This document shows positions 1-64,000 of a DNA stretch of 64,000 nucleotides, piece after piece (position 1 is the stretch's first letter; each line of letters begins with the position of its first letter). The position numbers were made by a program, and so were the translations under genes. This stretch comes from Minisyncoccota bacterium. GTDB lineage: Bacteria; Patescibacteriota; Minisyncoccia; Minisyncoccales; JAQTPW01. The notes under the pieces were generated by a model. The model saw nothing but the letters and a program-made list of their open reading frames with translations. It did not search any database and was not told the origin of the DNA. The stretch lies in contig JAQTPW010000001.1 in NCBI GenBank assembly GCA_028712565.1, positions 2,653 through 66,652 on the forward strand. Reading direction: 5' to 3'.

Positions 1-2
1 AG

Positions 3-236
3 GCGGAAGATTATGTCCATAGAATCGGCAGGACCGCAAGAGCCGGCAGAGAAGGACACGCGATTTCTTTTGTGACGCCGTCGGAGCAAGGAGAAATTCG
101 CGCGATCGAATGGCTAATCAGAAAAAAATTGCACATATCTACGCTTCCTGAATTTCCAACTATGCAATTTGCAAAGCCGAGGCTAGTTTATTCCAGCGAG
201 AAATACCGGAGGCGGAGGATGGGCGGAAGAAGATAA
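3..236 (+). CDS. DEAD/DEAH-box RNA helicase, C-terminal fragment (5' end outside window)
   Basis: Frame 3 reads ..[27 protein letters not shown].. (helicase motif VI HRIGRTxRAG). Stop TAA at 234-236. Confidence 0.8.
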
Positions 237-244
237 AATAAATT

Positions 245-1219
245 ATGCTTATTGATGATGTAAAAATAAATGTGGCGGCGGGGAGCGGCGGAAAGGGAAC
301 GGTAACATTTAATAGGACTAAAATGAATCGCGGGCCTACGGGCGGCAGCGGAGGAAAGGGCGGCAGTGTTTTTGTTGAAGGAATTTCCGATTTAAGCGCG
401 TTGAATAAATTTCGTTTTAAAAAAGTATTTAATGCAGAAAACGGAGAAGACGGCATGTCTCGGCTTCACGACGGCCGCGACGGAAAGGATTTAATTTTGT
501 CTGTTCCCCTCGGAACCGTGGTGCATAAATTAAATACAGGAGAAGATGTTGAAATAACTAAAATAGGTCAGCGCGAGATTATTGCCCGGGGCGGAAGGGG
601 CGGAAAAGGAAATTATCTTTTTCGGTCATCAACCAATACTACTCCGAAAGAATTTGAAGAAGGAAAAATCGGCGAATCGTTCGATTTGCGTTTGGAATTA
701 AAATTAATTGCGGATGTGGGATTTGTCGGGCTGCCAAATGTCGGCAAATCAAGTTTGCTTAACGAGCTGACAAACGCCAAAAGCAAGGTGGCTAATTACC
801 CTTTTACGACGTTGGAGCCGAACTTGGGGGTTTATTACGAATTGATATTGGCCGATCTTCCCGGACTGATTGAAGGGGCTTCCAAAGGCAAGGGTTTAGG
901 CATTAAATTTTTGCGGCACGTGGAGCGCACAAAAATACTTTTTCATATTATTGCCGCCGATTCAGCAGATCCGGTTTTGGATTATAAAACCGTGAGAGGC
1001 GAATTAGAGGCATACAATAAATTGCTTTTAGAAAAAAAAGAATATATTTTTGTAAGCAAAAGCGATGCGGTTTCGCAAGATGCGGCCGATAAGATAATCG
1101 ATAAACTTGAAAAATTAAATCAAAACGTGATGCTAATTTCCATATATGACTGGGACAGCATTGAGCGCGTCAAAAAAATACTCAACGATTTGATTTCAGA
1201 GAAAAAAGTTGTGGTATAG
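245..1219 (+). CDS. obg: GTPase Obg/CgtA
   Basis: 324 aa. Gly-rich Obg N-domain (GSGGKG..GGSGGKGG), G1 GLPNVGKSS, G3 DLPGLIEGA. Confidence 0.95.
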   Translation: MLIDDVKINVAAGSGGKGTVTFNRTKMNRGPTGGSGGKGGSVFVEGISDLSALNKFRFKKVFNAENGEDGMSRLHDGRDGKDLILSVPLGTVVHKLNTGEDVEITKIGQREIIARGGRGGKGNYLFRSSTNTTPKEFEEGKIGESFDLRLELKLIADVGFVGLPNVGKSSLLNELTNAKSKVANYPFTTLEPNLGVYYELILADLPGLIEGASKGKGLGIKFLRHVERTKILFHIIAADSADPVLDYKTVRGELEAYNKLLLEKKEYIFVSKSDAVSQDAADKIIDKLEKLNQNVMLISIYDWDSIERVKKILNDLISEKKVVV

Positions 1220-1248
1220 CATTTAAATTATAACTTCTAGAGGGATAA

Positions 1249-1303
1249 GTACGTACGCTTGTACGTACGCTTGTACGTACGGGCGTACGTACGGGCGTAC
1301 GTA
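1249..1303. repeat. Tandem 12-bp repeats built on the palindrome GTACGTAC
   Basis: GTACGTACGCTT x2, GTACGTACGGGC x2, plus a partial unit. Related palindromes at 8530-8553 sit in the same position relative to a shared promoter module. Confidence 0.85.
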
Positions 1304-1322
1304 AATGAATTGTCCTGCGAGA

Positions 1323-1363
1323 GGCGGTTTTTGTTTACACTAAACCGGTCGAGGTGGTAGAAT
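1323..1363 (+). promoter_or_regulatory. Conserved T-tail/promoter module (copy 1)
   Basis: GGCGGTTTTTG, then TTTACA (1334-1339), 18 nt, TGG-TAGAAT (1358-1363). ATG lies 7 nt after the -10. Near-identical modules at 3205-3246 and 8576-8618. Confidence 0.5.
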
Positions 1364-1369
1364 GAAAAT

Positions 1370-1507
1370 ATGAAAATATTTATTACGGGGAGTTCGGGAT
1401 ATATCGGCAGGGAATTGGTAAAATTCTTAAATTCAAGATACCAAATTATTGAATATGATTTTGCCAGCGGTCAGGACATTTTGGATTATGAGCAAGAGAT
1501 ATTTTAG
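1370..1507 (+). pseudogene. Remnant of NAD-dependent epimerase/dehydratase (N-terminal 45 codons only)
   Basis: MKIFITGSSGYIGRELV.. carries the Rossmann GxxGxxG start of a family that is normally about 300 aa. The ORF ends at TAG 1505-1507. Confidence 0.6.
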
Positions 1508-1597
1508 GTTATAGTCCTAATTAGTTCCAGATAATATAATGTACTAAAAATACTTCACACTAGGCGGGCCGGTGTGAAATAAAAAAATATTATTTTT

Positions 1598-2038
1598 ATG
1601 AAAATACGCTTTGCCACTTCGCAAGATAAAGAACAAATACTTAAATTAATGGACGAGTTTAACGTTTTGCTTAAATCGCAAGACGTGCCTTCGAAAATCG
1701 GCGGCGCGATGTTTGATGAAATAATTAAGAGTGGTGACAATAAAATATTTGTTGCGGAAGAAAATAATAAATTAATCGGCACGGCTACCCTTTATTTTTT
1801 GCCCAATATTCGGCATGGAGAGAAGATGGGCTATGTTAAAAACTTTTATGTCACGGAACGCATGCGCGACAAAGGTGTGGGGAGGGCGATTTTCGGGGCG
1901 ATAAAAAAATATTGCCTCGAAAATAACGTTAAAGTGATAAAATTGACTTCCAGTAATAAGCTCAAGAACGCTCATAATTTTTACGAAGCAATGGGCGGGA
2001 AATCTACCGAAAGATCTTTCAGATTCGATATCGAGTGA
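1598..2038 (+). CDS. GNAT family N-acetyltransferase
   Basis: 146 aa. Acetyl-CoA motif A region ..RDKGVGRAIFGAIKKYC.. and C-terminal NFYEAMG. Confidence 0.85.
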   Translation: MKIRFATSQDKEQILKLMDEFNVLLKSQDVPSKIGGAMFDEIIKSGDNKIFVAEENNKLIGTATLYFLPNIRHGEKMGYVKNFYVTERMRDKGVGRAIFGAIKKYCLENNVKVIKLTSSNKLKNAHNFYEAMGGKSTERSFRFDIE

Positions 2039-2092
2039 ACGAGGATCCTCTTGTTAAAAGGTAATTAAAATAAAAATTAATTATAAAAAACT

Positions 2093-2451
2093 ATGAAATT
2101 TGATTATATCCTACTTTACGTATCTGATTTGGAAAAAACATCTGATTTTTACGAAAAACTTGGGTTTGAAATCGTAAAATCTACGGCAAAAAAATAGTTG
2201 TTAAATTGGGCGATTTTGAACTTCATTGCTACGATCAGTCAAAAGTATTTTTCAAGCAGGATGTGGACAGAACCAAAGGCGCTGGCGTTTTTATTTATAT
2301 TTCTGTTGAAGACGTAGATGAAAAGTATTCGGAATTAATGAGTAAAGGATTGCAGCCCTCTGGAGAACCGAAAGATTTTGATTGGGGAAATCGAGAGTTT
2401 GCAATTAAAGACCCCGACGGCTATAAGATAATTTTCTATAAGAAAAAGTAA
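2093..2451 (+). pseudogene. VOC/glyoxalase-bleomycin-resistance family gene with a frameshift
   Basis: MKFDYILLYVSDLEKTSDFYEKLGFEIV..TAKK* (stop at 2195-2197) continues in another frame as ..KLGDFELHCYD...KDPDGYKIIFYKK. The break falls in the A7 run at 2188-2194. Confidence 0.7.
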
Positions 2452-2541
2452 TTTTCGGACGGGGAAGCAATAAAATCGCTAGATTTTCTCCAAGATCAGA
2501 ATAAATTGCAGAAAAGAAAATTTTACGTATAATAAAAATAT

Positions 2542-3051
2542 ATGTCAAAGCAAGAAAGTATCCCCTACGAAGAAGTTTTTTTGGCTTTAAACAAAGAAGG
2601 TATAAATTACGCAGTTTGCGGAGGATTGGCAGTGGTTCTATATGGATATGCCAGACTGACCGTAGATCTGGATTTGATCGTCGGTTTAGAGAAAGAAAAT
2701 CTGGAAAAACTTTATAACACCTTAATTAAATTAAACTATAAACCGCAGATTCCAATTAAAAAAGAGGAATTTATCCAAAAAGAAATGCTTGAAAAATTAG
2801 CCGAAGAAAAAAATATGAAAGTGGTTTCTTTTTATAACCCAAAAGAACCCTTCAACGTGATTGATATTGGCGTTAATTTGCCCAACATCTCAAAAATTTT
2901 GGAAAAGAAAAAACAAATTAGGATTAATGGCTTTTCTGTGCCGATAATTTTAATAGACGATTTAATCAAAATGAAAGAGGATTTAGCGCGTCCTCGCGAC
3001 TTAACCGATGTTGAAAACCTTAAAAAAATCAAAAAAGAAAAAAGATATTGA
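2542..3051 (+). CDS. Pol-beta-superfamily nucleotidyltransferase-fold protein
   Basis: 169 aa. CGGLAVVLYGYARLTVDLDLIV fits the hG[GS]-x9-13-DhD NTase motif. No partner gene recognised. Confidence 0.45.
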   Translation: MSKQESIPYEEVFLALNKEGINYAVCGGLAVVLYGYARLTVDLDLIVGLEKENLEKLYNTLIKLNYKPQIPIKKEEFIQKEMLEKLAEEKNMKVVSFYNPKEPFNVIDIGVNLPNISKILEKKKQIRINGFSVPIILIDDLIKMKEDLARPRDLTDVENLKKIKKEKRY

Positions 3052-3185
3052 CGAGCATTTGCTTTATATCCTCAAAAACACAACTCCTTATCAGAGAATG
3101 GTTTGGTTAAAAAAAACTTTAGATTTCTGGAAAACATTAAAAAGAAAAGAGCGGGTTGGCAACTAAAATTTAGAATACGTAAAAA

Positions 3186-3215
3186 CCGCCCTGAGTCACC
3201 CGAAGGGCGGTTTTT
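3186..3215. terminator. Rho-independent terminator hairpin
   Basis: CCGCCC (3186-3191) / GGGCGG (3205-3210), 13-nt loop TGAGTCACCCGAA, then T5. A-run upstream, so it could act on both strands. Confidence 0.7.
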
Positions 3216-3216
3216 G

Positions 3217-3246
3217 TTTACACTAAATTTGCTAAAGTGGTAGTAT
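3217..3246 (+). promoter_or_regulatory. Conserved promoter module (copy 2)
   Basis: TTTACA (3217-3222), 18 nt, TGG-TAGTAT (3241-3246). ATG at 3254, suggesting a leaderless or near-leaderless mRNA. Confidence 0.55.
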
Positions 3247-3253
3247 AAAATAT

Positions 3254-3700
3254 ATGCCAAACGAAAGATTCAAATTAATAGCTTCTGTCTATTTGGTTTT
3301 AATAAGAGATAATAAAATTCTTCTCTCAAGAAGGTATAATACCGGGTATTTTGACGGCAATTATAGTTTTCCCGCGGGGCATATTGATGGAAATGAAACA
3401 TTAAAGCAAGGTTTGGTTAGAGAAGTAAAAGAAGAAATCGGCGTTGATCTGGAATCGAATGATTTGGAGTTAATCCATGTAATGGACAGAAAAATACCAG
3501 ATGACGAAAGATTGGATTTCTTTTTTAGAACAAAGAAATACTTGGGTGAGCCAAAAATTATGGAAACGAACAAGTGTGATGATTTAAGCTGGTTCGAACT
3601 TAATAATTTGCCTCAAAATATAATTCCGTATATAAAACAAGCGATTGATTCTATTTTGAATAATATAATTTACAGCGAAAGAGAAGGTTTGGAGAAATAA
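3254..3700 (+). CDS. NUDIX hydrolase
   Basis: 148 aa. Nudix box GHIDGNETLKQGLVREVKEEIGV. Confidence 0.9.
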   Translation: MPNERFKLIASVYLVLIRDNKILLSRRYNTGYFDGNYSFPAGHIDGNETLKQGLVREVKEEIGVDLESNDLELIHVMDRKIPDDERLDFFFRTKKYLGEPKIMETNKCDDLSWFELNNLPQNIIPYIKQAIDSILNNIIYSEREGLEK

Positions 3701-3701
3701 T

Positions 3702-4124
3702 ATGAAAAAACGGCCGGATGTGACGGTGAAAATGATGCTACGGTATAAAGATGAAGTTTTGATGGTAAAACATAAGGACGGGCATTTCGGTTTTCCCGGC
3801 GGGCACGTGGAGTGGGAAGAATCTTTATTCGGCGCGTTAAAAAGAGAGTTGAGGGAAGAATTGAATTATAATTTAAAGAAAGAGCCCAAATTATTTGATG
3901 TTTGGAATTACATTCCAAAGGAAAATCCCGGCGCAACGCATAAGGGCCACACGGTTTTTCTTAATTATATTTTAAAACTTAATAAAAAGCCGGTTCTTTC
4001 TTCTCCCGAGAAGCTCGGAATTTTTTGGCTGAAAAGAAAAGATATTGTTAAAATGAATATTGTTAGAGATAAACAATTTTTAGATAAAGTTTTCAAAAAG
4101 ATAATGGATAGATATATTAATTAA
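3702..4124 (+). CDS. NUDIX hydrolase
   Basis: 140 aa. Nudix box GGHVEWEESLFGALKRELREELN. Confidence 0.9.
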   Translation: MKKRPDVTVKMMLRYKDEVLMVKHKDGHFGFPGGHVEWEESLFGALKRELREELNYNLKKEPKLFDVWNYIPKENPGATHKGHTVFLNYILKLNKKPVLSSPEKLGIFWLKRKDIVKMNIVRDKQFLDKVFKKIMDRYIN

Positions 4125-4129
4125 AAACG

Positions 4130-4861
4130 ATGGAAAAAATAAACACGAAAAGTTTTATCCTTGCGGTTTATGCAAGGGGTAACGAATCTTCGGAAAAGAT
4201 AGCTTTAGTTTTACCGGGGAAACTCGACACTAAAGATTACCCGCACATGAGAAGCCATGTGGATTTTTTAGCAAACCAAGGCTTTTTTGCGCTGTCGTTC
4301 GATCCGCCGGGAACTTGGGAGAGCCCGGGAGGTATCGAGCTTTATACTATGACTAATTATCTAAAAGCCATAAATGAACTTATTGGATACTTCGGTAATA
4401 AGCCAACGATTCTTTTAGGCCATAGCAGAGGTGGCAGTATGGCGATGCTTGGAGCAATCACAAGCCCTTATGTTACTCATTTTGTTGCGGTAATGTCCAG
4501 AGCCGGAGAACGCATGCCAAATAAACCGATGAAAGCTGGTGATACCAGCATAAGCTACAGAGATATGCCTGGGAGCCCAAATGAAAAGAAAAAGTTTGAG
4601 TTGCCGTTCAGTTATTTCGAAGACTCCGCCCGTTATAATATTCTTGAAGGGCTTAAGAGTTGCACTAAATCAAAATTATTCATAATGGGAACCCGAGATA
4701 TAACCGTAAAACCGGAGGAAGTGAAGGCAGCTTATGAAGCGGCGGCACAGCCTAAGGAGTTCCGAGAAATCGATTCGGATCATGATTACCGCTGGCATTC
4801 AGATTTAATCGATAAAGTAAATCAAATTGTTGGAGATTTTCTTAGTAAGAGGGAGAAATAA
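4130..4861 (+). CDS. Alpha/beta hydrolase
   Basis: 243 aa. Nucleophile elbow GHSRGG, with C-terminal D..H (DSDHDY). Confidence 0.75.
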   Translation: MEKINTKSFILAVYARGNESSEKIALVLPGKLDTKDYPHMRSHVDFLANQGFFALSFDPPGTWESPGGIELYTMTNYLKAINELIGYFGNKPTILLGHSRGGSMAMLGAITSPYVTHFVAVMSRAGERMPNKPMKAGDTSISYRDMPGSPNEKKKFELPFSYFEDSARYNILEGLKSCTKSKLFIMGTRDITVKPEEVKAAYEAAAQPKEFREIDSDHDYRWHSDLIDKVNQIVGDFLSKREK

Positions 4862-4865
4862 AAAC

Positions 4866-5525
4866 ATGAAACAGTGGAATAAGATTTTTAAAAAAGAGGG
4901 AAAGGTTTTTCTTGAACATCAAGAAGATATGCCGAGAATTGCAAAGGTGTTTAAGGAAAAGGGAGTTAAAAAAATTTTGGATTTGGGTTGCGGTTCAGGT
5001 AGGCATACGGTTTATCTGGCACGACTTGGCTTCGATGTTTATGGTATTGATATAGCTTCTGATGGCATGAAATTAGCAAAAGTTTGGCTAAGGAAGGAAA
5101 AACTGAAGGCAAATTCAAAAATTGGGAATATTTATAAAAAACTGCCTTATACGAATAATTTTTTTGACGCCGTGATCTCAACCCAGACAATCCATCATGA
5201 AAAAATTGAGAATATCCGTAAAACCATTAGGGAAGTTGAGAGAATTTTGAGACCAGGTGGCTTGATTTTTGTGAGCGTGCGTAAGAGAAAATTAGGGAAG
5301 AATTGGAAGAGTGGCGTGATAATCGAGAAATACGGCCTTCAAAGGTCCAGATATAAAGTAATCGGTCCCAGAACCTATGTTCCAATAGAAAGAGGCGAAA
5401 AAGGATTGATTCATTATCTTTTTAACAAAGAAATAATAAAAAAAGAATTCAAAAATTTCAGCCCGCGTATCTGGGTTGATCAAGATGGAAGGCATTATTG
5501 TTTTCTAGGAAAATTAAAAAAATAA
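4866..5525 (+). CDS. Class I SAM-dependent methyltransferase
   Basis: Motif I ILDLGCGSGRH. ATG 4866 is preferred over the track start 4827, which overlaps the previous gene. Confidence 0.85.
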   Translation: MKQWNKIFKKEGKVFLEHQEDMPRIAKVFKEKGVKKILDLGCGSGRHTVYLARLGFDVYGIDIASDGMKLAKVWLRKEKLKANSKIGNIYKKLPYTNNFFDAVISTQTIHHEKIENIRKTIREVERILRPGGLIFVSVRKRKLGKNWKSGVIIEKYGLQRSRYKVIGPRTYVPIERGEKGLIHYLFNKEIIKKEFKNFSPRIWVDQDGRHYCFLGKLKK

Positions 5526-5526
5526 T

Positions 5527-6546
5527 ATGAATAATAAAATAATTAGAAGTATTTGTTATTTTGATAAAGAACCGTCAGACGAGACGATCGAAAGATTAGA
5601 TAAAATAGCGGGCATTCTCACGGGGAGGGGATTTGAAATTCAAACGAAAAGAGTTTGTTCGTCATCTGTTGATAAAATAATTGAACTTGACTCAAAATAT
5701 GCCAGTAATAGTTATATTTTCGGCATCGGATCTTTGCAGAAAGACGAAATACGTCGACGATTTAACGATGTGCTCTCCTGCAAGGACACTTCATTCAATC
5801 TGGATTTAACCGGGAGGGAGATTACAATTGACGACGCACAATTACTTTTCGAAATCATCAGAAGGAATTCCAGCAAGACATTTAATTTTACTTACGTATT
5901 TAATAACCGGCCTTCGAGCCCTTTCTTTCCTTCGGGATCATATCAAAAGGACGGATTTTCAATCGGTCTGCAGCCAACGGATTTATCCGAAGATTGCAAT
6001 TCAATTGGAGAATGGCTCGAGAAGATGAAGGAAGTGTGGCTGGAAATTTATAATTTATTCAAAGACGATCCCGAATTTTTAGGCATTGATTCGTCGATAG
6101 CTCCGCTCTTTTCGGGGAAAAGCAGCTTGATTGGTTTTATAAAAAAATTAGGGTTGGATTTCTCGCGCTCGGCGACAACGGATACTTATCTCGCCATAAC
6201 TAAATTTTTAAAAGAAAATAACCCAAAACCGGTTGGTTTGTGCGGATTAATGTTTCCTTGCCTTGAGGATTTCGAGCTGGCCGAAGAATATGAAAAAGGT
6301 AATTTTTCAATAGAACGCAATGTTTTCCTTTCTTTGCATTCGGGTTTGGGCATAGATACATATCCCATTGCTATTGATGAAAAACCGGAAAGGGTATTGG
6401 AAATTTTGAAATTAGTGCAAGGATTATCGGATAAATATAAAAAGCCGCTGTCTGCGCGTTTCGTTTCAGATGGCAAGGCTAAAATTGGCGAAAAAACTGA
6501 TTTCCAAAATCAATATTTAAAAGACATTACAGTTAGATCTCTATAA
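5527..6546 (+). CDS. Hypothetical protein (possibly UPF0210/DUF711-like)
   Basis: 339-aa uninterrupted ORF. Only a weak remembered resemblance (..GLCGLMFPCLEDFELA..). Confidence 0.4.
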   Translation: MNNKIIRSICYFDKEPSDETIERLDKIAGILTGRGFEIQTKRVCSSSVDKIIELDSKYASNSYIFGIGSLQKDEIRRRFNDVLSCKDTSFNLDLTGREITIDDAQLLFEIIRRNSSKTFNFTYVFNNRPSSPFFPSGSYQKDGFSIGLQPTDLSEDCNSIGEWLEKMKEVWLEIYNLFKDDPEFLGIDSSIAPLFSGKSSLIGFIKKLGLDFSRSATTDTYLAITKFLKENNPKPVGLCGLMFPCLEDFELAEEYEKGNFSIERNVFLSLHSGLGIDTYPIAIDEKPERVLEILKLVQGLSDKYKKPLSARFVSDGKAKIGEKTDFQNQYLKDITVRSL

Positions 6547-6550
6547 TAAA

Positions 6551-7204
6551 ATGAAATTATTTTTGACGTCGGCGGGGTTGCCGCCGGAGACAACTGAAGA
6601 ATTTTTAAAACTGCTGGTTAAAAAGCCTGAAGAAACTAAGGTTTGTTTTATTGCCACGGCTTCTCATCCTGAAGAAAATAAATGGTATGTAGAAAAAGAC
6701 AAGGAGAGATTATTAGAATTGGGTTTTAAAATAACCGAACTGGATTTGAAAGAAGAAAATGAGAATTCTTTAACGGATAAATTAAAAGATTTTGATGTAA
6801 TTTTTGTTGAAGGAGGCAATACGTTTTATTTGCTAAAATATGTCAGGGAAAGCGGTTTTGATAAAGCTTTAAAATTATTTTTAGAAAGAGGAGGAATTTA
6901 TCTTGGAGTTAGCGCCGGCACGATTATTACCGGTCCGAATATTGATACGGCTTGGTGGAAATACGGAGAACCTAGTAAAAATAAGGTGGGCATAAGAGAT
7001 TTAACGGGATTAAATTTAGTTCCCTTTTTAACCGCAGTTCATATAAACGAAGCAAATGTCGCGATTATTAGAAGTTACGCTGGCAAGAGTAGTTATAAAG
7101 TTGTTGCTTTGACCGATAATCAGGCAATTTTAGTACAAAACGGAGAATATAAATTAGTCGGAGAGGGAGAGAAGTATGTTTTTAATACAAATGTAAAACT
7201 ATGA
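6551..7204 (+). CDS. Peptidase S51 (dipeptidase E-like)
   Basis: 217 aa. ..VIFVEGGNTFYLL.. and GVSAGTIITGP, the Ser nucleophile context of the S51 family. Confidence 0.75.
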   Translation: MKLFLTSAGLPPETTEEFLKLLVKKPEETKVCFIATASHPEENKWYVEKDKERLLELGFKITELDLKEENENSLTDKLKDFDVIFVEGGNTFYLLKYVRESGFDKALKLFLERGGIYLGVSAGTIITGPNIDTAWWKYGEPSKNKVGIRDLTGLNLVPFLTAVHINEANVAIIRSYAGKSSYKVVALTDNQAILVQNGEYKLVGEGEKYVFNTNVKL

Positions 7205-7809
7205 GTGTTAAAAATAAACAACTGAAAATAATTGGCATATCTGGAAGCCCAAGAGGACGGAATACAAATTATATGTTGCAGACGGTTTTGGATGCTTCGG
7301 GTTGTTATTACGAAATTATTTTGTTGAAGGATAAAAAAATAAAACCCTGCGCCGCTTGCGGCGGATGTTACAAATCGCACAAATGCGTTGTAAATGACGA
7401 TATGCAAGAATTGTATGAAAAATTACCAAAAGCCGATATTATTATTCTGGCCTCACCGACATTCTTCGCAAACGTTACTGGCATAATGAAAAATTTTATT
7501 GATAGGTGTTTGCCTTTATATCTTTCGGAAAAACTAAAAGGCAAAAAGGCAGTTTTGCTTACAGTTGGTAATTTCAGGAAGGATGAAGTGAGATATTTAG
7601 ATAATTTCGATATTGAAAAAGCAATGAAAAATCCTGCCAGTAGAAGGAAATTAGGAGAATCAATCCGAAGATGCTTGAATATAATGAAAATTTTTTGCCA
7701 AAAACATATGAAAATGAAAGTAATCGGAAGCGTTTATGTTATTAATGGAGATCCCGAATCAAAAAAGAAAGAATTAATAAAATTAGGAAGAATAATTGCA
7801 AATAAATAA
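7201..7809 (+). CDS. NAD(P)H-dependent FMN reductase / iron-sulfur flavoprotein-like
   Basis: 202 aa. ISGSPRGRNT.., a Cys cluster CAACGGCYKSHKC, and ..IIILASPTFFANVTG. Confidence 0.75.
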   Translation: MSVKNKQLKIIGISGSPRGRNTNYMLQTVLDASGCYYEIILLKDKKIKPCAACGGCYKSHKCVVNDDMQELYEKLPKADIIILASPTFFANVTGIMKNFIDRCLPLYLSEKLKGKKAVLLTVGNFRKDEVRYLDNFDIEKAMKNPASRRKLGESIRRCLNIMKIFCQKHMKMKVIGSVYVINGDPESKKKELIKLGRIIANK

Positions 7810-7813
7810 AACT

Positions 7814-8455
7814 ATGATAAAAGCAGTAATTTTCGATATGGATGGAGTAATTTCGGATACCCAAAAATTGCATGCTTCCATAGAAGTTGATTTGCTTAAG
7901 AAATATGGAGTATTCGTGACGGCGGAGGAAATAACTAAGAATTACAACGGACTTCCCGATAAGGTTTTCTTTGAAAAAATTTTTAAAGCATATAACGTTC
8001 TCGCAGATATAGATTCCATTCGTAAAGAAAAGTGGGAAAAGATGATGGTTTCTGCTCCCGGCAATATTTTTGCGATTCCGGGCGCGGTAAAAATTATAAA
8101 TGATTTGCGGCTTATGGGTCTAAAACTAGGCGTTGCGTCAAGCTCATCAGCTGAATTTGTTGAATTGGTTCTTTCGGAATTGGAAATAAAAAATAATTTT
8201 GATGCCATTACCTCTACAGCAGAGGTAAAATTTGGAAAACCGAATCCCGATATTTTTTTATTAGCGGCAAAAAAACTTGGCGCAGATCCTAAAGAGTGCG
8301 TGGTAATAGAAGACGCGATTAGCGGAATGACGGCGGCAAAATCCGCCGGAATGATGTGCGTCGGTTTAATCCATGACGATAGAAATTACCCGGCGGACTT
8401 AACAGTCACTACTTTGGAAGATTTAACCGTAGAAAAAATTATAAATTTAAAATAA
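7814..8455 (+). CDS. HAD-superfamily hydrolase (beta-phosphoglucomutase-like)
   Basis: MIKAVIFDMDGVISDT (DxDG motif I), ..GVASSS.. motif II, ..VIEDAISG.. motif IV. ATG 7814 chosen. Confidence 0.85.
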   Translation: MIKAVIFDMDGVISDTQKLHASIEVDLLKKYGVFVTAEEITKNYNGLPDKVFFEKIFKAYNVLADIDSIRKEKWEKMMVSAPGNIFAIPGAVKIINDLRLMGLKLGVASSSSAEFVELVLSELEIKNNFDAITSTAEVKFGKPNPDIFLLAAKKLGADPKECVVIEDAISGMTAAKSAGMMCVGLIHDDRNYPADLTVTTLEDLTVEKIINLK

Positions 8456-8529
8456 TGAAAATATATTTTGCGGCGCATTCGACGACGAAAGATATTTAAA
8501 ATATTTAAATTATCAACTGCTAGCGAAAT

Positions 8530-8553
8530 CCGTACGTACGGATGTACGTACAA
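8530..8553. repeat. Two adjacent GTACGTAC-core palindromes
   Basis: CCGTACGTACGG followed by TGTACGTACA. Same core as 1249-1303 and same placement upstream of the shared promoter module. Confidence 0.8.
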
Positions 8554-8589
8554 AAATCGTCCTTCGGCGCGGCTCAGGGCGGTTTTTTG

Positions 8590-8618
8590 TTTACACTGAA
8601 TATGGTTAGGTGTAAGAT
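8590..8618 (+). promoter_or_regulatory. Conserved promoter module (copy 3)
   Basis: GGCGGTTTTTTG-TTTACA (8590-8595), 17 nt, TAAGAT (8613-8618). It is followed by a 10-codon ORF only, and the HD gene starts at 8690. Confidence 0.45.
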
Positions 8619-8689
8619 AAAATATGTGGGAAAAAATGTTTTGCAAACTGGAATAACGAAAAAATAACTAAACACACAGCAAGAAATTT

Positions 8690-9283
8690 ATGAAAAATAA
8701 AAGAGATATAGAATTTTTATTTGAAATTGGTTCAACCCGCAATTTACAAAGAGGATGGCGGCAACATTTAGGTGTGGATTGCGCCGATGATTTGGAACAC
8801 ACTGTGCGTGTAATATGGCTGGCTTTAATTATCGCCAGAAAGGAAAAAATAAAAAATGAAGAAAAAATTATCAAAATGGCGCTGATCCACGACGTTGAAG
8901 AAACACGCACAAGCGATTTAAGTTATGTGCAAAAAGTTTATGTTAAAGCGGATGGCGAACATGCGGCTAAAGATTTATTTTATGGGACCATACTAAATGA
9001 TTTTTATAAATCGATTTTCAAGGAATATGAAGAAAGGAAATCAATCGAATCAAAAATAGTTAAAGATGCTGATAATTTGGATATCGATTTAGAGCTAAAG
9101 GAATTAGAGGAAAGGGGATCACAAATGCGTAAAAAATGGGCCCCATTTCGTAAAAAAGTAAGATACGAAAAATTATATACAAAGGCAGCTAAAGAAATAT
9201 GGGACGATATCCAAAAAGCAGATGTTTCAAGCTGGCATTTGGCTGCGAATAAGTGGCTTAAAATTAAGAGGGCTGGTAAGTAA
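8690..9283 (+). CDS. HD-domain phosphohydrolase (YfbR-like 5'-nucleotidase family)
   Basis: 197 aa. H..HD signature: ..LEHTVRV.. and ..ALIHDVEETRTSDL... Confidence 0.8.
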   Translation: MKNKRDIEFLFEIGSTRNLQRGWRQHLGVDCADDLEHTVRVIWLALIIARKEKIKNEEKIIKMALIHDVEETRTSDLSYVQKVYVKADGEHAAKDLFYGTILNDFYKSIFKEYEERKSIESKIVKDADNLDIDLELKELEERGSQMRKKWAPFRKKVRYEKLYTKAAKEIWDDIQKADVSSWHLAANKWLKIKRAGK

Positions 9284-9321
9284 TTCTCTAATAGAAGAAA
9301 ATTTATTTAAAATTTAATAAT

Positions 9322-9340
9322 CGCCCGAAGGGCGGTTTTT
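9322..9340 (+). terminator. Rho-independent terminator
   Basis: CGCCC-GAA-GGGCG followed by GTTTTT. Confidence 0.7.
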
Positions 9341-9493
9341 GGTTCAAAACAAGAAAAGATGAAGCGGACAAATATGTAGCGTAAAAGCTAACGTCCAAGA
9401 ATATAAAGCGCGTAAGCCCGTGGAGTTTCATTAATATTGCTGGAATTTTTTCGGCTTTTGGTATAAAATTAAAAGATGTAATTGCAATTTCAA

Positions 9494-10306
9494 ATGGACT
9501 ACGATTTACGAAATATAATAATTGTCAAAAATCTTATTAAGCAATTTAACGGCCAAAAAGCCGTCGATGATATATCTTTTGATGTAAAAAAAGGAGAGAT
9601 TTTTGCATTTTTGGGGCCAAATGGCGCGGGAAAAACCACAACTATCAGGATTCTAATTACACTTTTAGCTCCTACCAGCGGAGAAGCAATTATTGACGGC
9701 AAAAGCGTAATTCATAATCCGGCAGATGTGAGGAGGGTTATAGGTTACGTTCCCCAAATGATTTCTGTTGACGGGACTTTAACAGCATATGAAAATTTAG
9801 CCCTTTTTGCCCGGCTTTATGATATTCCCAGACGGGAAAGAAAAGAACGCATTGAAGAAATTTTGGAATTTTTAAAATTGGGGGAATATGCCAATTCTCT
9901 AGTCAGGAATTTTTCAGGGGGAATGATTAGAAAGCTTGAGGTTGGGCAGGCAATGATCCATCATCCGCATTTATTATTTCTTGACGAGCCAACAACTGGG
10001 TTGGATCCGGTGGCAAAAAGAAATGTTTGGGAGCATTTATTGGAGCTTAGAGATAAATTTGGAACGACAATTTTCTTTTCAACGCATAATATGGAAGAAG
10101 CAAATGAAGTGTCAAACAGGGTTGCAATTATTAATGCCGGAAAAATTTCTGCCATAGGCACAGTTTCCGAATTAAAAGAAAAAACACAAAAAGAAAAAGC
10201 CACTCTTGAAGACGCTTTTATATTTTTTACCGGAAATTCGCTTGTTGAAAAGGGGAATTTTCATGAAATAAAAAGAGAAAGGCAAACATTTAATAGATTG
10301 GGTTAA
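9494..10306 (+). CDS. ABC transporter ATP-binding protein (ABC-2/DrrA-like exporter)
   Basis: Walker A GPNGAGKTT, signature FSGGMIRK, Walker B LLFLDEPTTGLD. ATG 9494 chosen (track start 9482 is TTG). Confidence 0.9.
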   Translation: MDYDLRNIIIVKNLIKQFNGQKAVDDISFDVKKGEIFAFLGPNGAGKTTTIRILITLLAPTSGEAIIDGKSVIHNPADVRRVIGYVPQMISVDGTLTAYENLALFARLYDIPRRERKERIEEILEFLKLGEYANSLVRNFSGGMIRKLEVGQAMIHHPHLLFLDEPTTGLDPVAKRNVWEHLLELRDKFGTTIFFSTHNMEEANEVSNRVAIINAGKISAIGTVSELKEKTQKEKATLEDAFIFFTGNSLVEKGNFHEIKRERQTFNRLG

Positions 10307-10310
10307 TAAT

Positions 10311-11087
10311 ATGATAAAGCTTATTACGCAAACTGTCGTAAAATCTTATGTGATGGCGGAAATGGAAGTAAGAAAACTTCTTCATGATCCAACCGAGCTT
10401 GCCACCAGAGCAATTCAGCCGATTTTGTGGCTGGGAATTTTTGGAGAAGCTATGAGCAAAATTAAGGCAATACCTGCTGGAGAATATACTTATTTGCAAT
10501 TTATTACTCCTGGCATTTTAACCCAGTCAATTACTTTTTTGGCAATCTTTTATGGCTTATCAATAATTTGGGAAAGAGATATGGGGTTGCTTCAAAAGTT
10601 TTTGGTAACTCCGACTCCGAGATTGGCTTTGGTCTGGGGGAAAATGATTTCAGCTGGAATCCGGGGATTGAGCCAGGCAATTATTATTTTTATTTTCGCT
10701 TTTATTTTAAAAATTCCTTTGATTCTCACTCCACTTTCAATTTTGGGGGTAATTTTAATTACAATGCTTGGGGCTTCAGTTTTTTCAGGGTTATCTATGA
10801 TTATTGCCTCTTTGGTTAAAACTCGGGAAAGATTTATGGGAATTGGGCAAGTTTTAACCCTGCCCTTATTCTTTGCGTCAAATGCAATTTACCCGATTGA
10901 TATTATGCCAGTTTGGCTGCAGACAGTGGCTAAAATAAATCCATTAAGTTATATGGTTGAAGGGCTTAGAGCTTTGTTGGTTTCAGGAGATCTTTCCCGC
11001 CTTCCAATTGATATTCTTGTTTTGGTATTTGTTGCGGGAGCCATTTCAACAATCAGCGCGTATATGTATCCAAAAGTGGTGGCATAA
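10311..11087 (+). CDS. ABC-2 type transporter permease
   Basis: 258 aa, about 6 hydrophobic spans. Adjacent to the ATPase with a 4-nt gap. Confidence 0.85.
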   Translation: MIKLITQTVVKSYVMAEMEVRKLLHDPTELATRAIQPILWLGIFGEAMSKIKAIPAGEYTYLQFITPGILTQSITFLAIFYGLSIIWERDMGLLQKFLVTPTPRLALVWGKMISAGIRGLSQAIIIFIFAFILKIPLILTPLSILGVILITMLGASVFSGLSMIIASLVKTRERFMGIGQVLTLPLFFASNAIYPIDIMPVWLQTVAKINPLSYMVEGLRALLVSGDLSRLPIDILVLVFVAGAISTISAYMYPKVVA

Positions 11088-11130
11088 ACTTGTCTTTTAA
11101 AAGACAGGGCTTTTTGTTATAATAGAAAAT

Positions 11131-11661
11131 ATGAAAAAAATAATTATAATTATTATTGCTATATTCGTTTTAGGTTTTGGAGTTTTTGAATTAATAAATT
11201 TTAATAAAATGAAAAATCAAAATCAAAGCGAAAGTAAAAATGAGAATCAGTCGACCTCAACTGAAGAATCAGAAAGCGGCGCAACCACAACAGGAGAAGC
11301 AGAAAATAATCTTGTCGAAAATAAAAATTCTGCAAAAGAAGAATTAAAAATAGAGACATTAAGGCAGGGGACGGGAGCCGAAGCTAAAAATGGCGACAAC
11401 GTCAGGGTAGATTATATTGGTACGCTTGAAGACGGGACAAAATTTGATTCCAGTTATGACAGAGGAATGCCAATTTTGTTTACTTTGGGAAACGGTTCGG
11501 TAATTAAGGGATGGGAAATGGGAATTTTGGGGATGAAAGTCGGGGAGAAAAGGAGATTAACAGTTCCGCCAGATTTAGCTTATGGAGAATCGGGGTATCC
11601 CGGGGTGATTCCTCCAAATGCCACTCTTATTTTTGAAGTGGAATTAATAGGATTTAATTAA
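11131..11661 (+). CDS. FKBP-type peptidyl-prolyl cis-trans isomerase, membrane-anchored
   Basis: N-terminal TM helix. FKBP core ..VRVDYIGTLEDGTKFDSSYDRG..VIKGWEMGILGMKVGEKRRLTVPPDLAYG. Confidence 0.9.
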   Translation: MKKIIIIIIAIFVLGFGVFELINFNKMKNQNQSESKNENQSTSTEESESGATTTGEAENNLVENKNSAKEELKIETLRQGTGAEAKNGDNVRVDYIGTLEDGTKFDSSYDRGMPILFTLGNGSVIKGWEMGILGMKVGEKRRLTVPPDLAYGESGYPGVIPPNATLIFEVELIGFN

Positions 11662-11680
11662 TAAAAACTGCCTTTTCTAA

Positions 11681-11711
11681 ACCGCGCGGTTAGATAACCT
11701 CGCGGTTTTTT
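11681..11711 (+). terminator. Rho-independent terminator
   Basis: ACCGCG (11681-11686) / CGCGGT (11701-11706) followed by a T-run. Confidence 0.65.
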
Positions 11712-11736
11712 GTTAATATGAAATAACTCAAATTAA

Positions 11737-13587
11737 ATGATTGAAAACCAGGATAGAAATACAAAAATTTTTTTGAATCTTAATCTTTTGCTCTGTTTTG
11801 TTTTAATCCAGATTTTGCTTGCCTATTGGTTTAAGATTTTTCCTTTGGAAGACAAAATTTTATTTATAATTTCCTTTGCCGCAACCCTGCCAGTTCTTTT
11901 TAGCGCCATAAACTCTCTGAAAAATAAAAAAATCTCCATTGATTTGTTAGCCAGCATTGCTTTAATAGTTTCCTTGGCAAAAAAAGAATGGCTGCCGGCG
12001 ATTTTTATAAATCTGATGGTAGCTTCCGCAAGGGCTTTTATGGATTACGTAAAAATCAGATCTCATTCTGCGATTGAAAGCTTAAGAAAATTAAAACCTC
12101 AAAATGTAAAAGTGGAAGAAAATGGAAAAATTATAGAAATGCCTTTAGAAGATGTAAAAGTAGGCAATAATATTGTTGTCGAATTGGGAGAATGCGTTCC
12201 GGTTGACGGATTTATCATAAAGGGGCAGGCGACTATTGACCAATCATCTTTGACAGGAGAGTCGGCTCCAGTTTTAAAAAAAGAAGGGGATAATATTTTA
12301 AGTTTTACCACTGTTTTGGCCGGGCATTTGGTAATTCGGGCAGAAAAAGTGGGAAAGGAAACAACTCTCGAAAAAATTATTGATTTAGTTGAGCAGTCGC
12401 AGAGCAACAAAGCCCCGATTTATTCTCTGATAGATAAATTTGCCAAGTGGTATATCTTTATTACTTTAGGAGGAGCTATCTTAATTTATTTAGTTTCAAA
12501 AAATACAGATTTAGTTGTGGGCCTTCTTTTGGTGAGTTGCGCAGATGATATTGCCGTGGCGACTCCCATGGCTTTAATGTCTGCTATTACTCACAGCGCA
12601 AGGCACGGAGCAATAATTAAAGGCGGAGATTATTTGGAGGGTTTGGCAAAACTGAAAACAATTGTTTTTGATAAAACCGGCACATTAACACAAGGAAAAT
12701 TAAAAATTGAAGAAATTGTTCCCCTTGGCAATAAAACTATAGACGAGATTTTAGAGGTGGCCGCTGTCGCTTCTTCCTGTTCCAGCCATCCGATTGCGCA
12801 CGCAATTATCAGCTATGCTCAGGAAAAAAATATTCCTATTGGAGAGCCGGAAAATTTCGAAGAGTATGGCGGAAAGGGCATGTCCGCATATTTTAAAGGA
12901 AAAATAATTCTAATAGGAAAATTGTCATTTTTCCAAGATTTAAAAATTAAAATTAGCCAGTCACAAATTTCCGAGATTAAAAAAAGAATATCAAACAGAT
13001 TTAATGTCAGCTTAGTTGCTTATGGAAACGAATTGGCAGGCTTTATTGATTTGGTTGATACGGTAAAACCACAGGTAAAAGAAACCATAGCAGAATTAAA
13101 AAAATTAGGCATAGAAAAAACTGTAATGTTAACCGGAGATAATGAGAGAGTCGCGCAAAAAGTAGCCGAGGAAACAGGGATTGATGAATTTTATGCAAAT
13201 CTCCTGCCGGGTGATAAACTCGAATATCTGAAAAAATTCTTAAACAAAAAATACAAAGTAGCTATGGTCGGGGATGGAGTAAACGACGCGCCGGGTTTGG
13301 CCCTGTCCGATGTGGGAATTGCAATGGGGGCGATAGGATCAGATGCATCTATAGAAGCGGCTGATATTGCTTTGATGAAAGATGATTTGTCTCAGGTCCC
13401 GGAATTGATTAAGATAGGCCGTTCTACTATGGGAGTGATAAAACAGAATATAATAATATGGGCAATTTTAAATGTTTTAGGTTTTATTTTAGTTTTCAGC
13501 CACGTCCTTAATCCTTCGGGAGCTGCAGCCTATAATTTTATTTGCGACTTCATCCCAATTTTTAATTCTCTTCGGTTATTTAGATAA
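11737..13587 (+). CDS. P1B-type (heavy-metal) P-type ATPase without N-terminal metal-binding domain
   Basis: 616 aa. DKTGTLT, TGDN, GDGVNDAP. The TM motif is VSCADD where CPC/CPx is usual. Confidence 0.85.
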   Translation: MIENQDRNTKIFLNLNLLLCFVLIQILLAYWFKIFPLEDKILFIISFAATLPVLFSAINSLKNKKISIDLLASIALIVSLAKKEWLPAIFINLMVASARAFMDYVKIRSHSAIESLRKLKPQNVKVEENGKIIEMPLEDVKVGNNIVVELGECVPVDGFIIKGQATIDQSSLTGESAPVLKKEGDNILSFTTVLAGHLVIRAEKVGKETTLEKIIDLVEQSQSNKAPIYSLIDKFAKWYIFITLGGAILIYLVSKNTDLVVGLLLVSCADDIAVATPMALMSAITHSARHGAIIKGGDYLEGLAKLKTIVFDKTGTLTQGKLKIEEIVPLGNKTIDEILEVAAVASSCSSHPIAHAIISYAQEKNIPIGEPENFEEYGGKGMSAYFKGKIILIGKLSFFQDLKIKISQSQISEIKKRISNRFNVSLVAYGNELAGFIDLVDTVKPQVKETIAELKKLGIEKTVMLTGDNERVAQKVAEETGIDEFYANLLPGDKLEYLKKFLNKKYKVAMVGDGVNDAPGLALSDVGIAMGAIGSDASIEAADIALMKDDLSQVPELIKIGRSTMGVIKQNIIIWAILNVLGFILVFSHVLNPSGAAAYNFICDFIPIFNSLRLFR

Positions 13588-13655
13588 TAAAAATTCATTT
13601 TAATTTAATCTTTTTAAGATAATATATTCTTGCATTTAAAATTTCTTTATCTTTT

Positions 13656-14057
13656 GTGATAGAAAAAATCCGAAAAACCGAGGAGGAATGGAAAAAAATT
13701 CTTACTCCGAAACAATATCAAATAATGCGCGATCGCGGAACCGAACCTGCCTTTTCTTGCACCTGGGAAAAACAGGAAAATGGTATTTATCATTGCGCTG
13801 CGTGTGATTTGCCGCTTTTCCGGTCGAAAGCAAAATACGAGTCGGGTACTGGCTGGCCAAGTTTTTTCGTGCCGATAAACTCAGAATATATTGATGAATG
13901 CCCGGATAATTCTTCTGCTCTTCAGAGGATAGAAGTTCTTTGCGCAAGATGCGGATCCCATCTCGGCCATGTTTTTGCCGACGGCCCGCCGCCTACCGGA
14001 AAGCGCTACTGCATAAATTCCCTGGCTTTAAATTTTAAGCCAAATGGAAAAGAATAA
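13656..14057 (+). CDS. msrB: Peptide-methionine (R)-S-oxide reductase
   Basis: 133 aa. Zn CxxC pairs (CAACDLPLF, CARCGSHLGHVF) and catalytic ..RYCINS... GTG start. Confidence 0.9.
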   Translation: MIEKIRKTEEEWKKILTPKQYQIMRDRGTEPAFSCTWEKQENGIYHCAACDLPLFRSKAKYESGTGWPSFFVPINSEYIDECPDNSSALQRIEVLCARCGSHLGHVFADGPPPTGKRYCINSLALNFKPNGKE

Positions 14058-14069
14058 TAAAATATAAGA

Positions 14070-14104
14070 ATCCGTCCGGCTCCAGAAAACCGGGCGGATT
14101 TTTT
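14070..14104 (+). terminator. Rho-independent terminator
   Basis: ATCCGTCCGG ... CCGGGCGGAT stem followed by T6. Confidence 0.75.
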
Positions 14105-14140
14105 AATAAGCTGGCATAACATCAATTAGTTCTTGCAAAT

Positions 14141-14231
14141 TTAACACAAAGCCGAAAAGCATTATGTTAAGTTGGCACAAAACTGAAAAGTTTATGTCAA
14201 GAATTGACACAAAGCCGAAAAGCATTATATT
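14141..14231 (+). promoter_or_regulatory. Duplicated promoter upstream of ftsZ
   Basis: 25-bp direct repeat TT(A/G)ACACAAAGCCGAAAAGCATTAT at 14141-14165 and 14204-14228. Proximal copy: TTGACA (14204-14209), 16 nt, TATATT (14226-14231), ATG at 14238. Confidence 0.6.
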
Positions 14232-14237
14232 TAATTA

Positions 14238-15656
14238 ATGGCAAGGAAAAAGAAAAAAAATAAAAAGCGGGTTTTCGAAGGCAAAAAAGATTTGCCAGAA
14301 AGATTGGGTATGCCGGAAGTAAAAAATGAAGAGCCGAAAGTAAAAGCCACAAAAATCAGGGTAGTCGGAATTGGGGGCGGGGGAAGTTCAATTGTTTCAG
14401 AAATTGCTTCCAGAATAACAAAAGCTTCTTTTGTCGCGGCAAATACAGACAGCAAGGCATTGAAGGAGGTCAACAAAAATGTCATCCGTTTTCAATTTGG
14501 AGAAGATTTGACCCGAGGATTAGGAACGGGCATGAATCCGGAAATAGGCGAAACGGCGGCTTTGAACGAAAAAGATAAAATAAAAAATTTATTTGAAGGG
14601 CAGGATCTTTCAATAATAGTTGCTTGTTTGGGAAGCGGAACCGGGTCTGGAGCTGCTCCCATTTTTGCAAAAATTTCAAAAAATCTCGGAAATTTAACTT
14701 ACGGAATTTTCACTCTGCCTTTTGCTTTTGAAGGAGAAAAGAAAATGGCAATTGCCAAAGCTGCTTTGGAAAAAATAAAGCCGAGATTGCATGCGTTATC
14801 CGTAATACCCAATGAAAGGATTTTCCAAATTATCCAAAAAGAAACTCCACTGAGACAGGCCCTATCTGCAATAAATGACAGATTAGCTGCGGCTTTGGAG
14901 GGATTGATTGAAATAATTTACGACGTGGGTTTGATTAATATTGATTTTGCGGATTTCAGGACAATTTTGCAGGGGCAAGGAAGATTGGCATATTTAAATA
15001 CAATTCGAGTCCAGAAAAAAGAAGGAGCTGTCCAGGAAGCAATTGAAAAATTATTAAATTCACCGCTTTATCCTTACAGCATTAAAGGCGCAAAAAGCGT
15101 TTTATATAATATTGCCGGAGAAAAGGGGTTGACTTTGTCTGAAGTCAGCCAGATTTCAAAAACTATTTCTGAACTGGTAAACAAAGAGGCAAAAATTATT
15201 TTTGGGGTGTCGCAAAATCAAAAATTTGCAGGCGTAATCAAAACAACCTTGCTGGCAACTGGCTGCGGAAATAAAATTTTTGCGGGCGGGGGAAAAGAAA
15301 CCAGAAAAAAAACGAAAAAAAATTCGGGGAAAAAATCTGCGTCCGCCAAAACCATTGATTCTGCAGTTTCAGGCAAAAAGTCGCCAGAAAACAAGAAAAA
15401 AACAAATAAGAAGCCCAAAATAAATAAAAGAAGGGCAAAAAGATTCAAAGCCCCAAAAATTAAAATAATCCCTACTCCTGAAAATGAAATAGGAACCGAA
15501 GCAATTTTCACTTCTTTGGAAAATAAAAATGCACAAAAGGTGAGGAAAAACGCCCTCCAATTAAAAAAAGAAGCAGAAGCAGAAGAGGCAATAATGCTGG
15601 CTCGGGAGCAAGCTTGGGAAGTGCCGGCCTTTTTGAGGAGAAAAAAAATTATTTAA
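14238..15656 (+). CDS. ftsZ: Cell division protein FtsZ with long Lys-rich C-terminal linker
   Basis: GIGGGGSS, GLGTGMNPEIG, GSGTGSGAAP tubulin signature. About 120-aa K/S-rich tail, then a conserved C-terminal peptide ..WEVPAFLRRKK. Confidence 0.95.
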   Translation: MARKKKKNKKRVFEGKKDLPERLGMPEVKNEEPKVKATKIRVVGIGGGGSSIVSEIASRITKASFVAANTDSKALKEVNKNVIRFQFGEDLTRGLGTGMNPEIGETAALNEKDKIKNLFEGQDLSIIVACLGSGTGSGAAPIFAKISKNLGNLTYGIFTLPFAFEGEKKMAIAKAALEKIKPRLHALSVIPNERIFQIIQKETPLRQALSAINDRLAAALEGLIEIIYDVGLINIDFADFRTILQGQGRLAYLNTIRVQKKEGAVQEAIEKLLNSPLYPYSIKGAKSVLYNIAGEKGLTLSEVSQISKTISELVNKEAKIIFGVSQNQKFAGVIKTTLLATGCGNKIFAGGGKETRKKTKKNSGKKSASAKTIDSAVSGKKSPENKKKTNKKPKINKRRAKRFKAPKIKIIPTPENEIGTEAIFTSLENKNAQKVRKNALQLKKEAEAEEAIMLAREQAWEVPAFLRRKKII

Positions 15657-15671
15657 CTAGTTTTTTATTCC

Positions 15672-15694
15672 ACTGGCTCAAGGGCCAGTTTTTT
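15672..15694 (+). terminator. Rho-independent terminator of ftsZ
   Basis: ACTGGC-TCAAGG-GCCAGT followed by T6. Confidence 0.8.
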
Positions 15695-15696
15695 GT

Positions 15697-15840
15697 GCGC
15701 TTCGGGAAAGTAAGTTCTGGTACGCGCTTCGCTTGCCCAGCGTGCTCGCTCGCTCAGGTCCTCACCTCGCTCTTCCCTTCGGGAAACCATGCCCGCTCGG
15801 TTCCGGATCGTCCCAAAACTCACTTTCCCTCGCTTTGAAA
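15697..15840. repeat. GC-rich structured repeat, copy 1 (family 'R-eno/ftsZ')
   Basis: Outer arms GGGAAAGTAAGTTCTGG (15704-15720) and CCCAAAACTCACTTTCCC (15812-15829). The core shares a 36-nt identical block CCTCGCTCTTCCCTTCGGGAAACCATGCCCGCTCGG with 20788-20823. Confidence 0.85.
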
Positions 15841-16092
15841 AAGTGAAATGCGAAAGCGTGCCCCGAAAAGGCGGTTTTTGTTTTTGTGAAGGCTTGATTT
15901 TCCTTTCAAGTTTATTAAAATCTAAAATCATAGTAAATTAACAAATAAGGAGGAGTTAATGAGGATTGTAAACATTGAGAAGAATCGTCAAAGCCTCGCT
16001 ATTTTATGATGAGCGAAGACAAACAAATATGTAGACCTGCCTCGCTTATTTTTATTGTAAATTTAAATATGATAATATAGATAAATAAATAT

Positions 16093-16968
16093 ATGGAAAT
16101 TCAAAAAGTCGTAATTCCGGCTGCTGGCTGGGGGACAAGATTTTTGCCCCAAACCAAAGCTCTTCCTAAAGAGATGCTGCCAGTTGTGGACAAGCCCGTT
16201 GTCCAATATGTGGCTGAAGAAGCCGCGGCTTCGGGAATTAAAGATATTGTCTTAATAACCGGCTGGCATAAAAGGGCAATAGAAGACCATTTTGACAGGT
16301 CTTTGGAACTGGAAAAATATCTTCAAGATAGGGGAAAAGAAAAAGAACTGGCTGAAATAAAAAGAATTGCCGACCTTGCCAATTTTATTTATATCCGTCA
16401 AAAAGGCCCAGCTTATGGGAATGCAATTCCAGTGTTGGCGGCCGAGCCCGTAATAGGAAAAGAATATTTTGCGGTTTTATGGGGAGATGAATTTATTTGG
16501 GCAGATCCGCCAAGGTTAGCCCAGATGATTGAAGTTTACAAAAAATATAAAGGGGCGGTAATTTCTGCTGTCCGAATTGATTCAAAAGATAATCTTTCCA
16601 GATACGGCATTGCAGACTTGGAAGATGTCAAAGGAAATGTTTTTAAGATTAAAAAAATTGTTGAAAAGCCGCTTCCCCAAGAAGCTCCATCAAATTTGGC
16701 AACTCACGGAGCCTATATTCTGCCGCCCGAAATTTTTGACATTATCAGGAATTTGAAACCGGGCCGGGGAGGTGAAATTTGGCTGACTGATGCGATAAAC
16801 GCATTAATTTTACAGGGTTTTCCGGTTTTTGCCTGCGAAATAAAAAACGCAAAATATTATGACACCGGAAATAAAATAGAATATTTAAAAACTGTAGTTG
16901 AATTTGCTCTGCGCCATCAGGATTTCGGAAAAGAGTTCAAAAAATATCTTAAAGATTTAAAATTATAA
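16093..16968 (+). CDS. galU: UTP--glucose-1-phosphate uridylyltransferase
   Basis: 291 aa. VIPAAGWGTRFLPQTKALPKEMLPVVDKP. Confidence 0.92.
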   Translation: MEIQKVVIPAAGWGTRFLPQTKALPKEMLPVVDKPVVQYVAEEAAASGIKDIVLITGWHKRAIEDHFDRSLELEKYLQDRGKEKELAEIKRIADLANFIYIRQKGPAYGNAIPVLAAEPVIGKEYFAVLWGDEFIWADPPRLAQMIEVYKKYKGAVISAVRIDSKDNLSRYGIADLEDVKGNVFKIKKIVEKPLPQEAPSNLATHGAYILPPEIFDIIRNLKPGRGGEIWLTDAINALILQGFPVFACEIKNAKYYDTGNKIEYLKTVVEFALRHQDFGKEFKKYLKDLKL

Positions 16969-16988
16969 TTTTTTTAAAAAATTAAAAT

Positions 16989-17855
16989 ATGATTGAAGTT
17001 AAAAAAGATATTTTAAAAAATATATATAAAGAAAGAACGGAAGAAGAGGTAAAAAAATACGACTACGGATTATTAATTGTAATCGGAGGGTCGGATTTTT
17101 ACAGCGGCTCTCCAGCTTTGTCTTCTCTTGCCGCTTTCCGGGCAGGAGCGGATATGGTAAGAATCATTGCCCCAAAAAGAGCAGCTGATATTATTGCTTC
17201 TTTTTCGCCAATTTTGGCAGCTTATCCTTTGGAGGGAAAATGGCTGGAAAAAAATCATTTGGCAACTTTGGTAGGAATGACTGAAGCCGCAAAAGTGTCG
17301 GCCAAGGGGAAGGTTTCGGTTGTAATTGGCGGAGGAATCGGAAGATCAGATGAGACGCAAGATGTCATTTTGGAATATTTGGAACAAATCAACGTTCCTG
17401 TTGTAATTGATGCCGATGCCATTCACGCGATTTCTAAAAAGCCGGAAGTTATCAAAGGCAAAAATTTTTTGATTACTCCCAATACTTATGAATTTTTTGT
17501 TTTAACGAAAAGAGAAATTTATAAATTACCGATTGATGAAAAAATAAAAGCGATTCAGGAAGAGTCTGGAAAAATTGGAGCCACAATTTTGCAAAAAGGA
17601 GGTATTGATATAATTTCAAACGGAAAAGAATTGGCAATATCACAAGGCGGGTCCCCTTATATGACAAAAGGAGGAATGGGGGACACTTTAGCCGGAGTCT
17701 GCGGGGCCCTTCTTGCAAGAGGCGTTAACGTATTTGAGGCGGCCTGCGCCGCGTCCTATATTAATAAAAAAGCCGGAGAAGCGGCTGTAAAAAAACTGAG
17801 AGACGGCGTGACAGCAAAAGATTTAATTGAAAAAATTCCGGAAGTTTTGTACTAA
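16989..17855 (+). CDS. nnrD: ADP/ATP-dependent NAD(P)H-hydrate dehydratase (YjeF C-terminal type)
   Basis: 288 aa. ..GGSDFYSGSPALSSLAAFRAGADMV.. and ..GGMGDTLAGV... Confidence 0.85.
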   Translation: MIEVKKDILKNIYKERTEEEVKKYDYGLLIVIGGSDFYSGSPALSSLAAFRAGADMVRIIAPKRAADIIASFSPILAAYPLEGKWLEKNHLATLVGMTEAAKVSAKGKVSVVIGGGIGRSDETQDVILEYLEQINVPVVIDADAIHAISKKPEVIKGKNFLITPNTYEFFVLTKREIYKLPIDEKIKAIQEESGKIGATILQKGGIDIISNGKELAISQGGSPYMTKGGMGDTLAGVCGALLARGVNVFEAACAASYINKKAGEAAVKKLRDGVTAKDLIEKIPEVLY

Positions 17856-17860
17856 ATTTT

Positions 17861-18784
17861 ATGGAAGACCTATATGATTTAATTATAATTGGCGGGGGGC
17901 CTGCTGGAATTTCAGCAGGCATTTATGCGTCGCGGCAAAATTTGAAAACCTTGCTTCTGTCTAAAAGTTTTGGCGGGCAAATGACAAGAAAAGCCGTGAA
18001 TATTGAAAATTATCCGGGCTTTGAGGAGATTTCGGGCTTTGACCTAATCCAAAAGTTTGAGAGGCAGTTGAGGCGTCAGAAAATTGACATTCGGTTAGAA
18101 GAAGTTACAAAATTAAAAAAAAGCGGAAATAAGTTTTTAGTTTTTGTAAAAAATAAGCAAGAATTTTCCGCAAAAACCGTGATTGTTGCCACGGGCGCAG
18201 ATCCAAGGCCGCTGGAGGCGCCGGGAGAAAAAAAATTTATTGGCCGGGGAGTAAGCTATTGCACGGCCTGCGATGGCCCAATCTTCAAGGATAAAAGCGT
18301 TTCAGTAATCGGCGGCGGAAATTCAGGGTTTGAGGCGGCGATATTTTTGAGCGAATATGCAAAAAAAGTTTATATTTTAGAATGCGGAAAAACGGCCTGC
18401 GCCGATGAAACTATTCAAAAGCAGGCAAAGGCGACGAAAAAAATCGAAGTAATAACCGGTGCGGTTCTAAAAAGAATCCAAGGCCAAGATTTTGTTGATT
18501 CCATCATTTATGAAAATTTAAAAACCAAAGAGCTGGAAAAACTTGATGTCCAAGGGGTTTTTATTGAAATCGGCTCACAGCCGGCAACTTCTTTTTTGGA
18601 GGATTTGGTTGATTTTAACAAAAGGGATGAAATCATAGTTGACCCGAAATCAGGGCAGACAAAAACTCCCGGGCTTTTTTCGGCCGGCGATGTTGACGAT
18701 GTTCCTTACAAGCAAATTGTAATTGCCGCCGGGGAAGGGGCAAAAGCCGCCCTTTCTGCGTATAACTATATCAAAAAATTTTAA
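17861..18784 (+). CDS. trxB: Thioredoxin-disulfide reductase
   Basis: 307 aa. GGGPAG FAD motif, redox CTACDG, GGGNSG NADPH motif. Confidence 0.92.
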   Translation: MEDLYDLIIIGGGPAGISAGIYASRQNLKTLLLSKSFGGQMTRKAVNIENYPGFEEISGFDLIQKFERQLRRQKIDIRLEEVTKLKKSGNKFLVFVKNKQEFSAKTVIVATGADPRPLEAPGEKKFIGRGVSYCTACDGPIFKDKSVSVIGGGNSGFEAAIFLSEYAKKVYILECGKTACADETIQKQAKATKKIEVITGAVLKRIQGQDFVDSIIYENLKTKELEKLDVQGVFIEIGSQPATSFLEDLVDFNKRDEIIVDPKSGQTKTPGLFSAGDVDDVPYKQIVIAAGEGAKAALSAYNYIKKF

Positions 18785-18785
18785 T

Positions 18786-19514
18786 ATGTTTGTATTCAGC
18801 ATTACCGGAGCTTCTTATTTATTTTTGTCTTTAGTATCGCTTCTTTGGATTTTTCGCATTTTCCAATTTTGGAGAAAAGAAAACACAATTGTTTCCCGCC
18901 TTCTTTTGCTGTATCTGATTTTTTTCCAGATTTTTTGCCTTATTACAACTTTAGGAGTGTTTTTTTTCGCAAAAAACAGCGGAGTTTTAAAATTAATAGT
19001 CGTTAACGCCAGTTTCGCCCAAGGATTAATGTCTGCCGTTCTCGGATATTTGATATTCCATTTGAAATTTCCAAAAATTTCTCCTTGGCTCGGATTTTTT
19101 ATTGTCTTTAGCATTGGTTTTGCCGGGGCTGTTTTGAGCTTTTTAAAAATCTCAAATCCTCAGCTTGAAGGCATTTCCGTAAACTGGGACATAGTTCCTA
19201 TTGCTGATATTTTAAGATTTTTGACCATAATGATAAGCATACTTCCGATGGGAATTATTTTAATTCAAGAAGGAAAAGGGGCAAAGGATCCAAAAATAAA
19301 AAACAGGTCTTATGGTTTGGCATTTCTGTTTTTTGCGGGATTGGTTGCAGCCGCAACCGGATTTTTCCTTGAGAAGTATTTGCGGTTTGGGGCAATAAGC
19401 TCTGACATTTCCATTTTCTTTTTAGGCCTTTCCTTATTAATAATATTTTTAATTACCCAAAAAAGGCAGTCCGATATTTATTTAAAGGAAATAAATGGCG
19501 AATTCAAATATTAA
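18786..19514 (+). CDS. Polytopic membrane protein, unknown function
   Basis: About 7 hydrophobic segments. ATG 18786 chosen (track start 18723 overlaps trxB). The 3' end overlaps eno by 20 nt. Confidence 0.6.
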   Translation: MFVFSITGASYLFLSLVSLLWIFRIFQFWRKENTIVSRLLLLYLIFFQIFCLITTLGVFFFAKNSGVLKLIVVNASFAQGLMSAVLGYLIFHLKFPKISPWLGFFIVFSIGFAGAVLSFLKISNPQLEGISVNWDIVPIADILRFLTIMISILPMGIILIQEGKGAKDPKIKNRSYGLAFLFFAGLVAAATGFFLEKYLRFGAISSDISIFFLGLSLLIIFLITQKRQSDIYLKEINGEFKY

Positions 19515-20736
19515 AGTCAAATTTATTTGTGCCCGGGAAATTTTGGATTCAAAAGGCATGCCGACAGTGGAAGCCGAGTTAAAAACAAATTCCGGCAATT
19601 TTTTGGCGTCCGTTCCTTCGGGAATTTCAACTGGAAAATATGAAGCCGCAGAACTAAGGGATTCAGATGGCAAAGGAGTAAAGAAAGCGATTGAAAACAT
19701 AGAAAAAATCATATCTCCTGCGCTGGAAAATGAGGATTTAAACGATCAAAAAAGAATTGATGAAATTTTAATTACTTTGGATGGGACTAAAAATAAATCT
19801 CGTTTGGGAGCCAATGCAATTTTGCCGGTTTCTATTGCAGTTTGCCGCGCGATTGCCTCTTCAAAAGCTATATCGCTTTATCAATATATTTCTGAAATTT
19901 CGGCAGATCCAATTATAAAACTTCCCAAGCCTTCTTTTAATATGATAGAAGGCGGAAAACATGCAAAATCGGGTTTGGCTTTCCAAGAGTTTATGGCAGT
20001 TCCGCAAAGCGAAAGTTTCAAAGAAAATTTGGAGGGAGGGAAAAAAGTATATAAAAAACTTGGAGAGATTTTAAATAATAAATTTCCTAAAGTAGAATTA
20101 AGCGCAGAAGGCGCATTTGCTTCACCAGAAAAGGAAATTTCGAAAGTTTTGGATTTGCTTTCAGAGGCCATAGAAGACGTTGGGAAAAAAGATATGGTAA
20201 AAATTGCAATTGATGCGGCCGCTTCAGAATTCTGCGAGAATGGAAATTATAAAATAGGGGATGAAATTATTTCTGGAAAAGAATTAGTCGAACTCTATAA
20301 GGGTTTGGCAAAAATTTATCCGATTATTTCAGTTGAGGATCCTTTTTTTGAAGAAGATTTTGATAATTTTTCGCAATTAAAAAAAGAAACTAATGATAAG
20401 TTTATAATTTTAGGCGACGATTTAACGGCGACAAATATTGAGAGAATAAAATTGGCAAAAGAAAAAGATGCGTGCTCGGGCTTGATTTTAAAGCCGAATC
20501 AGATTGGTTCAGTTACGGAAGCAATAGACGCGGCAAAACTGGCAAAATCCTTTGGCTGGAAAATTATGGTGGCAAATAGGGCAGGAGAAACAGAAGACAG
20601 TTTTATTGCTGACTTGGCAGTAGGAATTTCTGCAGATTTTATTAAGTCCGGCGCCCCTTTTCCAAAAGAACGAATGGCAAAATATGAAAGATTGGCGGAG
20701 ATAGAGAAAGAGGTAGTGGGCGCTTCGGGAATGTGA
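19495..20736 (+). CDS. eno: Enolase
   Basis: 413 aa. ..REILDSKGMPTVEAEL.., ..SVPSGISTGKYEA.., ..LILKPNQIGSVTE... The last codons (..ASGM*) lie inside the repeat arm 20727-20744. Confidence 0.93.
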   Translation: MANSNIKVKFICAREILDSKGMPTVEAELKTNSGNFLASVPSGISTGKYEAAELRDSDGKGVKKAIENIEKIISPALENEDLNDQKRIDEILITLDGTKNKSRLGANAILPVSIAVCRAIASSKAISLYQYISEISADPIIKLPKPSFNMIEGGKHAKSGLAFQEFMAVPQSESFKENLEGGKKVYKKLGEILNNKFPKVELSAEGAFASPEKEISKVLDLLSEAIEDVGKKDMVKIAIDAAASEFCENGNYKIGDEIISGKELVELYKGLAKIYPIISVEDPFFEEDFDNFSQLKKETNDKFIILGDDLTATNIERIKLAKEKDACSGLILKPNQIGSVTEAIDAAKLAKSFGWKIMVANRAGETEDSFIADLAVGISADFIKSGAPFPKERMAKYERLAEIEKEVVGASGM

Positions 20737-20858
20737 ATTTTGTCACACATTCGCTCGCCCAGCGCGCTCGCTCATTCATGTTCTCGCCTCGCTCTTCCCT
20801 TCGGGAAACCATGCCCGCTCGGCTCCGGATGGAGACAAAATTCACATTCCCTCGCTTA
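20721..20858. repeat. GC-rich structured repeat, copy 2 (family 'R-eno/ftsZ')
   Basis: Perfect 18-bp arms GGGAATGTGAATTTTGTC (20727-20744) / GACAAAATTCACATTCCC (20834-20851) around a core homologous to 15721-15811. Confidence 0.9.
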
Positions 20859-20986
20859 AAAAATATATTTTAAAACCTTATTGCTTCGCTTTTCAAATGT
20901 GACAATTCGCCGGCGAGGTGCTCCATTGAAAAGCTTCACCCTCGCTTGAGTAACGAAAAATTTATTGACTCGCTTTTTAAATTAAT

Positions 20987-21023
20987 CCGTTCCGGATGGA
21001 GACAAAATTCACATTCCCTCGCG
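20987..21023. repeat. Partial third copy (3' arm) of the same repeat
   Basis: TCCGGATGGAGACAAAATTCACATTCCCTCGC (20991-21022) duplicates 20824-20855 exactly. Degenerate CCTCGCT-containing fragments lie between the two. Confidence 0.85.
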
Positions 21024-21063
21024 CTAAACGAAAAATATTTGATATTTAATATTTGATATTAAT

Positions 21064-21663
21064 ATGAAACTAATTTTACTTCGTCATTTTAAATCGCAGT
21101 GGAATTTGGAAAACCGCTTTACCGGCTGGACTGATGTGCCTTTGTGCAAAGAGGGAGTAGAGAGCGCTCCAGACATTTCAAAAAAATTAGCTAATGAAAA
21201 AATTGATGTTGTTTACACCTCTCCTTTAATAAGAAACCGAGAAACTGTTTCTTTGGTATTGGAAAATCTCGGCAAAAAAGATCTGCCGGTCGTAATTGAC
21301 AAAGCCCTAAATGAAAGGAATTACGGAAAGCTTCAGGGATTAAATAAAGACGAAACAAAAAAGAAATTCGGGGAGGAGCAAGTCAGATTGTGGCGAAGAA
21401 GTTGGGACCAGGCGCCGCCAGAGGGGGAGAGCTTAAAAGAGGTGTTTAACCGGGTCGTGCCTTTTTATCGAAAGCATATTGAAAAAGATTTGCGGGCTGG
21501 GAAAAATGTTTTGGTCGTGGCAAGCCATAATTCACTTCGGGCCATAATAAAATATGTTGACAAAATTTCAGATAAGGATATTATTTCTGCGGAGATGGAG
21601 TCAGGCGGAATGATCAAATACGAATTTGATGAAAAGTTGAATTTAAAGGGAAAAACCAATTAA
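21064..21663 (+). CDS. gpmA: 2,3-bisphosphoglycerate-dependent phosphoglycerate mutase (histidine phosphatase family)
   Basis: 199 aa. LILLRHFKSQWNLENRFTGWTDVPL (RH..S.WN motif). Confidence 0.85.
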   Translation: MKLILLRHFKSQWNLENRFTGWTDVPLCKEGVESAPDISKKLANEKIDVVYTSPLIRNRETVSLVLENLGKKDLPVVIDKALNERNYGKLQGLNKDETKKKFGEEQVRLWRRSWDQAPPEGESLKEVFNRVVPFYRKHIEKDLRAGKNVLVVASHNSLRAIIKYVDKISDKDIISAEMESGGMIKYEFDEKLNLKGKTN

Positions 21664-21702
21664 TCATTTGCAAAAAATAACAAATTTAATATACTAAATT
21701 AT

Positions 21703-22713
21703 ATGAATAAAAACTTTTTATTGCCCATTTCTATTGTTGTTGCCGGCTTAATAATTGCCGGAGGAATTTATTATGTAAACCAGGGGAAAGCCGCAAATCA
21801 GAATATGGATCAGGCTGAAACCCAATTTCTATCGCAAAGCGAGGCCGCAGTCCTGGCAATTGATTTTATTAATAAAAGCTTGGCCTCAGAGGGAGTGACA
21901 ACTACCGCCGATTTGCTAGAAGCTACCACTACAGACAGCGTTTACCAGATACGTTTTAAAATTGAAGAAAATGAATATACTGCTTTTGTTTCAAAGGCAG
22001 GAAAGTATCTTTTTCCGACAGCTTACGAATTGGCTAAGAATAACAGCGATACAAATTCTGGCGATTCAAATAATAATCAACAGGGAAATACATGCGAGAC
22101 GCTTTCAAAAGCAGACAGTCCCGTTTTTGACGCTTTTGTTGTAAGCCAGTGCCCTTATGGCCTGCAAATGCAGAGAGTTTTGGCAGAGGTTGTGAAAAAT
22201 ATTCCGTCTTTGGCCCAAAATATAAAAGTAAGATATATCGGCGCTGTCCAAGATAATAAAATAACTTCAATGCACGGCGATGTTGAAGCCCAAGAAAATT
22301 TGCGGCAAATTTGCATCAGGGAAGAGCAGGTAAATAAATACTGGAACTATGTTTCTTGCTATATGCAAGCCGGCAATACCGATGCCTGCCTGACAAGTTC
22401 TGGCGTTGATAAGACAAAGCTTTCTTCTTGCATGACTGATGTTGCAAAGGGATTAAAATATGCCCAGCAAGATTTTAATTTGCAAAATCAGCGGGATGTT
22501 TCCGGTTCCCCGACTTTATTTATAAATGGGAAACAGGTTGCCGAATCCAATTTTGGCGGAAGGACAGCAGATGCTTTGAAAACTATAATTTGCTGCGGAT
22601 TCAACCAAGAACCCAGCTTTTGTTCGCAAACTTTAAATACAAATTCCGCGGGAACAGGATTTTCTAGCACTTATGAAGGTTCTGGCGGTTCTTCCTCCGG
22701 AGGCTGCAATTAA
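21703..22713 (+). CDS. Membrane-anchored thioredoxin-fold (DsbA-like) protein
   Basis: N-terminal TM. ..VVSQCPYGLQ.. where a CxxC is expected, and ..GSPTLFINGKQV.. (cis-Pro loop context). Many extra Cys residues. Confidence 0.5.
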   Translation: MNKNFLLPISIVVAGLIIAGGIYYVNQGKAANQNMDQAETQFLSQSEAAVLAIDFINKSLASEGVTTTADLLEATTTDSVYQIRFKIEENEYTAFVSKAGKYLFPTAYELAKNNSDTNSGDSNNNQQGNTCETLSKADSPVFDAFVVSQCPYGLQMQRVLAEVVKNIPSLAQNIKVRYIGAVQDNKITSMHGDVEAQENLRQICIREEQVNKYWNYVSCYMQAGNTDACLTSSGVDKTKLSSCMTDVAKGLKYAQQDFNLQNQRDVSGSPTLFINGKQVAESNFGGRTADALKTIICCGFNQEPSFCSQTLNTNSAGTGFSSTYEGSGGSSSGGCN

Positions 22714-22716
22714 GAT

Positions 22717-22953
22717 ATGAAGGTAAAAATTTTTGACACTCCAACCTGCCCTTACTGCGAAACTTTAAAAGCATTTCTAAAAGAGAAAGGAGTTGAATTT
22801 GAAGAAGTTAATATTTGCCGAGACGAGAAAACAAAAGATGAATTTATCAAAAAAACCGGGCAAATGACGGTTCCGGTAGTGGAAATAGATGGGAAAATTG
22901 TGGTAGGATTTGATAAAGAGAAAATTTGTAAATTATTGCAAATCAAAGAATAA
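22717..22953 (+). CDS. Glutaredoxin-like protein (NrdH/YruB type)
   Basis: 78 aa. TPTCPYCETLK, ..TVPVVEIDGK... Confidence 0.88.
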   Translation: MKVKIFDTPTCPYCETLKAFLKEKGVEFEEVNICRDEKTKDEFIKKTGQMTVPVVEIDGKIVVGFDKEKICKLLQIKE

Positions 22954-22956
22954 AAT

Positions 22957-23979
22957 ATGACAAAAATTGCAATTTCGGGTTTTGGAAGAATAGGCAGGCC
23001 CGTTTTCAAACAAATTTTGGAAAGCCACAGAGATTTGGACGTGGTTGCAATCAATGATTTAGCTGATGCAAAAACTTTAGCTTATTTATTAAGATACGAT
23101 TCGGTTTACGGGGTTTATGACAAAACTGTAAAATTTGCAAACGATTCTCTTTTGATTGACGGAACTAAGTTTGGAAAACAAGTAAGGACTTTTGCTGAAA
23201 CCCAGCCGGAAAAGTTGCCCTGGAAGGAACTTGGTGTGGATGTTGTTTTGGAATGCACTGGAAACTTTACCGACTATGAAGGAGCTAAAAAACATTTAAC
23301 TGCCGGAGCGAAAGCCGTGATAATTTCCGCTCCCTCAAAGGATCCTGAAAAAATCCCTTCTTTTGTTTTAGGAGTTAACGAAGAAAAATTTGACGCGAAA
23401 AAATATAATATTGTGGATATGGGTTCTTGCACGACAAATTGTTTGGCCCCAGTAGCCAAGGTTTTGAACGATGAATATAAAATCAAAAAAGGATTTATGT
23501 CCACCATTCACAGTTATACAAATGACCAAAGGATTTTGGATCTGCCGCATAAAGACTTAAGAAGGGCAAGGGCCGCGGCTTTAAATATTATTCCAACCAG
23601 TACGGGAGCGGCAAAAGCAATTGGCAAAGTTATTCCGGAATTAAAGGGAAAATTAGATGGTTTGGCTTTTCGCGTTCCAACTCCTTCAGTTTCGGTACTG
23701 GATTTGATTTGCGAAGTGGAAAAGAAAGTTTCTGCAGAAGAGGTAAATTATGAATTTAAAAAAGCATCAATGAAAGAAGGGCTAAAGGGGATTTTAGGAA
23801 TTGAAGACGCGCTTTTGGTCTCTTCAGATTATATTAAAAATTCTTTTTCTGCGGTTGTGGATTCATCTTTGACTATGGCAATAGAAAATTTAGTGAAAGT
23901 TGTCGCTTGGTACGACAATGAATGGGCGTATGCTGCGAGATTAGCTGAATTTGCCGAATATGTTGGCAAAAAAATCTAA
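22957..23979 (+). CDS. gap: Type I glyceraldehyde-3-phosphate dehydrogenase
   Basis: 340 aa. GFGRIGR, active site SCTTNCLAP, ..WYDNEWAY... Confidence 0.95.
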   Translation: MTKIAISGFGRIGRPVFKQILESHRDLDVVAINDLADAKTLAYLLRYDSVYGVYDKTVKFANDSLLIDGTKFGKQVRTFAETQPEKLPWKELGVDVVLECTGNFTDYEGAKKHLTAGAKAVIISAPSKDPEKIPSFVLGVNEEKFDAKKYNIVDMGSCTTNCLAPVAKVLNDEYKIKKGFMSTIHSYTNDQRILDLPHKDLRRARAAALNIIPTSTGAAKAIGKVIPELKGKLDGLAFRVPTPSVSVLDLICEVEKKVSAEEVNYEFKKASMKEGLKGILGIEDALLVSSDYIKNSFSAVVDSSLTMAIENLVKVVAWYDNEWAYAARLAEFAEYVGKKI

Positions 23980-23991
23980 TTAATTTAAAAA

Positions 23992-24026
23992 CCCCGCCCC
24001 TTCGACAAAGCTCAGGGCGGGGTTTT
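23992..24026 (+). terminator. Rho-independent terminator with conserved loop
   Basis: CCCCGCCC / GGGCGGGG stem, loop CTTCGACAAAGCTCA, then T4. Confidence 0.8.
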
Positions 24027-24104
24027 GCTTTCTTTAAATACGATTTTTTGGTAAAATGAGATTAATATAAAACAGATCGTGAATTATAAATTGGTATTAC
24101 CATT

Positions 24105-26042
24105 ATGATCAAAAAAGATAATCTATATTTTCCGCCGGAAAAATTTAAGAAATCTGCCTGGATAAACAAAAAAGGCATTTATCAGGAGGCAGAAAAAGAC
24201 CCAATTAAATTTTGGGAAAAAATTGCAAAAGAGGCTTATTGGAAAAAGCCCTGGAATCTGGCATTTGAGCACAAAGCCCCTTATTTTAAGTGGTTTTTGG
24301 GCGGACAAATTAATCTTGCTGAAAATTGCCTAGATAAAAATCTTGAAAAGAAAAAAGATAAAATTGCCTTAATTTGGGAGCCCGAACCCGTTGAGGAACA
24401 GCCGAGAATTTTTACGTACAAAGAGCTTTTAAAAGAAGTTAATAAGGCCGCCAATGCTTTGAAAAAATTAGGAGTAAAAAAGGGAGATAGGGTGGGAATT
24501 TATTTGCCGATGATTCCGGAAGTAATAATTTCTATGTTGGCTTGCGCAAGAATAGGGGCTGTTCATACTGTTGTGTTTTCTGCTTTTTCTCCCCAAGCCC
24601 TTAAAGTGCGGCTTCAAGATACTGAGGCCAGAATTCTAATTACCGCTGATGGATATTTTAGGCGAGGTCAGATAATTAATCTAAAGTCCAATGCCGACGA
24701 AGCTACAAAAGAAACAAAAGTAGAAAAAGTTGTTGTGGTGAAAAGGACTAAAAACGAAGTTGTTTGGAATCCTGAAATTAATTTTTGGTTTGAGGACTTG
24801 TTAAAGAATGAAAAAGAGGTTTGCGAGCCAGAAGCCATGGATTCGGAAGATCTTTTATTTATACTCTACACTTCAGGTTCTACCGGAAAACCCAAAGGGA
24901 TTCTTCATACCTGCGGCGGATACACAGTCCAGTCAAAATTTACCGGAAAAATAATTTTTGACTTGCACGATAACGATATAATCTGGTGCACGTCCGATGC
25001 TGGCTGGATTACTGGCCACACTTACGCAATTTATTCGCCATTATTAAATGGCGCAACGACTGTTATTTTTGAAGGAGCGCCTGATTGGCCGACTCCTGAA
25101 AGATGGGCGCAGATTATTGAAGAGCACAAAGTCACTATTTTTTATACCGCTCCTACGGCCATTAGAATGTTTGAAAAATATGGGGCTGAAATAATTAAAA
25201 AATATAAATTTTCAACCTTGCGGCTTCTAGGCTCAGTAGGAGAGCCAATTGATGAATCAGCTTGGAATTGGTATTTTGCGGAAGTCGGGAAAGGAAAATG
25301 CCCTTTGGTTGATACTTGGTGGCAAACAGAAACCGGAGGAATATTAATTACTTCTTTGCCGGGAATCGGGCCTTTCAAACCTTCATTTACCGGACTTCCC
25401 TTGCCCGGAGTTAAAATTGATATTCTTGATGATGAAGGGAAATCCTGTCCTGTAAATAAAGAAGGGAATTTAGTTATTCTTCCTCCATTTACTCCCGGAA
25501 TGCTAAGAGGAGTTTACAAAAACCCTGAAAAATATTTAGAGACCTACTGGGCAAAATATGGAACCAATACTTATTTTACCTCTGATGGCGCTTTTCGTGA
25601 TGAAGGCGGTTTGGTCAGAATAGTAGGAAGAGTGGACGATGTATTAAAGGTTGCGGGACACAGAGTTTCTACCGGAGAATTGGAGAACGCGGCGGCTAAG
25701 CATCCTGATATTATTGAAAGCGCGGTAGTCGGGATTCCTGACGAAATAAAAGGAGAAGTTCCTATCATTTTTGCGGTTTCAAGAAAAGAAAAGCCGGAAG
25801 AAGAATTAAAAAAGGGAATAATTGATCAGATCAAAAAAGAAATTGGCCCGATTGCGCTTCCAAAAGAAGTTTATATAGTTGAAGATTTGCCAAAGACTAG
25901 GTCCGGAAAAATAATGAGAAGGATTTTAAAACGGCTTTTCACAGGTGAGGAATTGGGGGATTTGTCTACTTTATCAAATCCGGAAATCGTGGAAAAAATA
26001 AAGGGAAAAATGCAAAACCTTAATGGGAAAAATAAATCTTAA
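24105..26042 (+). CDS. acs: Acetyl-CoA synthetase (AMP-forming)
   Basis: 645 aa. YTSGSTGKPKG, ..WWQTETGG.., C-terminal ..KTRSGKIMRR... Confidence 0.95.
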   Translation: MIKKDNLYFPPEKFKKSAWINKKGIYQEAEKDPIKFWEKIAKEAYWKKPWNLAFEHKAPYFKWFLGGQINLAENCLDKNLEKKKDKIALIWEPEPVEEQPRIFTYKELLKEVNKAANALKKLGVKKGDRVGIYLPMIPEVIISMLACARIGAVHTVVFSAFSPQALKVRLQDTEARILITADGYFRRGQIINLKSNADEATKETKVEKVVVVKRTKNEVVWNPEINFWFEDLLKNEKEVCEPEAMDSEDLLFILYTSGSTGKPKGILHTCGGYTVQSKFTGKIIFDLHDNDIIWCTSDAGWITGHTYAIYSPLLNGATTVIFEGAPDWPTPERWAQIIEEHKVTIFYTAPTAIRMFEKYGAEIIKKYKFSTLRLLGSVGEPIDESAWNWYFAEVGKGKCPLVDTWWQTETGGILITSLPGIGPFKPSFTGLPLPGVKIDILDDEGKSCPVNKEGNLVILPPFTPGMLRGVYKNPEKYLETYWAKYGTNTYFTSDGAFRDEGGLVRIVGRVDDVLKVAGHRVSTGELENAAAKHPDIIESAVVGIPDEIKGEVPIIFAVSRKEKPEEELKKGIIDQIKKEIGPIALPKEVYIVEDLPKTRSGKIMRRILKRLFTGEELGDLSTLSNPEIVEKIKGKMQNLNGKNKS

Positions 26043-26595
26043 AAATTTTATAGAACGGGAAAGAAGGCTGGACCGCATCGTAAGATTTAGCGCCCATAGC
26101 CGGATCCGGGACCAAAGCGTATCCGAGCATTCATTCCATTGCGCAATTTACGCTATGATTTTAGCAGATATGGAAGAAAAAATCTTTGGGAAAAAAGTAG
26201 ATAAAGAAAGAGTCCTAAAATCTGCTCTTTTGCACGACCTGGAGGAATGTTTGACCGGAGACATAATCCACAGTTTCAAATATACTGATAAAAACTTAGC
26301 GGGAGAGATTGAAAAAGTCGGACAAAGATTTCTTCTGGGCTTATTAGATAATTTGCCCCCGAAAATTTCAAAAAATTATTTAGAATTGTGGAAAGATTCG
26401 AGAGATGCAAAAACCATAGAAGGGAAAATCGTTGAAGCTGCGGATAAATTAGAAGGATTGTTTTATACCTTAGATGAATTTTCGATGGGAAATAAAAAAT
26501 TTAAAAATATAATAAAAATATATCTGGAATTATTGGGAAAAATAAATTTAGGGTCGGTAAAATTAATTTTAAAAGAAATTAAAAAAGGCATCTAA
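26023..26595 (+). CDS. HD-domain phosphohydrolase (YfbR-like)
   Basis: 190 aa. ..SVSEHSFH.. and ..LLHDLEECLTGDI... Overlaps acs by 20 nt. Confidence 0.75.
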   Translation: MGKINLKNFIERERRLDRIVRFSAHSRIRDQSVSEHSFHCAIYAMILADMEEKIFGKKVDKERVLKSALLHDLEECLTGDIIHSFKYTDKNLAGEIEKVGQRFLLGLLDNLPPKISKNYLELWKDSRDAKTIEGKIVEAADKLEGLFYTLDEFSMGNKKFKNIIKIYLELLGKINLGSVKLILKEIKKGI

Positions 26596-26596
26596 A

Positions 26597-28978
26597 ATGA
26601 CAAAACAAAAATATATCCTTTGGTTTAACGAAACATCAAGAAAAAATGTCCCCGAGGTGGGAGGAAAAAATGCGTCTTTGGGAGAGATGTATTCTAATTT
26701 AACCGAAAAAGGGATTTCAATTCCTAATGGCTTTGCCACGACAAGCGGCGCTTATTGGTATTTTTTGAAAAAAAATCAATTATTGCCCAAATTAAAACAC
26801 CTTTTTACGAAATTAAATGTAAAAAATATTAAAAATTTGCAGGAAATTGGAAAGGGCGCAAGAGAATTGATATTAAGGGCTGAATTTCCTGATGATTTAA
26901 AAAATGAAATTATCCGAGATTACCGGAAATTAGGCGAGGAATATGGAAAAAATCCAGACGTTGCGGTGAGAAGTTCTGCGACTGCCGAAGACCTTCCTAC
27001 TGCGAGCTTTGCCGGGCTCCATGAAACGTATTTGAATATCAAAGGAGAAAAAGAATTATTATTGGCGGTTAAAAAATGCATCGCCTCCTTATTTAACGAT
27101 CGGGCGATTTTTTACAGAGTAGAAAAGGGATTTGACCATTTTAAAATTGCCTTATCTGTTGGAATTATGAAAATGGTAAGAAGCGATTTGGATTCAGCAG
27201 GCGTTATGTTTACTTTGGATACTGAAACAGGTTTTCGGGGAACCGTTTTAATTAATGGAAGCTGGGGCTTGGGAGAAATGGTGGTGAAAGGAAAAGCCAC
27301 TCCTGATGAATTTTTAGTTTTCAAACCGACGTTAATGGAAGGATTCAGGCCTATTATATTAAAAAATTTAGGCCCCAAAAGAATAAAATTAATTTATGGC
27401 AAAACTGAAACAAAAGAAGTAAATGTCCCCCTGGGAGACCAAAAAAGATTTGTTTTAAACGATGATGAAATTTTGCAGCTGGCAAAATGGGCTGTTTTAA
27501 TCGAAGAGCATTACGGCATGCCCATGGATATTGAATGGGCAAAAGACGGGATAAACAAAAAATTATTTATTGTTCAGGCAAGGCCAGAAACTGTTCATGC
27601 GGCAAATAAAACTCACAGTTATGTCCAATATCTTTTAAAAGAAAAAGGAGAGCTTATTCTGGAAGGCGAGGCAATCGGTTCTAAAATAGCTTCTGGTAAG
27701 GCCCGGGTAATTCCGAATGTTTCGGAAATAAAACAGTTTAATCCCGGTGAAATTTTGGTGACCAGAATTACCGATCCCGATTGGACAAGCATTATGAAAG
27801 AAGCCAAAGCCATAATTACTGAAGAAGGGGGGAGAACCTGCCATGCGGCAATTGTCAGCAGGGAGCTCGGGATTCCCTGCATTGTTGGGGCAGACAGGGC
27901 TACTAAAATTTTAAAAACAGGAAAGGTTTTGACAGTTGATTGTTCTGGAGGCCAAAGAGGGCAAATTTATAACGGCGAATTAAAGTTTGAAATTAAAAAA
28001 ACTGATTTAAAGAGCATTCCCAAAACCAGAACTAAAATTATGATGAATGTAGGCCAGCCGGATATTGCTTTCCAAAATTCATTTTTACCAAATTCCGGAG
28101 TGGGTTTGGCCAGAGAGGAATTTATTATTGCTTCTCAAATTAAGATCCATCCTTTGGCGCTTTATAATTTTAACAAAATTAAAGACGCGAATTTAAAACG
28201 AAAAATTGAAGAATTGACAAACGGCTACTCGGATAAAAAAGATTATTATATTGATAAGCTTGCCGAGGGAGTTGGTAAAATCGGAGCTGCTTTTTATCCA
28301 AATCCAGTAATTGTCAGATTTTCAGATTTTAAATCGAATGAATATGCCGAGCTTTTGGGCGGCGCTTCCTTTGAGCCCAAAGAATCAAATCCTATGCTCG
28401 GTTGGAGAGGAGCATCAAGATATTACGATGAAAATTTCAGGCCGGCTTTTAAAATGGAATGCCAGGCGATTAAAAAAGTACGAGAAGTTTTTGGCCTTAA
28501 AAATGTTTGGACAATGATTCCATTTTGCCGGACTATAAAAGAAGGGAAAACCGTTCTTGGGGAGATGGCAAAAAATGGCTTGGAAAAAGGAAAAGACGGC
28601 CTTAGGGTTATAGTCATGTGCGAAATTCCTTCCAATGTTATTTTGGCTGAAAAATTTTTGGATATTTTTGACGGAATGAGCATTGGCAGTAATGATTTAA
28701 CTCAGTTGGTTTTGGGGCTAGACCGTGATTCCGCTTTGGTTTATAGTGTCGGAGATGAAAGAAACGAAGCCGTAAAAGAAATGGTAAAAAAGGTAATTGA
28801 GATTTGCAAAAAAAGAAGAAAATATGTTGGAATTTGCGGAGAAGCGCCAAGCAATTGGCCGGAATTTGCTGAATTTTTAGTAGAGCAGGGGATTGAATCA
28901 ATGTCTTTAAATCCCGATACAGTGGTTAAAACTACTTTATTAGTAGCTAAAAAAGAATCTGCCCGCGGGCAGAAATAA
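26597..28978 (+). CDS. ppsA: Phosphoenolpyruvate synthase (pyruvate, water dikinase)
   Basis: 793 aa. ATP-grasp N-domain, phospho-His region ..EEGGRTCHAAIVSRELGIP.., PEP-utilising C-domain. Confidence 0.93.
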   Translation: MTKQKYILWFNETSRKNVPEVGGKNASLGEMYSNLTEKGISIPNGFATTSGAYWYFLKKNQLLPKLKHLFTKLNVKNIKNLQEIGKGARELILRAEFPDDLKNEIIRDYRKLGEEYGKNPDVAVRSSATAEDLPTASFAGLHETYLNIKGEKELLLAVKKCIASLFNDRAIFYRVEKGFDHFKIALSVGIMKMVRSDLDSAGVMFTLDTETGFRGTVLINGSWGLGEMVVKGKATPDEFLVFKPTLMEGFRPIILKNLGPKRIKLIYGKTETKEVNVPLGDQKRFVLNDDEILQLAKWAVLIEEHYGMPMDIEWAKDGINKKLFIVQARPETVHAANKTHSYVQYLLKEKGELILEGEAIGSKIASGKARVIPNVSEIKQFNPGEILVTRITDPDWTSIMKEAKAIITEEGGRTCHAAIVSRELGIPCIVGADRATKILKTGKVLTVDCSGGQRGQIYNGELKFEIKKTDLKSIPKTRTKIMMNVGQPDIAFQNSFLPNSGVGLAREEFIIASQIKIHPLALYNFNKIKDANLKRKIEELTNGYSDKKDYYIDKLAEGVGKIGAAFYPNPVIVRFSDFKSNEYAELLGGASFEPKESNPMLGWRGASRYYDENFRPAFKMECQAIKKVREVFGLKNVWTMIPFCRTIKEGKTVLGEMAKNGLEKGKDGLRVIVMCEIPSNVILAEKFLDIFDGMSIGSNDLTQLVLGLDRDSALVYSVGDERNEAVKEMVKKVIEICKKRRKYVGICGEAPSNWPEFAEFLVEQGIESMSLNPDTVVKTTLLVAKKESARGQK

Positions 28979-28979
28979 T

Positions 28980-29960
28980 ATGTTTGATATCATAACTTTC
29001 GGTTCGGCGAGCCAGGATATTTATTTAAAATCAGGAAAATTCATCCCGATTTTAAATAAAAAATTTACGACTGGAAAAGCGGTTTGTTTGGATTTTGGCT
29101 CAAAAAATGAGGTAGATGAAGTTTTCCTGTCTACGGGCGGCGGAGGAACAAATGCAGCTGCGACCTTTGCGCTTCAAGGTTTAAAAACGGCGTACTGCGG
29201 AAAGTTGGGCGCAGATCTCGCCTCCGAAAGCATAATTTCTGAGTTAAAAAAATTTGGAATTTGCACCGACTTTATTTTGAAAGACAAAAATTTCTCCACA
29301 AATATTTCCGTAATTTTAACTGGCTTTGGGAACGAAAGAACTATCTTAGTTTACCGGGGAGCGTCTGACAATCTAGGAAAAAAAGATATTCCTTGGCAAA
29401 AAATAAAAAATGCAAAATGGTTCTATTTTGCGCCCTTTTCCGGGAAATTGGCAGAAAATACCCAAGAATTAATTGATTTTGCAAAGAAAAATGGAATTTT
29501 TATCGCGTTCAATCCCGGCTATGCCCAGTTAAATTTCAAAACAGATCTTTTGAAACGAATTTTGCAGAAAATAGACATTTTGATTTTAAATCAAGAGGAA
29601 GCGGCCCATCTTACAAAAATTCCTTATAAAAAAGAGACAGAAATATTTAAAAAAATTGATAAATTAACAAAAGGAATAGTGATTATGACAAAAGGTGCAG
29701 AAGGCGCAACTGTTTCTGACGGAAAATATATTTATTTTGCAAAACCATTGGATGTAAAAGTTGCTGAAAAAACAGGAGCCGGGGATGCGTTCGGATCAGG
29801 TTTTGTTTCAGGAATTATTGAAAAAAATGATTTAGTTTATGCTATTCAGCTGGCAGTGGCAAATTCCGCAGCCAACATCACAGAAATCGGAGCGAAAACA
29901 GGATTGCTGCGGAGAGGTCAGAAATGGGAGAAGGTTAAAGTTAAAATCAACAAAATTTAA
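28980..29960 (+). CDS. PfkB-family carbohydrate kinase
   Basis: 326 aa. ..TGGGGTNAA.. and C-terminal ..TGAGDAFGSGF... Confidence 0.8.
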   Translation: MFDIITFGSASQDIYLKSGKFIPILNKKFTTGKAVCLDFGSKNEVDEVFLSTGGGGTNAAATFALQGLKTAYCGKLGADLASESIISELKKFGICTDFILKDKNFSTNISVILTGFGNERTILVYRGASDNLGKKDIPWQKIKNAKWFYFAPFSGKLAENTQELIDFAKKNGIFIAFNPGYAQLNFKTDLLKRILQKIDILILNQEEAAHLTKIPYKKETEIFKKIDKLTKGIVIMTKGAEGATVSDGKYIYFAKPLDVKVAEKTGAGDAFGSGFVSGIIEKNDLVYAIQLAVANSAANITEIGAKTGLLRRGQKWEKVKVKINKI

Positions 29961-29971
29961 AATTTAATTTT

Positions 29972-30832
29972 ATGAATTTCCGGGATTACATTATAGAAGC
30001 CCAAAAAGAAAAATGGGCAATCGGGCAGTTTAATATTTCAAATTTGGAAACCTTAAAAGCCATAGTTGCGGCTGCCCAGAAATTAAAAAGCCCAATTATT
30101 ATTGGCACGTCAGAAAATGAAAGCAAGTTTTTGGGCTTGGAGGAAACAGTCGCCTTAATTTCTGCGGTTCGGAAAAAAAGCGGCCTTCCTATCATTTTAA
30201 ATCTTGACCATGGAAAAACTTTAGATTATATTAAAGAGGCGGTATCTTTAGGATATGATGCCGTTCATTTTGACGGTTCAAAGCTTTCTTTGGCTGAAAA
30301 TATAGACATTACAAAAAAAGTTGTTGAATTTGCGTATAGAAAAAAGGTTTTAGTCGAAGGTGAGGTCGGAATTATTTTTGGAAGTTCTGAGCTTCATGAA
30401 GAAAAAATTGAAGTAAAAAAAGAAGATTTAACAGATCCAGAAAAAGCGCTGAAATTTATAAACGAAACTAAAGTTGATACTTTGGCAGTAAATGTTGGCA
30501 CCTTCCACGGGCTAGAGACAACGGGAGAAAAACATGTTAATATTAAAAGGTTAAAAGAGATTAAAAACAAGGTTAAAAACCAATTTCTGGTTTTGCATGG
30601 AGGTTCCGGGATTCCCGAAAAAGACATAAAAGAAGCGGTAAGGGGCGGAATTGTAAAAATCAATATTAACACTGAACTAAGATTGGCTTTTACCGAAGGG
30701 CTGAAAAAGAGTTTTTCTGAAGATTCTAAAGAAAGTGTGCCTTATAAATATATGCCAGAAGTAATTTCTGGAATACAAAAAGTCGTTGAAGAAAAAATAA
30801 AATTATTCGGTTCAAATAATAAAATAAAATGA
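29972..30832 (+). CDS. fba: Class II fructose-bisphosphate aldolase
   Basis: 286 aa. ..NLDHGKT.., ..LVLHGGSG... Confidence 0.88.
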   Translation: MNFRDYIIEAQKEKWAIGQFNISNLETLKAIVAAAQKLKSPIIIGTSENESKFLGLEETVALISAVRKKSGLPIILNLDHGKTLDYIKEAVSLGYDAVHFDGSKLSLAENIDITKKVVEFAYRKKVLVEGEVGIIFGSSELHEEKIEVKKEDLTDPEKALKFINETKVDTLAVNVGTFHGLETTGEKHVNIKRLKEIKNKVKNQFLVLHGGSGIPEKDIKEAVRGGIVKININTELRLAFTEGLKKSFSEDSKESVPYKYMPEVISGIQKVVEEKIKLFGSNNKIK

Positions 30833-31041
30833 AAATTACATTAGAAAGAGAAAAATGCATTGGCTGCGGTTCTTGCGTTTCTGTCTGCGGAAAATTTTTT
30901 GAAATGGCAGATGATGGAAAATCTACAATCAAGGGCGCAAAAACTGGCCAGGGCGGAAATCTTGAATTAGAAACGAATGAGGCCGAATGCGCAAAAGACG
31001 CAGCTGATATTTGCCCGGTTCAAATAATCCATATAAACTAA
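30829..31041 (+). CDS. Small [4Fe-4S]/[3Fe-4S] ferredoxin
   Basis: 70 aa. CIGCGSCVSVCG ... distal CP (..DICPVQ..). Confidence 0.8.
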   Translation: MKITLEREKCIGCGSCVSVCGKFFEMADDGKSTIKGAKTGQGGNLELETNEAECAKDAADICPVQIIHIN

Positions 31042-31057
31042 AAATTTAGAAATATTT

Positions 31058-31747
31058 ATGTTAAGTTTATCCGTAAAAACTAGAGAAATTCTTGGAAAGA
31101 AAACAAAAACCCTCAGGAAAAAAAATATAATTCCCGCTGTTTTGTATGGCCCGGAAGTAAAAAATATTTCTTTGGACATTGATGAAAAGCAATTTGAAAA
31201 AATCTTCAGCGAAGTCGGAGAATCCTCTTTGATAAGCCTTGAATTGGAAGGAAAAACGAAAAAAGATTTTCAGGTTTTAATACATGAGGTCCAAAGAAAC
31301 AATTTGGATGGAAAACTAATCCATGTTGATTTTTATGCCCCGCCATTGTCAGAAGAAATCATCATTAAAGTGCCTCTTACAATCGTAGGCCAATCTCCGG
31401 CGATTAAAGATTTAGGGGGGACTTTGGTAAGAGACATCCATGAAATAGAAATTAAAGGTTTGGTTTCCGATTTGCCAAAAGAAATTAAAGTGGACATATC
31501 TTCTCTTAAAACTTTTGAAGATCATATTTTGATTAAGCATTTGGATCTTCCTTTAAAAATTAAAGTTTTGAAAAATCCGGAAGATATCATAATTTCAGTA
31601 GCTCCGCCGGAAAAGGTGGAAGAAGAATTAGCAAAGCCGGCAGAAGAAAAAATAGAAGAGGTGGAAAAAGTAGAAAAGCCCAAAAAGGCAGAAGCGGCAG
31701 AAGCCGAGGAAGAAACTGCAAAAACCGAGGTACAAAAATCAAAATAA
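31058..31747 (+). CDS. rplY: 50S ribosomal protein L25/Ctc
   Basis: 229 aa. ..RKKNIIPAVLYG.., with an acidic/Lys-rich C-terminal extension. Confidence 0.88.
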   Translation: MLSLSVKTREILGKKTKTLRKKNIIPAVLYGPEVKNISLDIDEKQFEKIFSEVGESSLISLELEGKTKKDFQVLIHEVQRNNLDGKLIHVDFYAPPLSEEIIIKVPLTIVGQSPAIKDLGGTLVRDIHEIEIKGLVSDLPKEIKVDISSLKTFEDHILIKHLDLPLKIKVLKNPEDIIISVAPPEKVEEELAKPAEEKIEEVEKVEKPKKAEAAEAEEETAKTEVQKSK

Positions 31748-31749
31748 TA

Positions 31750-33123
31750 ATGAAGCGTTTTTGCTTTTCAAAAATTCTCTTATCTTTTTTTGTATGTTTG
31801 GCGTTGTTTGCGCCTAATTTGGGATTTTTGGTTTTGGCCGATTCCGATCCGGCTTCCGAAAGAACCGCCCTTGAGTTAGAACTGAAGGAGCTGGAAAATC
31901 AAATTGCAAATTATGAAAAAGACATATCCAAAACCCAAGCCCAAAAAAATACTCTTAAAAATCAAATTTCTCTTTTGAAAAAAAAGATTGATAAGTTGAA
32001 TCTTCAGATCCAGCAGGGAAACATAATGATAAAGGATTTGAATATTCAAATTTCTGACACTGAAACGTCTATTATTAAGACTTCAAAAAAGATTGACGAT
32101 TCCAAAGAAAAATTAACAAGTATTTTAAGGATAATTTACGAAGAAGATCAAAAATCCGGCCTTGAGGTTCTTTTGTCTGGCAAAGAAATTTCTGATTTTT
32201 TTGACAATCTTATGGCTTTGGAGGTTTTAAACTCAAAAAACCAGGATCTTTTGAAGGAAATAAAGAATTTAAAATCAGATTTGGAGAGCCAAAAAACTTC
32301 GTTAGACAGCGAAAAATCAGATTTGGAAAATGTTGTAAAAATACAGACATTGCAGAAAAAGGAAAATGAAAGCAATAAAATAACTCAGGAAAGCCTGTTG
32401 AAATTAACAGAAGCTGAATACCAAAAGAGTTTGCAGCAGAAAGCCGAAGCCGAAAAAAAAGCGGCTGAAATAAGAAGCAGAATTTTCCAATTAATTGGCG
32501 TTTCAAAAGCTCCGACTTTCGGCGAGGCTTATGAGATTGCAAAATATGTTTCTGGAATTACTGGGATCCGTCCCGCATTTTTGCTGGCAATATTAACTCA
32601 AGAATCAAATATTGGGCAGAATGTGGGCCAGTGTTATCTAAAGGACCCCAAAACTGGCAGCGGAATTTATATAAAAACTGGTGCAACTGCTCCAAACACA
32701 ATGAGCCCGAAAGAGGTCCCTTATTTTTTGGAAATTATAAATAACTTAAATAAATCTAAAGGACTGTCTCGCGACGCTTACCAAACTCCGGTTTCCTGCT
32801 GCATGTATTCCAACGGAAAGCCCTACGGTTGGGGAGGAGCAATGGGGCCTAGCCAATTTATTCCTTCTACGTGGTCAAAATATGGGCAAAAAGTAACAGA
32901 AATCACTGGCAAGGCTTCTGATCCTTGGAATATCAGCGACGCTTTTTTGGCAACCGGCCTGTATCTTAGGGATTTGGGAGGGGCTCAAAAAGAATTTAAT
33001 GCCGCAATGCATTATTTTTCCGGGGCAACTTGGGCGAAATGGGAAGAATTTTATGGGAGATCGGCTGTCCAAATTGCAAATCAATACGAGGCAGATATTA
33101 AAGATCTTGAAGGGGCTAAGTAA
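31750..33123 (+). CDS. Secreted coiled-coil protein with C-terminal lytic-transglycosylase-like (SLT_2/MltB-type) domain
   Basis: Signal/TM at the N-terminus, about 230-aa heptad-rich region, then ..LAILTQESNIG.. and ..GAMGPSQFIPSTW... Confidence 0.65.
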   Translation: MKRFCFSKILLSFFVCLALFAPNLGFLVLADSDPASERTALELELKELENQIANYEKDISKTQAQKNTLKNQISLLKKKIDKLNLQIQQGNIMIKDLNIQISDTETSIIKTSKKIDDSKEKLTSILRIIYEEDQKSGLEVLLSGKEISDFFDNLMALEVLNSKNQDLLKEIKNLKSDLESQKTSLDSEKSDLENVVKIQTLQKKENESNKITQESLLKLTEAEYQKSLQQKAEAEKKAAEIRSRIFQLIGVSKAPTFGEAYEIAKYVSGITGIRPAFLLAILTQESNIGQNVGQCYLKDPKTGSGIYIKTGATAPNTMSPKEVPYFLEIINNLNKSKGLSRDAYQTPVSCCMYSNGKPYGWGGAMGPSQFIPSTWSKYGQKVTEITGKASDPWNISDAFLATGLYLRDLGGAQKEFNAAMHYFSGATWAKWEEFYGRSAVQIANQYEADIKDLEGAK

Positions 33124-34197
33124 TCAGGTATTTAAATTTTTTTCCAAACTTTCTATAATTTGGTCTAATTTTCCGTCCATAATCGCCTCTAGATTATGGA
33201 AGCTTTTTTTGATGCGGTGGTCAGTCAATCTGTCTTGGGGAAAATTATAGGTTCTAATTTTTTCTGCTCTTTTTGCCTGTCCAATCTGGGTTTTTCTTTT
33301 TCCGGAAATCTTTTCATTTTCTGAAGTAATTTGCTGCTCCAGTAATTTTGCTTCCAAAATAGAAAGCGCATTGTTTTTATTTTGGAATTGGTCTCTTTCA
33401 GTTTGAGAAGTCACAACCAAGCCGGTCGGCAAATGGGTTATTCTTACTGCTGTATGCCTTTTATTTACATACTGGCCGCCCGGACCAGAAGAGCAATAAA
33501 AATCAATTTTTATTTCATCTGGCTTTATTTTAATTTCCGCTTTTTTAGGTTTGGGTAAAACCGCAACTGACGCGGTTGAAGTGTGGATTCTGCCGCTTTT
33601 TTCGGTTTCAGGTATCCTTTGAACCCTGTGCACTCCTCCCTCATACTGCATTTTTTCAAAAACATTTCCGCTTAATTCAAAAATTATTTCTTTAAATCCT
33701 CCTATTCCAGCGGGGCTGGAATCCAAGTTTTTTAGCCGCCATCCTTTATTTTGCGCATATCGCGAATACATTCTGTACAAATCTCCCACAAACAGGGCAG
33801 CTTCGTCGCCGCCTGTCCCGGCCCTGATTTCAATAATTGCAGACATCCCTTCGCTTTTTTGGGCATTGGCAGACAAAGCTTCTTCAGGGTCTTCATTTCC
33901 ATTTAATAAACTATCCAGATTCTTAATTAATGATTTTTCCTTTTCCTGAAGTTGAAGAATTTCTCCTTCCGCCAAGGATACGAGTTCCGGATCTTCGCCG
34001 CCTGAAATTATTAATTTATTTTCTTCAATTTTATTTTTTGTTTCGCTTATCTCCTTTTCTGTTTCAAATATTTTTTCCAAAAAATTTTTCCTTTTCAAAA
34101 GTTCCTGAAATTTTTCCCAATCTGAAAGCAACTCAGGGTTGCTGAGTTGCGCTAAAATATCTTCGTGTTCCTTTCTTAGAGTTTCGATGTTATTCAT
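33124..34197 (-). CDS. prfA: Peptide chain release factor 1
   Basis: 357 aa. GGQ (SGPGGQYVNK) and an RF1-type PxT tripeptide (RIPETEKSGRIHTS). Its stop codon abuts the stop of the convergent gene with 0-nt spacer. Confidence 0.93.
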   Translation of the reverse strand: MNNIETLRKEHEDILAQLSNPELLSDWEKFQELLKRKNFLEKIFETEKEISETKNKIEENKLIISGGEDPELVSLAEGEILQLQEKEKSLIKNLDSLLNGNEDPEEALSANAQKSEGMSAIIEIRAGTGGDEAALFVGDLYRMYSRYAQNKGWRLKNLDSSPAGIGGFKEIIFELSGNVFEKMQYEGGVHRVQRIPETEKSGRIHTSTASVAVLPKPKKAEIKIKPDEIKIDFYCSSGPGGQYVNKRHTAVRITHLPTGLVVTSQTERDQFQNKNNALSILEAKLLEQQITSENEKISGKRKTQIGQAKRAEKIRTYNFPQDRLTDHRIKKSFHNLEAIMDGKLDQIIESLEKNLNT

Positions 34198-34275
34198 GCG
34201 AATAGATATACTAATTTGATGCTAATCATGCGAATTTGCATTATTTGAATAAAATTCGCATTTGAATTCGCATGC
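34198..34275. repeat. Inverted CATGCGAAT / ATTCGCATG repeats in the prfA-rpmE spacer
   Basis: CATGCGAAT x2 (34196-34204, 34228-34236), then ATTCGCAT x2 (34255-34262, 34267-34275). The first copy contains the prfA start codon. Confidence 0.75.
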
Positions 34276-34500
34276 TTACTTCTTCTTTTTCAGCTCTTCT
34301 TTCTTTGCCATTCTTTTCCTGAATTTTTCAACTCTTCCCATGGTGTCCACCATTTTTTCCTTGCCCGTATAAAAAGGATGGCATTTCGAACAAATTTCAA
34401 CTTCAAGATATTCTTTAGTAGAACCTACAGTAAAAGTGTTTCCGCACGCGCAGCGGACCTGCGCATTTGGATAATATTTTGGATGGATTTTTTCTTTCAT
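34276..34500 (-). CDS. rpmE: 50S ribosomal protein L31
   Basis: 74 aa. MKEKIHPKY.., Zn motif C..C...C..CHPFYTGK. Confidence 0.93.
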
Positions 34501-34595
34501 ATATGTTAATATAACAAATTGATTTTAAAAATCAAGAGATTTTCCGCAGATCTTGATTTAAAATCAGGGAATGATATACTAATTATTGATTTATT

Positions 34596-35321
34596 ATGGC
34601 AATTAATAACGAAAAAATTAAAGAAGAAGATTTAAAGTTAGACATTGAAGAAATGGCGAAAGCCGGCCTGCATTTTGGGCATCGTGTTTCTAATACAAAT
34701 CCCAAGATGAAACCTTATATTTTTGGCGTAAGGAATTCAATGCATATTTTGGATCTTGAAAAAACCTCAGAGAAATTAAAAGAAGCCGTAAAATTTATCC
34801 AGAAATTAATTTCCGAGGGGAAAGTTTTATTAGTAGTCGGCACAAAAATTCAAATTAATTCTTTAGTTAAGGATTTTGCAAAAGAATGCGACCTTCCTTA
34901 TGTTTCAGAGAGATGGTTAGGAGGAACTTTTACTAATTTTGAAACTATTTCAAAAAGGATCGCCTTTTTTAAAGATTTGGAAAGAAAAAAGCAGACGGGA
35001 GAGCTGGAAAAATACACAAAAAAAGAAAGATCTCAATTTGATCAAAAGCTTAAAGATTTTGAAAATAAATTTGGCGGTATTAAAGATTTGGGCCGCTTGC
35101 CTGATGCGATTTTAATTTTAGATATGAAAAAAGATGAAATAGCGGTTAGAGAGGCAAAAAATGTCGGAATAAAAATAATCGGGATAACCCATACCAATGT
35201 TGATCCGACTTTGGCGGATTTTCCGATTCCCGCAAACGACGACGCTATTTCTTCAGTAAAATATATTTTGGACAAAATAAAAGAGGCAATACAGAAGGTA
35301 CGACCAAATCCTAAATCCTAA
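34596..35321 (+). CDS. rpsB: 30S ribosomal protein S2
   Basis: 241 aa. ..AGLHFGHRVSNTNPKMKPYIFG... Confidence 0.95.
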   Translation: MAINNEKIKEEDLKLDIEEMAKAGLHFGHRVSNTNPKMKPYIFGVRNSMHILDLEKTSEKLKEAVKFIQKLISEGKVLLVVGTKIQINSLVKDFAKECDLPYVSERWLGGTFTNFETISKRIAFFKDLERKKQTGELEKYTKKERSQFDQKLKDFENKFGGIKDLGRLPDAILILDMKKDEIAVREAKNVGIKIIGITHTNVDPTLADFPIPANDDAISSVKYILDKIKEAIQKVRPNPKS

Positions 35322-35422
35322 TTTCTAAATTCTAAACAAATTCAAAACAGTTTTTTATTTCGGTCACTATAATTTTTTTATTGTTTAGGATTTCGTGCTT
35401 ATAATTTAGAATTTATAATTCT

Positions 35423-35869
35423 ATGGCAAATATTGAGCAAATCAAAAAACTTAGAGAAGAAACGGGATTGTCCGTTATAGAATGCCAAAAAGCTTTAAAA
35501 GAAGCTGACGGGGATTCCGAAGCCGCAAAAGAAATTTTAAAAAAATGGGGAAAAGATTTTGCCCAGACCCGAACCGATAGGGCAGTTAAACAAGGCATAG
35601 TTGACGCTTATGTTCATTGCGGAAGCAAGATAGGAGTAATGATTGAGCTTCGGTGTGAGTCAGATTTTGTCGCAAAGTCAGATGATTTTAAAAATTTAGC
35701 CCATGAATTGTGCTTACAAATTGCAGCTATATCTCCGGATGATATGCCATTGTTGGACCAGCCCTGGATTCGCGATCAAGCAAAAACTATAAAAGACCTG
35801 ATATCTGAATATATTGCAAAATTAGGCGAGAATATTACCCTAGAAAAGTTTGTAAGATATGCGATGTAA
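35423..35869 (+). CDS. tsf: Elongation factor Ts (short form)
   Basis: 148 aa. UBA-like N-terminus IKKLREETGLSVIECQKALKEADGD. Follows rpsB as usual. Confidence 0.9.
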   Translation: MANIEQIKKLREETGLSVIECQKALKEADGDSEAAKEILKKWGKDFAQTRTDRAVKQGIVDAYVHCGSKIGVMIELRCESDFVAKSDDFKNLAHELCLQIAAISPDDMPLLDQPWIRDQAKTIKDLISEYIAKLGENITLEKFVRYAM

Positions 35870-35886
35870 TAGAATCTCAAATAATT

Positions 35887-36255
35887 ATGAGTCTTGAAAC
35901 ATTTAGTTTGGCAATATTAATTTCTAGCTTTTTAGGATTATTATTTTTTGTATTTAGGAAAATCCCTTCTCTAATTAAATTACCAGAGGCATCTTTGGAA
36001 GTTTCTGGAGGAAATTTTTTTTCGAAAGTAAAAGATAAGATTAAAAATAAGACAGGGTTTAAATCCTTTTCTCCCAATATAATTTTGCAGAAAATAATTT
36101 CTCAAATCAGGATTCTCAGCTTAAAAACCGACAGCAAAACCTTTAGTTGGCTAAAGAAAATGAGAGAAAAAGATCAGGAAAATAAACTGACCGACGATAA
36201 TTATTGGGAGGAATTAAAGGACCCAACGGAAGATTCTAAAGACTTAAAAAAATAG
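35887..36255 (+). CDS. Hypothetical small membrane protein
   Basis: 122 aa, one N-terminal hydrophobic helix, no recognisable motif. Confidence 0.45.
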   Translation: MSLETFSLAILISSFLGLLFFVFRKIPSLIKLPEASLEVSGGNFFSKVKDKIKNKTGFKSFSPNIILQKIISQIRILSLKTDSKTFSWLKKMREKDQENKLTDDNYWEELKDPTEDSKDLKK

Positions 36256-36274
36256 AGCGAAATATTTTTAAGCT

Positions 36275-36345
36275 GCCTCCTTAGCTTAGTGGCAAAGCAG
36301 TAGTTTTGTAAACTACTGACGCGGGTTCGATTCCTGCAGGAGGCT
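36275..36345 (+). tRNA. tRNA-Thr (anticodon UGU)
   Basis: Manual cloverleaf: acceptor GCCTCCT/AGGAGGC, D stem GCTT/AAGC, anticodon stem GTAGT/ACTAC with loop TT-TGT-AA, T arm GCGGG-TTCGATT-CCTGC. No encoded CCA. Confidence 0.85.
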
Positions 36346-36398
36346 TTTTCTGTTGTTCGCGAGCTCGATTCTTTTAATCGGCTTCTCATTGTAGAAAA

Positions 36399-36893
36399 TT
36401 GTTTCTGCGAGAACGATGGAAAAAACAAAAATTTTGCTCCAATAAATGTGCGATGAAAGTAATTGGTGGGAAACCAACTTCTCCCAAGGCCGCGAGGGGG
36501 AAAGCGGGCATTAGGCAAGACATCAATGGGAAAATTTATTTTTACAGTCGTTGGGAAGCAAACGTCGCTCGTTTATATAATTATTTAGGGATTAAGTGGT
36601 TATATCAGCCTAAAACCTTCGATTTGGGTTCACAAAGCTATACCCCCGATTTTTATCTGCCAAAAGAAAAAGCTTATATTGAGGTTAAGAATTTTCTTTG
36701 GAAATATTCAAAAATAAGAGATGAAAAATTTAGAAAAATTTACCCCGATATTAAATTAAAATTGATTTTAAAAGCTGAATATTCAAAGCTTGAAAACAAA
36801 TATTCAAAACTCATAAGGAATTGGGAGTATAGGAATAGCCCTTTTCCTTGTAGAACGAATGTTTGCAAACTCCGAAGGGGTAAGGTAGAATAA
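36399..36893 (+). CDS. PD-(D/E)XK nuclease (T7 endonuclease I / TnsA-N-like), possibly 5'-truncated
   Basis: ..SRWEANVARL..YTPDFYLPKEKAYIEVK.. has the E..PD..(E)xK layout. The N-terminus keeps only half of an FCS-type zinc ribbon (KFCSNKC) and has no ATG (TTG start). Sits directly 3' of tRNA-Thr. Confidence 0.55.
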   Translation: MFLRERWKKQKFCSNKCAMKVIGGKPTSPKAARGKAGIRQDINGKIYFYSRWEANVARLYNYLGIKWLYQPKTFDLGSQSYTPDFYLPKEKAYIEVKNFLWKYSKIRDEKFRKIYPDIKLKLILKAEYSKLENKYSKLIRNWEYRNSPFPCRTNVCKLRRGKVE

Positions 36894-36897
36894 CGCT

Positions 36898-37314
36898 ATG
36901 AAAATAATGATTTGCGGTTCCATGCATTTTGCTAGGGAAATGCTGGATGTGCAGAAAAAATTAGAAGCAAACGGGCATACCGTTTTTATCCCCTTAGATA
37001 CTCAAGATTGTTTAAAGAATCCCGATTTAAATATGGATATGGAATATTGCATTAATACTAACGTCCAGGAGGAAAGTTTTAATAATATTCCCAAAAGTGA
37101 TGCGGTTTTGGTTTTAAATTACCAAAGAAATGGAATCCCTGGTTATATAGGAGGAGCTACCTTAATGGAGATAGGAATTGCGCAGCATTTGAAGAAAAAG
37201 ATTTTCCTCCTAAATCCGCCGCCAAAAGTTAAAGATTTGAGATATTCCATAGAAATTCAATTAGCAAAGCCGATAATTTTAAACGGTAATTTAAATTTAA
37301 TAAATGAGATATGA
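36898..37314 (+). CDS. Nucleoside 2-deoxyribosyltransferase/DNPH1-like protein (paralog 1)
   Basis: 138 aa. MKIMICGSM.. and ..GYIGGATLMEIGIAQHLKKKIFLL... Confidence 0.6.
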   Translation: MKIMICGSMHFAREMLDVQKKLEANGHTVFIPLDTQDCLKNPDLNMDMEYCINTNVQEESFNNIPKSDAVLVLNYQRNGIPGYIGGATLMEIGIAQHLKKKIFLLNPPPKVKDLRYSIEIQLAKPIILNGNLNLINEI

Positions 37315-37736
37315 AAATTACACTTTGCGGGAGCGTAAAATTTGCCAAAAATATAGTTGAAATTTATCGCCAACTTGAAAAGTTAGGGCACACGCCTATG
37401 ATGCATGAAAAAATGTTTGGGATAGCTGATGGTACAGCCAAAGAAATAATTGATGGTATTGCCAAAGACCACGCAAAGTTAAAAAGGCAGGAAGGATTTA
37501 TCAAGTGGTGGTATAACTGCATTAAAAGTGGTGATGCAATTTTGGTTTGTAATTTTGATAAAAACGGAATCAAAAATTATATTGGCGGGAATACTTTAAT
37601 GGAAATCGGGTTTGCGCACGTAAATGATAAAAAAGTATTTTTATTAAATCCTATACCCAAAGATGTTTCTTATACGGCTGAAATAGAAGCGATGACTGAT
37701 GTTATTCTAAATGGAGACCTAAGCAAGATAAAATGA
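37311..37736 (+). CDS. Nucleoside 2-deoxyribosyltransferase/DNPH1-like protein (paralog 2)
   Basis: 141 aa. MKITLCGSV.. and ..NYIGGNTLMEIGFAHVNDKKVFLL... ATGA overlap with neighbours on both sides. Confidence 0.6.
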   Translation: MKITLCGSVKFAKNIVEIYRQLEKLGHTPMMHEKMFGIADGTAKEIIDGIAKDHAKLKRQEGFIKWWYNCIKSGDAILVCNFDKNGIKNYIGGNTLMEIGFAHVNDKKVFLLNPIPKDVSYTAEIEAMTDVILNGDLSKIK

Positions 37737-38314
37737 AAATAATTTTAGCAACAACATCGCCTTACCGAAAAGAAGCATTTGCTTTTTTGGGAATTCCGTT
37801 TGAAGCAGAAGGAAGCAAGGTTGACGAATCGCAAGTTAAAAGGAGAAATCCGGAAGATCTGGTGAAACAACTTTCAAAATTAAAAGCCGAAGCGGTGGCG
37901 AAAAATTACGCCGACGCAGTTGTCATTGGTCTGGATTCAGTGGGTTTTTTTGAAGGTAAAATTTTGGAAAAACCGAAATCGAAAGAAAAAGGATTTGAAA
38001 GATTAAAATCTCTATCAGGCAATAATTTTCAATTTTATACAGGAATTTATATGATTAATACGGCCGAAAATAGGTTTGTCGAAAATGTTGTGAAAACAGA
38101 TGCCTTTTTGAGAAATATTTCTGATGATGAAATTAATAAATACCTTTCCGAAGATCAGAATTATAACACTTACGCGCTTGGATTTGATCCTCTCTGCCAT
38201 TCCAGCTCGTCATTTATTCAAAAAATAGAAGGGAGTTACAATAATCTTTTGAGGGGCATTCCTTTGGAAGTTGTTCCTGAAATGTTGAGAGAGGCTGGCA
38301 ATAATAATTTCTAA
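37733..38314 (+). CDS. maf: Maf-like nucleoside-triphosphate pyrophosphatase
   Basis: 193 aa. IILATTSPYRKEAFAFLGIPFE.., ..DSVGFFEGKILEKP... Confidence 0.85.
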   Translation: MKIILATTSPYRKEAFAFLGIPFEAEGSKVDESQVKRRNPEDLVKQLSKLKAEAVAKNYADAVVIGLDSVGFFEGKILEKPKSKEKGFERLKSLSGNNFQFYTGIYMINTAENRFVENVVKTDAFLRNISDDEINKYLSEDQNYNTYALGFDPLCHSSSSFIQKIEGSYNNLLRGIPLEVVPEMLREAGNNNF

Positions 38315-38315
38315 T

Positions 38316-38663
38316 ATGATTTTTATTTATACTACGTGTAAAAATAAAAAAGAGGCGGAAAAAATCGGCTTGCATTTGGTTAAAAAACAACTGGTGGCGT
38401 GCGTGAATATTTTTCCCCTGATAAAATCTATTTTCAGTTGGCAGGGCAAAATTGAAAAAAAGAGCGAGTCGGTCTTAATTATCAAAACAAAAAAGGAAAA
38501 TTTTGCTAAAATTGAAAAAGACATTAAAAAAATAAGCGGTTTTACGACACCTTGTATCTTGGAAATTCCGATCGCGAGGGGAAACAAAGATTATTTAAAA
38601 TGGATAGAAAAAGAAGTTAAATGGAACGGGGTATTGACAACGGTTTTAAAAAAAGTAAAATAG
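38316..38663 (+). CDS. cutA: Divalent-cation tolerance protein CutA
   Basis: 115 aa. ..LVACVNIFPLIKSIFSWQGKIEKKSE... Confidence 0.85.
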   Translation: MIFIYTTCKNKKEAEKIGLHLVKKQLVACVNIFPLIKSIFSWQGKIEKKSESVLIIKTKKENFAKIEKDIKKISGFTTPCILEIPIARGNKDYLKWIEKEVKWNGVLTTVLKKVK

Positions 38664-38795
38664 AAAACGTAGAGAGATTTAATTAATAATATGGCAAAGA
38701 AAAAAGGAAAAAAAGGAGGCTGTTCTTGCTAAAGGATAGATAGTAAAATAAATTGGAGATTATAAATCAGGAAATCTCGTCCTGGTTTTTATTTG

Positions 38796-38908
38796 TCGCT
38801 TCTCGCTATTGTTCAGTAAAATATAATCCGAATATCATTCGAATCGCATCCGAATGCTTCGAATATTAATTAGGAGATTCGGATTATAGATCAATAGCGA
38901 GCAGCGAT
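38796..38908. repeat. Palindromic repeat E1 (TCCGAAT-rich), homologous to an insertion in 23S
   Basis: Arms TCGCTTCTCGCTATTG (38796-38811) / CAATAGCGAGCAGCGA (38893-38908). The interior (ATAATCCGAATATCAT.., ATCCGAATGCT.., AGATTCGGATT) matches 46333-46479. Confidence 0.85.
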
Positions 38909-38930
38909 GGGAAAGAACATTGTAAAATAA

Positions 38931-39056
38931 CCCCGTTAGAAATTTGCTTGTGGCTGATAAGATATACTAAATATTATTCTTTATTTAGTTTCAGTCTTGC
39001 TGGAAAAGATTGCTATCTTTTCCAGCCGGGAAAACATAGGCAAATTTCTAACGGGG
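38931..39056. repeat. Inverted-repeat element T1 (CCCCGTTAGAA family)
   Basis: Perfect 17-bp arms CCCCGTTAGAAATTTGC (38931-38947) / GCAAATTTCTAACGGGG (39040-39056). Inner 11-bp hairpin CTGGAAAAGAT/ATCTTTTCCAG. Confidence 0.9.
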
Positions 39057-39111
39057 TAAATAGCCATCATACTTAAGTTCCACTAAGTATCGGGTGGTCG
39101 TTAATTAGTTT

Positions 39112-39126
39112 TTTAGAGTTGTCCCG
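39112..39126 (+). other. 5' strand of the pre-16S processing stem
   Basis: TTTAGAGTTGTCCCG is the exact reverse complement of CGGGACAACTCTAAA at 41738-41752 (15 bp). This is an RNase III-type stem bracketing the 16S. Confidence 0.75.
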
Positions 39127-39159
39127 AATGTTCCGACATTGGTCGGAACGCGCGGATTG

Positions 39160-39250
39160 ACGCTGATACGAGTCGCTTCGGCGACTGTCGCTGATTAACG
39201 CTGATATTTTTCAGCGTAAATCTGCGTAGATATCTGCGTAAAATCTGCGT
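39160..39250. repeat. Short repeats ACGCTGATA x2 followed by inverted ATC(A/T)GCGTA units in the 16S leader
   Basis: ACGCTGATA at 39160-39168 and 39198-39206. TCAGCGTAA at 39211-39219. TCTGCGT(A) at 39221, 39233 and 39244. The same unit recurs in frame in a CDS at 59381-59418. Confidence 0.8.
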
Positions 39251-40620
39251 TTTTTTTGAGGATTTGATCCTGGTCCAGGATGAACGCTGGCGGCGTGGAT
39301 AAGGCATGCAAGTCGTGCGGCCTGAGTCGCAAGACGAAGGCAGCGGCAAACGGGTTAATAACACGTAGATTACCAACCCCAATCACGGGCATAATCCGCC
39401 GAAAGGCGGACTAATTCCCGATGGTCCGCGCGGGCGTAAGCTTTGCGCGGTAAAGACGTAAGTCGGAATGGGATGGGTCTGCGGCCCATCAGCTAGTTGG
39501 TGAGGTAAAGGCCCACCAAGGCGATGACGGGTAGGGGGGATGAGAGTCTATTCCCCAACAAGGACACTGCGACACGGGTCCTACTCCTACGGGAGGCAGC
39601 AGTCGAGGATATTCGGCAATGGGCGAAAGCCTGACCGAGCGACGCCGCGTGAACGAAGAAGGACTTCGGTCTGTAAAATTCTTTTCTAGGGGATGAACCC
39701 GCAAGGGTGACAGTACCCTAGGAATAAGGGGGTGCAAATTCTGTGCCAGCAGCCGCGGTAAGACAGAACCCCCAAGCGTTATCCGGATTTATTGGGCGTA
39801 AAGGGTCCGTAGGTGTCCCATCGCATCTTTTGTTAAACTTTCAAGGCTCAACCTTGGAAATGCGAAAGACATGGATGGGATTGAGGGCATTAAGGGCTGA
39901 TGGAACGGTCGGTGTAGGGGTGAAATCCGTTGATATCGATCGGAACACCAAAAGCGAAAGCATTCAGCTAGGGTGACCCTGACACTGAGGGACGAAAGCG
40001 TGGGGAGCAAAAAGGATTAGATACCCTTGTAGTCCACGCTGTAAACAATGAACACTAGCTATCTGAAGTGTCGACCCTTCGGGTGGCGAAGCCAACGCAT
40101 TAAGTGTTCCGCCTGGGAAGTACGATGGCAACATTAAAACTCAAAGGAATAGACGGGGACTCACACAAGCGGTGGATCATGTGGCTCAATTCGACAACAA
40201 ACGAGGAACCTTACCAGGACTTGAAAAGCTAGTGAAATCCGCCAGAAACGGCGGACTACCCACAAGGACACTAGCCCAGGTGCTGCATGGTTGTCGTCAG
40301 CTCGTACTCTGAAGCGTACGCTTAAGTGCGATAACGAGCGCAACCCTTATTGTTTGTTTTATTTGTCAAACGAAACCGCCCGCGATAAGCGGGAGGAAGG
40401 TAAGGATGACGCCAAATCAGCACGGCCCTTTGATGTCCTGGGCTGCACACATGATACAATGGGGCTGACAATGGGTTGCCAAGCCGTAAGGCGGAGCTAA
40501 TCCCATCAAACGGTCCCTCAATTCGGATTGAGGTCTGCAACTTGACCTCATGAAGCCGGAATCGCTAGTAATCGCCAATCAGCTATGTGGCGATGAATAT
40601 GTTCCTGAGTCTTGTACTCA

Positions 40621-41480
40621 CAATAAAAGCGCTCGGCAGTTTATTTTTCTATGCGGTTAAAATCCGCGCCTCTAGCCGTCCTAGAGAGTAGCCAAAGGAT
40701 AGTTTGTTACCGCGAGGTAATAAGCGAAGGATTCGGCGGCAAAAGACAGCCCGAACAAAAAAAGGCAAACCGACCCATCAATGAGCGGTGAGGATGGGGA
40801 AGGTCAAAGTAAAGCCTGTTTGGGATGCCCGGAAGAGAAAATTAAATAACCCGAGGAGATCTGACGTTGTTGCCATGAAAATTGCATGGTATAATGAACT
40901 TACGCAGCGTCAGAAGTCAGCTGAATCATAGTAACCTGAGTCCTAAATTTATAAAAGGACAAAGGAGAAGGATTCACTCTAGTAATTATGCTTAATCCTA
41001 ATTATATCGTAGGTTTAGTTGATGGAGAGGGAAGCTTTACGGTGTACGTAAGGCAACCTAATTCTGCCAAGAAAGTAAAACGAAGAGCGAGAGCGGAACC
41101 AAGATTTTATCTGAAACTTATAGAGAAAGATAAAGATATTCTCTATATGATCAAAAGATTCTTTTCTTGCGGAAGCGTTTATTTCCAGAAAGATAATCGT
41201 ATAAACCATCAAAATTGTTATCGATACGAAGTGGCAAACAGAAAAGATTTGGAAGAAATTATTATTCCTTTTTTCAAACGGCATCAACTGAAATTATTGT
41301 CGAAGAAAAAAGATTTCCGGATTTTCTGTGAATTAATGAGAAGAATTAAAAAAGGAGAACATCATACGAAATTAGGATTACGGCATTTATATCTTATAAA
41401 ACAAGGTATGCATTAGAGCTCGTCGCATGCGGGAAATCTGCAGGTGCGATGGGAACATCAACTCTAAGTTCGTAGAGGAT
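40621..41480 (+). mobile_element. Intron (probably group I) in 16S at the site equivalent to E. coli ~1395-1400
   Basis: Conserved ..CTTGTACTCAC stops at about 40621 and ..CTCGCCCGTCACGCC resumes at about 41482. The junction is ambiguous over a repeated ACTC (+/-6 nt). The insert carries a LAGLIDADG ORF. Confidence 0.8.
40988..41416 (+). CDS. LAGLIDADG homing endonuclease (single-motif, I-CreI-like)
   Basis: 142 aa. ..NYIVGLVDGEGSF.. motif, basic DNA-binding saddle. Located inside the 16S intron. Confidence 0.88.
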   Translation: MLNPNYIVGLVDGEGSFTVYVRQPNSAKKVKRRARAEPRFYLKLIEKDKDILYMIKRFFSCGSVYFQKDNRINHQNCYRYEVANRKDLEEIIIPFFKRHQLKLLSKKKDFRIFCELMRRIKKGEHHTKLGLRHLYLIKQGMH

Positions 41481-41804
41481 ACTCGCCCGTCACGCCAAGC
41501 GAGCTGGGAATAGCCAAAGTTCTCCGCAAGGAGACCTAAGCTGGGCTCAGTGAGAGGGGCGAAGTCGTAACAAGGCACGCGTAGGGGAACCTGCACGTGG
41601 ATAAATTATTTTTTTCTAGTATTTCTTAATGAGATACTAGAGTCGACTAAAGTTGAAGGGCGAAAATTTTCTCTTTAACTTTAAGGTGTTAATCTCTAAC
41701 CTAAAATAAAGATTCCTTGGTCTCGCGGAACGAGACCCGGGACAACTCTAAAGGACTAAATCGTGGAAACTAGTAACTGGTTTACTAGTAACTAGTAACA
41801 AACT

Positions 41805-41824
41805 TCGGGCATTGCCCGATTTTT
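41805..41824 (+). terminator. Terminator-like hairpin after the 16S trailer
   Basis: TCGGG-CATTG-CCCGA followed by T5. Lies just past the processing stem. Confidence 0.55.
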
Positions 41825-41860
41825 GGTTTGATAGAAGTTCGGGTTTGGCGATATACCCGT

Positions 41861-41896
41861 ATATTATTAACATAGCTATCGCTTGGTTAGTAATAT
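41861..41896 (+). promoter_or_regulatory. Conserved hairpin/promoter-like motif, copy A (ATAGCTATCGC family)
   Basis: ATATTATTAAC-ATAGCTATCGCTTG-GTTAGTAATAT. Can also be read as TTAACA, 18 nt, TAATAT. Confidence 0.55.
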
Positions 41897-41902
41897 TCTG
41901 TA

Positions 41903-41999
41903 TTAGTTGGTAATTTTAATGTTTTGGTTTGGCGATTCGAAAGTAAGGTCCTAGCCAGTCCAAGGAGAGATTTCCAATTATTTCTCCTTTTTCTTTTTA
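41903..41999 (+). ncRNA. Candidate small RNA (about 95 nt) between motif A and a terminator
   Basis: Lies downstream of the -10-like TAATAT (41891-41896). Ends in a 9-bp hairpin AAGGAGAGA/TTTCTCCTT (41962-41989) followed by TTTTCTTTTT. No family recognised. Confidence 0.25.
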
Positions 42000-42091
42000 A
42001 TAATTTTTTAATCTTAAAATTATAAGCTATAAGTGGGTTCTATCTTTGCCCAGAGTCCGATTTTTATAACACTAAATCTCCTCCCTTTATC

Positions 42092-42124
42092 GGGGCGGGC
42101 GGCAAATCGCGCGCCGCCCGCCCC
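42092..42124. other. Extreme GC hairpin
   Basis: GGGGCGGGCGGC-AAATCGCGC-GCCGCCCGCCCC, a perfect 12-bp G/C stem in otherwise AT-rich DNA. Confidence 0.85.
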
Positions 42125-42236
42125 CAAAAGCCCTTTAAAAATTTATATGGTGGAGAAAAATTCGCAGTTCGGCCGTATACGATCAAAGAGCAGGTCTGTC
42201 CGAAAGAACCATTACCTAATAAGGATAAATAGTTCC

Positions 42237-42287
42237 GCTATAGCTCAGCGAATCCGCGGAAACTCTAGTTAACCGCGGCTCCACCGA
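42237..42287 (+). pseudogene. tRNA-Ala-like relic (internally deleted)
   Basis: GCTATAGCTCAGC ... CCGCGGCTCCACC resembles the 5' (GGGGCTATAGCTCAGC) and 3' (..GCTCCACCA) ends of bacterial tRNA-Ala. The middle is replaced by a CCGCGG-N13-CCGCGG hairpin. Confidence 0.35.
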
Positions 42288-42300
42288 CCCGAAAATCGTA

Positions 42301-42335
42301 AGCCAGATGAATCAATCTTCGATTCCTGGCTTTTG
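42301..42335 (+). terminator. Rho-independent terminator
   Basis: AGCCAG..GAATC..GATTC..CTGGCT followed by TTTTGTGTTTTT. Confidence 0.6.
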
Positions 42336-42400
42336 TGTTTTTAGAGATAAATTATCGCAAAAATTTTTCCATTTTTTTTGCTACAATATCTGTAGCACCA

Positions 42401-42437
42401 TATATTATTAATATAGCTATCGCCTAGATAATAATAT
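42401..42437 (+). promoter_or_regulatory. Conserved hairpin/promoter-like motif, copy B
   Basis: TATATTATTAAT-ATAGCTATCGCCTAG-ATAATAATAT. Confidence 0.55.
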
Positions 42438-42614
42438 TTGATATTTACTGATTAAAATTAGTGATGTTTTATTGTAGCTTGTTTTTTTAATTATTTTTTG
42501 TTAAAATCTTAAATTGAAAGTTAAATTTTCTATATGCCCCGCAGTAGAATTTTGAACCCTACGGAGGCGTATAAAATTTTTTCTAAATTTTAATTCAAAA
42601 TTCACTGACAGGGT

Positions 42615-43082
42615 ATGCAAATACCGGCAAAAATTTTAAAATTCTTGGATTCGAAAAAGATAAAATATGTTGTAATAAATCATAGGACAGTTTATACTGC
42701 TTATGATAAAGCCACGACGTTGAAGGTGAAACCGAATGTGATTGGAAAGACACTGGTTTTGAAAATAGATTCCAACTTAATTATGGTTTTGGTGCCGGGA
42801 AATAAAAATTTGGATTTGTCAAAAATAAAAAAAGCAGTTGGTGTCCAAAAAATTAATATAGTTTCTGAAACGATTATAAAAAATAAATTCAAGGGAATAA
42901 AAATCGGCGCGATTCCGCCAGCGGCGGAAATTTGGAAATTACGGATATTTATTGATAATAATTTGATGAAAGAAAAAAATATTTTTGTAAATTCGGGAAT
43001 TTACGAAGCATCATTCAAATTATCGCCAAAAGTTTTCGAAAAGTTGGGAGCGGTCGTGGGAAATTTTGGCAAACCCCGTTAG
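42615..43082 (+). CDS. YbaK/ProX-type aminoacyl-tRNA trans-editing (deacylase) domain protein
   Basis: 155 aa. ..VIGKTLVLKID..LIMVLVPGNKNLDLSKIKK.. layout of the YbaK family. The stop codon TAG lies inside the arm of repeat T2 (CCCCGTTAG). Confidence 0.65.
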   Translation: MQIPAKILKFLDSKKIKYVVINHRTVYTAYDKATTLKVKPNVIGKTLVLKIDSNLIMVLVPGNKNLDLSKIKKAVGVQKINIVSETIIKNKFKGIKIGAIPPAAEIWKLRIFIDNNLMKEKNIFVNSGIYEASFKLSPKVFEKLGAVVGNFGKPR

Positions 43083-43185
43083 AAGTTTTGCTAAGATCTG
43101 TGGTAGATTTATAATTTTAAAGATCAAATCGGCTCCGCCTTAAGTAAGATTTTATAAAAAATCTTTAGCGGAACTTCTAACGGGG
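43074..43185. repeat. Inverted-repeat element T2 (CCCCGTTAGAA family)
   Basis: Arms CCCCGTTAGAAGTT (43074-43087) / AACTTCTAACGGGG (43172-43185). Inner hairpin AAGATTTT-ATAA-AAAATCTT. Confidence 0.88.
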
Positions 43186-43305
43186 CAAAGCTAAAAAATA
43201 AAATTTGGGCGGAACGTAAAATCGCTTTGCGATTAACGTTCCAGCCCCGTGAATTTTCAAGATCAAATTTTAAGGGCGATTAGCTCAGCTGGTTAGAGCG
43301 CGTCA

Positions 43306-43456
43306 ATGCTTAATTGATTTTCATAAGCGAGAAAACGGGGGCGTGTAGCTCAGTTGGTTAGAGCACGTCACTGATAATGACGGGGTCAGAGGTTCGAGTC
43401 CTCTCATGCCCACTCTCGCTTATGAAAATCAATTATCCGACGAGCGTAGTGAGGAG
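43306..43456 (+). other. Intervening sequence: 22-bp perfect helix capped by a whole tRNA gene
   Basis: TAATTGATTTTCATAAGCGAGA (43311-43332) is the exact reverse complement of 43414-43435. tRNA-Ile (43339-43412) sits between the two arms. Confidence 0.85.
43339..43412 (+). tRNA. tRNA-Ile (anticodon GAU)
   Basis: Acceptor GGGCGTG/CATGCCC, D stem GCTC/GAGC, anticodon stem CGTCA/TGACG with loop CT-GAT-AA, T arm AGAGG-TTCGAGT-CCTCT, discriminator A. No CCA. Confidence 0.9.
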
Positions 43457-43503
43457 ATCATAATGACGAGGTCAATGGTTCGAGTCCATTATCGCCCACA
43501 AAG

Positions 43504-43575
43504 GGGCCTGTAGTTCAGTGGTAGAACACCCGGTTTGCATCCGGGAGATCGGGAGTCCAAATCTCCCCGGGTCCA
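43504..43575 (+). tRNA. tRNA-Ala (anticodon UGC)
   Basis: Acceptor GGGCCTG/CGGGTCC with G3:U70, D stem GTTC/GAAC, anticodon stem CCCGG/CCGGG with loop TT-TGC-AT, T arm GGGAG-TCCAAAT-CTCCC (unusual C55). Confidence 0.8.
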
Positions 43576-43613
43576 CCGAGTCAAACTCGGTTTGACCGAG
43601 TCAAACTCGGTTT
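43576..43613 (+). terminator. Two tandem identical terminator hairpins
   Basis: CCGAGT-CAA-ACTCGG-TTT repeated at 43576-43593 and 43596-43613. Confidence 0.7.
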
Positions 43614-43701
43614 ACGAGTTTGCGAGGTAGGCAAGTCAGACTTGCCACAATATTTTATAGCAATACCATTTGCAACGTTAGACGTTGCATAAAAAAGAAA
43701 A

Positions 43702-43731
43702 TTTTTCATATTTATTTTTATACAAAAAATC
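43702..43731. repeat. Left copy of a ~26-30-bp direct repeat bracketing the two orphan genes
   Basis: TTTTTCATA..TTTTATACAAAAAATC. The 16-mer TTTTATACAAAAAATC (43716-43731) is identical to 44841-44856. Both copies are followed by a hairpin plus T-run. Confidence 0.75.
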
Positions 43732-43878
43732 ATCCTTCGACACGGCTCAAGATGTTTTTTTATTCTTGACAAACTAAGCTCTGTACGGGGGAATAAAATC
43801 TGATATGATTTTACTAACGAGTTAAGCTCGTTAAAATAAAAAAATTGGGAGATAAATTTTTTATCTCGGGAGGAAAAA

Positions 43879-44364
43879 ATGAATGAGTTGGCTAATGTAA
43901 CTGACGCAAGAATTAACCAGATTGCTTTAGGTACCATGGGTATTTTTTTGAGGGAACATCCCGTTCCGGAAGATGAAAATAAGTACAAGATGTTTGTGGG
44001 CATATACCAGATGTGTGAGGGTATGTGTAAGGAATGGGAAATGGCAGAGATTAAGGTGACCCCCAGCGAACTTCTTGAAGTTTTCTCGTATGTAGTAGGT
44101 GGCGGAAGCGAGGTAATTTCCGACAGGATGGGACAGATCGCAAACGCCTTCATGAGTATTAAATTGCGAGAAAAGAATCGAGGGGAAGTTGAGGGCGTCA
44201 AACATGTAATTGTCAAATATGTCTGCCCAAAGCCTGAAATGACAAGGATAAATGCCTTGCCTGAAGAACTTTTCGCGGCATATATGCGGATCCGTGTAAA
44301 AATTCTTCGGCACGAGAAGAATCAACCACTTTCCGTCGGGAGCTCCAATAGGAGCGAGAGTTAA
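43879..44364 (+). CDS. Hypothetical protein (orphan), strong SD
   Basis: 161 aa. GGGAGG lies 7 nt upstream of the ATG. By eye, local GC is higher than in the flanks, and long antisense ORFs are probably a by-product of this. No motif recognised. Confidence 0.55.
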   Translation: MNELANVTDARINQIALGTMGIFLREHPVPEDENKYKMFVGIYQMCEGMCKEWEMAEIKVTPSELLEVFSYVVGGGSEVISDRMGQIANAFMSIKLREKNRGEVEGVKHVIVKYVCPKPEMTRINALPEELFAAYMRIRVKILRHEKNQPLSVGSSNRSES

Positions 44365-44570
44365 AAAAAAGATTTAATTTCAAAAAGTCTTAGAAAAAAG
44401 TCCTTAGGGTTCAAAAACTCTTTGGACTTTTTCATTTGTGAAAAATTTGTTTACTTAAGCTTAAAAAAATACGCTCTATACAGGGCAAAGAGAATTTGCT
44501 ATATTGTATTAACGAGCTAAAAGAGCTTATTTTATAAAGGTCGCGGTAATTAAAAAATTTTTATATTCAT

Positions 44571-44825
44571 ATGGCAAAAGCTAATTCAGCATTTATGAAG
44601 CCAATGAAAGTCAGCGAAGATTTATCAGCTGTCGTCGGCAAAGGCCCCCTTCCAAGATCCGAAGTTGTTAAGAAACTTTGGGCATACATTAAGAAGAACG
44701 GCCTTCAGGATGCAAAGAATAAACGCAATATTAACGCTGATGCTAATTTGAAAAAAGTTTTCGGCGGAAAAGGGACAGTTAATATGTTTGAGATGACAAA
44801 GCTTGTTTCAAAGCATCTTTCATAA
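44571..44825 (+). CDS. SWIB/MDM2 domain protein
   Basis: 84 aa. ..LSAVVGKGPLPRSEVVKKLWAYIKKNGLQD..NINADANLKKVFG.. is the typical SWIB core. Confidence 0.85.
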   Translation: MAKANSAFMKPMKVSEDLSAVVGKGPLPRSEVVKKLWAYIKKNGLQDAKNKRNINADANLKKVFGGKGTVNMFEMTKLVSKHLS

Positions 44826-44830
44826 GCCAG

Positions 44831-44876
44831 TTTTTCATTATTTTATACAAAAAATCCGTTGTAAGGCGGATTTTTT
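44831..44876. repeat. Right copy of the direct repeat, plus terminator hairpin
   Basis: TTTTTCATTATTTTATACAAAAAATC, then CCG-TTGTAAG-CGG within AATCCG..CGGATT, then T6. Confidence 0.75.
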
Positions 44877-44996
44877 GTTGGAGAAAGATAAGTTTTCCAC
44901 AGCCGGGCTTTTATGTTTTTGCATACACTGTATAATAGACTAATGACAAAAAAGGTCGAATAAATTGTTATAATAAAACCTTAAATTTAATAAACT

Positions 44997-45689
44997 ATGT
45001 TTTTTCAAAATTTAGGAATATCAATTAGCGACGCTCTGATAAATATCTGGAATAGATTTATAAATTTTGCTCCAAATATCATAGTGGCAATAATTATTTT
45101 TGTTATTGGCTGGTTTATTGCGCTTTTTGTTGGAAAATTAATTGCTGAAATCCTAAAGAGATTGAAATTCAATGAGATTTTTGAGAAAGGAAATTGGGAT
45201 GAGGCACTGGCAAAAGCTGATATTAAAGTAGATGTATCTGAGTTTATTGGAGCTATTTTCAAATGGGTTTTAGTGATTGTTTTTCTTCAGCTTTCAGTTG
45301 GTCTTTTGGGTTGGATGCAATTTACCTTGCTTTTGGATAAAATTATAAATTATCTTCCGCATGTAATAGTTGCGGCTTTGATTTTTGTTGTTACAGTTGT
45401 GGTTGTTGATATTGTTGAAAAGTTAGTCAGGGTTACCGTAGAAAGAATGAAAGTGGGCTATGGCCAGACAGTTAGCGCGGTTGTCAGGTGGGCGATTTGG
45501 ACTTTTGCAATTCTGATGATTTTACGGGAATTGATTATTGTGCCTGCATTTATTGACACGATATTTAACGCAATGATTTATGGGACAGTGGCATTTTTGG
45601 TGATATCTTTTGGGCTTTCATTTGGCTTGGGCGGGAAGGAGGCTGCGGCAAAAATGATTGAAGAATTAAAGAGCAAAATTGCAAGATAG
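44997..45689 (+). CDS. Membrane protein with conserved-TM-helix repeats (mechanosensitive-channel-related family)
   Basis: 230 aa, 4-5 TM segments, with repeated ..II.F.IGW..A..VGK.. type helices. Confidence 0.5.
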   Translation: MFFQNLGISISDALINIWNRFINFAPNIIVAIIIFVIGWFIALFVGKLIAEILKRLKFNEIFEKGNWDEALAKADIKVDVSEFIGAIFKWVLVIVFLQLSVGLLGWMQFTLLLDKIINYLPHVIVAALIFVVTVVVVDIVEKLVRVTVERMKVGYGQTVSAVVRWAIWTFAILMILRELIIVPAFIDTIFNAMIYGTVAFLVISFGLSFGLGGKEAAAKMIEELKSKIAR

Positions 45690-45713
45690 GTTTCTTTATT
45701 AATGTGCATAACC

Positions 45714-45740
45714 AATGCCGCCCTCTTCGGGGGCGGCATT
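45714..45740 (+). terminator. Strong hairpin (no clear T-run)
   Basis: AATGCCGCCC-TCTTCGG-GGGCGGCATT, 10-bp perfect stem. Confidence 0.5.
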
Positions 45741-45753
45741 GTATATTGCGGGC

Positions 45754-45781
45754 TTGACACGCACTTTTGTTTTGCTAATAT
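45754..45781 (+). promoter_or_regulatory. Sigma70-like promoter upstream of 23S
   Basis: TTGACA (45754-45759), 16 nt including TGC, then TAATAT (45776-45781). Confidence 0.55.
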
Positions 45782-46332
45782 ATTAGCAGGATTATATATG
45801 AATATAAAAACAAAAACTATAAACAAAGAGAGCGGCTAATTTGCTGTTTTTCGCGCGTGATTGAAGCCGCTTCTCCAAAGCGGTTTTTGTTTTTTCAGTA
45901 GAGCAACTTCGACAAAAGTTTTTAAAGAAAACTTTTAAATCTTAAAAAGAGTCGAAGATGTCTTGCTGGATTTTTCCGAACGGTAAGAACTTTAAAAATT
46001 TATCAGTAAATATTAGGGTCTACAATTAATTAAATTATTTAAAACGATTATTAATTGCTAGCCAAGATGGTAAATTAAGGGCGTATGGTGGATGCCTTGG
46101 GAGATTGAGGCGATGAAGGACGCGGCGTGACTGCGATAAGCCTCGGGTAGGTGTCTAGCAACCTCTAATCCGGGGATTTCCGAATGGGGAAACCCAATTC
46201 CATTTTATGGAATTGCCCTGAGAGCAATCGAAGGGCGCATACCCGCTGAAGCGAAACATCCCAGTAAGCGGAGGAAAAGAAAAAAACTTTTTATTTCCTG
46301 AGTAGCGGCGAGCGAAAAGGAAACAGTCCAAA

Positions 46333-46479
46333 CTTATTACTCCTCACTATTGTTCGGAGCAAAATAATCCGAATATCATCCGAATCTTATCCGAATGCTA
46401 CGAATTTAATTTGCAGATTCGGATTTCATTCGTAGATTCGTATTATTTTTAGCGACGAGCAGCAGCGAGGAGTAATGAG
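46333..46479 (+). repeat. Insertion E2 in 23S domain I, homologous to intergenic repeat E1
   Basis: 24-bp imperfect stem CTTATTACTCCTCACTATTGTTCG / CGACGAGCAGCAGCGAGGAGTAATGAG. The interior aligns with 38805-38890. Confidence 0.85.
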
Positions 46480-46731
46480 GGTTGCAAGGAAATGTCGTCG
46501 GGAGCACCCCTCACGTTGAATTAAATTAATGTGAGGGGTTAACCCGAGGGAGAATATTTAGATAAAGTTTTGCTAGTTAAATGCCCCTGGAACGGGCAAC
46601 CATAGAAGGTAATAGTCCTGTAAACGAAAACAACTTTATGCTCCTTGATGTTTTTCTTAAGTACCACGGGAAAAGAAAGTCCTGTGGGAAACAGGCCCAA
46701 CTATAAGGGCCAAGACTAAATACTCAATCTC

Positions 46732-46770
<39 letters not shown>

Positions 46771-46828
46771 CAGGGAGGTGATCCCGGTGAAATAGAAACT
46801 GAAACCATATGCTCACAAAAAGTTCGAG

Positions 46829-46979
46829 CCCCGTTACAATTTTGCTCCTGACATGGCGAGCGAAGCGCGAGTGGCGAATAGCCACATCCTTTTATGGGCG
46901 CAGCGCTTCGCCCAGCAAGGGTGCACCTATTCGGTGCGCGCGCTGCGCAAAATAATTCAGAGGCAAAATTGTAACGGGG
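46829..46979 (+). repeat. Intervening sequence T3 replacing the tip of 23S helix 25 (CCCCGTTA family arms)
   Basis: Perfect 17-bp arms CCCCGTTACAATTTTGC / GCAAAATTGTAACGGGG around a GC-rich core. Flanked by ..GTTCGAG and TGAGAGCGTAC.., which correspond to E. coli ..GTGGGAGC[H25]GTGACTGCGTACC. Confidence 0.85.
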
Positions 46980-49125
46980 TGAGAGCGTACTTTTTGGAGA
47001 ACGAGCCAACGAGTTTCTTCACGCTTTTTGTCTAAGCCCCTATGGGGCGGAGGCGTAGTGAAAGCAAGCGTTAATAGCGCAAAAAAATAAAGCGTGGGGA
47101 AGACCCGAAGCCAAGCGAGCTTGCCATGATCAGGGCGAACTCTGGAGAAATCTGGAGGGAGGCCCGAACCTATGAGCCGTGCAATACTCTGGGACGAATT
47201 GTGGCAAGAAGAGAAAACCTAAACGAGCTTGGTAATAGCTGGTTCTCCCCGAAACAGCTTTGGGGCTAATGGCAGGTAAAAACTTTTGGAGGTAGAGCAC
47301 TAAATGGATAACCGTGGACTTCGTCCAGGTAATCCAATTAAACTCCGAATACCAGAAGTCTATTTCCTGCTAGCAAGACCGTGGGGGCTAAGCTTCACGG
47401 TCAAAAGGGAAGCAGCCCAGATCTTCATCTAAGGTCCCTAAACTGAGCTAAGTGTTATTAAGGAAGTGGAGTTCCTTTGATAGTTAGGAGGTTTGCTTAG
47501 AAGCAGTAACCCTTTAAAAAGTGCGTAACAGCTTACTAACTAAGGAATTCTGCGCTAAAGATTTAGGGGCTAAGCTCAGTACCGAAGATAAGAATGAACA
47601 TGCAATTTATTGCGTGTTCGTGGTAGGGGAGCGTCCTGCTCGCAGCGAAGATAAATCGTAAGATTTGTTGGAGTGAGCAGGAGTGAAAATGTTGGCATGA
47701 GTAACCGCAATGCAGGTGAAATCCCTGCACACCGAAAACCTAAAGTTTCCTTGGCAACGACAATCGGCCAAGGGTTAGGCGGTCCTTAGCTGAACCCGAA
47801 AGGGGCAAGTGATGGACAGCCGGTTAATATTCCGGCCCTCTGGCCTATTTTTTAGGAAGTGACGAAATTTAGTAACTCGGGCTAATTATGGATTTTAGTT
47901 TTTGCCTTAAGATTTTTCAAAAGGCAAGAAAATGTTCCCCCTCGGGGGGATAAATCCGAGCGAGCAAGTTTCCCAGAAAAACTTCCAAGAGTTAAATAGG
48001 CCGGATCCGTACCAAAACCGACACAGGTAGGTTGGTGTGAATACACTAAGGTGAACGGGCGAAGCCTCGTTAAGGAACTCGGCAAAAAAGTGTTCGTACG
48101 TTCGCAATAAGAACTTCCCGAACCCGCAAGGGTGAGGGACGCAGCGAAAGTTTTCCAGGCGACTGTTTATCAAAAACACAGGTCCCTGCTCAACTCGCAA
48201 GAGGATGTATAGGGGCTGAAGTCTGACCAGCGCTGGAATGTTAAAGGTGAGGGTTGCTTCCGCAAGGGAGTAGCTCATTGCACTAAGCTTCCAGTCAGCG
48301 TCCGCCGTAACTATAACGGTGTTAAAGTAGCGTATCCCCTTGTCAGGTAAGTTCTGACCCGCATGAAAGACTTCACGACTTGGAAACTGTCTCAACGAGG
48401 AGCTCGGTGAAAACACAATACCGGTAAAGATGCCGGTTACCTGCGGCTAGACGGAAAGACCCCGGGAGCTTTACTGTAACTAGATATTGAATTTTGGTTT
48501 TGGATGCGTAGCGTAGAGGTGAGGATTTGAGGCCGCGATCTCGGTTGCGGCTGATCCGACAATGAAACAGCCTTCTTTCGAAACCACAGTTCTAACCCCC
48601 ATTAAATTGGGGAGACAGTGTCTGGCGGTCAGTTTAAGTGGGGCACTTGCCTCCTAAAATGTAATGGAGGCGTTTAAAGGTCGGCTAACTCCGGATGGAA
48701 ATCGGAGTGGTCGTGCAAAGGCATAAGCCGGCTTTACTGCAAGAACTATATTTCGCGCAGTTGGGAAACCAGAACTTAGTGAACCGACGGATTCTCATAG
48801 AAAATCCGAAGATCATCAACCAAAAGTTACCCCGGGGATAACAGGCTAGTAGGACCCGCGAGTCCATATCAACGGTCCTGTTCGGCACCTCGATGTCGGC
48901 TCTCCGCATCCTGGAGGTGAAGTCGCTTCCAAGGGTCTGACTGTTCGCCAGTTAAAGCGGAACGTGAGCTGGGTTCAGTACGTCGTAAGACAGTACGGTC
49001 CCTATCTACCGTAGGCGTTGAATCTTGAGGGGACTTGGGAATAGTACGAGAGGACTTTCCTGAACTGACCTCTGGTGTACCAGCTGTTCTGCCAAGAGCA
49101 TTGCTGGGTAGCTATGTCGGGAACT

Positions 49126-49156
<31 letters not shown>

Positions 49157-49373
49157 AAACCCCAAGATTAGGATTCATAGATTCCAGAGAGACCATCTGG
49201 TCGATAGACTGCCGGTGTAAGCTCCGTAAGGGGTTAAGCCAAGCAGCACTAATAAATCATTACACAAATCTTGACTAGCAATTAATGATCATTGGAAAAT
49301 AATTTAACTAATATTTTAAACCTTAGCGAAAGGCGGCGCGTCAAACGTGCCAGGCCTCGTGAGAGGGCGCTGA

Positions 49374-49487
49374 GGTGGCGGTTATACTGGCATTGTCCCA
49401 CCTGTTCCCATTCCGAACACAGAAGTGAAATATGCCAAGGCCGATGATAGTATCCTTTTGGATGCGAAAGTAGGAAGCTGCCACCTT
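49374..49487 (+). rRNA. rrf: 5S rRNA
   Basis: GGTGGCGGTTATAC...CCCACCTGTTCCCATTCCGAACACAGAAGTGAAA...GTAGGAAGCTGCCACC. The terminal helix closes correctly. Confidence 0.9.
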
Positions 49488-49561
49488 AGCGCCTTTTTGG
49501 TTACAAAATTTCGAGCACATAATAGGGCTTTTATTTTTTTTTCTTTGATATTAATATATAA

Positions 49562-50356
49562 ATGATGAAGCGTTTTTCTAAAATAAAATTAGGCGCAATT
49601 GGCATTTTGTTAATCGCGTTTTTTGTTTTAGTGAATCTGCCAGGTTTTTCCAAAGGAATCCGAAATTTTTTCTATTCGTTTTCTTCCCCAATCCAGAGAA
49701 TGCTATTGGGAGCAGGGGATAATATGTCAAATTTTTTTGCCGGAATTTTTAGCTACGGAAATTTAAAAAAAGAAAATGATAATTTTAAAGTTCAAATTCT
49801 TGAGAAATCTGCCGAAATCTCCGGCCTTCAAGAATTAAAAAAAGAGAACGAGGCTTTAAAAGCGGGTTTGGTCCAGAATCTTCAAAAAGATTTTAAATTA
49901 ATTTTTGCTAATATTGTCAGCAAGGGAATTGGAGATTTTATTCTGATTAATAAGGGTTTAAATGACGGGGTAAAAAAAGACATGCCTGTAATTACGGAAC
50001 AGAAATTTTTACTAGGTAAAATTTACGAAGTTTATAAAAATTATTCGAAAGTATTGCTAATTACGAATAAAGACAGCTCCTTTGATGCTGAAATTTTATC
50101 AGCTGAGGCAACAGGAGTTTTAAAAGGCAAGGGAAATTTTAACGCAGTTTTGGATTCGGTCCCCCAGGAAGCGGAAATAAAAACCGGGGATTTGGTTTTT
50201 ACAACTTCTTTGGGCGACGTTTTCCCCGAAGGCCTTTTAGTAGGCGAAATAAAATCCCTTAATAAAAACGATGTCAGTTCTTTTCAGCAAGCTGAAATAA
50301 AACCGGCATTTGATAAGGCGTTGAAAAGCAGCGTTTTTATAATTTCTAACTTTTGA
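49562..50356 (+). CDS. mreC: Rod shape-determining protein MreC
   Basis: 264 aa. N-terminal TM, coiled coil, ..GDLVFTTSLGDVFPEGLLVGEI... Confidence 0.88.
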   Translation: MMKRFSKIKLGAIGILLIAFFVLVNLPGFSKGIRNFFYSFSSPIQRMLLGAGDNMSNFFAGIFSYGNLKKENDNFKVQILEKSAEISGLQELKKENEALKAGLVQNLQKDFKLIFANIVSKGIGDFILINKGLNDGVKKDMPVITEQKFLLGKIYEVYKNYSKVLLITNKDSSFDAEILSAEATGVLKGKGNFNAVLDSVPQEAEIKTGDLVFTTSLGDVFPEGLLVGEIKSLNKNDVSSFQQAEIKPAFDKALKSSVFIISNF

Positions 50357-50667
50357 TGCTGAAAAATATTTTAATTCTAATTTTTGGCTTATACATTTTA
50401 GTTTTGTTTCAAACAAGCCTTTTTGCTGATTTTCGCGCTTTTGGATTCCCCCCAAATTTTATTTTGGTTTTTGTAATTTTGTTTAATTTCTTTGAAAGTC
50501 CCGCGAAGAAATTTGGCTTAATTTCTGCAATTTTCGGCGGCTTTTTTTTGGATGTTTTTTCTGCCAGCTTCTTTGGATTTCACATTTTATTTCTATTGGT
50601 CTGCGCAGTTTTTATTAAATTTATAGTTAGGAGATATGTTAGAATTCCAGGTATCCAAAAATATTAA
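50353..50667 (+). CDS. mreD: Rod shape-determining protein MreD-like small membrane protein
   Basis: 104 aa, 3-4 TM segments. Assignment rests on its position between mreC and pbp2. Confidence 0.6.
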   Translation: MMLKNILILIFGLYILVLFQTSLFADFRAFGFPPNFILVFVILFNFFESPAKKFGLISAIFGGFFLDVFSASFFGFHILFLLVCAVFIKFIVRRYVRIPGIQKY

Positions 50668-52609
50668 AAAAAGAAGAATTTCATTTGCCTACCAAAACGA
50701 TATCGAGCCGCACGAGGCGCTTTTGGATAAATTAGCCCAAAGAAAAGAAGAAGAATTTGGCCTTACGGGGAAAAAATTTGAAGTTCCCCTTTCAAAAAAG
50801 GTTTTGATTGGTTTTTTGATTGGGTCTCTTTCTTTATTTTTATTTTTATTTTTGAAAACTGCCCAGCTTCAGATATTAGAAGGAAAAAAGTATTCAATGC
50901 TTTCTCAAAAAAATAAATTCATAAATTCCCAGATTCAGGCAGAAAGAGGCGTAATTTATGATAAAAATTTAAATCAATTGGTTTTTAACGTTCCGGCATT
51001 CGACCTAATTTTCAATAAAGCGAATTTTCCAGAAGATGGGGCAGAAAAAAACCGAATAATTGCGGAAGTTTCTCAAATAATCGGGGAGAGCATTGAAAAC
51101 GTGGAGGAAAAAATAGAAAATAACGAGAATCCGGTTTTGGAAAATATCCCGCATCAGGTTTTAATTGTTTTGGAAACAAAAATGGATGATCTTTTAGGAT
51201 TTGAAATTCGCAAAGACTGGGTTAGGGAGTATAAAGATAGTGAAAATTTTTCTCATTTGTTGGGGTATTTGGGAAAAATAACAGCCGCTGAATTAAAAGA
51301 TTCTAACTATACGGTTTTTGATTGGGTGGGAAGGGCAGGTATTGAAAAAAAGTATGAGGACTTTTTAAAGAAAGATCCTGGAGAATTGCAGATTGAAAGA
51401 GATGCTTTGGGGAATGAAATTTCTCGAGAAATTATTTCTCAGCCAGAATCCGGGAAAAGTTTAGTCCTTTGGGTGGATTCTGGTTTGCAAAATAAGATAA
51501 CCGAAGCGCTAAAGACAATTTTGAGGGAAAAAGGATTAAAAAATGCAGCAGCTGTTGCTTTGGATCCAAAAACTGGAGGGATTTTATCTATGGTTTCTTT
51601 GCCAAGTTATGATAATAATCTTTTTAACAAAGGTTCCAACGCCGATGAGCTTTTAAGCCTTCTTTCTAACCCCAATGAGCCGCTTTATAATTTAGCAATA
51701 GGTGGGCAATTCCCAAGCGGGTCAACTATCAAACCGTTGATTGCTTCGGCTGCTCTGCAGGAAAAAATTATATCTCCTAATAAAAAAATAAATGATAGCA
51801 AAGGAAATATTGAAATTCCCAATCCGTGGGATCCTGATTCGCCGACTATAAAGGGCGACTGGACAATTCATGGCTTGACTGATATGCGAAAAGCACTTGC
51901 CGAATCATGCAACGTTTATTTTTATACAATAGGCGGAGGCTATGGCGACCAAAATGGGTTGGGGATCACCAAAATTAAAAAATACCTTGAGCTGTTCGGT
52001 TGGGGAAAGAAAACTAATATAGATTTGCCGGGAGAAGTAGATGGATTCTTGCCTACGCCGGAATGGAAAAAAACAAAAACCGGAAATGACTGGCTTTTAG
52101 GAGATACTTATAATGTTTCTATTGGTCAGGGAGATGTTTTGGTAACTCCGCTTCAGATGGCGGCGAGCTTTCTTCCAATAGTAAATGGGGGCAAGCTTTT
52201 GGAGCCGCAGGTTGTTCAAAAAATAGTTGATTCTAAAAAAAATACGATTGAAAGTTTTGGAACGAAAATTATCAGAGAAAATTTCATAGATCCGGAAAAT
52301 TTAGAAATTGTTAGAGAAGGAATGCGGCAAGGCGTAACCGGGGAAAACAGCCCGCACGCGTCGTCCGTAACATTAAATACCTTGCCCGTAGCTGCCGCCG
52401 CAAAAACCGGAACTGCCGAAACGGGAAAAGTGATAAACGGCGAAAGAATTTATAACCACTGGATTACAGTTTTTGCGCCGTACGACGACCCGCAAATTGT
52501 ATTAACTATAGTTTTTAAAGATGTAAAAGGACTCGGCGGGACTACCTTGCCTGCGGCAAAAGAAATTTTGCAGTGGTATTTTACCGAAGGCGGAGGCGCT
52601 TCGAAATAG
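50636..52609 (+). CDS. mrdA: Penicillin-binding protein 2 (transpeptidase)
   Basis: 657 aa. SxxK (PSGSTIKP), SxN-like region, KTGTAE. Confidence 0.9.
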   Translation: MLEFQVSKNIKKRRISFAYQNDIEPHEALLDKLAQRKEEEFGLTGKKFEVPLSKKVLIGFLIGSLSLFLFLFLKTAQLQILEGKKYSMLSQKNKFINSQIQAERGVIYDKNLNQLVFNVPAFDLIFNKANFPEDGAEKNRIIAEVSQIIGESIENVEEKIENNENPVLENIPHQVLIVLETKMDDLLGFEIRKDWVREYKDSENFSHLLGYLGKITAAELKDSNYTVFDWVGRAGIEKKYEDFLKKDPGELQIERDALGNEISREIISQPESGKSLVLWVDSGLQNKITEALKTILREKGLKNAAAVALDPKTGGILSMVSLPSYDNNLFNKGSNADELLSLLSNPNEPLYNLAIGGQFPSGSTIKPLIASAALQEKIISPNKKINDSKGNIEIPNPWDPDSPTIKGDWTIHGLTDMRKALAESCNVYFYTIGGGYGDQNGLGITKIKKYLELFGWGKKTNIDLPGEVDGFLPTPEWKKTKTGNDWLLGDTYNVSIGQGDVLVTPLQMAASFLPIVNGGKLLEPQVVQKIVDSKKNTIESFGTKIIRENFIDPENLEIVREGMRQGVTGENSPHASSVTLNTLPVAAAAKTGTAETGKVINGERIYNHWITVFAPYDDPQIVLTIVFKDVKGLGGTTLPAAKEILQWYFTEGGGASK

Positions 52610-52675
52610 ATTTAAAGTAGACGTATTCCCCCTTAATTTTTATTAGATCGAATATAATAATATTTTGTAAAATGC

Positions 52676-52715
52676 GTATATTACTAACATAGCTATCGCC
52701 AAGATAGTAATATAT
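52676..52715 (+). promoter_or_regulatory. Conserved hairpin/promoter-like motif, copy C
   Basis: GTATATTACTAAC-ATAGCTATCGCCAAGA-TAGTAATATAT. Abuts or overlaps ATG 52714 of the PaaX-like gene. Confidence 0.6.
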
Positions 52716-53304
52716 GATATACGAAAGTATGAGTAAATATAAATATTATTTTAGAAAACCAAGATCGGAAATTATAAAAGATTTTTTAAACACGCTACTA
52801 GTTGCGGGCACCATTACGATTGCCGCTTCTTCTCCTTATTTTATTGTTAATTTATTAAAAGCCAATAAAAGTTTTAGGCGGTATCCAAAGCCGAGGATTG
52901 CCGATACTTTCGCGCGTTTGAAAAGGGAAGGATTAGTAGAAACCGTACGGCGTAATGGACAAATTTATATAAAACTTACTGATAAGGGAGAAAAGAAAGC
53001 CGGTTTTTACCAAATTAATAGTTTGAAAATAAAAAAACCGAAAAAATGGGATGATAAATGGAGAATTGTTATTTTTGATATTTCTGAGCTAAAAAGAAGC
53101 CACCGGGAAGCTTTTCGAGGAAAATTAAAGGAATTAGGATTTAAATCTCTTCAAAAAAGCGTTTGGGTGCATCCTTTCCAATGTAAAGATGAGATAGCGC
53201 TCCTGCGTGATTTTTTCGGTTTGGAAAAAAATGATATTCGCATAATAGTTGCCGAAGAAATCGAAAATAGCGCCGATTTAAAGAAATATTTTCTTCTTAA
53301 TTAA
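52714..53304 (+). CDS. PaaX-like regulator: TM segment + winged helix + PaaX/Cas2-fold domain (paralog 1)
   Basis: 196 aa. ..FARLKREGLVETVRRNGQIYIKLTDKG.. (wHTH) and ..WDDKWRIVIFDISELKRSHREAFRGKLKELGFKSLQKSVWVHP... The start may be ATG 52729. Confidence 0.65.
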   Translation: MIYESMSKYKYYFRKPRSEIIKDFLNTLLVAGTITIAASSPYFIVNLLKANKSFRRYPKPRIADTFARLKREGLVETVRRNGQIYIKLTDKGEKKAGFYQINSLKIKKPKKWDDKWRIVIFDISELKRSHREAFRGKLKELGFKSLQKSVWVHPFQCKDEIALLRDFFGLEKNDIRIIVAEEIENSADLKKYFLLN

Positions 53305-53335
53305 CACATACGGTTAATTAACTACAAAATAACAA

Positions 53336-53375
53336 AATATTGTTAACATAGCTATCGCCTTGTTAATAATATATT
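53336..53375 (+). promoter_or_regulatory. Conserved hairpin/promoter-like motif, copy D
   Basis: AAATATTGTTAAC-ATAGCTATCGCC-TTGTTAATAATATATT. Confidence 0.55.
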
Positions 53376-53416
53376 GTTTTGTTGTTTGTTAATACTAGAT
53401 ATTGGATATATTGAAT

Positions 53417-53449
53417 AAAAAGTCCCGAGCGGTTAATTCCGTCGGGACT
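53417..53449 (-). terminator. Terminator of the minus-strand orphan gene
   Basis: AGTCCCGA (53421-53428) / TCGGGACT (53442-53449). An A-run on the + strand gives a T-run on the - strand. Confidence 0.7.
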
Positions 53450-53453
53450 TTAA

Positions 53454-53804
53454 TTAAAGGAGGCGAGGTAATATTATTTCTCGGCAACAATCAACGTTAA
53501 AGTCAAAAATTGGTGCTATTTTTGGTTGGCGAGCAATCCACTCCCAAGATTTTCTATTCCAGTATTTCAAGGCCATAAGCGCCAGTTCAGAAGATACACT
53601 GTAAACTAATTTGGGGCCATAGTTTTCTTCTGGATTTATTTCTGAATCAAGATTTATTGCTGGACCAACGACTATTTGTTTTGGTCCTTCAGCTTGAAAA
53701 ATTATTCCAATCCATCCTTTGCGTATTTCCTCAGGGATGCCGGGCCCTTCTGGAGTTTTAACTATCGCTATTAACTTCTTATTTGTCATTTTTCCTTCCT
53801 CCAA
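53454..53804 (-). CDS. Hypothetical protein (orphan), strong SD
   Basis: 116 aa. On its own strand GGAGGAAGGAAAA precedes the ATG. It is a lone minus-strand gene in a + strand array. Confidence 0.55.
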   Translation of the reverse strand: MEEGKMTNKKLIAIVKTPEGPGIPEEIRKGWIGIIFQAEGPKQIVVGPAINLDSEINPEENYGPKLVYSVSSELALMALKYWNRKSWEWIARQPKIAPIFDFNVDCCREIILPRLL

Positions 53805-53953
53805 AATTTATTAAAAGTGCCAAAATTCCGAGATTTTCTCGGTATTTTGATATTAAAATAATAAAATTAAAAGTCAAATTTTCCACTGTTTTTAACTTGT
53901 CTAAGCCAAAAATTTAAAGTAGAATAAAATATCGACTATTTGTGTTAGAAACT

Positions 53954-55417
53954 ATGGCGAATATTGACGAAATAAGAAAAATAAGAATACAAAAGTTAGA
54001 AGCTATAAAGAAAGCCGGGATTTTGGCGTATCCGGAAATAACGAAAAGAACCCACGAAATAGCCAGTGCCCTTAAGGATTTTTCAGCTTTGAATAAAAGT
54101 AAAAAGGAAATAATTTTGTCCGGCAGGATAAAGTCCTTAAGAATTCATGGAGGAGCCACTTTTTTGAATATGGAAGACGGGACCGGAACAATTCAGGCTT
54201 TTTTCAATAAAAATCGGATAGGGGAAAACGGCTACGATTTTTTTACTGAAAATTTTGACATTGGAGATTTCGTTGAAATCAGAGGAATTTTATTTGAGAC
54301 AAAAACCGGAGAAAAAACCTTAGAAGCCGCAGATTTTAAAATGCTGGCAAAGTCACTCCTGCCCCTTCCTGAAAAATGGCACGGCATCCAAGACGTCGAG
54401 GAGAGATTCAGGAAGAGATATTTGGATTTGATTTTTAACAAAGATGTAAAAGAAAAGTTCATTCTTCGTGCCAGGATAATAAAAGAAATCAGAAATTTTT
54501 TTGAAAATGAAGGTTTTATCGAGGTTGAAACTCCGATTTTGCAACCCATATACGGGGGGGCGACCGCCCGGCCATTTAAAACCCATTTGAACGCACTGGA
54601 CGCCGATTTGTATTTAAGGATTTCACCCGAGCTTTATTTAAAAAGGCTTTTAATTGGAGGATTTGAAAAAGTTTTTGAAATTGGGAAATGTTTCCGAAAC
54701 GAGGGTTTAGACCGGCAGCACAATCCTGATTTTACGGAATTGGAATTTTACTGGGCTTATACCGATTATAAAAATTTGATGAATTTCACCGAAAAATTTT
54801 TCTCAACTTTGCTCAAAAATTTGTTCGGAAGCCAGAAAATAAACTATGAAGGCAGAGAAATAGATTTTAAAATTCCCTGGCAGAGGATAGAATACAATGT
54901 CTTATTCAAAAAATATGCCGATATAAATCTGGAGGAAATAAACACTGAAGCATTGAGGAAAAAAGCAAAAGAAATTTTGGGTTCCTCCCCGAAAGGCGAG
55001 AAAGCGGAAATTGCCGACGAGATTTATAAAAAGCTCTGCCGGCCCAAGATAATAGAACCCACCTTTTTGATTCATCATCCGAAGGGTTCGGCTCCTTTGG
55101 CAAAGGAAATTGAAGGAGATCCTTCCGAACTGGCGAGATTCCAGTTGGTTGCCGCGGGCGGTATGGAGCTGGTTAATGCTTTTTCAGAGCTTAACGATCC
55201 AATAGAGCAGAGAGCTAGGTTCAAAGAGCAGGAAAAAATATTAAAAGAAGGTTTTGAAGAGGCGCAGAGAATGGATGAAGATTTTATTGAGGCTTTGGAG
55301 TACGGCATGCCGCCGGCAGCCGGATTTGGCATGGGAATCGACAGATTGGTGGCTTTATTAACCGATTCGCATAGTTTGAGAGAAGTTATATTGTTTCCGA
55401 CAATGAGGAAAAAATAA
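53954..55417 (+). CDS. lysS: Lysine--tRNA ligase (class II)
   Basis: Class II motifs: ..FIEVETPILQPIYGGA.. (motif 2 region) and ..GFGMGIDRLVALL.. (motif 3). ATG 53954 chosen. Confidence 0.93.
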   Translation: MANIDEIRKIRIQKLEAIKKAGILAYPEITKRTHEIASALKDFSALNKSKKEIILSGRIKSLRIHGGATFLNMEDGTGTIQAFFNKNRIGENGYDFFTENFDIGDFVEIRGILFETKTGEKTLEAADFKMLAKSLLPLPEKWHGIQDVEERFRKRYLDLIFNKDVKEKFILRARIIKEIRNFFENEGFIEVETPILQPIYGGATARPFKTHLNALDADLYLRISPELYLKRLLIGGFEKVFEIGKCFRNEGLDRQHNPDFTELEFYWAYTDYKNLMNFTEKFFSTLLKNLFGSQKINYEGREIDFKIPWQRIEYNVLFKKYADINLEEINTEALRKKAKEILGSSPKGEKAEIADEIYKKLCRPKIIEPTFLIHHPKGSAPLAKEIEGDPSELARFQLVAAGGMELVNAFSELNDPIEQRARFKEQEKILKEGFEEAQRMDEDFIEALEYGMPPAAGFGMGIDRLVALLTDSHSLREVILFPTMRKK

Positions 55418-55442
55418 TATTTAGAATTTAGAAATTAGCAAT

Positions 55443-56711
55443 ATGTTAGATATAAAATACATAAGAGAAAATCTGCAAGTTGTAAAAGAAGGCGCAAAAA
55501 ATAAAGGCGTTGATATTGACATTGGCCGGCTTTTGGAAGTGGACAAAAAAAGACGCGAAGTTCTTCAGGCATTAGAAGATATGCGGGCCCAAAAAAACAA
55601 GGCGTCGAAAGAAATTCCTCAAATGAAAGATGAAAAAGAAAGGGGAAAAATAATTTTAAAAATGCGGGAATTAGATATAAACAGCGACAGGTTAAATCAG
55701 GAATTAAAATCATCTGAAGAGGAATTTAATAGTTTGATGGCAAAAATTCCCAATATCCCTTTGGAAGGCGTGCCCGTGGGAAAAGATGATAGCGAAAATG
55801 TTGTTTTAAAAGAAGTGGGGGAAAGGACAAAATTCGATTTTACCCCCAAAAATTATTTAGATATTGCCGAAAAATTAGACATAATTGATGTTGACCGGGC
55901 TGCGAAAATTTCAGGAACCAGATTTGGATTTTTAAAAGGAGAGGCGGCTTTATTGGAAGTTGCTTTAATTAATCTCGTTTTTGAAAATTTGATCAAAGAG
56001 GGATTTATTCCAATTATTCCTCCTGTTATGCTAAAACCGGAAATGGCGTGGGGCATGGGGTATTTGGAGCAAACGAACAGCGAAGAGGCATATCATTTAG
56101 AAGCAGATAATTTATATTTGACTGCAACCGCTGAACAATCATTGGGAACCATGCATTCGGGGGAAATTTTTGACGAAAAAGATTTGCCAAGAAGATATTT
56201 GGGATTTTCCACTTGTTTCAGGAGAGAAGCAGGAGCTTATGGAAAAGATACAAAAGGAATCTTTAGAGTCCATCAGTTTGATAAAATTGAGATGTTCAGT
56301 TATTGCAAGCCGGAACATTCTCTAAACGAGCACGAATTTCTTTTGGAAAGAGAAGAAAAACTAATGCAGGCCTTGGAAATTCCGTATCACGTTTTAAAAA
56401 TTTGTACTGGAGATCTTGGGACTCCGGCTGCGGCAAAATATGATATAGAAGCTTGGATTCCCAGCGAAAACCGCTACCGAGAGACCCATTCAACTTCAAA
56501 TTGCACCGATTTTCAAGCCAGAAGATTAAATATTCGCTATAAAGATAAGACGGGAAAATTAAACTTTGTTCATACTTTAAACGGTACAGCTTTTGCCATC
56601 GGCAGAATTTTAATTTCTATTATTGAGAATTACCAGCAAAAAGATGGGAGTATAAAAATACCAAAAGCTCTTCAACAATATTTTAATCTTAAAATGATTA
56701 AAAATAAGTAG
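55443..56711 (+). CDS. serS: Serine--tRNA ligase
   Basis: 422 aa. N-terminal coiled-coil arm, ..FRREAGAYGKDTKGIFRVHQF.., ..LNGTAFAIGRILISIIEN... Confidence 0.93.
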   Translation: MLDIKYIRENLQVVKEGAKNKGVDIDIGRLLEVDKKRREVLQALEDMRAQKNKASKEIPQMKDEKERGKIILKMRELDINSDRLNQELKSSEEEFNSLMAKIPNIPLEGVPVGKDDSENVVLKEVGERTKFDFTPKNYLDIAEKLDIIDVDRAAKISGTRFGFLKGEAALLEVALINLVFENLIKEGFIPIIPPVMLKPEMAWGMGYLEQTNSEEAYHLEADNLYLTATAEQSLGTMHSGEIFDEKDLPRRYLGFSTCFRREAGAYGKDTKGIFRVHQFDKIEMFSYCKPEHSLNEHEFLLEREEKLMQALEIPYHVLKICTGDLGTPAAAKYDIEAWIPSENRYRETHSTSNCTDFQARRLNIRYKDKTGKLNFVHTLNGTAFAIGRILISIIENYQQKDGSIKIPKALQQYFNLKMIKNK

Positions 56712-56713
56712 AG

Positions 56714-57550
56714 ATGGAGGAAAAGAAAATTTCTGTTAATAGCTTAACTATTAACTACAAAATTACAGAAGAGGAAGATCCTCTTTTAAGTTTTGCCGGG
56801 ATTAAATTCTATCCTGAAAAGGTCCCCATAAAGGGAACGATTTTGATATTGCATGGGTGGGGCGGATCTTCTGATTCTTGGATTGAAGTTCAAAAAAATT
56901 TAATAAAAAACGGATATAAAACCATAGTTCCTGATTTGCCGGGATTTGGAAAGTCAGTGACTCCGCTCAAAGCCTGGGGAATTGATGATTATACAGATTT
57001 TGTTTCAAAATTTGCCGAAAAAATAAATTTGACAGGACCTTTCTTTTTGCTCGGCCATTCTTTTGGCGGAAGAATAGCAATAAGATTTGTCTTAAAACAT
57101 CCCGAAAAAATAAAAGGATTAATTTTGTGCGATTCAGCCGGAATAAAACCCAAAATGGGGATAAAAACAATGTTGATTTACTGGACAGCCAAGCTGGGAA
57201 ACGCATTGTTGACGCCAAAACACTTTTCAAGATTTCGGGATTCTGCGCGCAATTTTTTCTACGCAGTTATCCGCCACCGGGATTATGAAAAGGCGGACGG
57301 AGTGATGAAAGAAACGATTATAAAAGTTTTAAATGAAGATTTATTTGCTGATCTCTCCAAAATTAAAACAAAAACACTTTTGGTCTGGGGAAAAAATGAC
57401 AAAATGGTGCCTGTAAAGTATGCCAATGTATTCAAAATAAATATTGAAAACTCCGAATTGGAAATTTTACCAAAAATTGGCCATAGTCCGCACTTGGAAG
57501 TTCCAGATAAATTATCTGAAATTCTTCTCAAATTTTTAAATAAATTTTAA
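56714..57550 (+). CDS. Alpha/beta hydrolase
   Basis: 278 aa. HGWGGS, nucleophile elbow GHSFGG, C-terminal ..IGHSPHLE... Confidence 0.8.
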   Translation: MEEKKISVNSLTINYKITEEEDPLLSFAGIKFYPEKVPIKGTILILHGWGGSSDSWIEVQKNLIKNGYKTIVPDLPGFGKSVTPLKAWGIDDYTDFVSKFAEKINLTGPFFLLGHSFGGRIAIRFVLKHPEKIKGLILCDSAGIKPKMGIKTMLIYWTAKLGNALLTPKHFSRFRDSARNFFYAVIRHRDYEKADGVMKETIIKVLNEDLFADLSKIKTKTLLVWGKNDKMVPVKYANVFKINIENSELEILPKIGHSPHLEVPDKLSEILLKFLNKF

Positions 57551-57553
57551 AAA

Positions 57554-58948
57554 ATGCCCGTTTTTTTAAATATAATTGGACTTCTGCTATTTATAAAGCT
57601 GTTTCTTTTCTGGCTGTGGCTTTGGCAATTGAAAGAATATCATATTGGGCGTTTTCTAGCCCATTTTGAAACTCAGGCAATAACTAAAATTATTTCCAGC
57701 TTTTGGAGGATAAAACTTCCTAAATTTACCGGAAAAACTGCCGTAATTTTTATTTCTGAAATCATTGCTGCAACAGCGCTCTCCCTATATTTTAAATTCG
57801 CAATTCTATTTTTAATTTTATTTGCTCCGGTTTTTTCCTCGGCAATTGTTCTGCTTTTTCAAATTCCAACAGTTTTTTTGAGAAACCGGATTATTAAAAA
57901 AGCCAAGATAAAAATTAGGCAATTCCCAAATCTTTTGGTAATAGGCATTACGGGAAGTTATGGCAAAACTTCAACAAAAGAATTTTTGTATTCGATTTTA
58001 TCGGAAAAATTCAAAAATAAGGTTTTAAAGACGAAAGAACACCAGAATTCGGAAATTGGGATTTCCCAGTGCATTTTAGCGGATTTGGAACAAGAGCATG
58101 AAATTTTTATAGTTGAAATGGGAGCTTATAACAGAGGGGGAATAAAAATGCTTTGCGATATTGTAAGGCCAAAAATAGGCATTTTAACTGGAATTAATGA
58201 GCAGCATATGTCGACATTCGGATCATTAGAAAATATAATTAAAGGAAAGTATGAGTTAATTGAATCATTGCCCGCAGACGGAGTTGCATTTTTCAATGCG
58301 AAAAATAAATATTGTTTAGAACTTTATAATGAAACTCTTCGACGGCTCCCAGTGAAAGCGATTTTGTACGGACAAAATGCTACTTTTTTTGGCGAGGAGA
58401 ATATTTTAGGAGCAATGGCAGCCGCAAAAGAATTAGGAATGGCTGACGCTGAAATTAAAGCCGCGGTCGATAGAATTGAAAACAAGATGCCGGGAATTAA
58501 AATTAAAGAGGGGATTGGCGGCTTAAAAATTATAGATGCTACTTATTCGGCAAACCCGGATGGAGTAATTGCTAATTTGGAATATTTAAAAAATAATTTT
58601 TCCGGGAAAAAGATTATTGTTATGCCATGCTTAATAGAACTTGGTAAGGCGTCAAAAGAAGTTCACACAAGAATCGGTAAAAAAATCGGAGAGGTCTGTG
58701 ATTTAGCAATAATTACAACAAAAGATTATTTTAAAGAAATTAAAGAAGCCGCCTTCGCTTCCGCCATCGCTGAAGCTATGGCGGGCAAAGAAGCTACGGC
58801 GAGCCAAAGGAAGCCAGAAATTCTGTTTCTCGAAAATCCGAAAGAAATTTTTGCGAAAATAATGGGCGTTGTGAAAGAGGGAGATGCAGTTCTTTTGGAA
58901 AGCAGAGTGCCTAAAGAGGTGGTTGAACAGTTAACAGGAAGCAGTTAA
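57554..58948 (+). CDS. murF: UDP-MurNAc-tripeptide--D-Ala-D-Ala ligase with N-terminal membrane extension
   Basis: 464 aa. About 110-aa hydrophobic N-terminus, Mur ligase P-loop ITGSYGKTSTKEF. Contains a GC-rich in-frame insert near the C-terminus. Confidence 0.85.
   Translation: MPVFLNIIGLLLFIKLFLFWLWLWQLKEYHIGRFLAHFETQAITKIISSFWRIKLPKFTGKTAVIFISEIIAATALSLYFKFAILFLILFAPVFSSAIVLLFQIPTVFLRNRIIKKAKIKIRQFPNLLVIGITGSYGKTSTKEFLYSILSEKFKNKVLKTKEHQNSEIGISQCILADLEQEHEIFIVEMGAYNRGGIKMLCDIVRPKIGILTGINEQHMSTFGSLENIIKGKYELIESLPADGVAFFNAKNKYCLELYNETLRRLPVKAILYGQNATFFGEENILGAMAAAKELGMADAEIKAAVDRIENKMPGIKIKEGIGGLKIIDATYSANPDGVIANLEYLKNNFSGKKIIVMPCLIELGKASKEVHTRIGKKIGEVCDLAIITTKDYFKEIKEAAFASAIAEAMAGKEATASQRKPEILFLENPKEIFAKIMGVVKEGDAVLLESRVPKEVVEQLTGSS
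58747..58815 (+). repeat. GC-rich repeat inserted in frame in murF
   Basis: GCCGCCTTCGC..GAAGCT..GCTACGGCGAGCCAAAGG encodes AAFASAIAEAMAGKEATASQRK. It shares blocks with the 42-bp unit at 59622-59742. Confidence 0.75.
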
Positions 58949-58960
58949 CAATTAACAAAA

Positions 58961-58991
58961 AAATGCCGTCGTCAGAAGACGGACGGCATTT
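58961..58991. terminator. Bidirectional terminator between murF and the minus-strand orphan
   Basis: AAATGCCGTCGTC-AGAA-GACGGACGGCATTT (13 bp, one bulge), with an A-run before and a T-run after. Confidence 0.8.
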
Positions 58992-59012
58992 ACGACGAAG
59001 TGCTTAAACGTA

Positions 59013-59228
59013 TTATTTCTTCTCTATGACTTTAACTCGGAACCAAAATGTTTCGTATGGGTTTCTCCAACCGGTCGGAATCATAATACATGCGCAGCCG
59101 TATTGTTTTAGACTTTCAAATAGCTGCTCCATCGATTCCGGGATTTTCGATAGATCCATACCCGTAATGTCTGGCGTCAAAGACATTGTTAAGCTTCCGT
59201 CTTTTTCTGCTACTATTTTCGCATTCAT
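59013..59228 (-). CDS. Hypothetical small protein (orphan), strong SD
   Basis: 71 aa. On its own strand AAGGAGGTATGAA precedes the ATG. Lone minus-strand gene. Confidence 0.55.
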   Translation of the reverse strand: MNAKIVAEKDGSLTMSLTPDITGMDLSKIPESMEQLFESLKQYGCACIMIPTGWRNPYETFWFRVKVIEKK

Positions 59229-59266
59229 TTCATACCTCCTTACAGAAAAATAATATTACATAAATA

Positions 59267-60739
59267 ATGTTTTGTCAATATTTAAACCCAAAACCAATAT
59301 CGATTTCTTTGTCTCCTAATACTGAAAAGGATGATATCCTATTGGCTTTTAAGTTGCTTTGGAAACCTTGGCGATGGAAATTCAGCGTAAATCAGCGTAA
59401 CAATCAGCGTCAATCAGCTTCTACGATTTTAGAAGAGGAATTTAAAAAATATTTGGGAGTAAAATATGCCATATCATTTAACAGCGGGAGGTCGGCGTTG
59501 ATGGCAATATTGGCTGCTCTTTTCGGAGAGCAGGCATCCTCCGAAGCCTTGGCGAAGGAGGATGAGGAGGTTCTTTTACAAGCCTTCACTTGTAACGCAG
59601 TTCCAAATCCGGTTATTTGGTCCCGCCTTCGCGAGGCCGAAGCTCGCTACGGCGAGGCAAAGGCCCGCCTTCGCGAGGCCGAAGCTCGCTACGGCGAGGC
59701 AAAGGCCCGCCTTCGCGATGACGCTTCGGCGAGGCAAGCAGGCTTGAAACCTATTTATGTAGATTGCAACGAAAATACATTTAACATTGATCCAGAAGAT
59801 TTAAGGCGTAAGATTACGTCAAACAGCCGCGCCGTAATAGTCCAGCACACTTTCGGTTTGCCCGCAGAAATGGATGAAATTATAAAAATTTGTCAGGCAC
59901 ATAATTTAATATTAATTGAAGATTGCGCGCATTCTTTAGGTGCTACCTATAAAGGAAAAAAGATCGGAACCTTCGGCAGAGTTTCATTTTTCAGTTTTTC
60001 CAGAGATAAAGTAATTTCTTCAGTTTACGGCGGAATGGTAGTTACTTCTGATGATGAACTTGCAAAAAAAATTAAGGAATACCAGGAAAGAATCGGTTAT
60101 CCTTCATATTTTTGGATTCTTCAGCAATTATTGCACCCTGTATTAATGAATTGGCTTATTTTGCCAACATATAAATATTTTGGAAAATATTTATTGATTT
60201 TATTCCAATGGCTTCACATTTTTTCAAAAGCCGTCCATTGGAAGGAAAAGAGGGGGCAAAAACCCTGTTATTTTCCAAAGCGTTTACCAGATGCCTTGGC
60301 AATTTTGGCTCAAAACCAATTTCGGAAATTGGAAAAATTCAACCGGCATCGCCGGGAAATCGCCGAATTTTATAATCGCGAATTAGCCGATACCAGCTAC
60401 CAGCTACCAGTTACCAGCGACGGCGACATTTTCCTTCGTTATGCAATAAAACATCCGAACGCTCATCAAATTATTCAGAAGGCATGGAGTCATAATCTAT
60501 TGGTTGGGGATTGGTATACAACGCCGATTGCTCCGCATGATACTAAATTAGAAAAAATGCAATATACTTTAGGGAGTTGCCCAAATGCGGAAAAATTGGC
60601 AAAAATTACATTAAATTTGCCGACTCATATTAATATTTCGGTGAAAGATGCCCAAAAAATCGTAGACTTTTTAAAAAAAATAAGTAAAAACAATAAAGAC
60701 CATAATACGATTTCCACGGCCGTAGAAAAAGTATTATAA
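59267..60739 (+). CDS. DegT/DnrJ/EryC1/StrS-family PLP aminotransferase carrying several in-frame repeat insertions
   Basis: 490 aa, against my recollection that this family is usually about 370-400 aa. ..ISFNSGRSALMAIL.., ..LIEDCAHSLGATYKGKKIG.., ..FFSFSRDKVIS.. (PLP Lys context). Confidence 0.85.
   Translation: MFCQYLNPKPISISLSPNTEKDDILLAFKLLWKPWRWKFSVNQRNNQRQSASTILEEEFKKYLGVKYAISFNSGRSALMAILAALFGEQASSEALAKEDEEVLLQAFTCNAVPNPVIWSRLREAEARYGEAKARLREAEARYGEAKARLRDDASARQAGLKPIYVDCNENTFNIDPEDLRRKITSNSRAVIVQHTFGLPAEMDEIIKICQAHNLILIEDCAHSLGATYKGKKIGTFGRVSFFSFSRDKVISSVYGGMVVTSDDELAKKIKEYQERIGYPSYFWILQQLLHPVLMNWLILPTYKYFGKYLLILFQWLHIFSKAVHWKEKRGQKPCYFPKRLPDALAILAQNQFRKLEKFNRHRREIAEFYNRELADTSYQLPVTSDGDIFLRYAIKHPNAHQIIQKAWSHNLLVGDWYTTPIAPHDTKLEKMQYTLGSCPNAEKLAKITLNLPTHINISVKDAQKIVDFLKKISKNNKDHNTISTAVEKVL
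59381..59418 (+). repeat. In-frame short tandem repeat (A)ATCAGCGTAA
   Basis: TTCAGCGTAAATCAGCGTAACAATCAGCGTCAATCAGC encodes FSVNQRNNQRQS. Same unit as in the 16S leader (39211-39250). Confidence 0.8.
59525..59570 (+). repeat. In-frame GC-rich palindromic insert
   Basis: CCTCCGAAGCCTTGGCGAAGGAGG folds as CCTCC/GGAGG plus GCC/GGC. Encodes ..ASSEALAKEDE.. between conserved AILAAL and EVLLQAFTC. Confidence 0.65.
59622..59742 (+). repeat. In-frame 42-bp GC-rich tandem repeat (2 full units plus a diverged third)
   Basis: CCCGCCTTCGCGAGGCCGAAGCTCGCTACGGCGAGGCAAAGG at 59622-59663 and 59664-59705, with a diverged copy to about 59742. Encodes RLREAEARYGEAKA x2. Confidence 0.9.
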
Positions 60740-60740
60740 T
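60705..60740. repeat. Left copy of 33-bp direct repeat (3' end of the DegT-family gene)
   Basis: TACGATTTCCACGGCCGTAGAAAAAGTATTATA (60708-60740) versus 61281-61313, one mismatch. Contains the palindrome ACGGCCGT. Confidence 0.9.
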
Positions 60741-60749
60741 TAAATAAAT

Positions 60750-61280
60750 ATGAAATTTCCAGTTACCGATAGATTTTTATGGGATTTATATGATTTTCTT
60801 GAAAAGGCAGGTGATATTTATGATGTTTTTTTGGCACGACCCTGGAAAGAAGTTTGGTCTCCGGAACTTCACAAATTTAGATATGAATGGAAGAAAAAGA
60901 AGGATCGAAAATTATTCAGTCGGCTTGTTTATTATTTAAAAAAGAAAGGGTATATAAAGACTAAAAATTTAGAGGAAAAAGAAGCTGTTTTGTTAACAAG
61001 GAAAGGAGCCGATAAGATTTTGAAATTGAAACTTAAAGAAAGTAATAAAAAGAAAAGACCAGACGGAAAGTGGCAAATGGTAATTTTTGATATCCCCGAA
61101 AGAAAGCGTTTTTTAAGAGATTTACTTAGAGAAAATCTTTATCTTTTAGGCTATCAACTGTTGCAACAAAGTATTTGGGTTTGTCCATATGATGTTTCAT
61201 ATAAAACAGAAATAATTCTCAATAAATATTCCCTTGATCAATACGTAAAAACATTTTTAATTAAAGAAATAGAAGTATAG
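60750..61280 (+). CDS. PaaX-like regulator with wHTH + PaaX/Cas2-fold domain (paralog 2)
   Basis: 176 aa. ..LVYYLKKKGYIKTKNLEEKEAVLLTRKG.. and ..PDGKWQMVIFDIPERKRFLRDLLRENLYLLGYQLLQQSIWVCP... Confidence 0.65.
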   Translation: MKFPVTDRFLWDLYDFLEKAGDIYDVFLARPWKEVWSPELHKFRYEWKKKKDRKLFSRLVYYLKKKGYIKTKNLEEKEAVLLTRKGADKILKLKLKESNKKKRPDGKWQMVIFDIPERKRFLRDLLRENLYLLGYQLLQQSIWVCPYDVSYKTEIILNKYSLDQYVKTFLIKEIEV

Positions 61281-61313
61281 TACGATTTCCACGGCCGTAG
61301 AAAATGTATTATA
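61281..61313. repeat. Right copy of the 33-bp direct repeat
   Basis: TACGATTTCCACGGCCGTAGAAAATGTATTATA, starting immediately after the stop of the PaaX-like gene. Confidence 0.9.
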
Positions 61314-61361
61314 TGATTTGTTTAAATTTTTCTTCGTAAGCATTTTATTTGTAAGTATTTT

Positions 61362-62021
61362 ATGTGTATGAATACTTTATTGAATAGTTTGTGGATAGTG
61401 CTTAGTTATCTTCTCGGCGCAATTCCTTTTGGGTTTTTAATTTCGAAATATTCAAAAAATATAGATATCCGTAAAGTTGGTAGAAAGCAAATAGGAGCCA
61501 GTAATGTTTATCATACGGTTGGGCATTTAGAGGGCGCGCTGACTGGAGTTTTAGATGTTGCAAAGGGTTGGATTGTAGTTTTTTTGGCGCAGAAATTCCA
61601 TTTCCCAATTTCGATTCAGCTATTTTCAGGTTTGGTTGCAATCATCGGCCATAACTGGCCAATTTATCTCAATTTTTTCGGGGGAAGGGGAGTGGCGACA
61701 ACTCTGGGAGCGACCTTAGCTTTAAATCCAATTATATTTTTTTATTCGGCGATTCCACTCGCTGTAATCGGTATTATTTGGGATGGGGCACCCGCCACTA
61801 TACTTTTTTTGGTTGCATATTTTATTCTTGCAGATTATAAGCATGAACCAAAAATTTTTTCTGTTTTTATAATTTTCGTCTTTGTAATTATTTTATTGAA
61901 AAGAATTTCTATAATAAAAGAAGATTTGTTGCAAAAAAAATTGAGTTTTAGCCTGGTTTTAAATCGGCTTATATTTGACCGCGCCGAAGGAATAAAAAAT
62001 TTTCGATGGACAAAAAAGTAA
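61362..62021 (+). CDS. plsY: Glycerol-3-phosphate acyltransferase PlsY
   Basis: 219 aa. ..YLLGAIPFGFLISK..DIRKVGRKQIGASNVYHTVG... The start may be ATG 61368. Confidence 0.85.
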   Translation: MCMNTLLNSLWIVLSYLLGAIPFGFLISKYSKNIDIRKVGRKQIGASNVYHTVGHLEGALTGVLDVAKGWIVVFLAQKFHFPISIQLFSGLVAIIGHNWPIYLNFFGGRGVATTLGATLALNPIIFFYSAIPLAVIGIIWDGAPATILFLVAYFILADYKHEPKIFSVFIIFVFVIILLKRISIIKEDLLQKKLSFSLVLNRLIFDRAEGIKNFRWTKK

Positions 62022-62024
62022 ATT

Positions 62025-63095
62025 ATGGATTTATCAATTTCAGAAATATCAGATAAAAATACTTGGGAGGAATTTTTGGCAGGTATTAAAGAAAAAACTT
62101 TTCTGCAGTCTTGGAATTGGGGAGAATTTCAGAAAAAAATGGGAAACTCCACCCAAGGTGGGTCCGCCTCGGGCGGAAAAATTTGGAGATTAGGGATATA
62201 CGAAGAAAGAAATTTAATTGCAGCTATTTTAGTTTCTAAGGTGGTCGCAAAGAGAGGAATTTTTCTGTTACTACAGCATGGGCCAAATGTAAAAAATGAA
62301 AGATCAAATATCAAAAATCAAATAATGGCTGTTTTATTGGGGAAATTAAAAGAAATTGGCAAAGAAGAAAAAGTTGATTTTATACGGATTGCACCATTGT
62401 TTGATGATTCAAAAGAAAATCTAAAAATATTTCAAGATTTGGGATTTCATAAATCTCCAATGCATGCCAATGCCTATGAGGCGACGTGGAAATTAGATAT
62501 TTCCGTCTCCGCGGAAGAAATTTTGAAAAACATGCGGAAAACCACTAGGTATTTGATAAGGCAGGCAGAGAAAAATCCGGAAATTAGCATTGAAACCAGT
62601 ATAAATTTTCGTGATTTAAATCTTTATTTTGATTTAAATCGTCAGGTTGCCAAGCGGCAAAATTTTACGCCGTTTTCTGAAGAATATATAAAAAATGAAT
62701 TTAATTCATTCATAAATGACAATGAGGTATTGTTACTATTTGGGAAATATAAAAATGAGCTAGCCGCTGCAGCTATGGTAATTTTTTGGCAGGGGATTGG
62801 CTTTTACCATCAAGCGGCATCTCTTTCAAAATTTGCAAAACTTTCTATTCCTTATCTGTTGCAATGGGAAGCAATAAAAGAAGCAAAAAAAAGAGGATGT
62901 ATTTTATATGATTTTTGGGGGTTCACTGATCCTGAAAAATACCCTAAACATCCCTGGGCAGGGCCCACTTTATTTAAAATGGGATTTGGAGGTTTTGCAA
63001 AAGAACATATAAAAACCCAGGATTTCCCGCTTTCAAAAAAATACTGTTTAATTTATATTTTTGAGCAGATTCGAAAAATAAAAAGAGGATTTTAG
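62025..63095 (+). CDS. FemAB-family peptidoglycan interpeptide-bridge aminoacyltransferase
   Basis: 356 aa. ..FLQSWNWGEFQKKMG.., ..RYLIRQAEKN.., ..GFYHQAAS... Carries a small GC-rich insert. Confidence 0.8.
   Translation: MDLSISEISDKNTWEEFLAGIKEKTFLQSWNWGEFQKKMGNSTQGGSASGGKIWRLGIYEERNLIAAILVSKVVAKRGIFLLLQHGPNVKNERSNIKNQIMAVLLGKLKEIGKEEKVDFIRIAPLFDDSKENLKIFQDLGFHKSPMHANAYEATWKLDISVSAEEILKNMRKTTRYLIRQAEKNPEISIETSINFRDLNLYFDLNRQVAKRQNFTPFSEEYIKNEFNSFINDNEVLLLFGKYKNELAAAAMVIFWQGIGFYHQAASLSKFAKLSIPYLLQWEAIKEAKKRGCILYDFWGFTDPEKYPKHPWAGPTLFKMGFGGFAKEHIKTQDFPLSKKYCLIYIFEQIRKIKRGF
62148..62177 (+). repeat. In-frame GC-rich double-hairpin insert in the femAB-like gene
   Basis: CCACC-CAA-GGTGG and TCCGCC-TCG-GGCGGA. 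Encodes ..STQGGSASGG.. between the conserved ..EFQKKMG and KIWRLGIY... Confidence 0.65.
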
Positions 63096-63101
63096 TATTT
63101 T

Positions 63102-63959
63102 ATGAAAAGAAATTTCCGGAAACCGTACCGAATTAAAAAGAAAAAATCAATATTGAAAAGCCGTTTTTTTTGGCTTCCAGTTTTAATTTTTACTACAGTT
63201 GGAGGGATCTGCTATTTCATTTTTTTCTCATCGTTTTTCCAGATAAAAGAAGTTAAGATTTCCGGCAATCAAAAAATCGCAACTAATAAATTAGAAAGCT
63301 TGGTTCAAAGCCAGCTTACAAAAAAAATCGCCCTTTTCCCCACGAAAAGCATATTTTTGGCGAATTTAGGAAAAATACAAAAAATGGGTCAGGATAATTT
63401 TCCGCAAATTGCAAAAATCAGCTTCAAAAAAGATTTCCCAGATATTATATTAGTAAACGTTGAAGAGAGGAATCCGGTTGCGGTTTTGACCCATACCCTG
63501 AATTCTTCTTCGACCGCTCTATTCGCAACAACAAGTGCGGAAGTTTTAGAGGAAAATTTTTTTATTGATAAAGAAGGGATAGTTTTTGAAAAAGTTCTGG
63601 ATCCAGATTCTAATTTGCTAAAAATAGAAAACCAGATTTTGCCAAACAAACTGCGATTAGGGGAAAGTGTAATAGAGGAGCCGTTAGTCGCAAAAATTTT
63701 AAATATCGAATCAAAATTGAAAAACGAATTGGAAATCAAAATTGATACGGTTACGATAGTTTCGAGGAAAAGATTAAATGTGAAAGCTGCCGAGGGCTGG
63801 GAAGTTTATTTTAATCCAGAAGGCGATATGGATTGGCAAATTACCGAATTAACGGCGGTTTTGGAAAATAAAATTCCTCCTGAAAAAAGGAAGAATCTTG
63901 GATATATTGATTTAAGGTTTGAAAAAATTTATATTTTCCCTGAAAATTACAACAAATAA
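63102..63959 (+). CDS. ftsQ: Cell division protein FtsQ/DivIB
   Basis: 285 aa. Basic N-terminus, one TM, POTRA start ..FQIKEVKISGNQKIATNKLESLV... Confidence 0.8.
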   Translation: MKRNFRKPYRIKKKKSILKSRFFWLPVLIFTTVGGICYFIFFSSFFQIKEVKISGNQKIATNKLESLVQSQLTKKIALFPTKSIFLANLGKIQKMGQDNFPQIAKISFKKDFPDIILVNVEERNPVAVLTHTLNSSSTALFATTSAEVLEENFFIDKEGIVFEKVLDPDSNLLKIENQILPNKLRLGESVIEEPLVAKILNIESKLKNELEIKIDTVTIVSRKRLNVKAAEGWEVYFNPEGDMDWQITELTAVLENKIPPEKRKNLGYIDLRFEKIYIFPENYNK

Positions 63960-64000
63960 CTTACTCAATTTTATACACGAAAATTGAATACCCGATTTTT

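Follow-up and report, generated by a model that had tools for sequence, protein, structure and literature searches.

Palindromes bracketing a short PaaX-like gene of Patescibacteria are most likely binding sites of the encoded protein rather than cassette-insertion scars

Why is a small gene for a PaaX-like protein bracketed by two near-identical repeats, the first of which runs into the end of the gene before it? In the 64,000-nucleotide stretch of Minisyncoccota DNA analyzed here (the window), this gene, X1, lies between a DegT-family gene and plsY, and a preliminary description proposed that it is an insertable cassette, whose repeats arose by target duplication or site-specific recombination and duplicate the 3' end of the DegT gene. 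From the comparison with relatives set out below, the repeats are instead most likely binding sites of the encoded protein, and not scars of cassette insertion.

A PaaX-like gene between two palindromic repeats

The 33-bp direct repeats of the preliminary description are real, and a chance repeat is ruled out, since 0/100 shuffles gave a match, but the first copy of TACGATTTCCACGGCCGTAGAAAAAGTATTATA lies at 60706-60738 rather than 60708-60740, which is 2 nt too high. As described, this copy spans the final 10 sense codons (TISTAVEKVL) of the DegT open reading frame (59267-60739) and the TA of its stop codon, and the second copy, at 61281-61313 and with one mismatch, begins directly after the TAG of X1. 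A repeat search over positions 50000-64000 lengthens the match to 37 nt, with 35/37 identical between 60702-60738 and 61277-61313; that interval contains only one tandem direct repeat, a 42-nt unit inside DegT. The preliminary description missed that each repeat unit is itself an imperfect 38-bp palindrome, with ACGG and CCGT on either side of the midpoint in both copies. The features around X1 are as follows.

60701-60738, no strand: upstream X1 palindrome, CATAATACGATTTCCACGG / CCGTAGAAAAAGTATTATA, 15/19 arm pairs, overlapping the last 12 codons of the DegT reading frame
60735-60740, + strand: TATAAT, a hexamer resembling a -10 box where the upstream palindrome ends on the right, 9 nt from the X1 ATG (as the preliminary description had placed it)
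60750-61280, + strand: X1, 176 aa, with an N-terminal helical region, a winged helix (wHTH) and a Cas2-like PaaX_M domain, without PaaX_C
61276-61313, no strand: downstream X1 palindrome, TATAGTACGATTTCCACGG / CCGTAGAAAATGTATTATA, 15/19 arm pairs, with the X1 stop TAG in its left arm and plsY about 48 nt further on

A paralogue, X2, is likewise bracketed by direct copies of a motif of its own, as had been claimed; they are 84% identical, and their coordinates are now 52678-52715 and 53337-53374. The preliminary description also missed two further copies of the X2-type motif, which brings the matches in the window to 4, against 0.26 expected by chance. For the X1 type, the two flanking copies are the only ones in the 64-kb window.

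52677-52714, no strand: upstream X2 palindrome, TATATTACTAACATAGCTA / TCGCCAAGATAGTAATATA, 15/19 arm pairs
52729-53304, + strand: X2, 191 aa, wHTH and PaaX_M, between PBP2 and LysRS (the longest reading frame starts at 52714)
53336-53373, no strand: downstream X2 palindrome, AATATTGTTAACATAGCTA / TCGCCTTGTTAATAATATA, 14/19 arm pairs, facing a convergent gene
41860-41897, + strand: third X2-type copy, about 250 nt past the 16S rRNA 3' end
42401-42438, + strand: fourth X2-type copy, 177 nt upstream of a tRNA-editing (YbaK-like) gene

The start of X2 is more likely 52729 than 52714, judging by the length of its homologues (190-193 aa). A tblastn search for remains of a PaaX_M gene in the interval separating the two copies at 41.9-42.4 kb found none.

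The domain call, a wHTH joined to a PaaX/Cas2-fold domain, is borne out by profile searches and fold matches. PaaX_M (PF20803), the Cas2-like central domain of PaaX, is matched well over its gathering score (E = 1.6e-20 for X1, 7.8e-21 for X2), and TIGR02277 (PaaX) covers X1 residues 59-169, starting at model position 40, from the end of the wHTH onward; scores against TIGR02277 are 28-41 bits, with a cut-off of 264. There is no match to PaaX_C (PF08223), the protein stopping after the Cas2-like domain, and none to the Pfam PaaX winged helix (PF07848) at E <= 1; winged-helix matches in Pfam, to TrmB and DUF6293, are weak, and the wing region has low confidence in the AF2 model. The AF2 model of X1 gives fold matches to Cas2/VapD and to E. 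coli PaaX (8a39). Cas2 profiles (TIGR01573 and PF09827) match weakly, at 19.9-22.3 bits, below their cut-offs of 24.5 and 23.8, and a PDB sequence search with the family profile gave no meaningful match. X1 and X2 share 34% identity, confined to the Cas2-like domain, and X1 is 100% identical to a protein of a Candidatus Pacebacteria MAG. Clustered at 50% identity (E <= 0.001), the family falls into about 5,500 groups, almost all of stand-alone proteins of about 180 aa (170-200 aa). Searches of Pfam, NCBIfam, PADLOC and PHROGs yielded PaaX_M/Cas2-type matches only and no HUH/Y1 transposase domain; a defence system was considered and rejected, the PADLOC matches being weak and of Cas2 type only.

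Empty sites, gain and loss of the module

A cassette could have entered with duplication of its target, or through site-specific recombination at a 33-bp site already present at the DegT end. The direct repeats around X1, the first overlapping the DegT 3' end, and the similar bracketing of X2 speak for such an event, which would leave a single repeat copy at an empty site joining DegT directly to PlsY. Empty sites of this kind exist, but the repeat copy does not: DegT abuts PlsY in L101, L103 and L147 and abuts FemAB in about 55 further loci (about 58 empty sites altogether), all without X and all lacking a palindrome where the two genes meet. This rules out target duplication, and likewise recombination at a site that was there beforehand. 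Nor is the repeat a duplicate of the DegT 3' end, because DegT homology to X-less relatives ends at about 60681 and the DegT of those relatives lacks the TISTAVEKVL tail; the last ~19 DegT codons are read-through into the X1 module. Moreover, where X follows a Mur ligase or other genes, like palindromes still stand on both sides, so that the palindrome goes with X rather than with the target. No recombinase or integrase was found among the Pfam-annotated called genes at the 16 loci with gene lists (L001-L011 and L172-L176), the remaining loci having been screened solely against the window's own cluster proteins. Taken with the empty sites, insertion of this kind is scarcely credible.

What stands of the cassette proposal is the unit. 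Gene and repeats form a discrete module, which at the same chromosomal position some relatives have and others lack, and site, gene and site are inherited, duplicated, gained and lost together. At the DegT-FemAB site X is patchy even among relatives of about 80% nucleotide identity, X presence is scattered over the FemAB tree, the X genes of cell-wall clusters are not a single clade in the X tree, and X identity correlates weakly with FemAB identity (Spearman 0.27). The trees and the correlation show patchiness, and at this divergence they are not decisive between vertical and horizontal inheritance. X copies that share a genome are divergent paralogues, with no near-identical copies seen. Cargo of phages or plasmids was rejected, as no relatives occur in IMG/VR, GenBank phages or PLSDB plasmids.

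Site-protein co-variation and predicted operators

Flanking repeats, described at first for the two genes of the window, proved to be family-wide. The order palindrome, ~176-aa wHTH and Cas2-like (PaaX_M) gene, palindrome is found at about 65/84 homologous loci and at 5/5 loci examined of the distant X2 subfamily; the 38-bp palindrome accompanies the gene through hundreds of ultra-small (CPR) bacteria, the layout having been counted at the ~65/84 loci. Locus palindromes were picked by palindrome score, and their support is taken from positional enrichment and from compensatory changes between upstream and downstream copies. Among 678,639 positions, 170 centres score at least 15/19, and 108 of the 170 fall within the two ~190-nt flanks; compensatory double changes between upstream and downstream copies number 58, against ~9.5 expected. 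Some palindromes are perfect over 54 bp. The two copies at a locus are 80% identical, compared with 45% between loci, paralogues within one genome have distinct palindromes, and half-site classes follow protein clades, while the centre and outer arms of the palindrome are conserved in sequence. Palindromic sites that vary with the protein locus by locus, together with a -10 box in the upstream copy, are operator-like and unlike attachment sites or target-site duplications.

Palindromes also occur in frame inside neighbouring genes, where they match the local X type: L027 and L159 have one at the DegT 5' end, and L065 has one in a Mur ligase gene. Intact in-frame palindromes occupy the same DegT 5' spot in L027, L120 and L159, and in the window an alignment of DegT N-termini offers weak evidence for a decayed one.

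59419-59434, no strand: possible remnant of a palindrome, TTCTACGATTTTAGAA, within the 5' part of the DegT reading frame

L120 holds the only class-like palindrome among the 73 X-less FemAB-anchored loci (617 kb scanned for all 80). A dispersed REP-like repeat is unsupported, given two X1-type copies in the window and this one solo copy in X-less loci.

Could the palindromes work at the RNA level? Transcribed within a polycistronic mRNA they would be hairpins, serving as RNase III-type processing sites, stabilizers or terminators by which the X mRNA is excised or insulated. The reading frame is flanked exactly by long, near-perfect stems, the downstream stem begins in the stop codon, and pairing is preserved by the compensatory changes. 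However, arm mismatches show no strand bias (G:T 100 vs A:C 90), whereas a stem on the gene strand should favour G:U over A:C, and a gene-strand RNA hairpin is thus disfavoured. No T-run follows the stems and no + strand terminator was called, so an intrinsic terminator was rejected. The conserved centre and outer arms and the paralogue-specific sites point to protein recognition, and upstream copies with a likely -10 box would be mostly untranscribed from the gene's own promoter. We consider a role as RNA hairpins improbable.

If proteins read these sites, they could be centromere or nucleoid-organizing sites bound by a spreading wHTH protein, as in ParB-parS or AspA, rather than by a gene-specific repressor. 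The X2 wHTH bears a weak resemblance (E ~0.1) to AspA, a segregation protein of archaea, and the sites adjoin the gene and occur within coding regions, as parS often does. Against this, genomes hold several paralogues with different sites, no ParA-like partner was found in the neighbourhoods with gene calls, and PaaX is by far the stronger homologue, compared with AspA. Such a function is very improbable.

A greater, though still small, share of probability goes to a minimal mobile or horizontally exchanged element, in which the palindromes would be hairpin or cruciform ends and the wHTH and Cas2-like protein a nuclease or recombinase, as in IS200/IS605 or RAYT/REP, with clean excision and no target duplication. 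The presence or absence of the whole unit at one site, empty sites without a copy, and the scattered X presence, the X genes of cell-wall clusters outside a single clade and the weak correlation with FemAB described above would fit, as would palindromes of up to 54 bp whose self-complementarity is kept by compensatory changes, palindromes inserted in frame within coding regions, an invariant aspartate of the Cas2 catalytic type, and a GC3 of X1 and X2 below that of their neighbours. But no near-identical copies share a genome, solo palindromes are rare and undispersed in the X-less loci scanned, and relatives are missing from the phage and plasmid collections. Three lineages have a DegT palindrome at one and the same codon, matching the local X type in L027 and L159, which argues for long residence and co-evolution over fresh insertion. 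Furthermore, the protein has no HUH/Y1 or integrase domain, its closest characterized homologue is a plain repressor, and the gene's -10 box sits in the upstream copy. A mobile element is unlikely. Quite unlikely, too, is the combined reading that the protein is also a sequence-specific nuclease or recombinase acting on cruciform-forming 38-bp palindromes around its own gene, which would make the module a new minimal mobile or self-maintaining CPR element; if true, this would be a Cas2-fold protein acting on palindromic DNA repeats outside CRISPR.

X1 is instead probably an autoregulated local repressor, with predicted operators bracketing its own gene, in a cluster of peptidoglycan and division genes. 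The conserved neighbours are a Mur ligase, DegT, FemAB, FtsQ, PBP2, MurB and Ddl, with PlsY also among the neighbours, and no paa (phenylacetate) genes lie beside X in the neighbourhoods examined. As a short PaaX-type DNA-binding protein, X1 would read the two-fold symmetric 38-bp site as a dimer, its two winged helices contacting outer arms that are separated by about three helical turns, with its Cas2-like core over the conserved centre. Binding at the upstream site, which would hold the -10 box of the gene's own promoter, would block X1 transcription (negative autoregulation). A promoter scan gave TTTCCA-18-TATAAT at 60711-60740, promoter-like matches not being enriched over shuffles in this AT-rich DNA. 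A perfect TATAAT stands at the right edge on the gene strand in 18/72 upstream copies, compared with 1/72 on the opposite strand, and in many upstream copies the palindrome stops 8-14 nt short of the ATG. With the TATAAT of X1 9 nt from its start codon, the mRNA would be leaderless or have a very short leader. In E. coli, PaaX recognizes a 39-bp inverted repeat (TGATTC-N27-GAATCA) and, by blocking access of RNA polymerase, represses the promoter of its own gene (PMC9493321). By analogy, the span of the X1 palindrome and its overlap with the promoter appear to match that operator.

The downstream site, whose modal start is 4-5 nt before the end of the stop codon (23/73 scored downstream copies), begins inside the stop codon and ahead of the next transcription unit, plsY-femAB-ftsQ here and femAB-ftsQ in most relatives. 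Binding there could control that unit, form a ~575 bp DNA loop with the upstream site, or both, and additional sites in or near neighbouring cell-envelope genes may take part; by analogy, the in-frame sites resemble auxiliary operators of looping repressors. X2 would act likewise on its own, different palindrome. Several observations count against operators. The gene beyond the downstream site is convergent in L001 and, for X2, in the window, so this site cannot be a promoter operator everywhere; with the ligand domain PaaX_C missing, no signal can be named for X1; palindromy is kept beyond what reading of identical half-sites needs; and the FDIPE aspartate is retained and X is patchy at DegT-FemAB.

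Patescibacteria (CPR bacteria) cannot be cultivated alone, and to our knowledge almost nothing is known of their transcription control. Our literature search for PaaX with Cas2 or Patescibacteria, and for CPR palindromic operators, found nothing. As a predicted cognate site brackets each gene, that site can be read directly from the genome for each member, and hundreds of natural protein-site pairs could supply material for a recognition code. X proteins are candidate regulators of CPR peptidoglycan and division genes and potential orthogonal repressor/operator pairs for engineering. They also show a Cas2-like domain associated with specific DNA sites, which is relevant to the relationship of Cas2 and PaaX.

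Comparison with known systems

Like an integron cassette (attC), the module is small, holds a single gene and has an imperfect palindrome at the 3' end, but X1 has two near-identical palindromes, its own putative promoter and no IntI, and its empty sites lack a site. With Cas2 and VapD the X proteins share the ferredoxin-like beta-alpha-beta-beta-alpha-beta fold and, in beta1, an 'hDI' motif whose Asp is conserved. They differ in being fused to a wHTH and in scoring below Cas2 cut-offs, and no cas1 lies in the called neighbourhoods of L001-L011 and L172-L176.

In RAYT/REP (REPIN) and IS200/IS605 systems, a single gene lies between palindromic repeats that are cognate to it and form hairpins, the repeat family differs from one paralogue to the next, and there is no target-site duplication. 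X genes are similarly flanked by cognate, paralogue-specific palindromes without target-site duplication. However, X is no HUH/Y1 transposase, its repeats are not dispersed in many copies over the window and the X-less loci scanned, and, judged on the asymmetric X2 motif only, its flanking copies are in direct rather than inverted register.

Lambda CI with OL/OR, and the Gal and Lac repressors with intragenic auxiliary operators, repress by looping. They likewise have at least two cognate operators hundreds of bp apart, some intragenic, around the regulated or regulator gene. They are proteins unrelated to X1, the second putative operator of X1 is fixed at the regulator's own stop codon, and looping here is a prediction.

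PaaX is the phenylacetyl-CoA-responsive repressor of E. coli and Pseudomonas (PDB 8a39, 3l09). It has ~316 aa with a PaaX_C effector domain, whereas X1 and X2 have ~176-191 aa without one, and X1 has an additional ~55-aa N-terminal helical region. The Cas2-like FDIPE motif, with an aspartate invariant in the X family, is lost in E. coli PaaX. The PaaX operator is symmetric in its outer hexamers only, while the X1 site is palindromic over the whole 38 bp. Unlike those of PaaX, X1 sites lie on both sides of the gene, among cell-wall and division genes rather than paa genes. Yet both proteins appear to have an N-terminal wHTH, followed by a Cas2-like PF20803 domain, which serves dimerization in PaaX, and the long two-fold symmetric operator (39 bp) and own-promoter repression of PaaX have a putative counterpart in a 38-bp palindrome with TATAAT at its edge.

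Palindromes around X1 and its relatives

The preliminary description placed X1, the 176-aa gene between the DegT gene and plsY, between 33-bp direct repeats duplicating the 3' end of DegT. The repeat is real (0 of 100 dinucleotide-preserving shuffles matched its recurrence), but the original coordinates of its first copy need a downward shift of 2 nt, to 60706-60738. As described, this copy spans the final ten DegT codons and the TA of the stop, a TATAAT lies at 60735-60740 with the ATG 9 nt further on, and a second copy with one mismatch lies at 61281-61313, directly 3' of the TAG of X1. The repeat can be extended to 37 nt (35/37 identical), and each copy is a 38-bp near-palindrome:

60701-60738, upstream of X1: arms CATAATACGATTTCCACGG and CCGTAGAAAAAGTATTATA, 15/19 arm pairs
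61276-61313, downstream of X1: arms TATAGTACGATTTCCACGG and CCGTAGAAAATGTATTATA, 15/19 arm pairs

The paralogue X2 (52714-53304; more probably 191 aa from a start at 52729) is likewise bracketed, by a different 38-nt repeat whose copies are 84% identical.

Among 84 loci encoding X1 relatives (40-79% identical), a palindrome of the same design, TATA-N6-TTT-N4-CG|CG-N4-AAA-N6-TATA, flanks the gene on both sides in about 65. The outer arms (16-18 from the centre), the T/A tract (8-10) and the CG core are best kept, and positions 5-7 are loosest. Centres scoring at least 15/19 number 170 among 678,639 positions, and 108 of these fall inside the two ~190-nt gene flanks. Most often the downstream palindrome begins 4-5 nt short of the stop codon's end; upstream copies finish ahead of the ATG at one of two distances, 8-14 nt or 50-86 nt. 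Centres differ by locus (ACGGCCGT, ACGATCGT, GCGATCGC, AAAGCTTT and others), as do the arms, and the two copies are 80% identical within a locus versus 45% between loci. Half-site classes track protein clades, paralogues of one genome have different palindromes, and the same layout occurs in 5/5 loci examined from the X2 subfamily, each with its own centres.

Between the two copies of a locus there are 58 compensatory double changes versus ~9.5 expected, with self-complementarity kept, and perfect palindromy reaches 54 bp at some upstream sites. These observations suggest either selection for a cruciform or hairpin or the correction by mutation known for quasi-palindromes. They also leave some weight to a minority reading, in which the X protein (X1 or its counterpart at another locus) would cut or recombine its own palindromic ends. 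Palindrome, gene and palindrome may then be a mobile element driven by a Cas2 fold; if true, this would be of far greater interest than a repressor module. A role as RNA hairpins is disfavoured, since G:U pairs are not in excess among the mismatches of the arms (100 versus 90) and T-runs are absent. In L010, L017 and L025 (ATAACCTC/ATAGC subclass) the arms of the upstream copy reach 27 nt, that of L025 being a 54-bp perfect palindrome.

Occupied and empty sites

The X1 cluster order, SerRS, hydrolase, Mur ligase, (DegT), X, (DegT/PlsY), FemAB, FtsQ, is present in 24/84 X-anchored loci. A FemAB-anchored search gave 80 further loci; X is absent from ~58, where DegT abuts or overlaps FemAB. No palindrome was found at X-less DegT junctions with FemAB or PlsY (~58 loci), and palindromes are present in 7/7 FemAB-anchored loci with X. 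The preliminary description anticipated an empty site with a single 33-mer joining DegT to PlsY: DegT does abut PlsY without X in L101, L103 and L147, but the single copy is not there.

Compared with L103, DegT homology (78% nt) stops at ~60681 and PlsY homology restarts at ~61388, ~706 bp standing in place of 24 bp. Likewise, L163 has 711 bp in place of the 56 bp of L171, between flanking genes 77-83% identical in nucleotides. The comparison of occupied and empty sites also shows that the module is gained or lost as a whole unit. Since X-less junctions are palindrome-free and DegT homology ends at ~60681, the DegT tail ...HNTISTAVEKVL is read-through into the module, not a duplicated DegT end. 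The same two points rule out target duplication or recombination at a pre-existing site. What survives of the cassette idea is a discrete, patchily distributed unit; the repeats are not insertion scars.

X presence is scattered over the FemAB tree, X identity follows FemAB identity weakly (Spearman 0.27), and X genes of cell-wall clusters interleave in the X tree with those of other contexts. At this divergence the scatter is compatible with many losses as well as with several gains. In X-less relatives such as L171 (5950-6010), a GC-rich DegT tail (SYGLQPTHRPSREKHEY) overlaps the FemAB start codon, and in L095 one fused ORF reads through DegT and FemAB.

Additional sites and other features of the window

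L027 and L159 have intact in-frame 38-bp palindromes near the DegT 5' end, both of the local X type, and L120, with no X within 13 kb, has one at the same spot. The three encode FSTAVEN or FSTIVEN:

L027, 5752-5789: in-frame palindrome in DegT
L120, 3971-4008: in-frame palindrome in DegT
L159, 1252-1289: in-frame palindrome in DegT

In the window, what may be a decayed remnant of such a palindrome lies in DegT at 59419-59434. Two other ORFs and the Mur ligase of L065 also contain in-frame palindromes. Of the X2-type motif the window has four copies, against an expectation of 0.26, and every copy is on the + strand; one pair flanks X2, and the other pair, at 41860 and 42401, follows the 16S rRNA. 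These auxiliary palindromes fit a looping repressor.

DegT codons ~30-45 (window 59380-59440) are an insertion hot spot among homologues. The extra X2-type copies (41860-42438) enclose a ~500-nt non-coding stretch with a structured RNA candidate at 42149-42286, closing helix GGUGGAG/CUCCACC, and after it a hairpin that resembles a terminator and ends at ~42335. The fold z-score is -3.0; no Rfam family matched, and ARAGORN found no tmRNA.

An in-frame, GC-rich 42-nt tandem repeat in DegT (59622-59723, ~2.4 copies, encoding LREAEARYGEAKAR repeats) occurs in 0/16 aligned homologues. Together with similar patches in the Mur ligase (~58748-58810) and FemAB (~62150-62180), it looks like a small insertion tolerated by coding sequence. 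The 16S rRNA body (39252-40651) and its separate 3'-terminal helix (41550-41607) have a LAGLIDADG endonuclease ORF between them (40988-41416), which therefore points to an intron-like insertion near the 16S 3' end. The 23S rRNA match (46065-49273) exceeds the Rfam model by ~280 nt, so it probably has one or more insertions. A CGTACG-rich, self-complementary tandem repeat (cgtacgcttgtacgtacg...) lies at 1252-1307, directly 3' of the first long ORF.

The X proteins and their putative operators

The assignment of a PaaX/Cas2-fold domain, next to a putative wHTH, was borne out: X1 and X2 match PaaX_M, the Cas2-like central domain of PaaX (E ~1e-20), and profile searches gave weak matches to Cas2 models and none to PaaX_C. 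Their identity, 34%, is limited to PaaX_M. In the AlphaFold model of X1 (pLDDT 78) the C-terminal domain is predicted with confidence as beta-alpha-beta-beta-alpha-beta, a fold that matches VapD, Cas2 and E. coli PaaX. A Candidatus Pacebacteria MAG protein is 100% identical to X1; the window genome belongs to the Patescibacteria (CPR). The X2 subfamily has 1,375 matches and the superfamily (E <= 0.001) ~5,500 clusters at 50% identity, nearly all stand-alone proteins of 170-200 aa. The searchable literature yielded no description of this mini-PaaX family or of its palindrome-gene-palindrome layout.

The Cas2-type FDIPE aspartate, kept in the X family and absent from E. coli PaaX, leaves some weight to the mobile-element reading, as do the GC3 of X1 and X2, lower than that of neighbouring genes, and the downstream copies of L001 and X2, which face a convergent gene and so fit less neatly. 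Against that reading, domain profile searches found no transposase or integrase domain in X proteins, near-identical X copies were not found, no X relatives turned up in viral or plasmid collections, and solo sites are almost absent where loci lack X.

We lean, with some reserve, towards the best-supported reading, a CPR-specific mini-PaaX repressor, its gene placed in cell-wall and division clusters and flanked on both sides by the palindromic operators cognate to the protein. A perfect TATAAT lies at the right edge of upstream copies on the gene strand in 18/72, versus 1/72 on the other strand. A promoter scan of the window gave TTTCCA-18-TATAAT at 60711-60740, a kind of match not enriched over shuffles in this AT-rich DNA. 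The downstream palindrome lies ~48 nt before plsY in the window and 65-138 nt before femAB in relatives; it may serve to control the plsY/femAB unit, or else to hold a DNA loop together with the upstream copy. E. coli PaaX binds a 39-bp inverted repeat, TGATTC-N27-GAATCA, and by blocking RNA polymerase it represses the promoter of its own gene (PMC9493321). The 38-bp palindromes of the X loci have the same span as this operator, and it is from this span, together with the TATAAT of the upstream copies, that X1 is read as a putative dimer that would repress its own gene.
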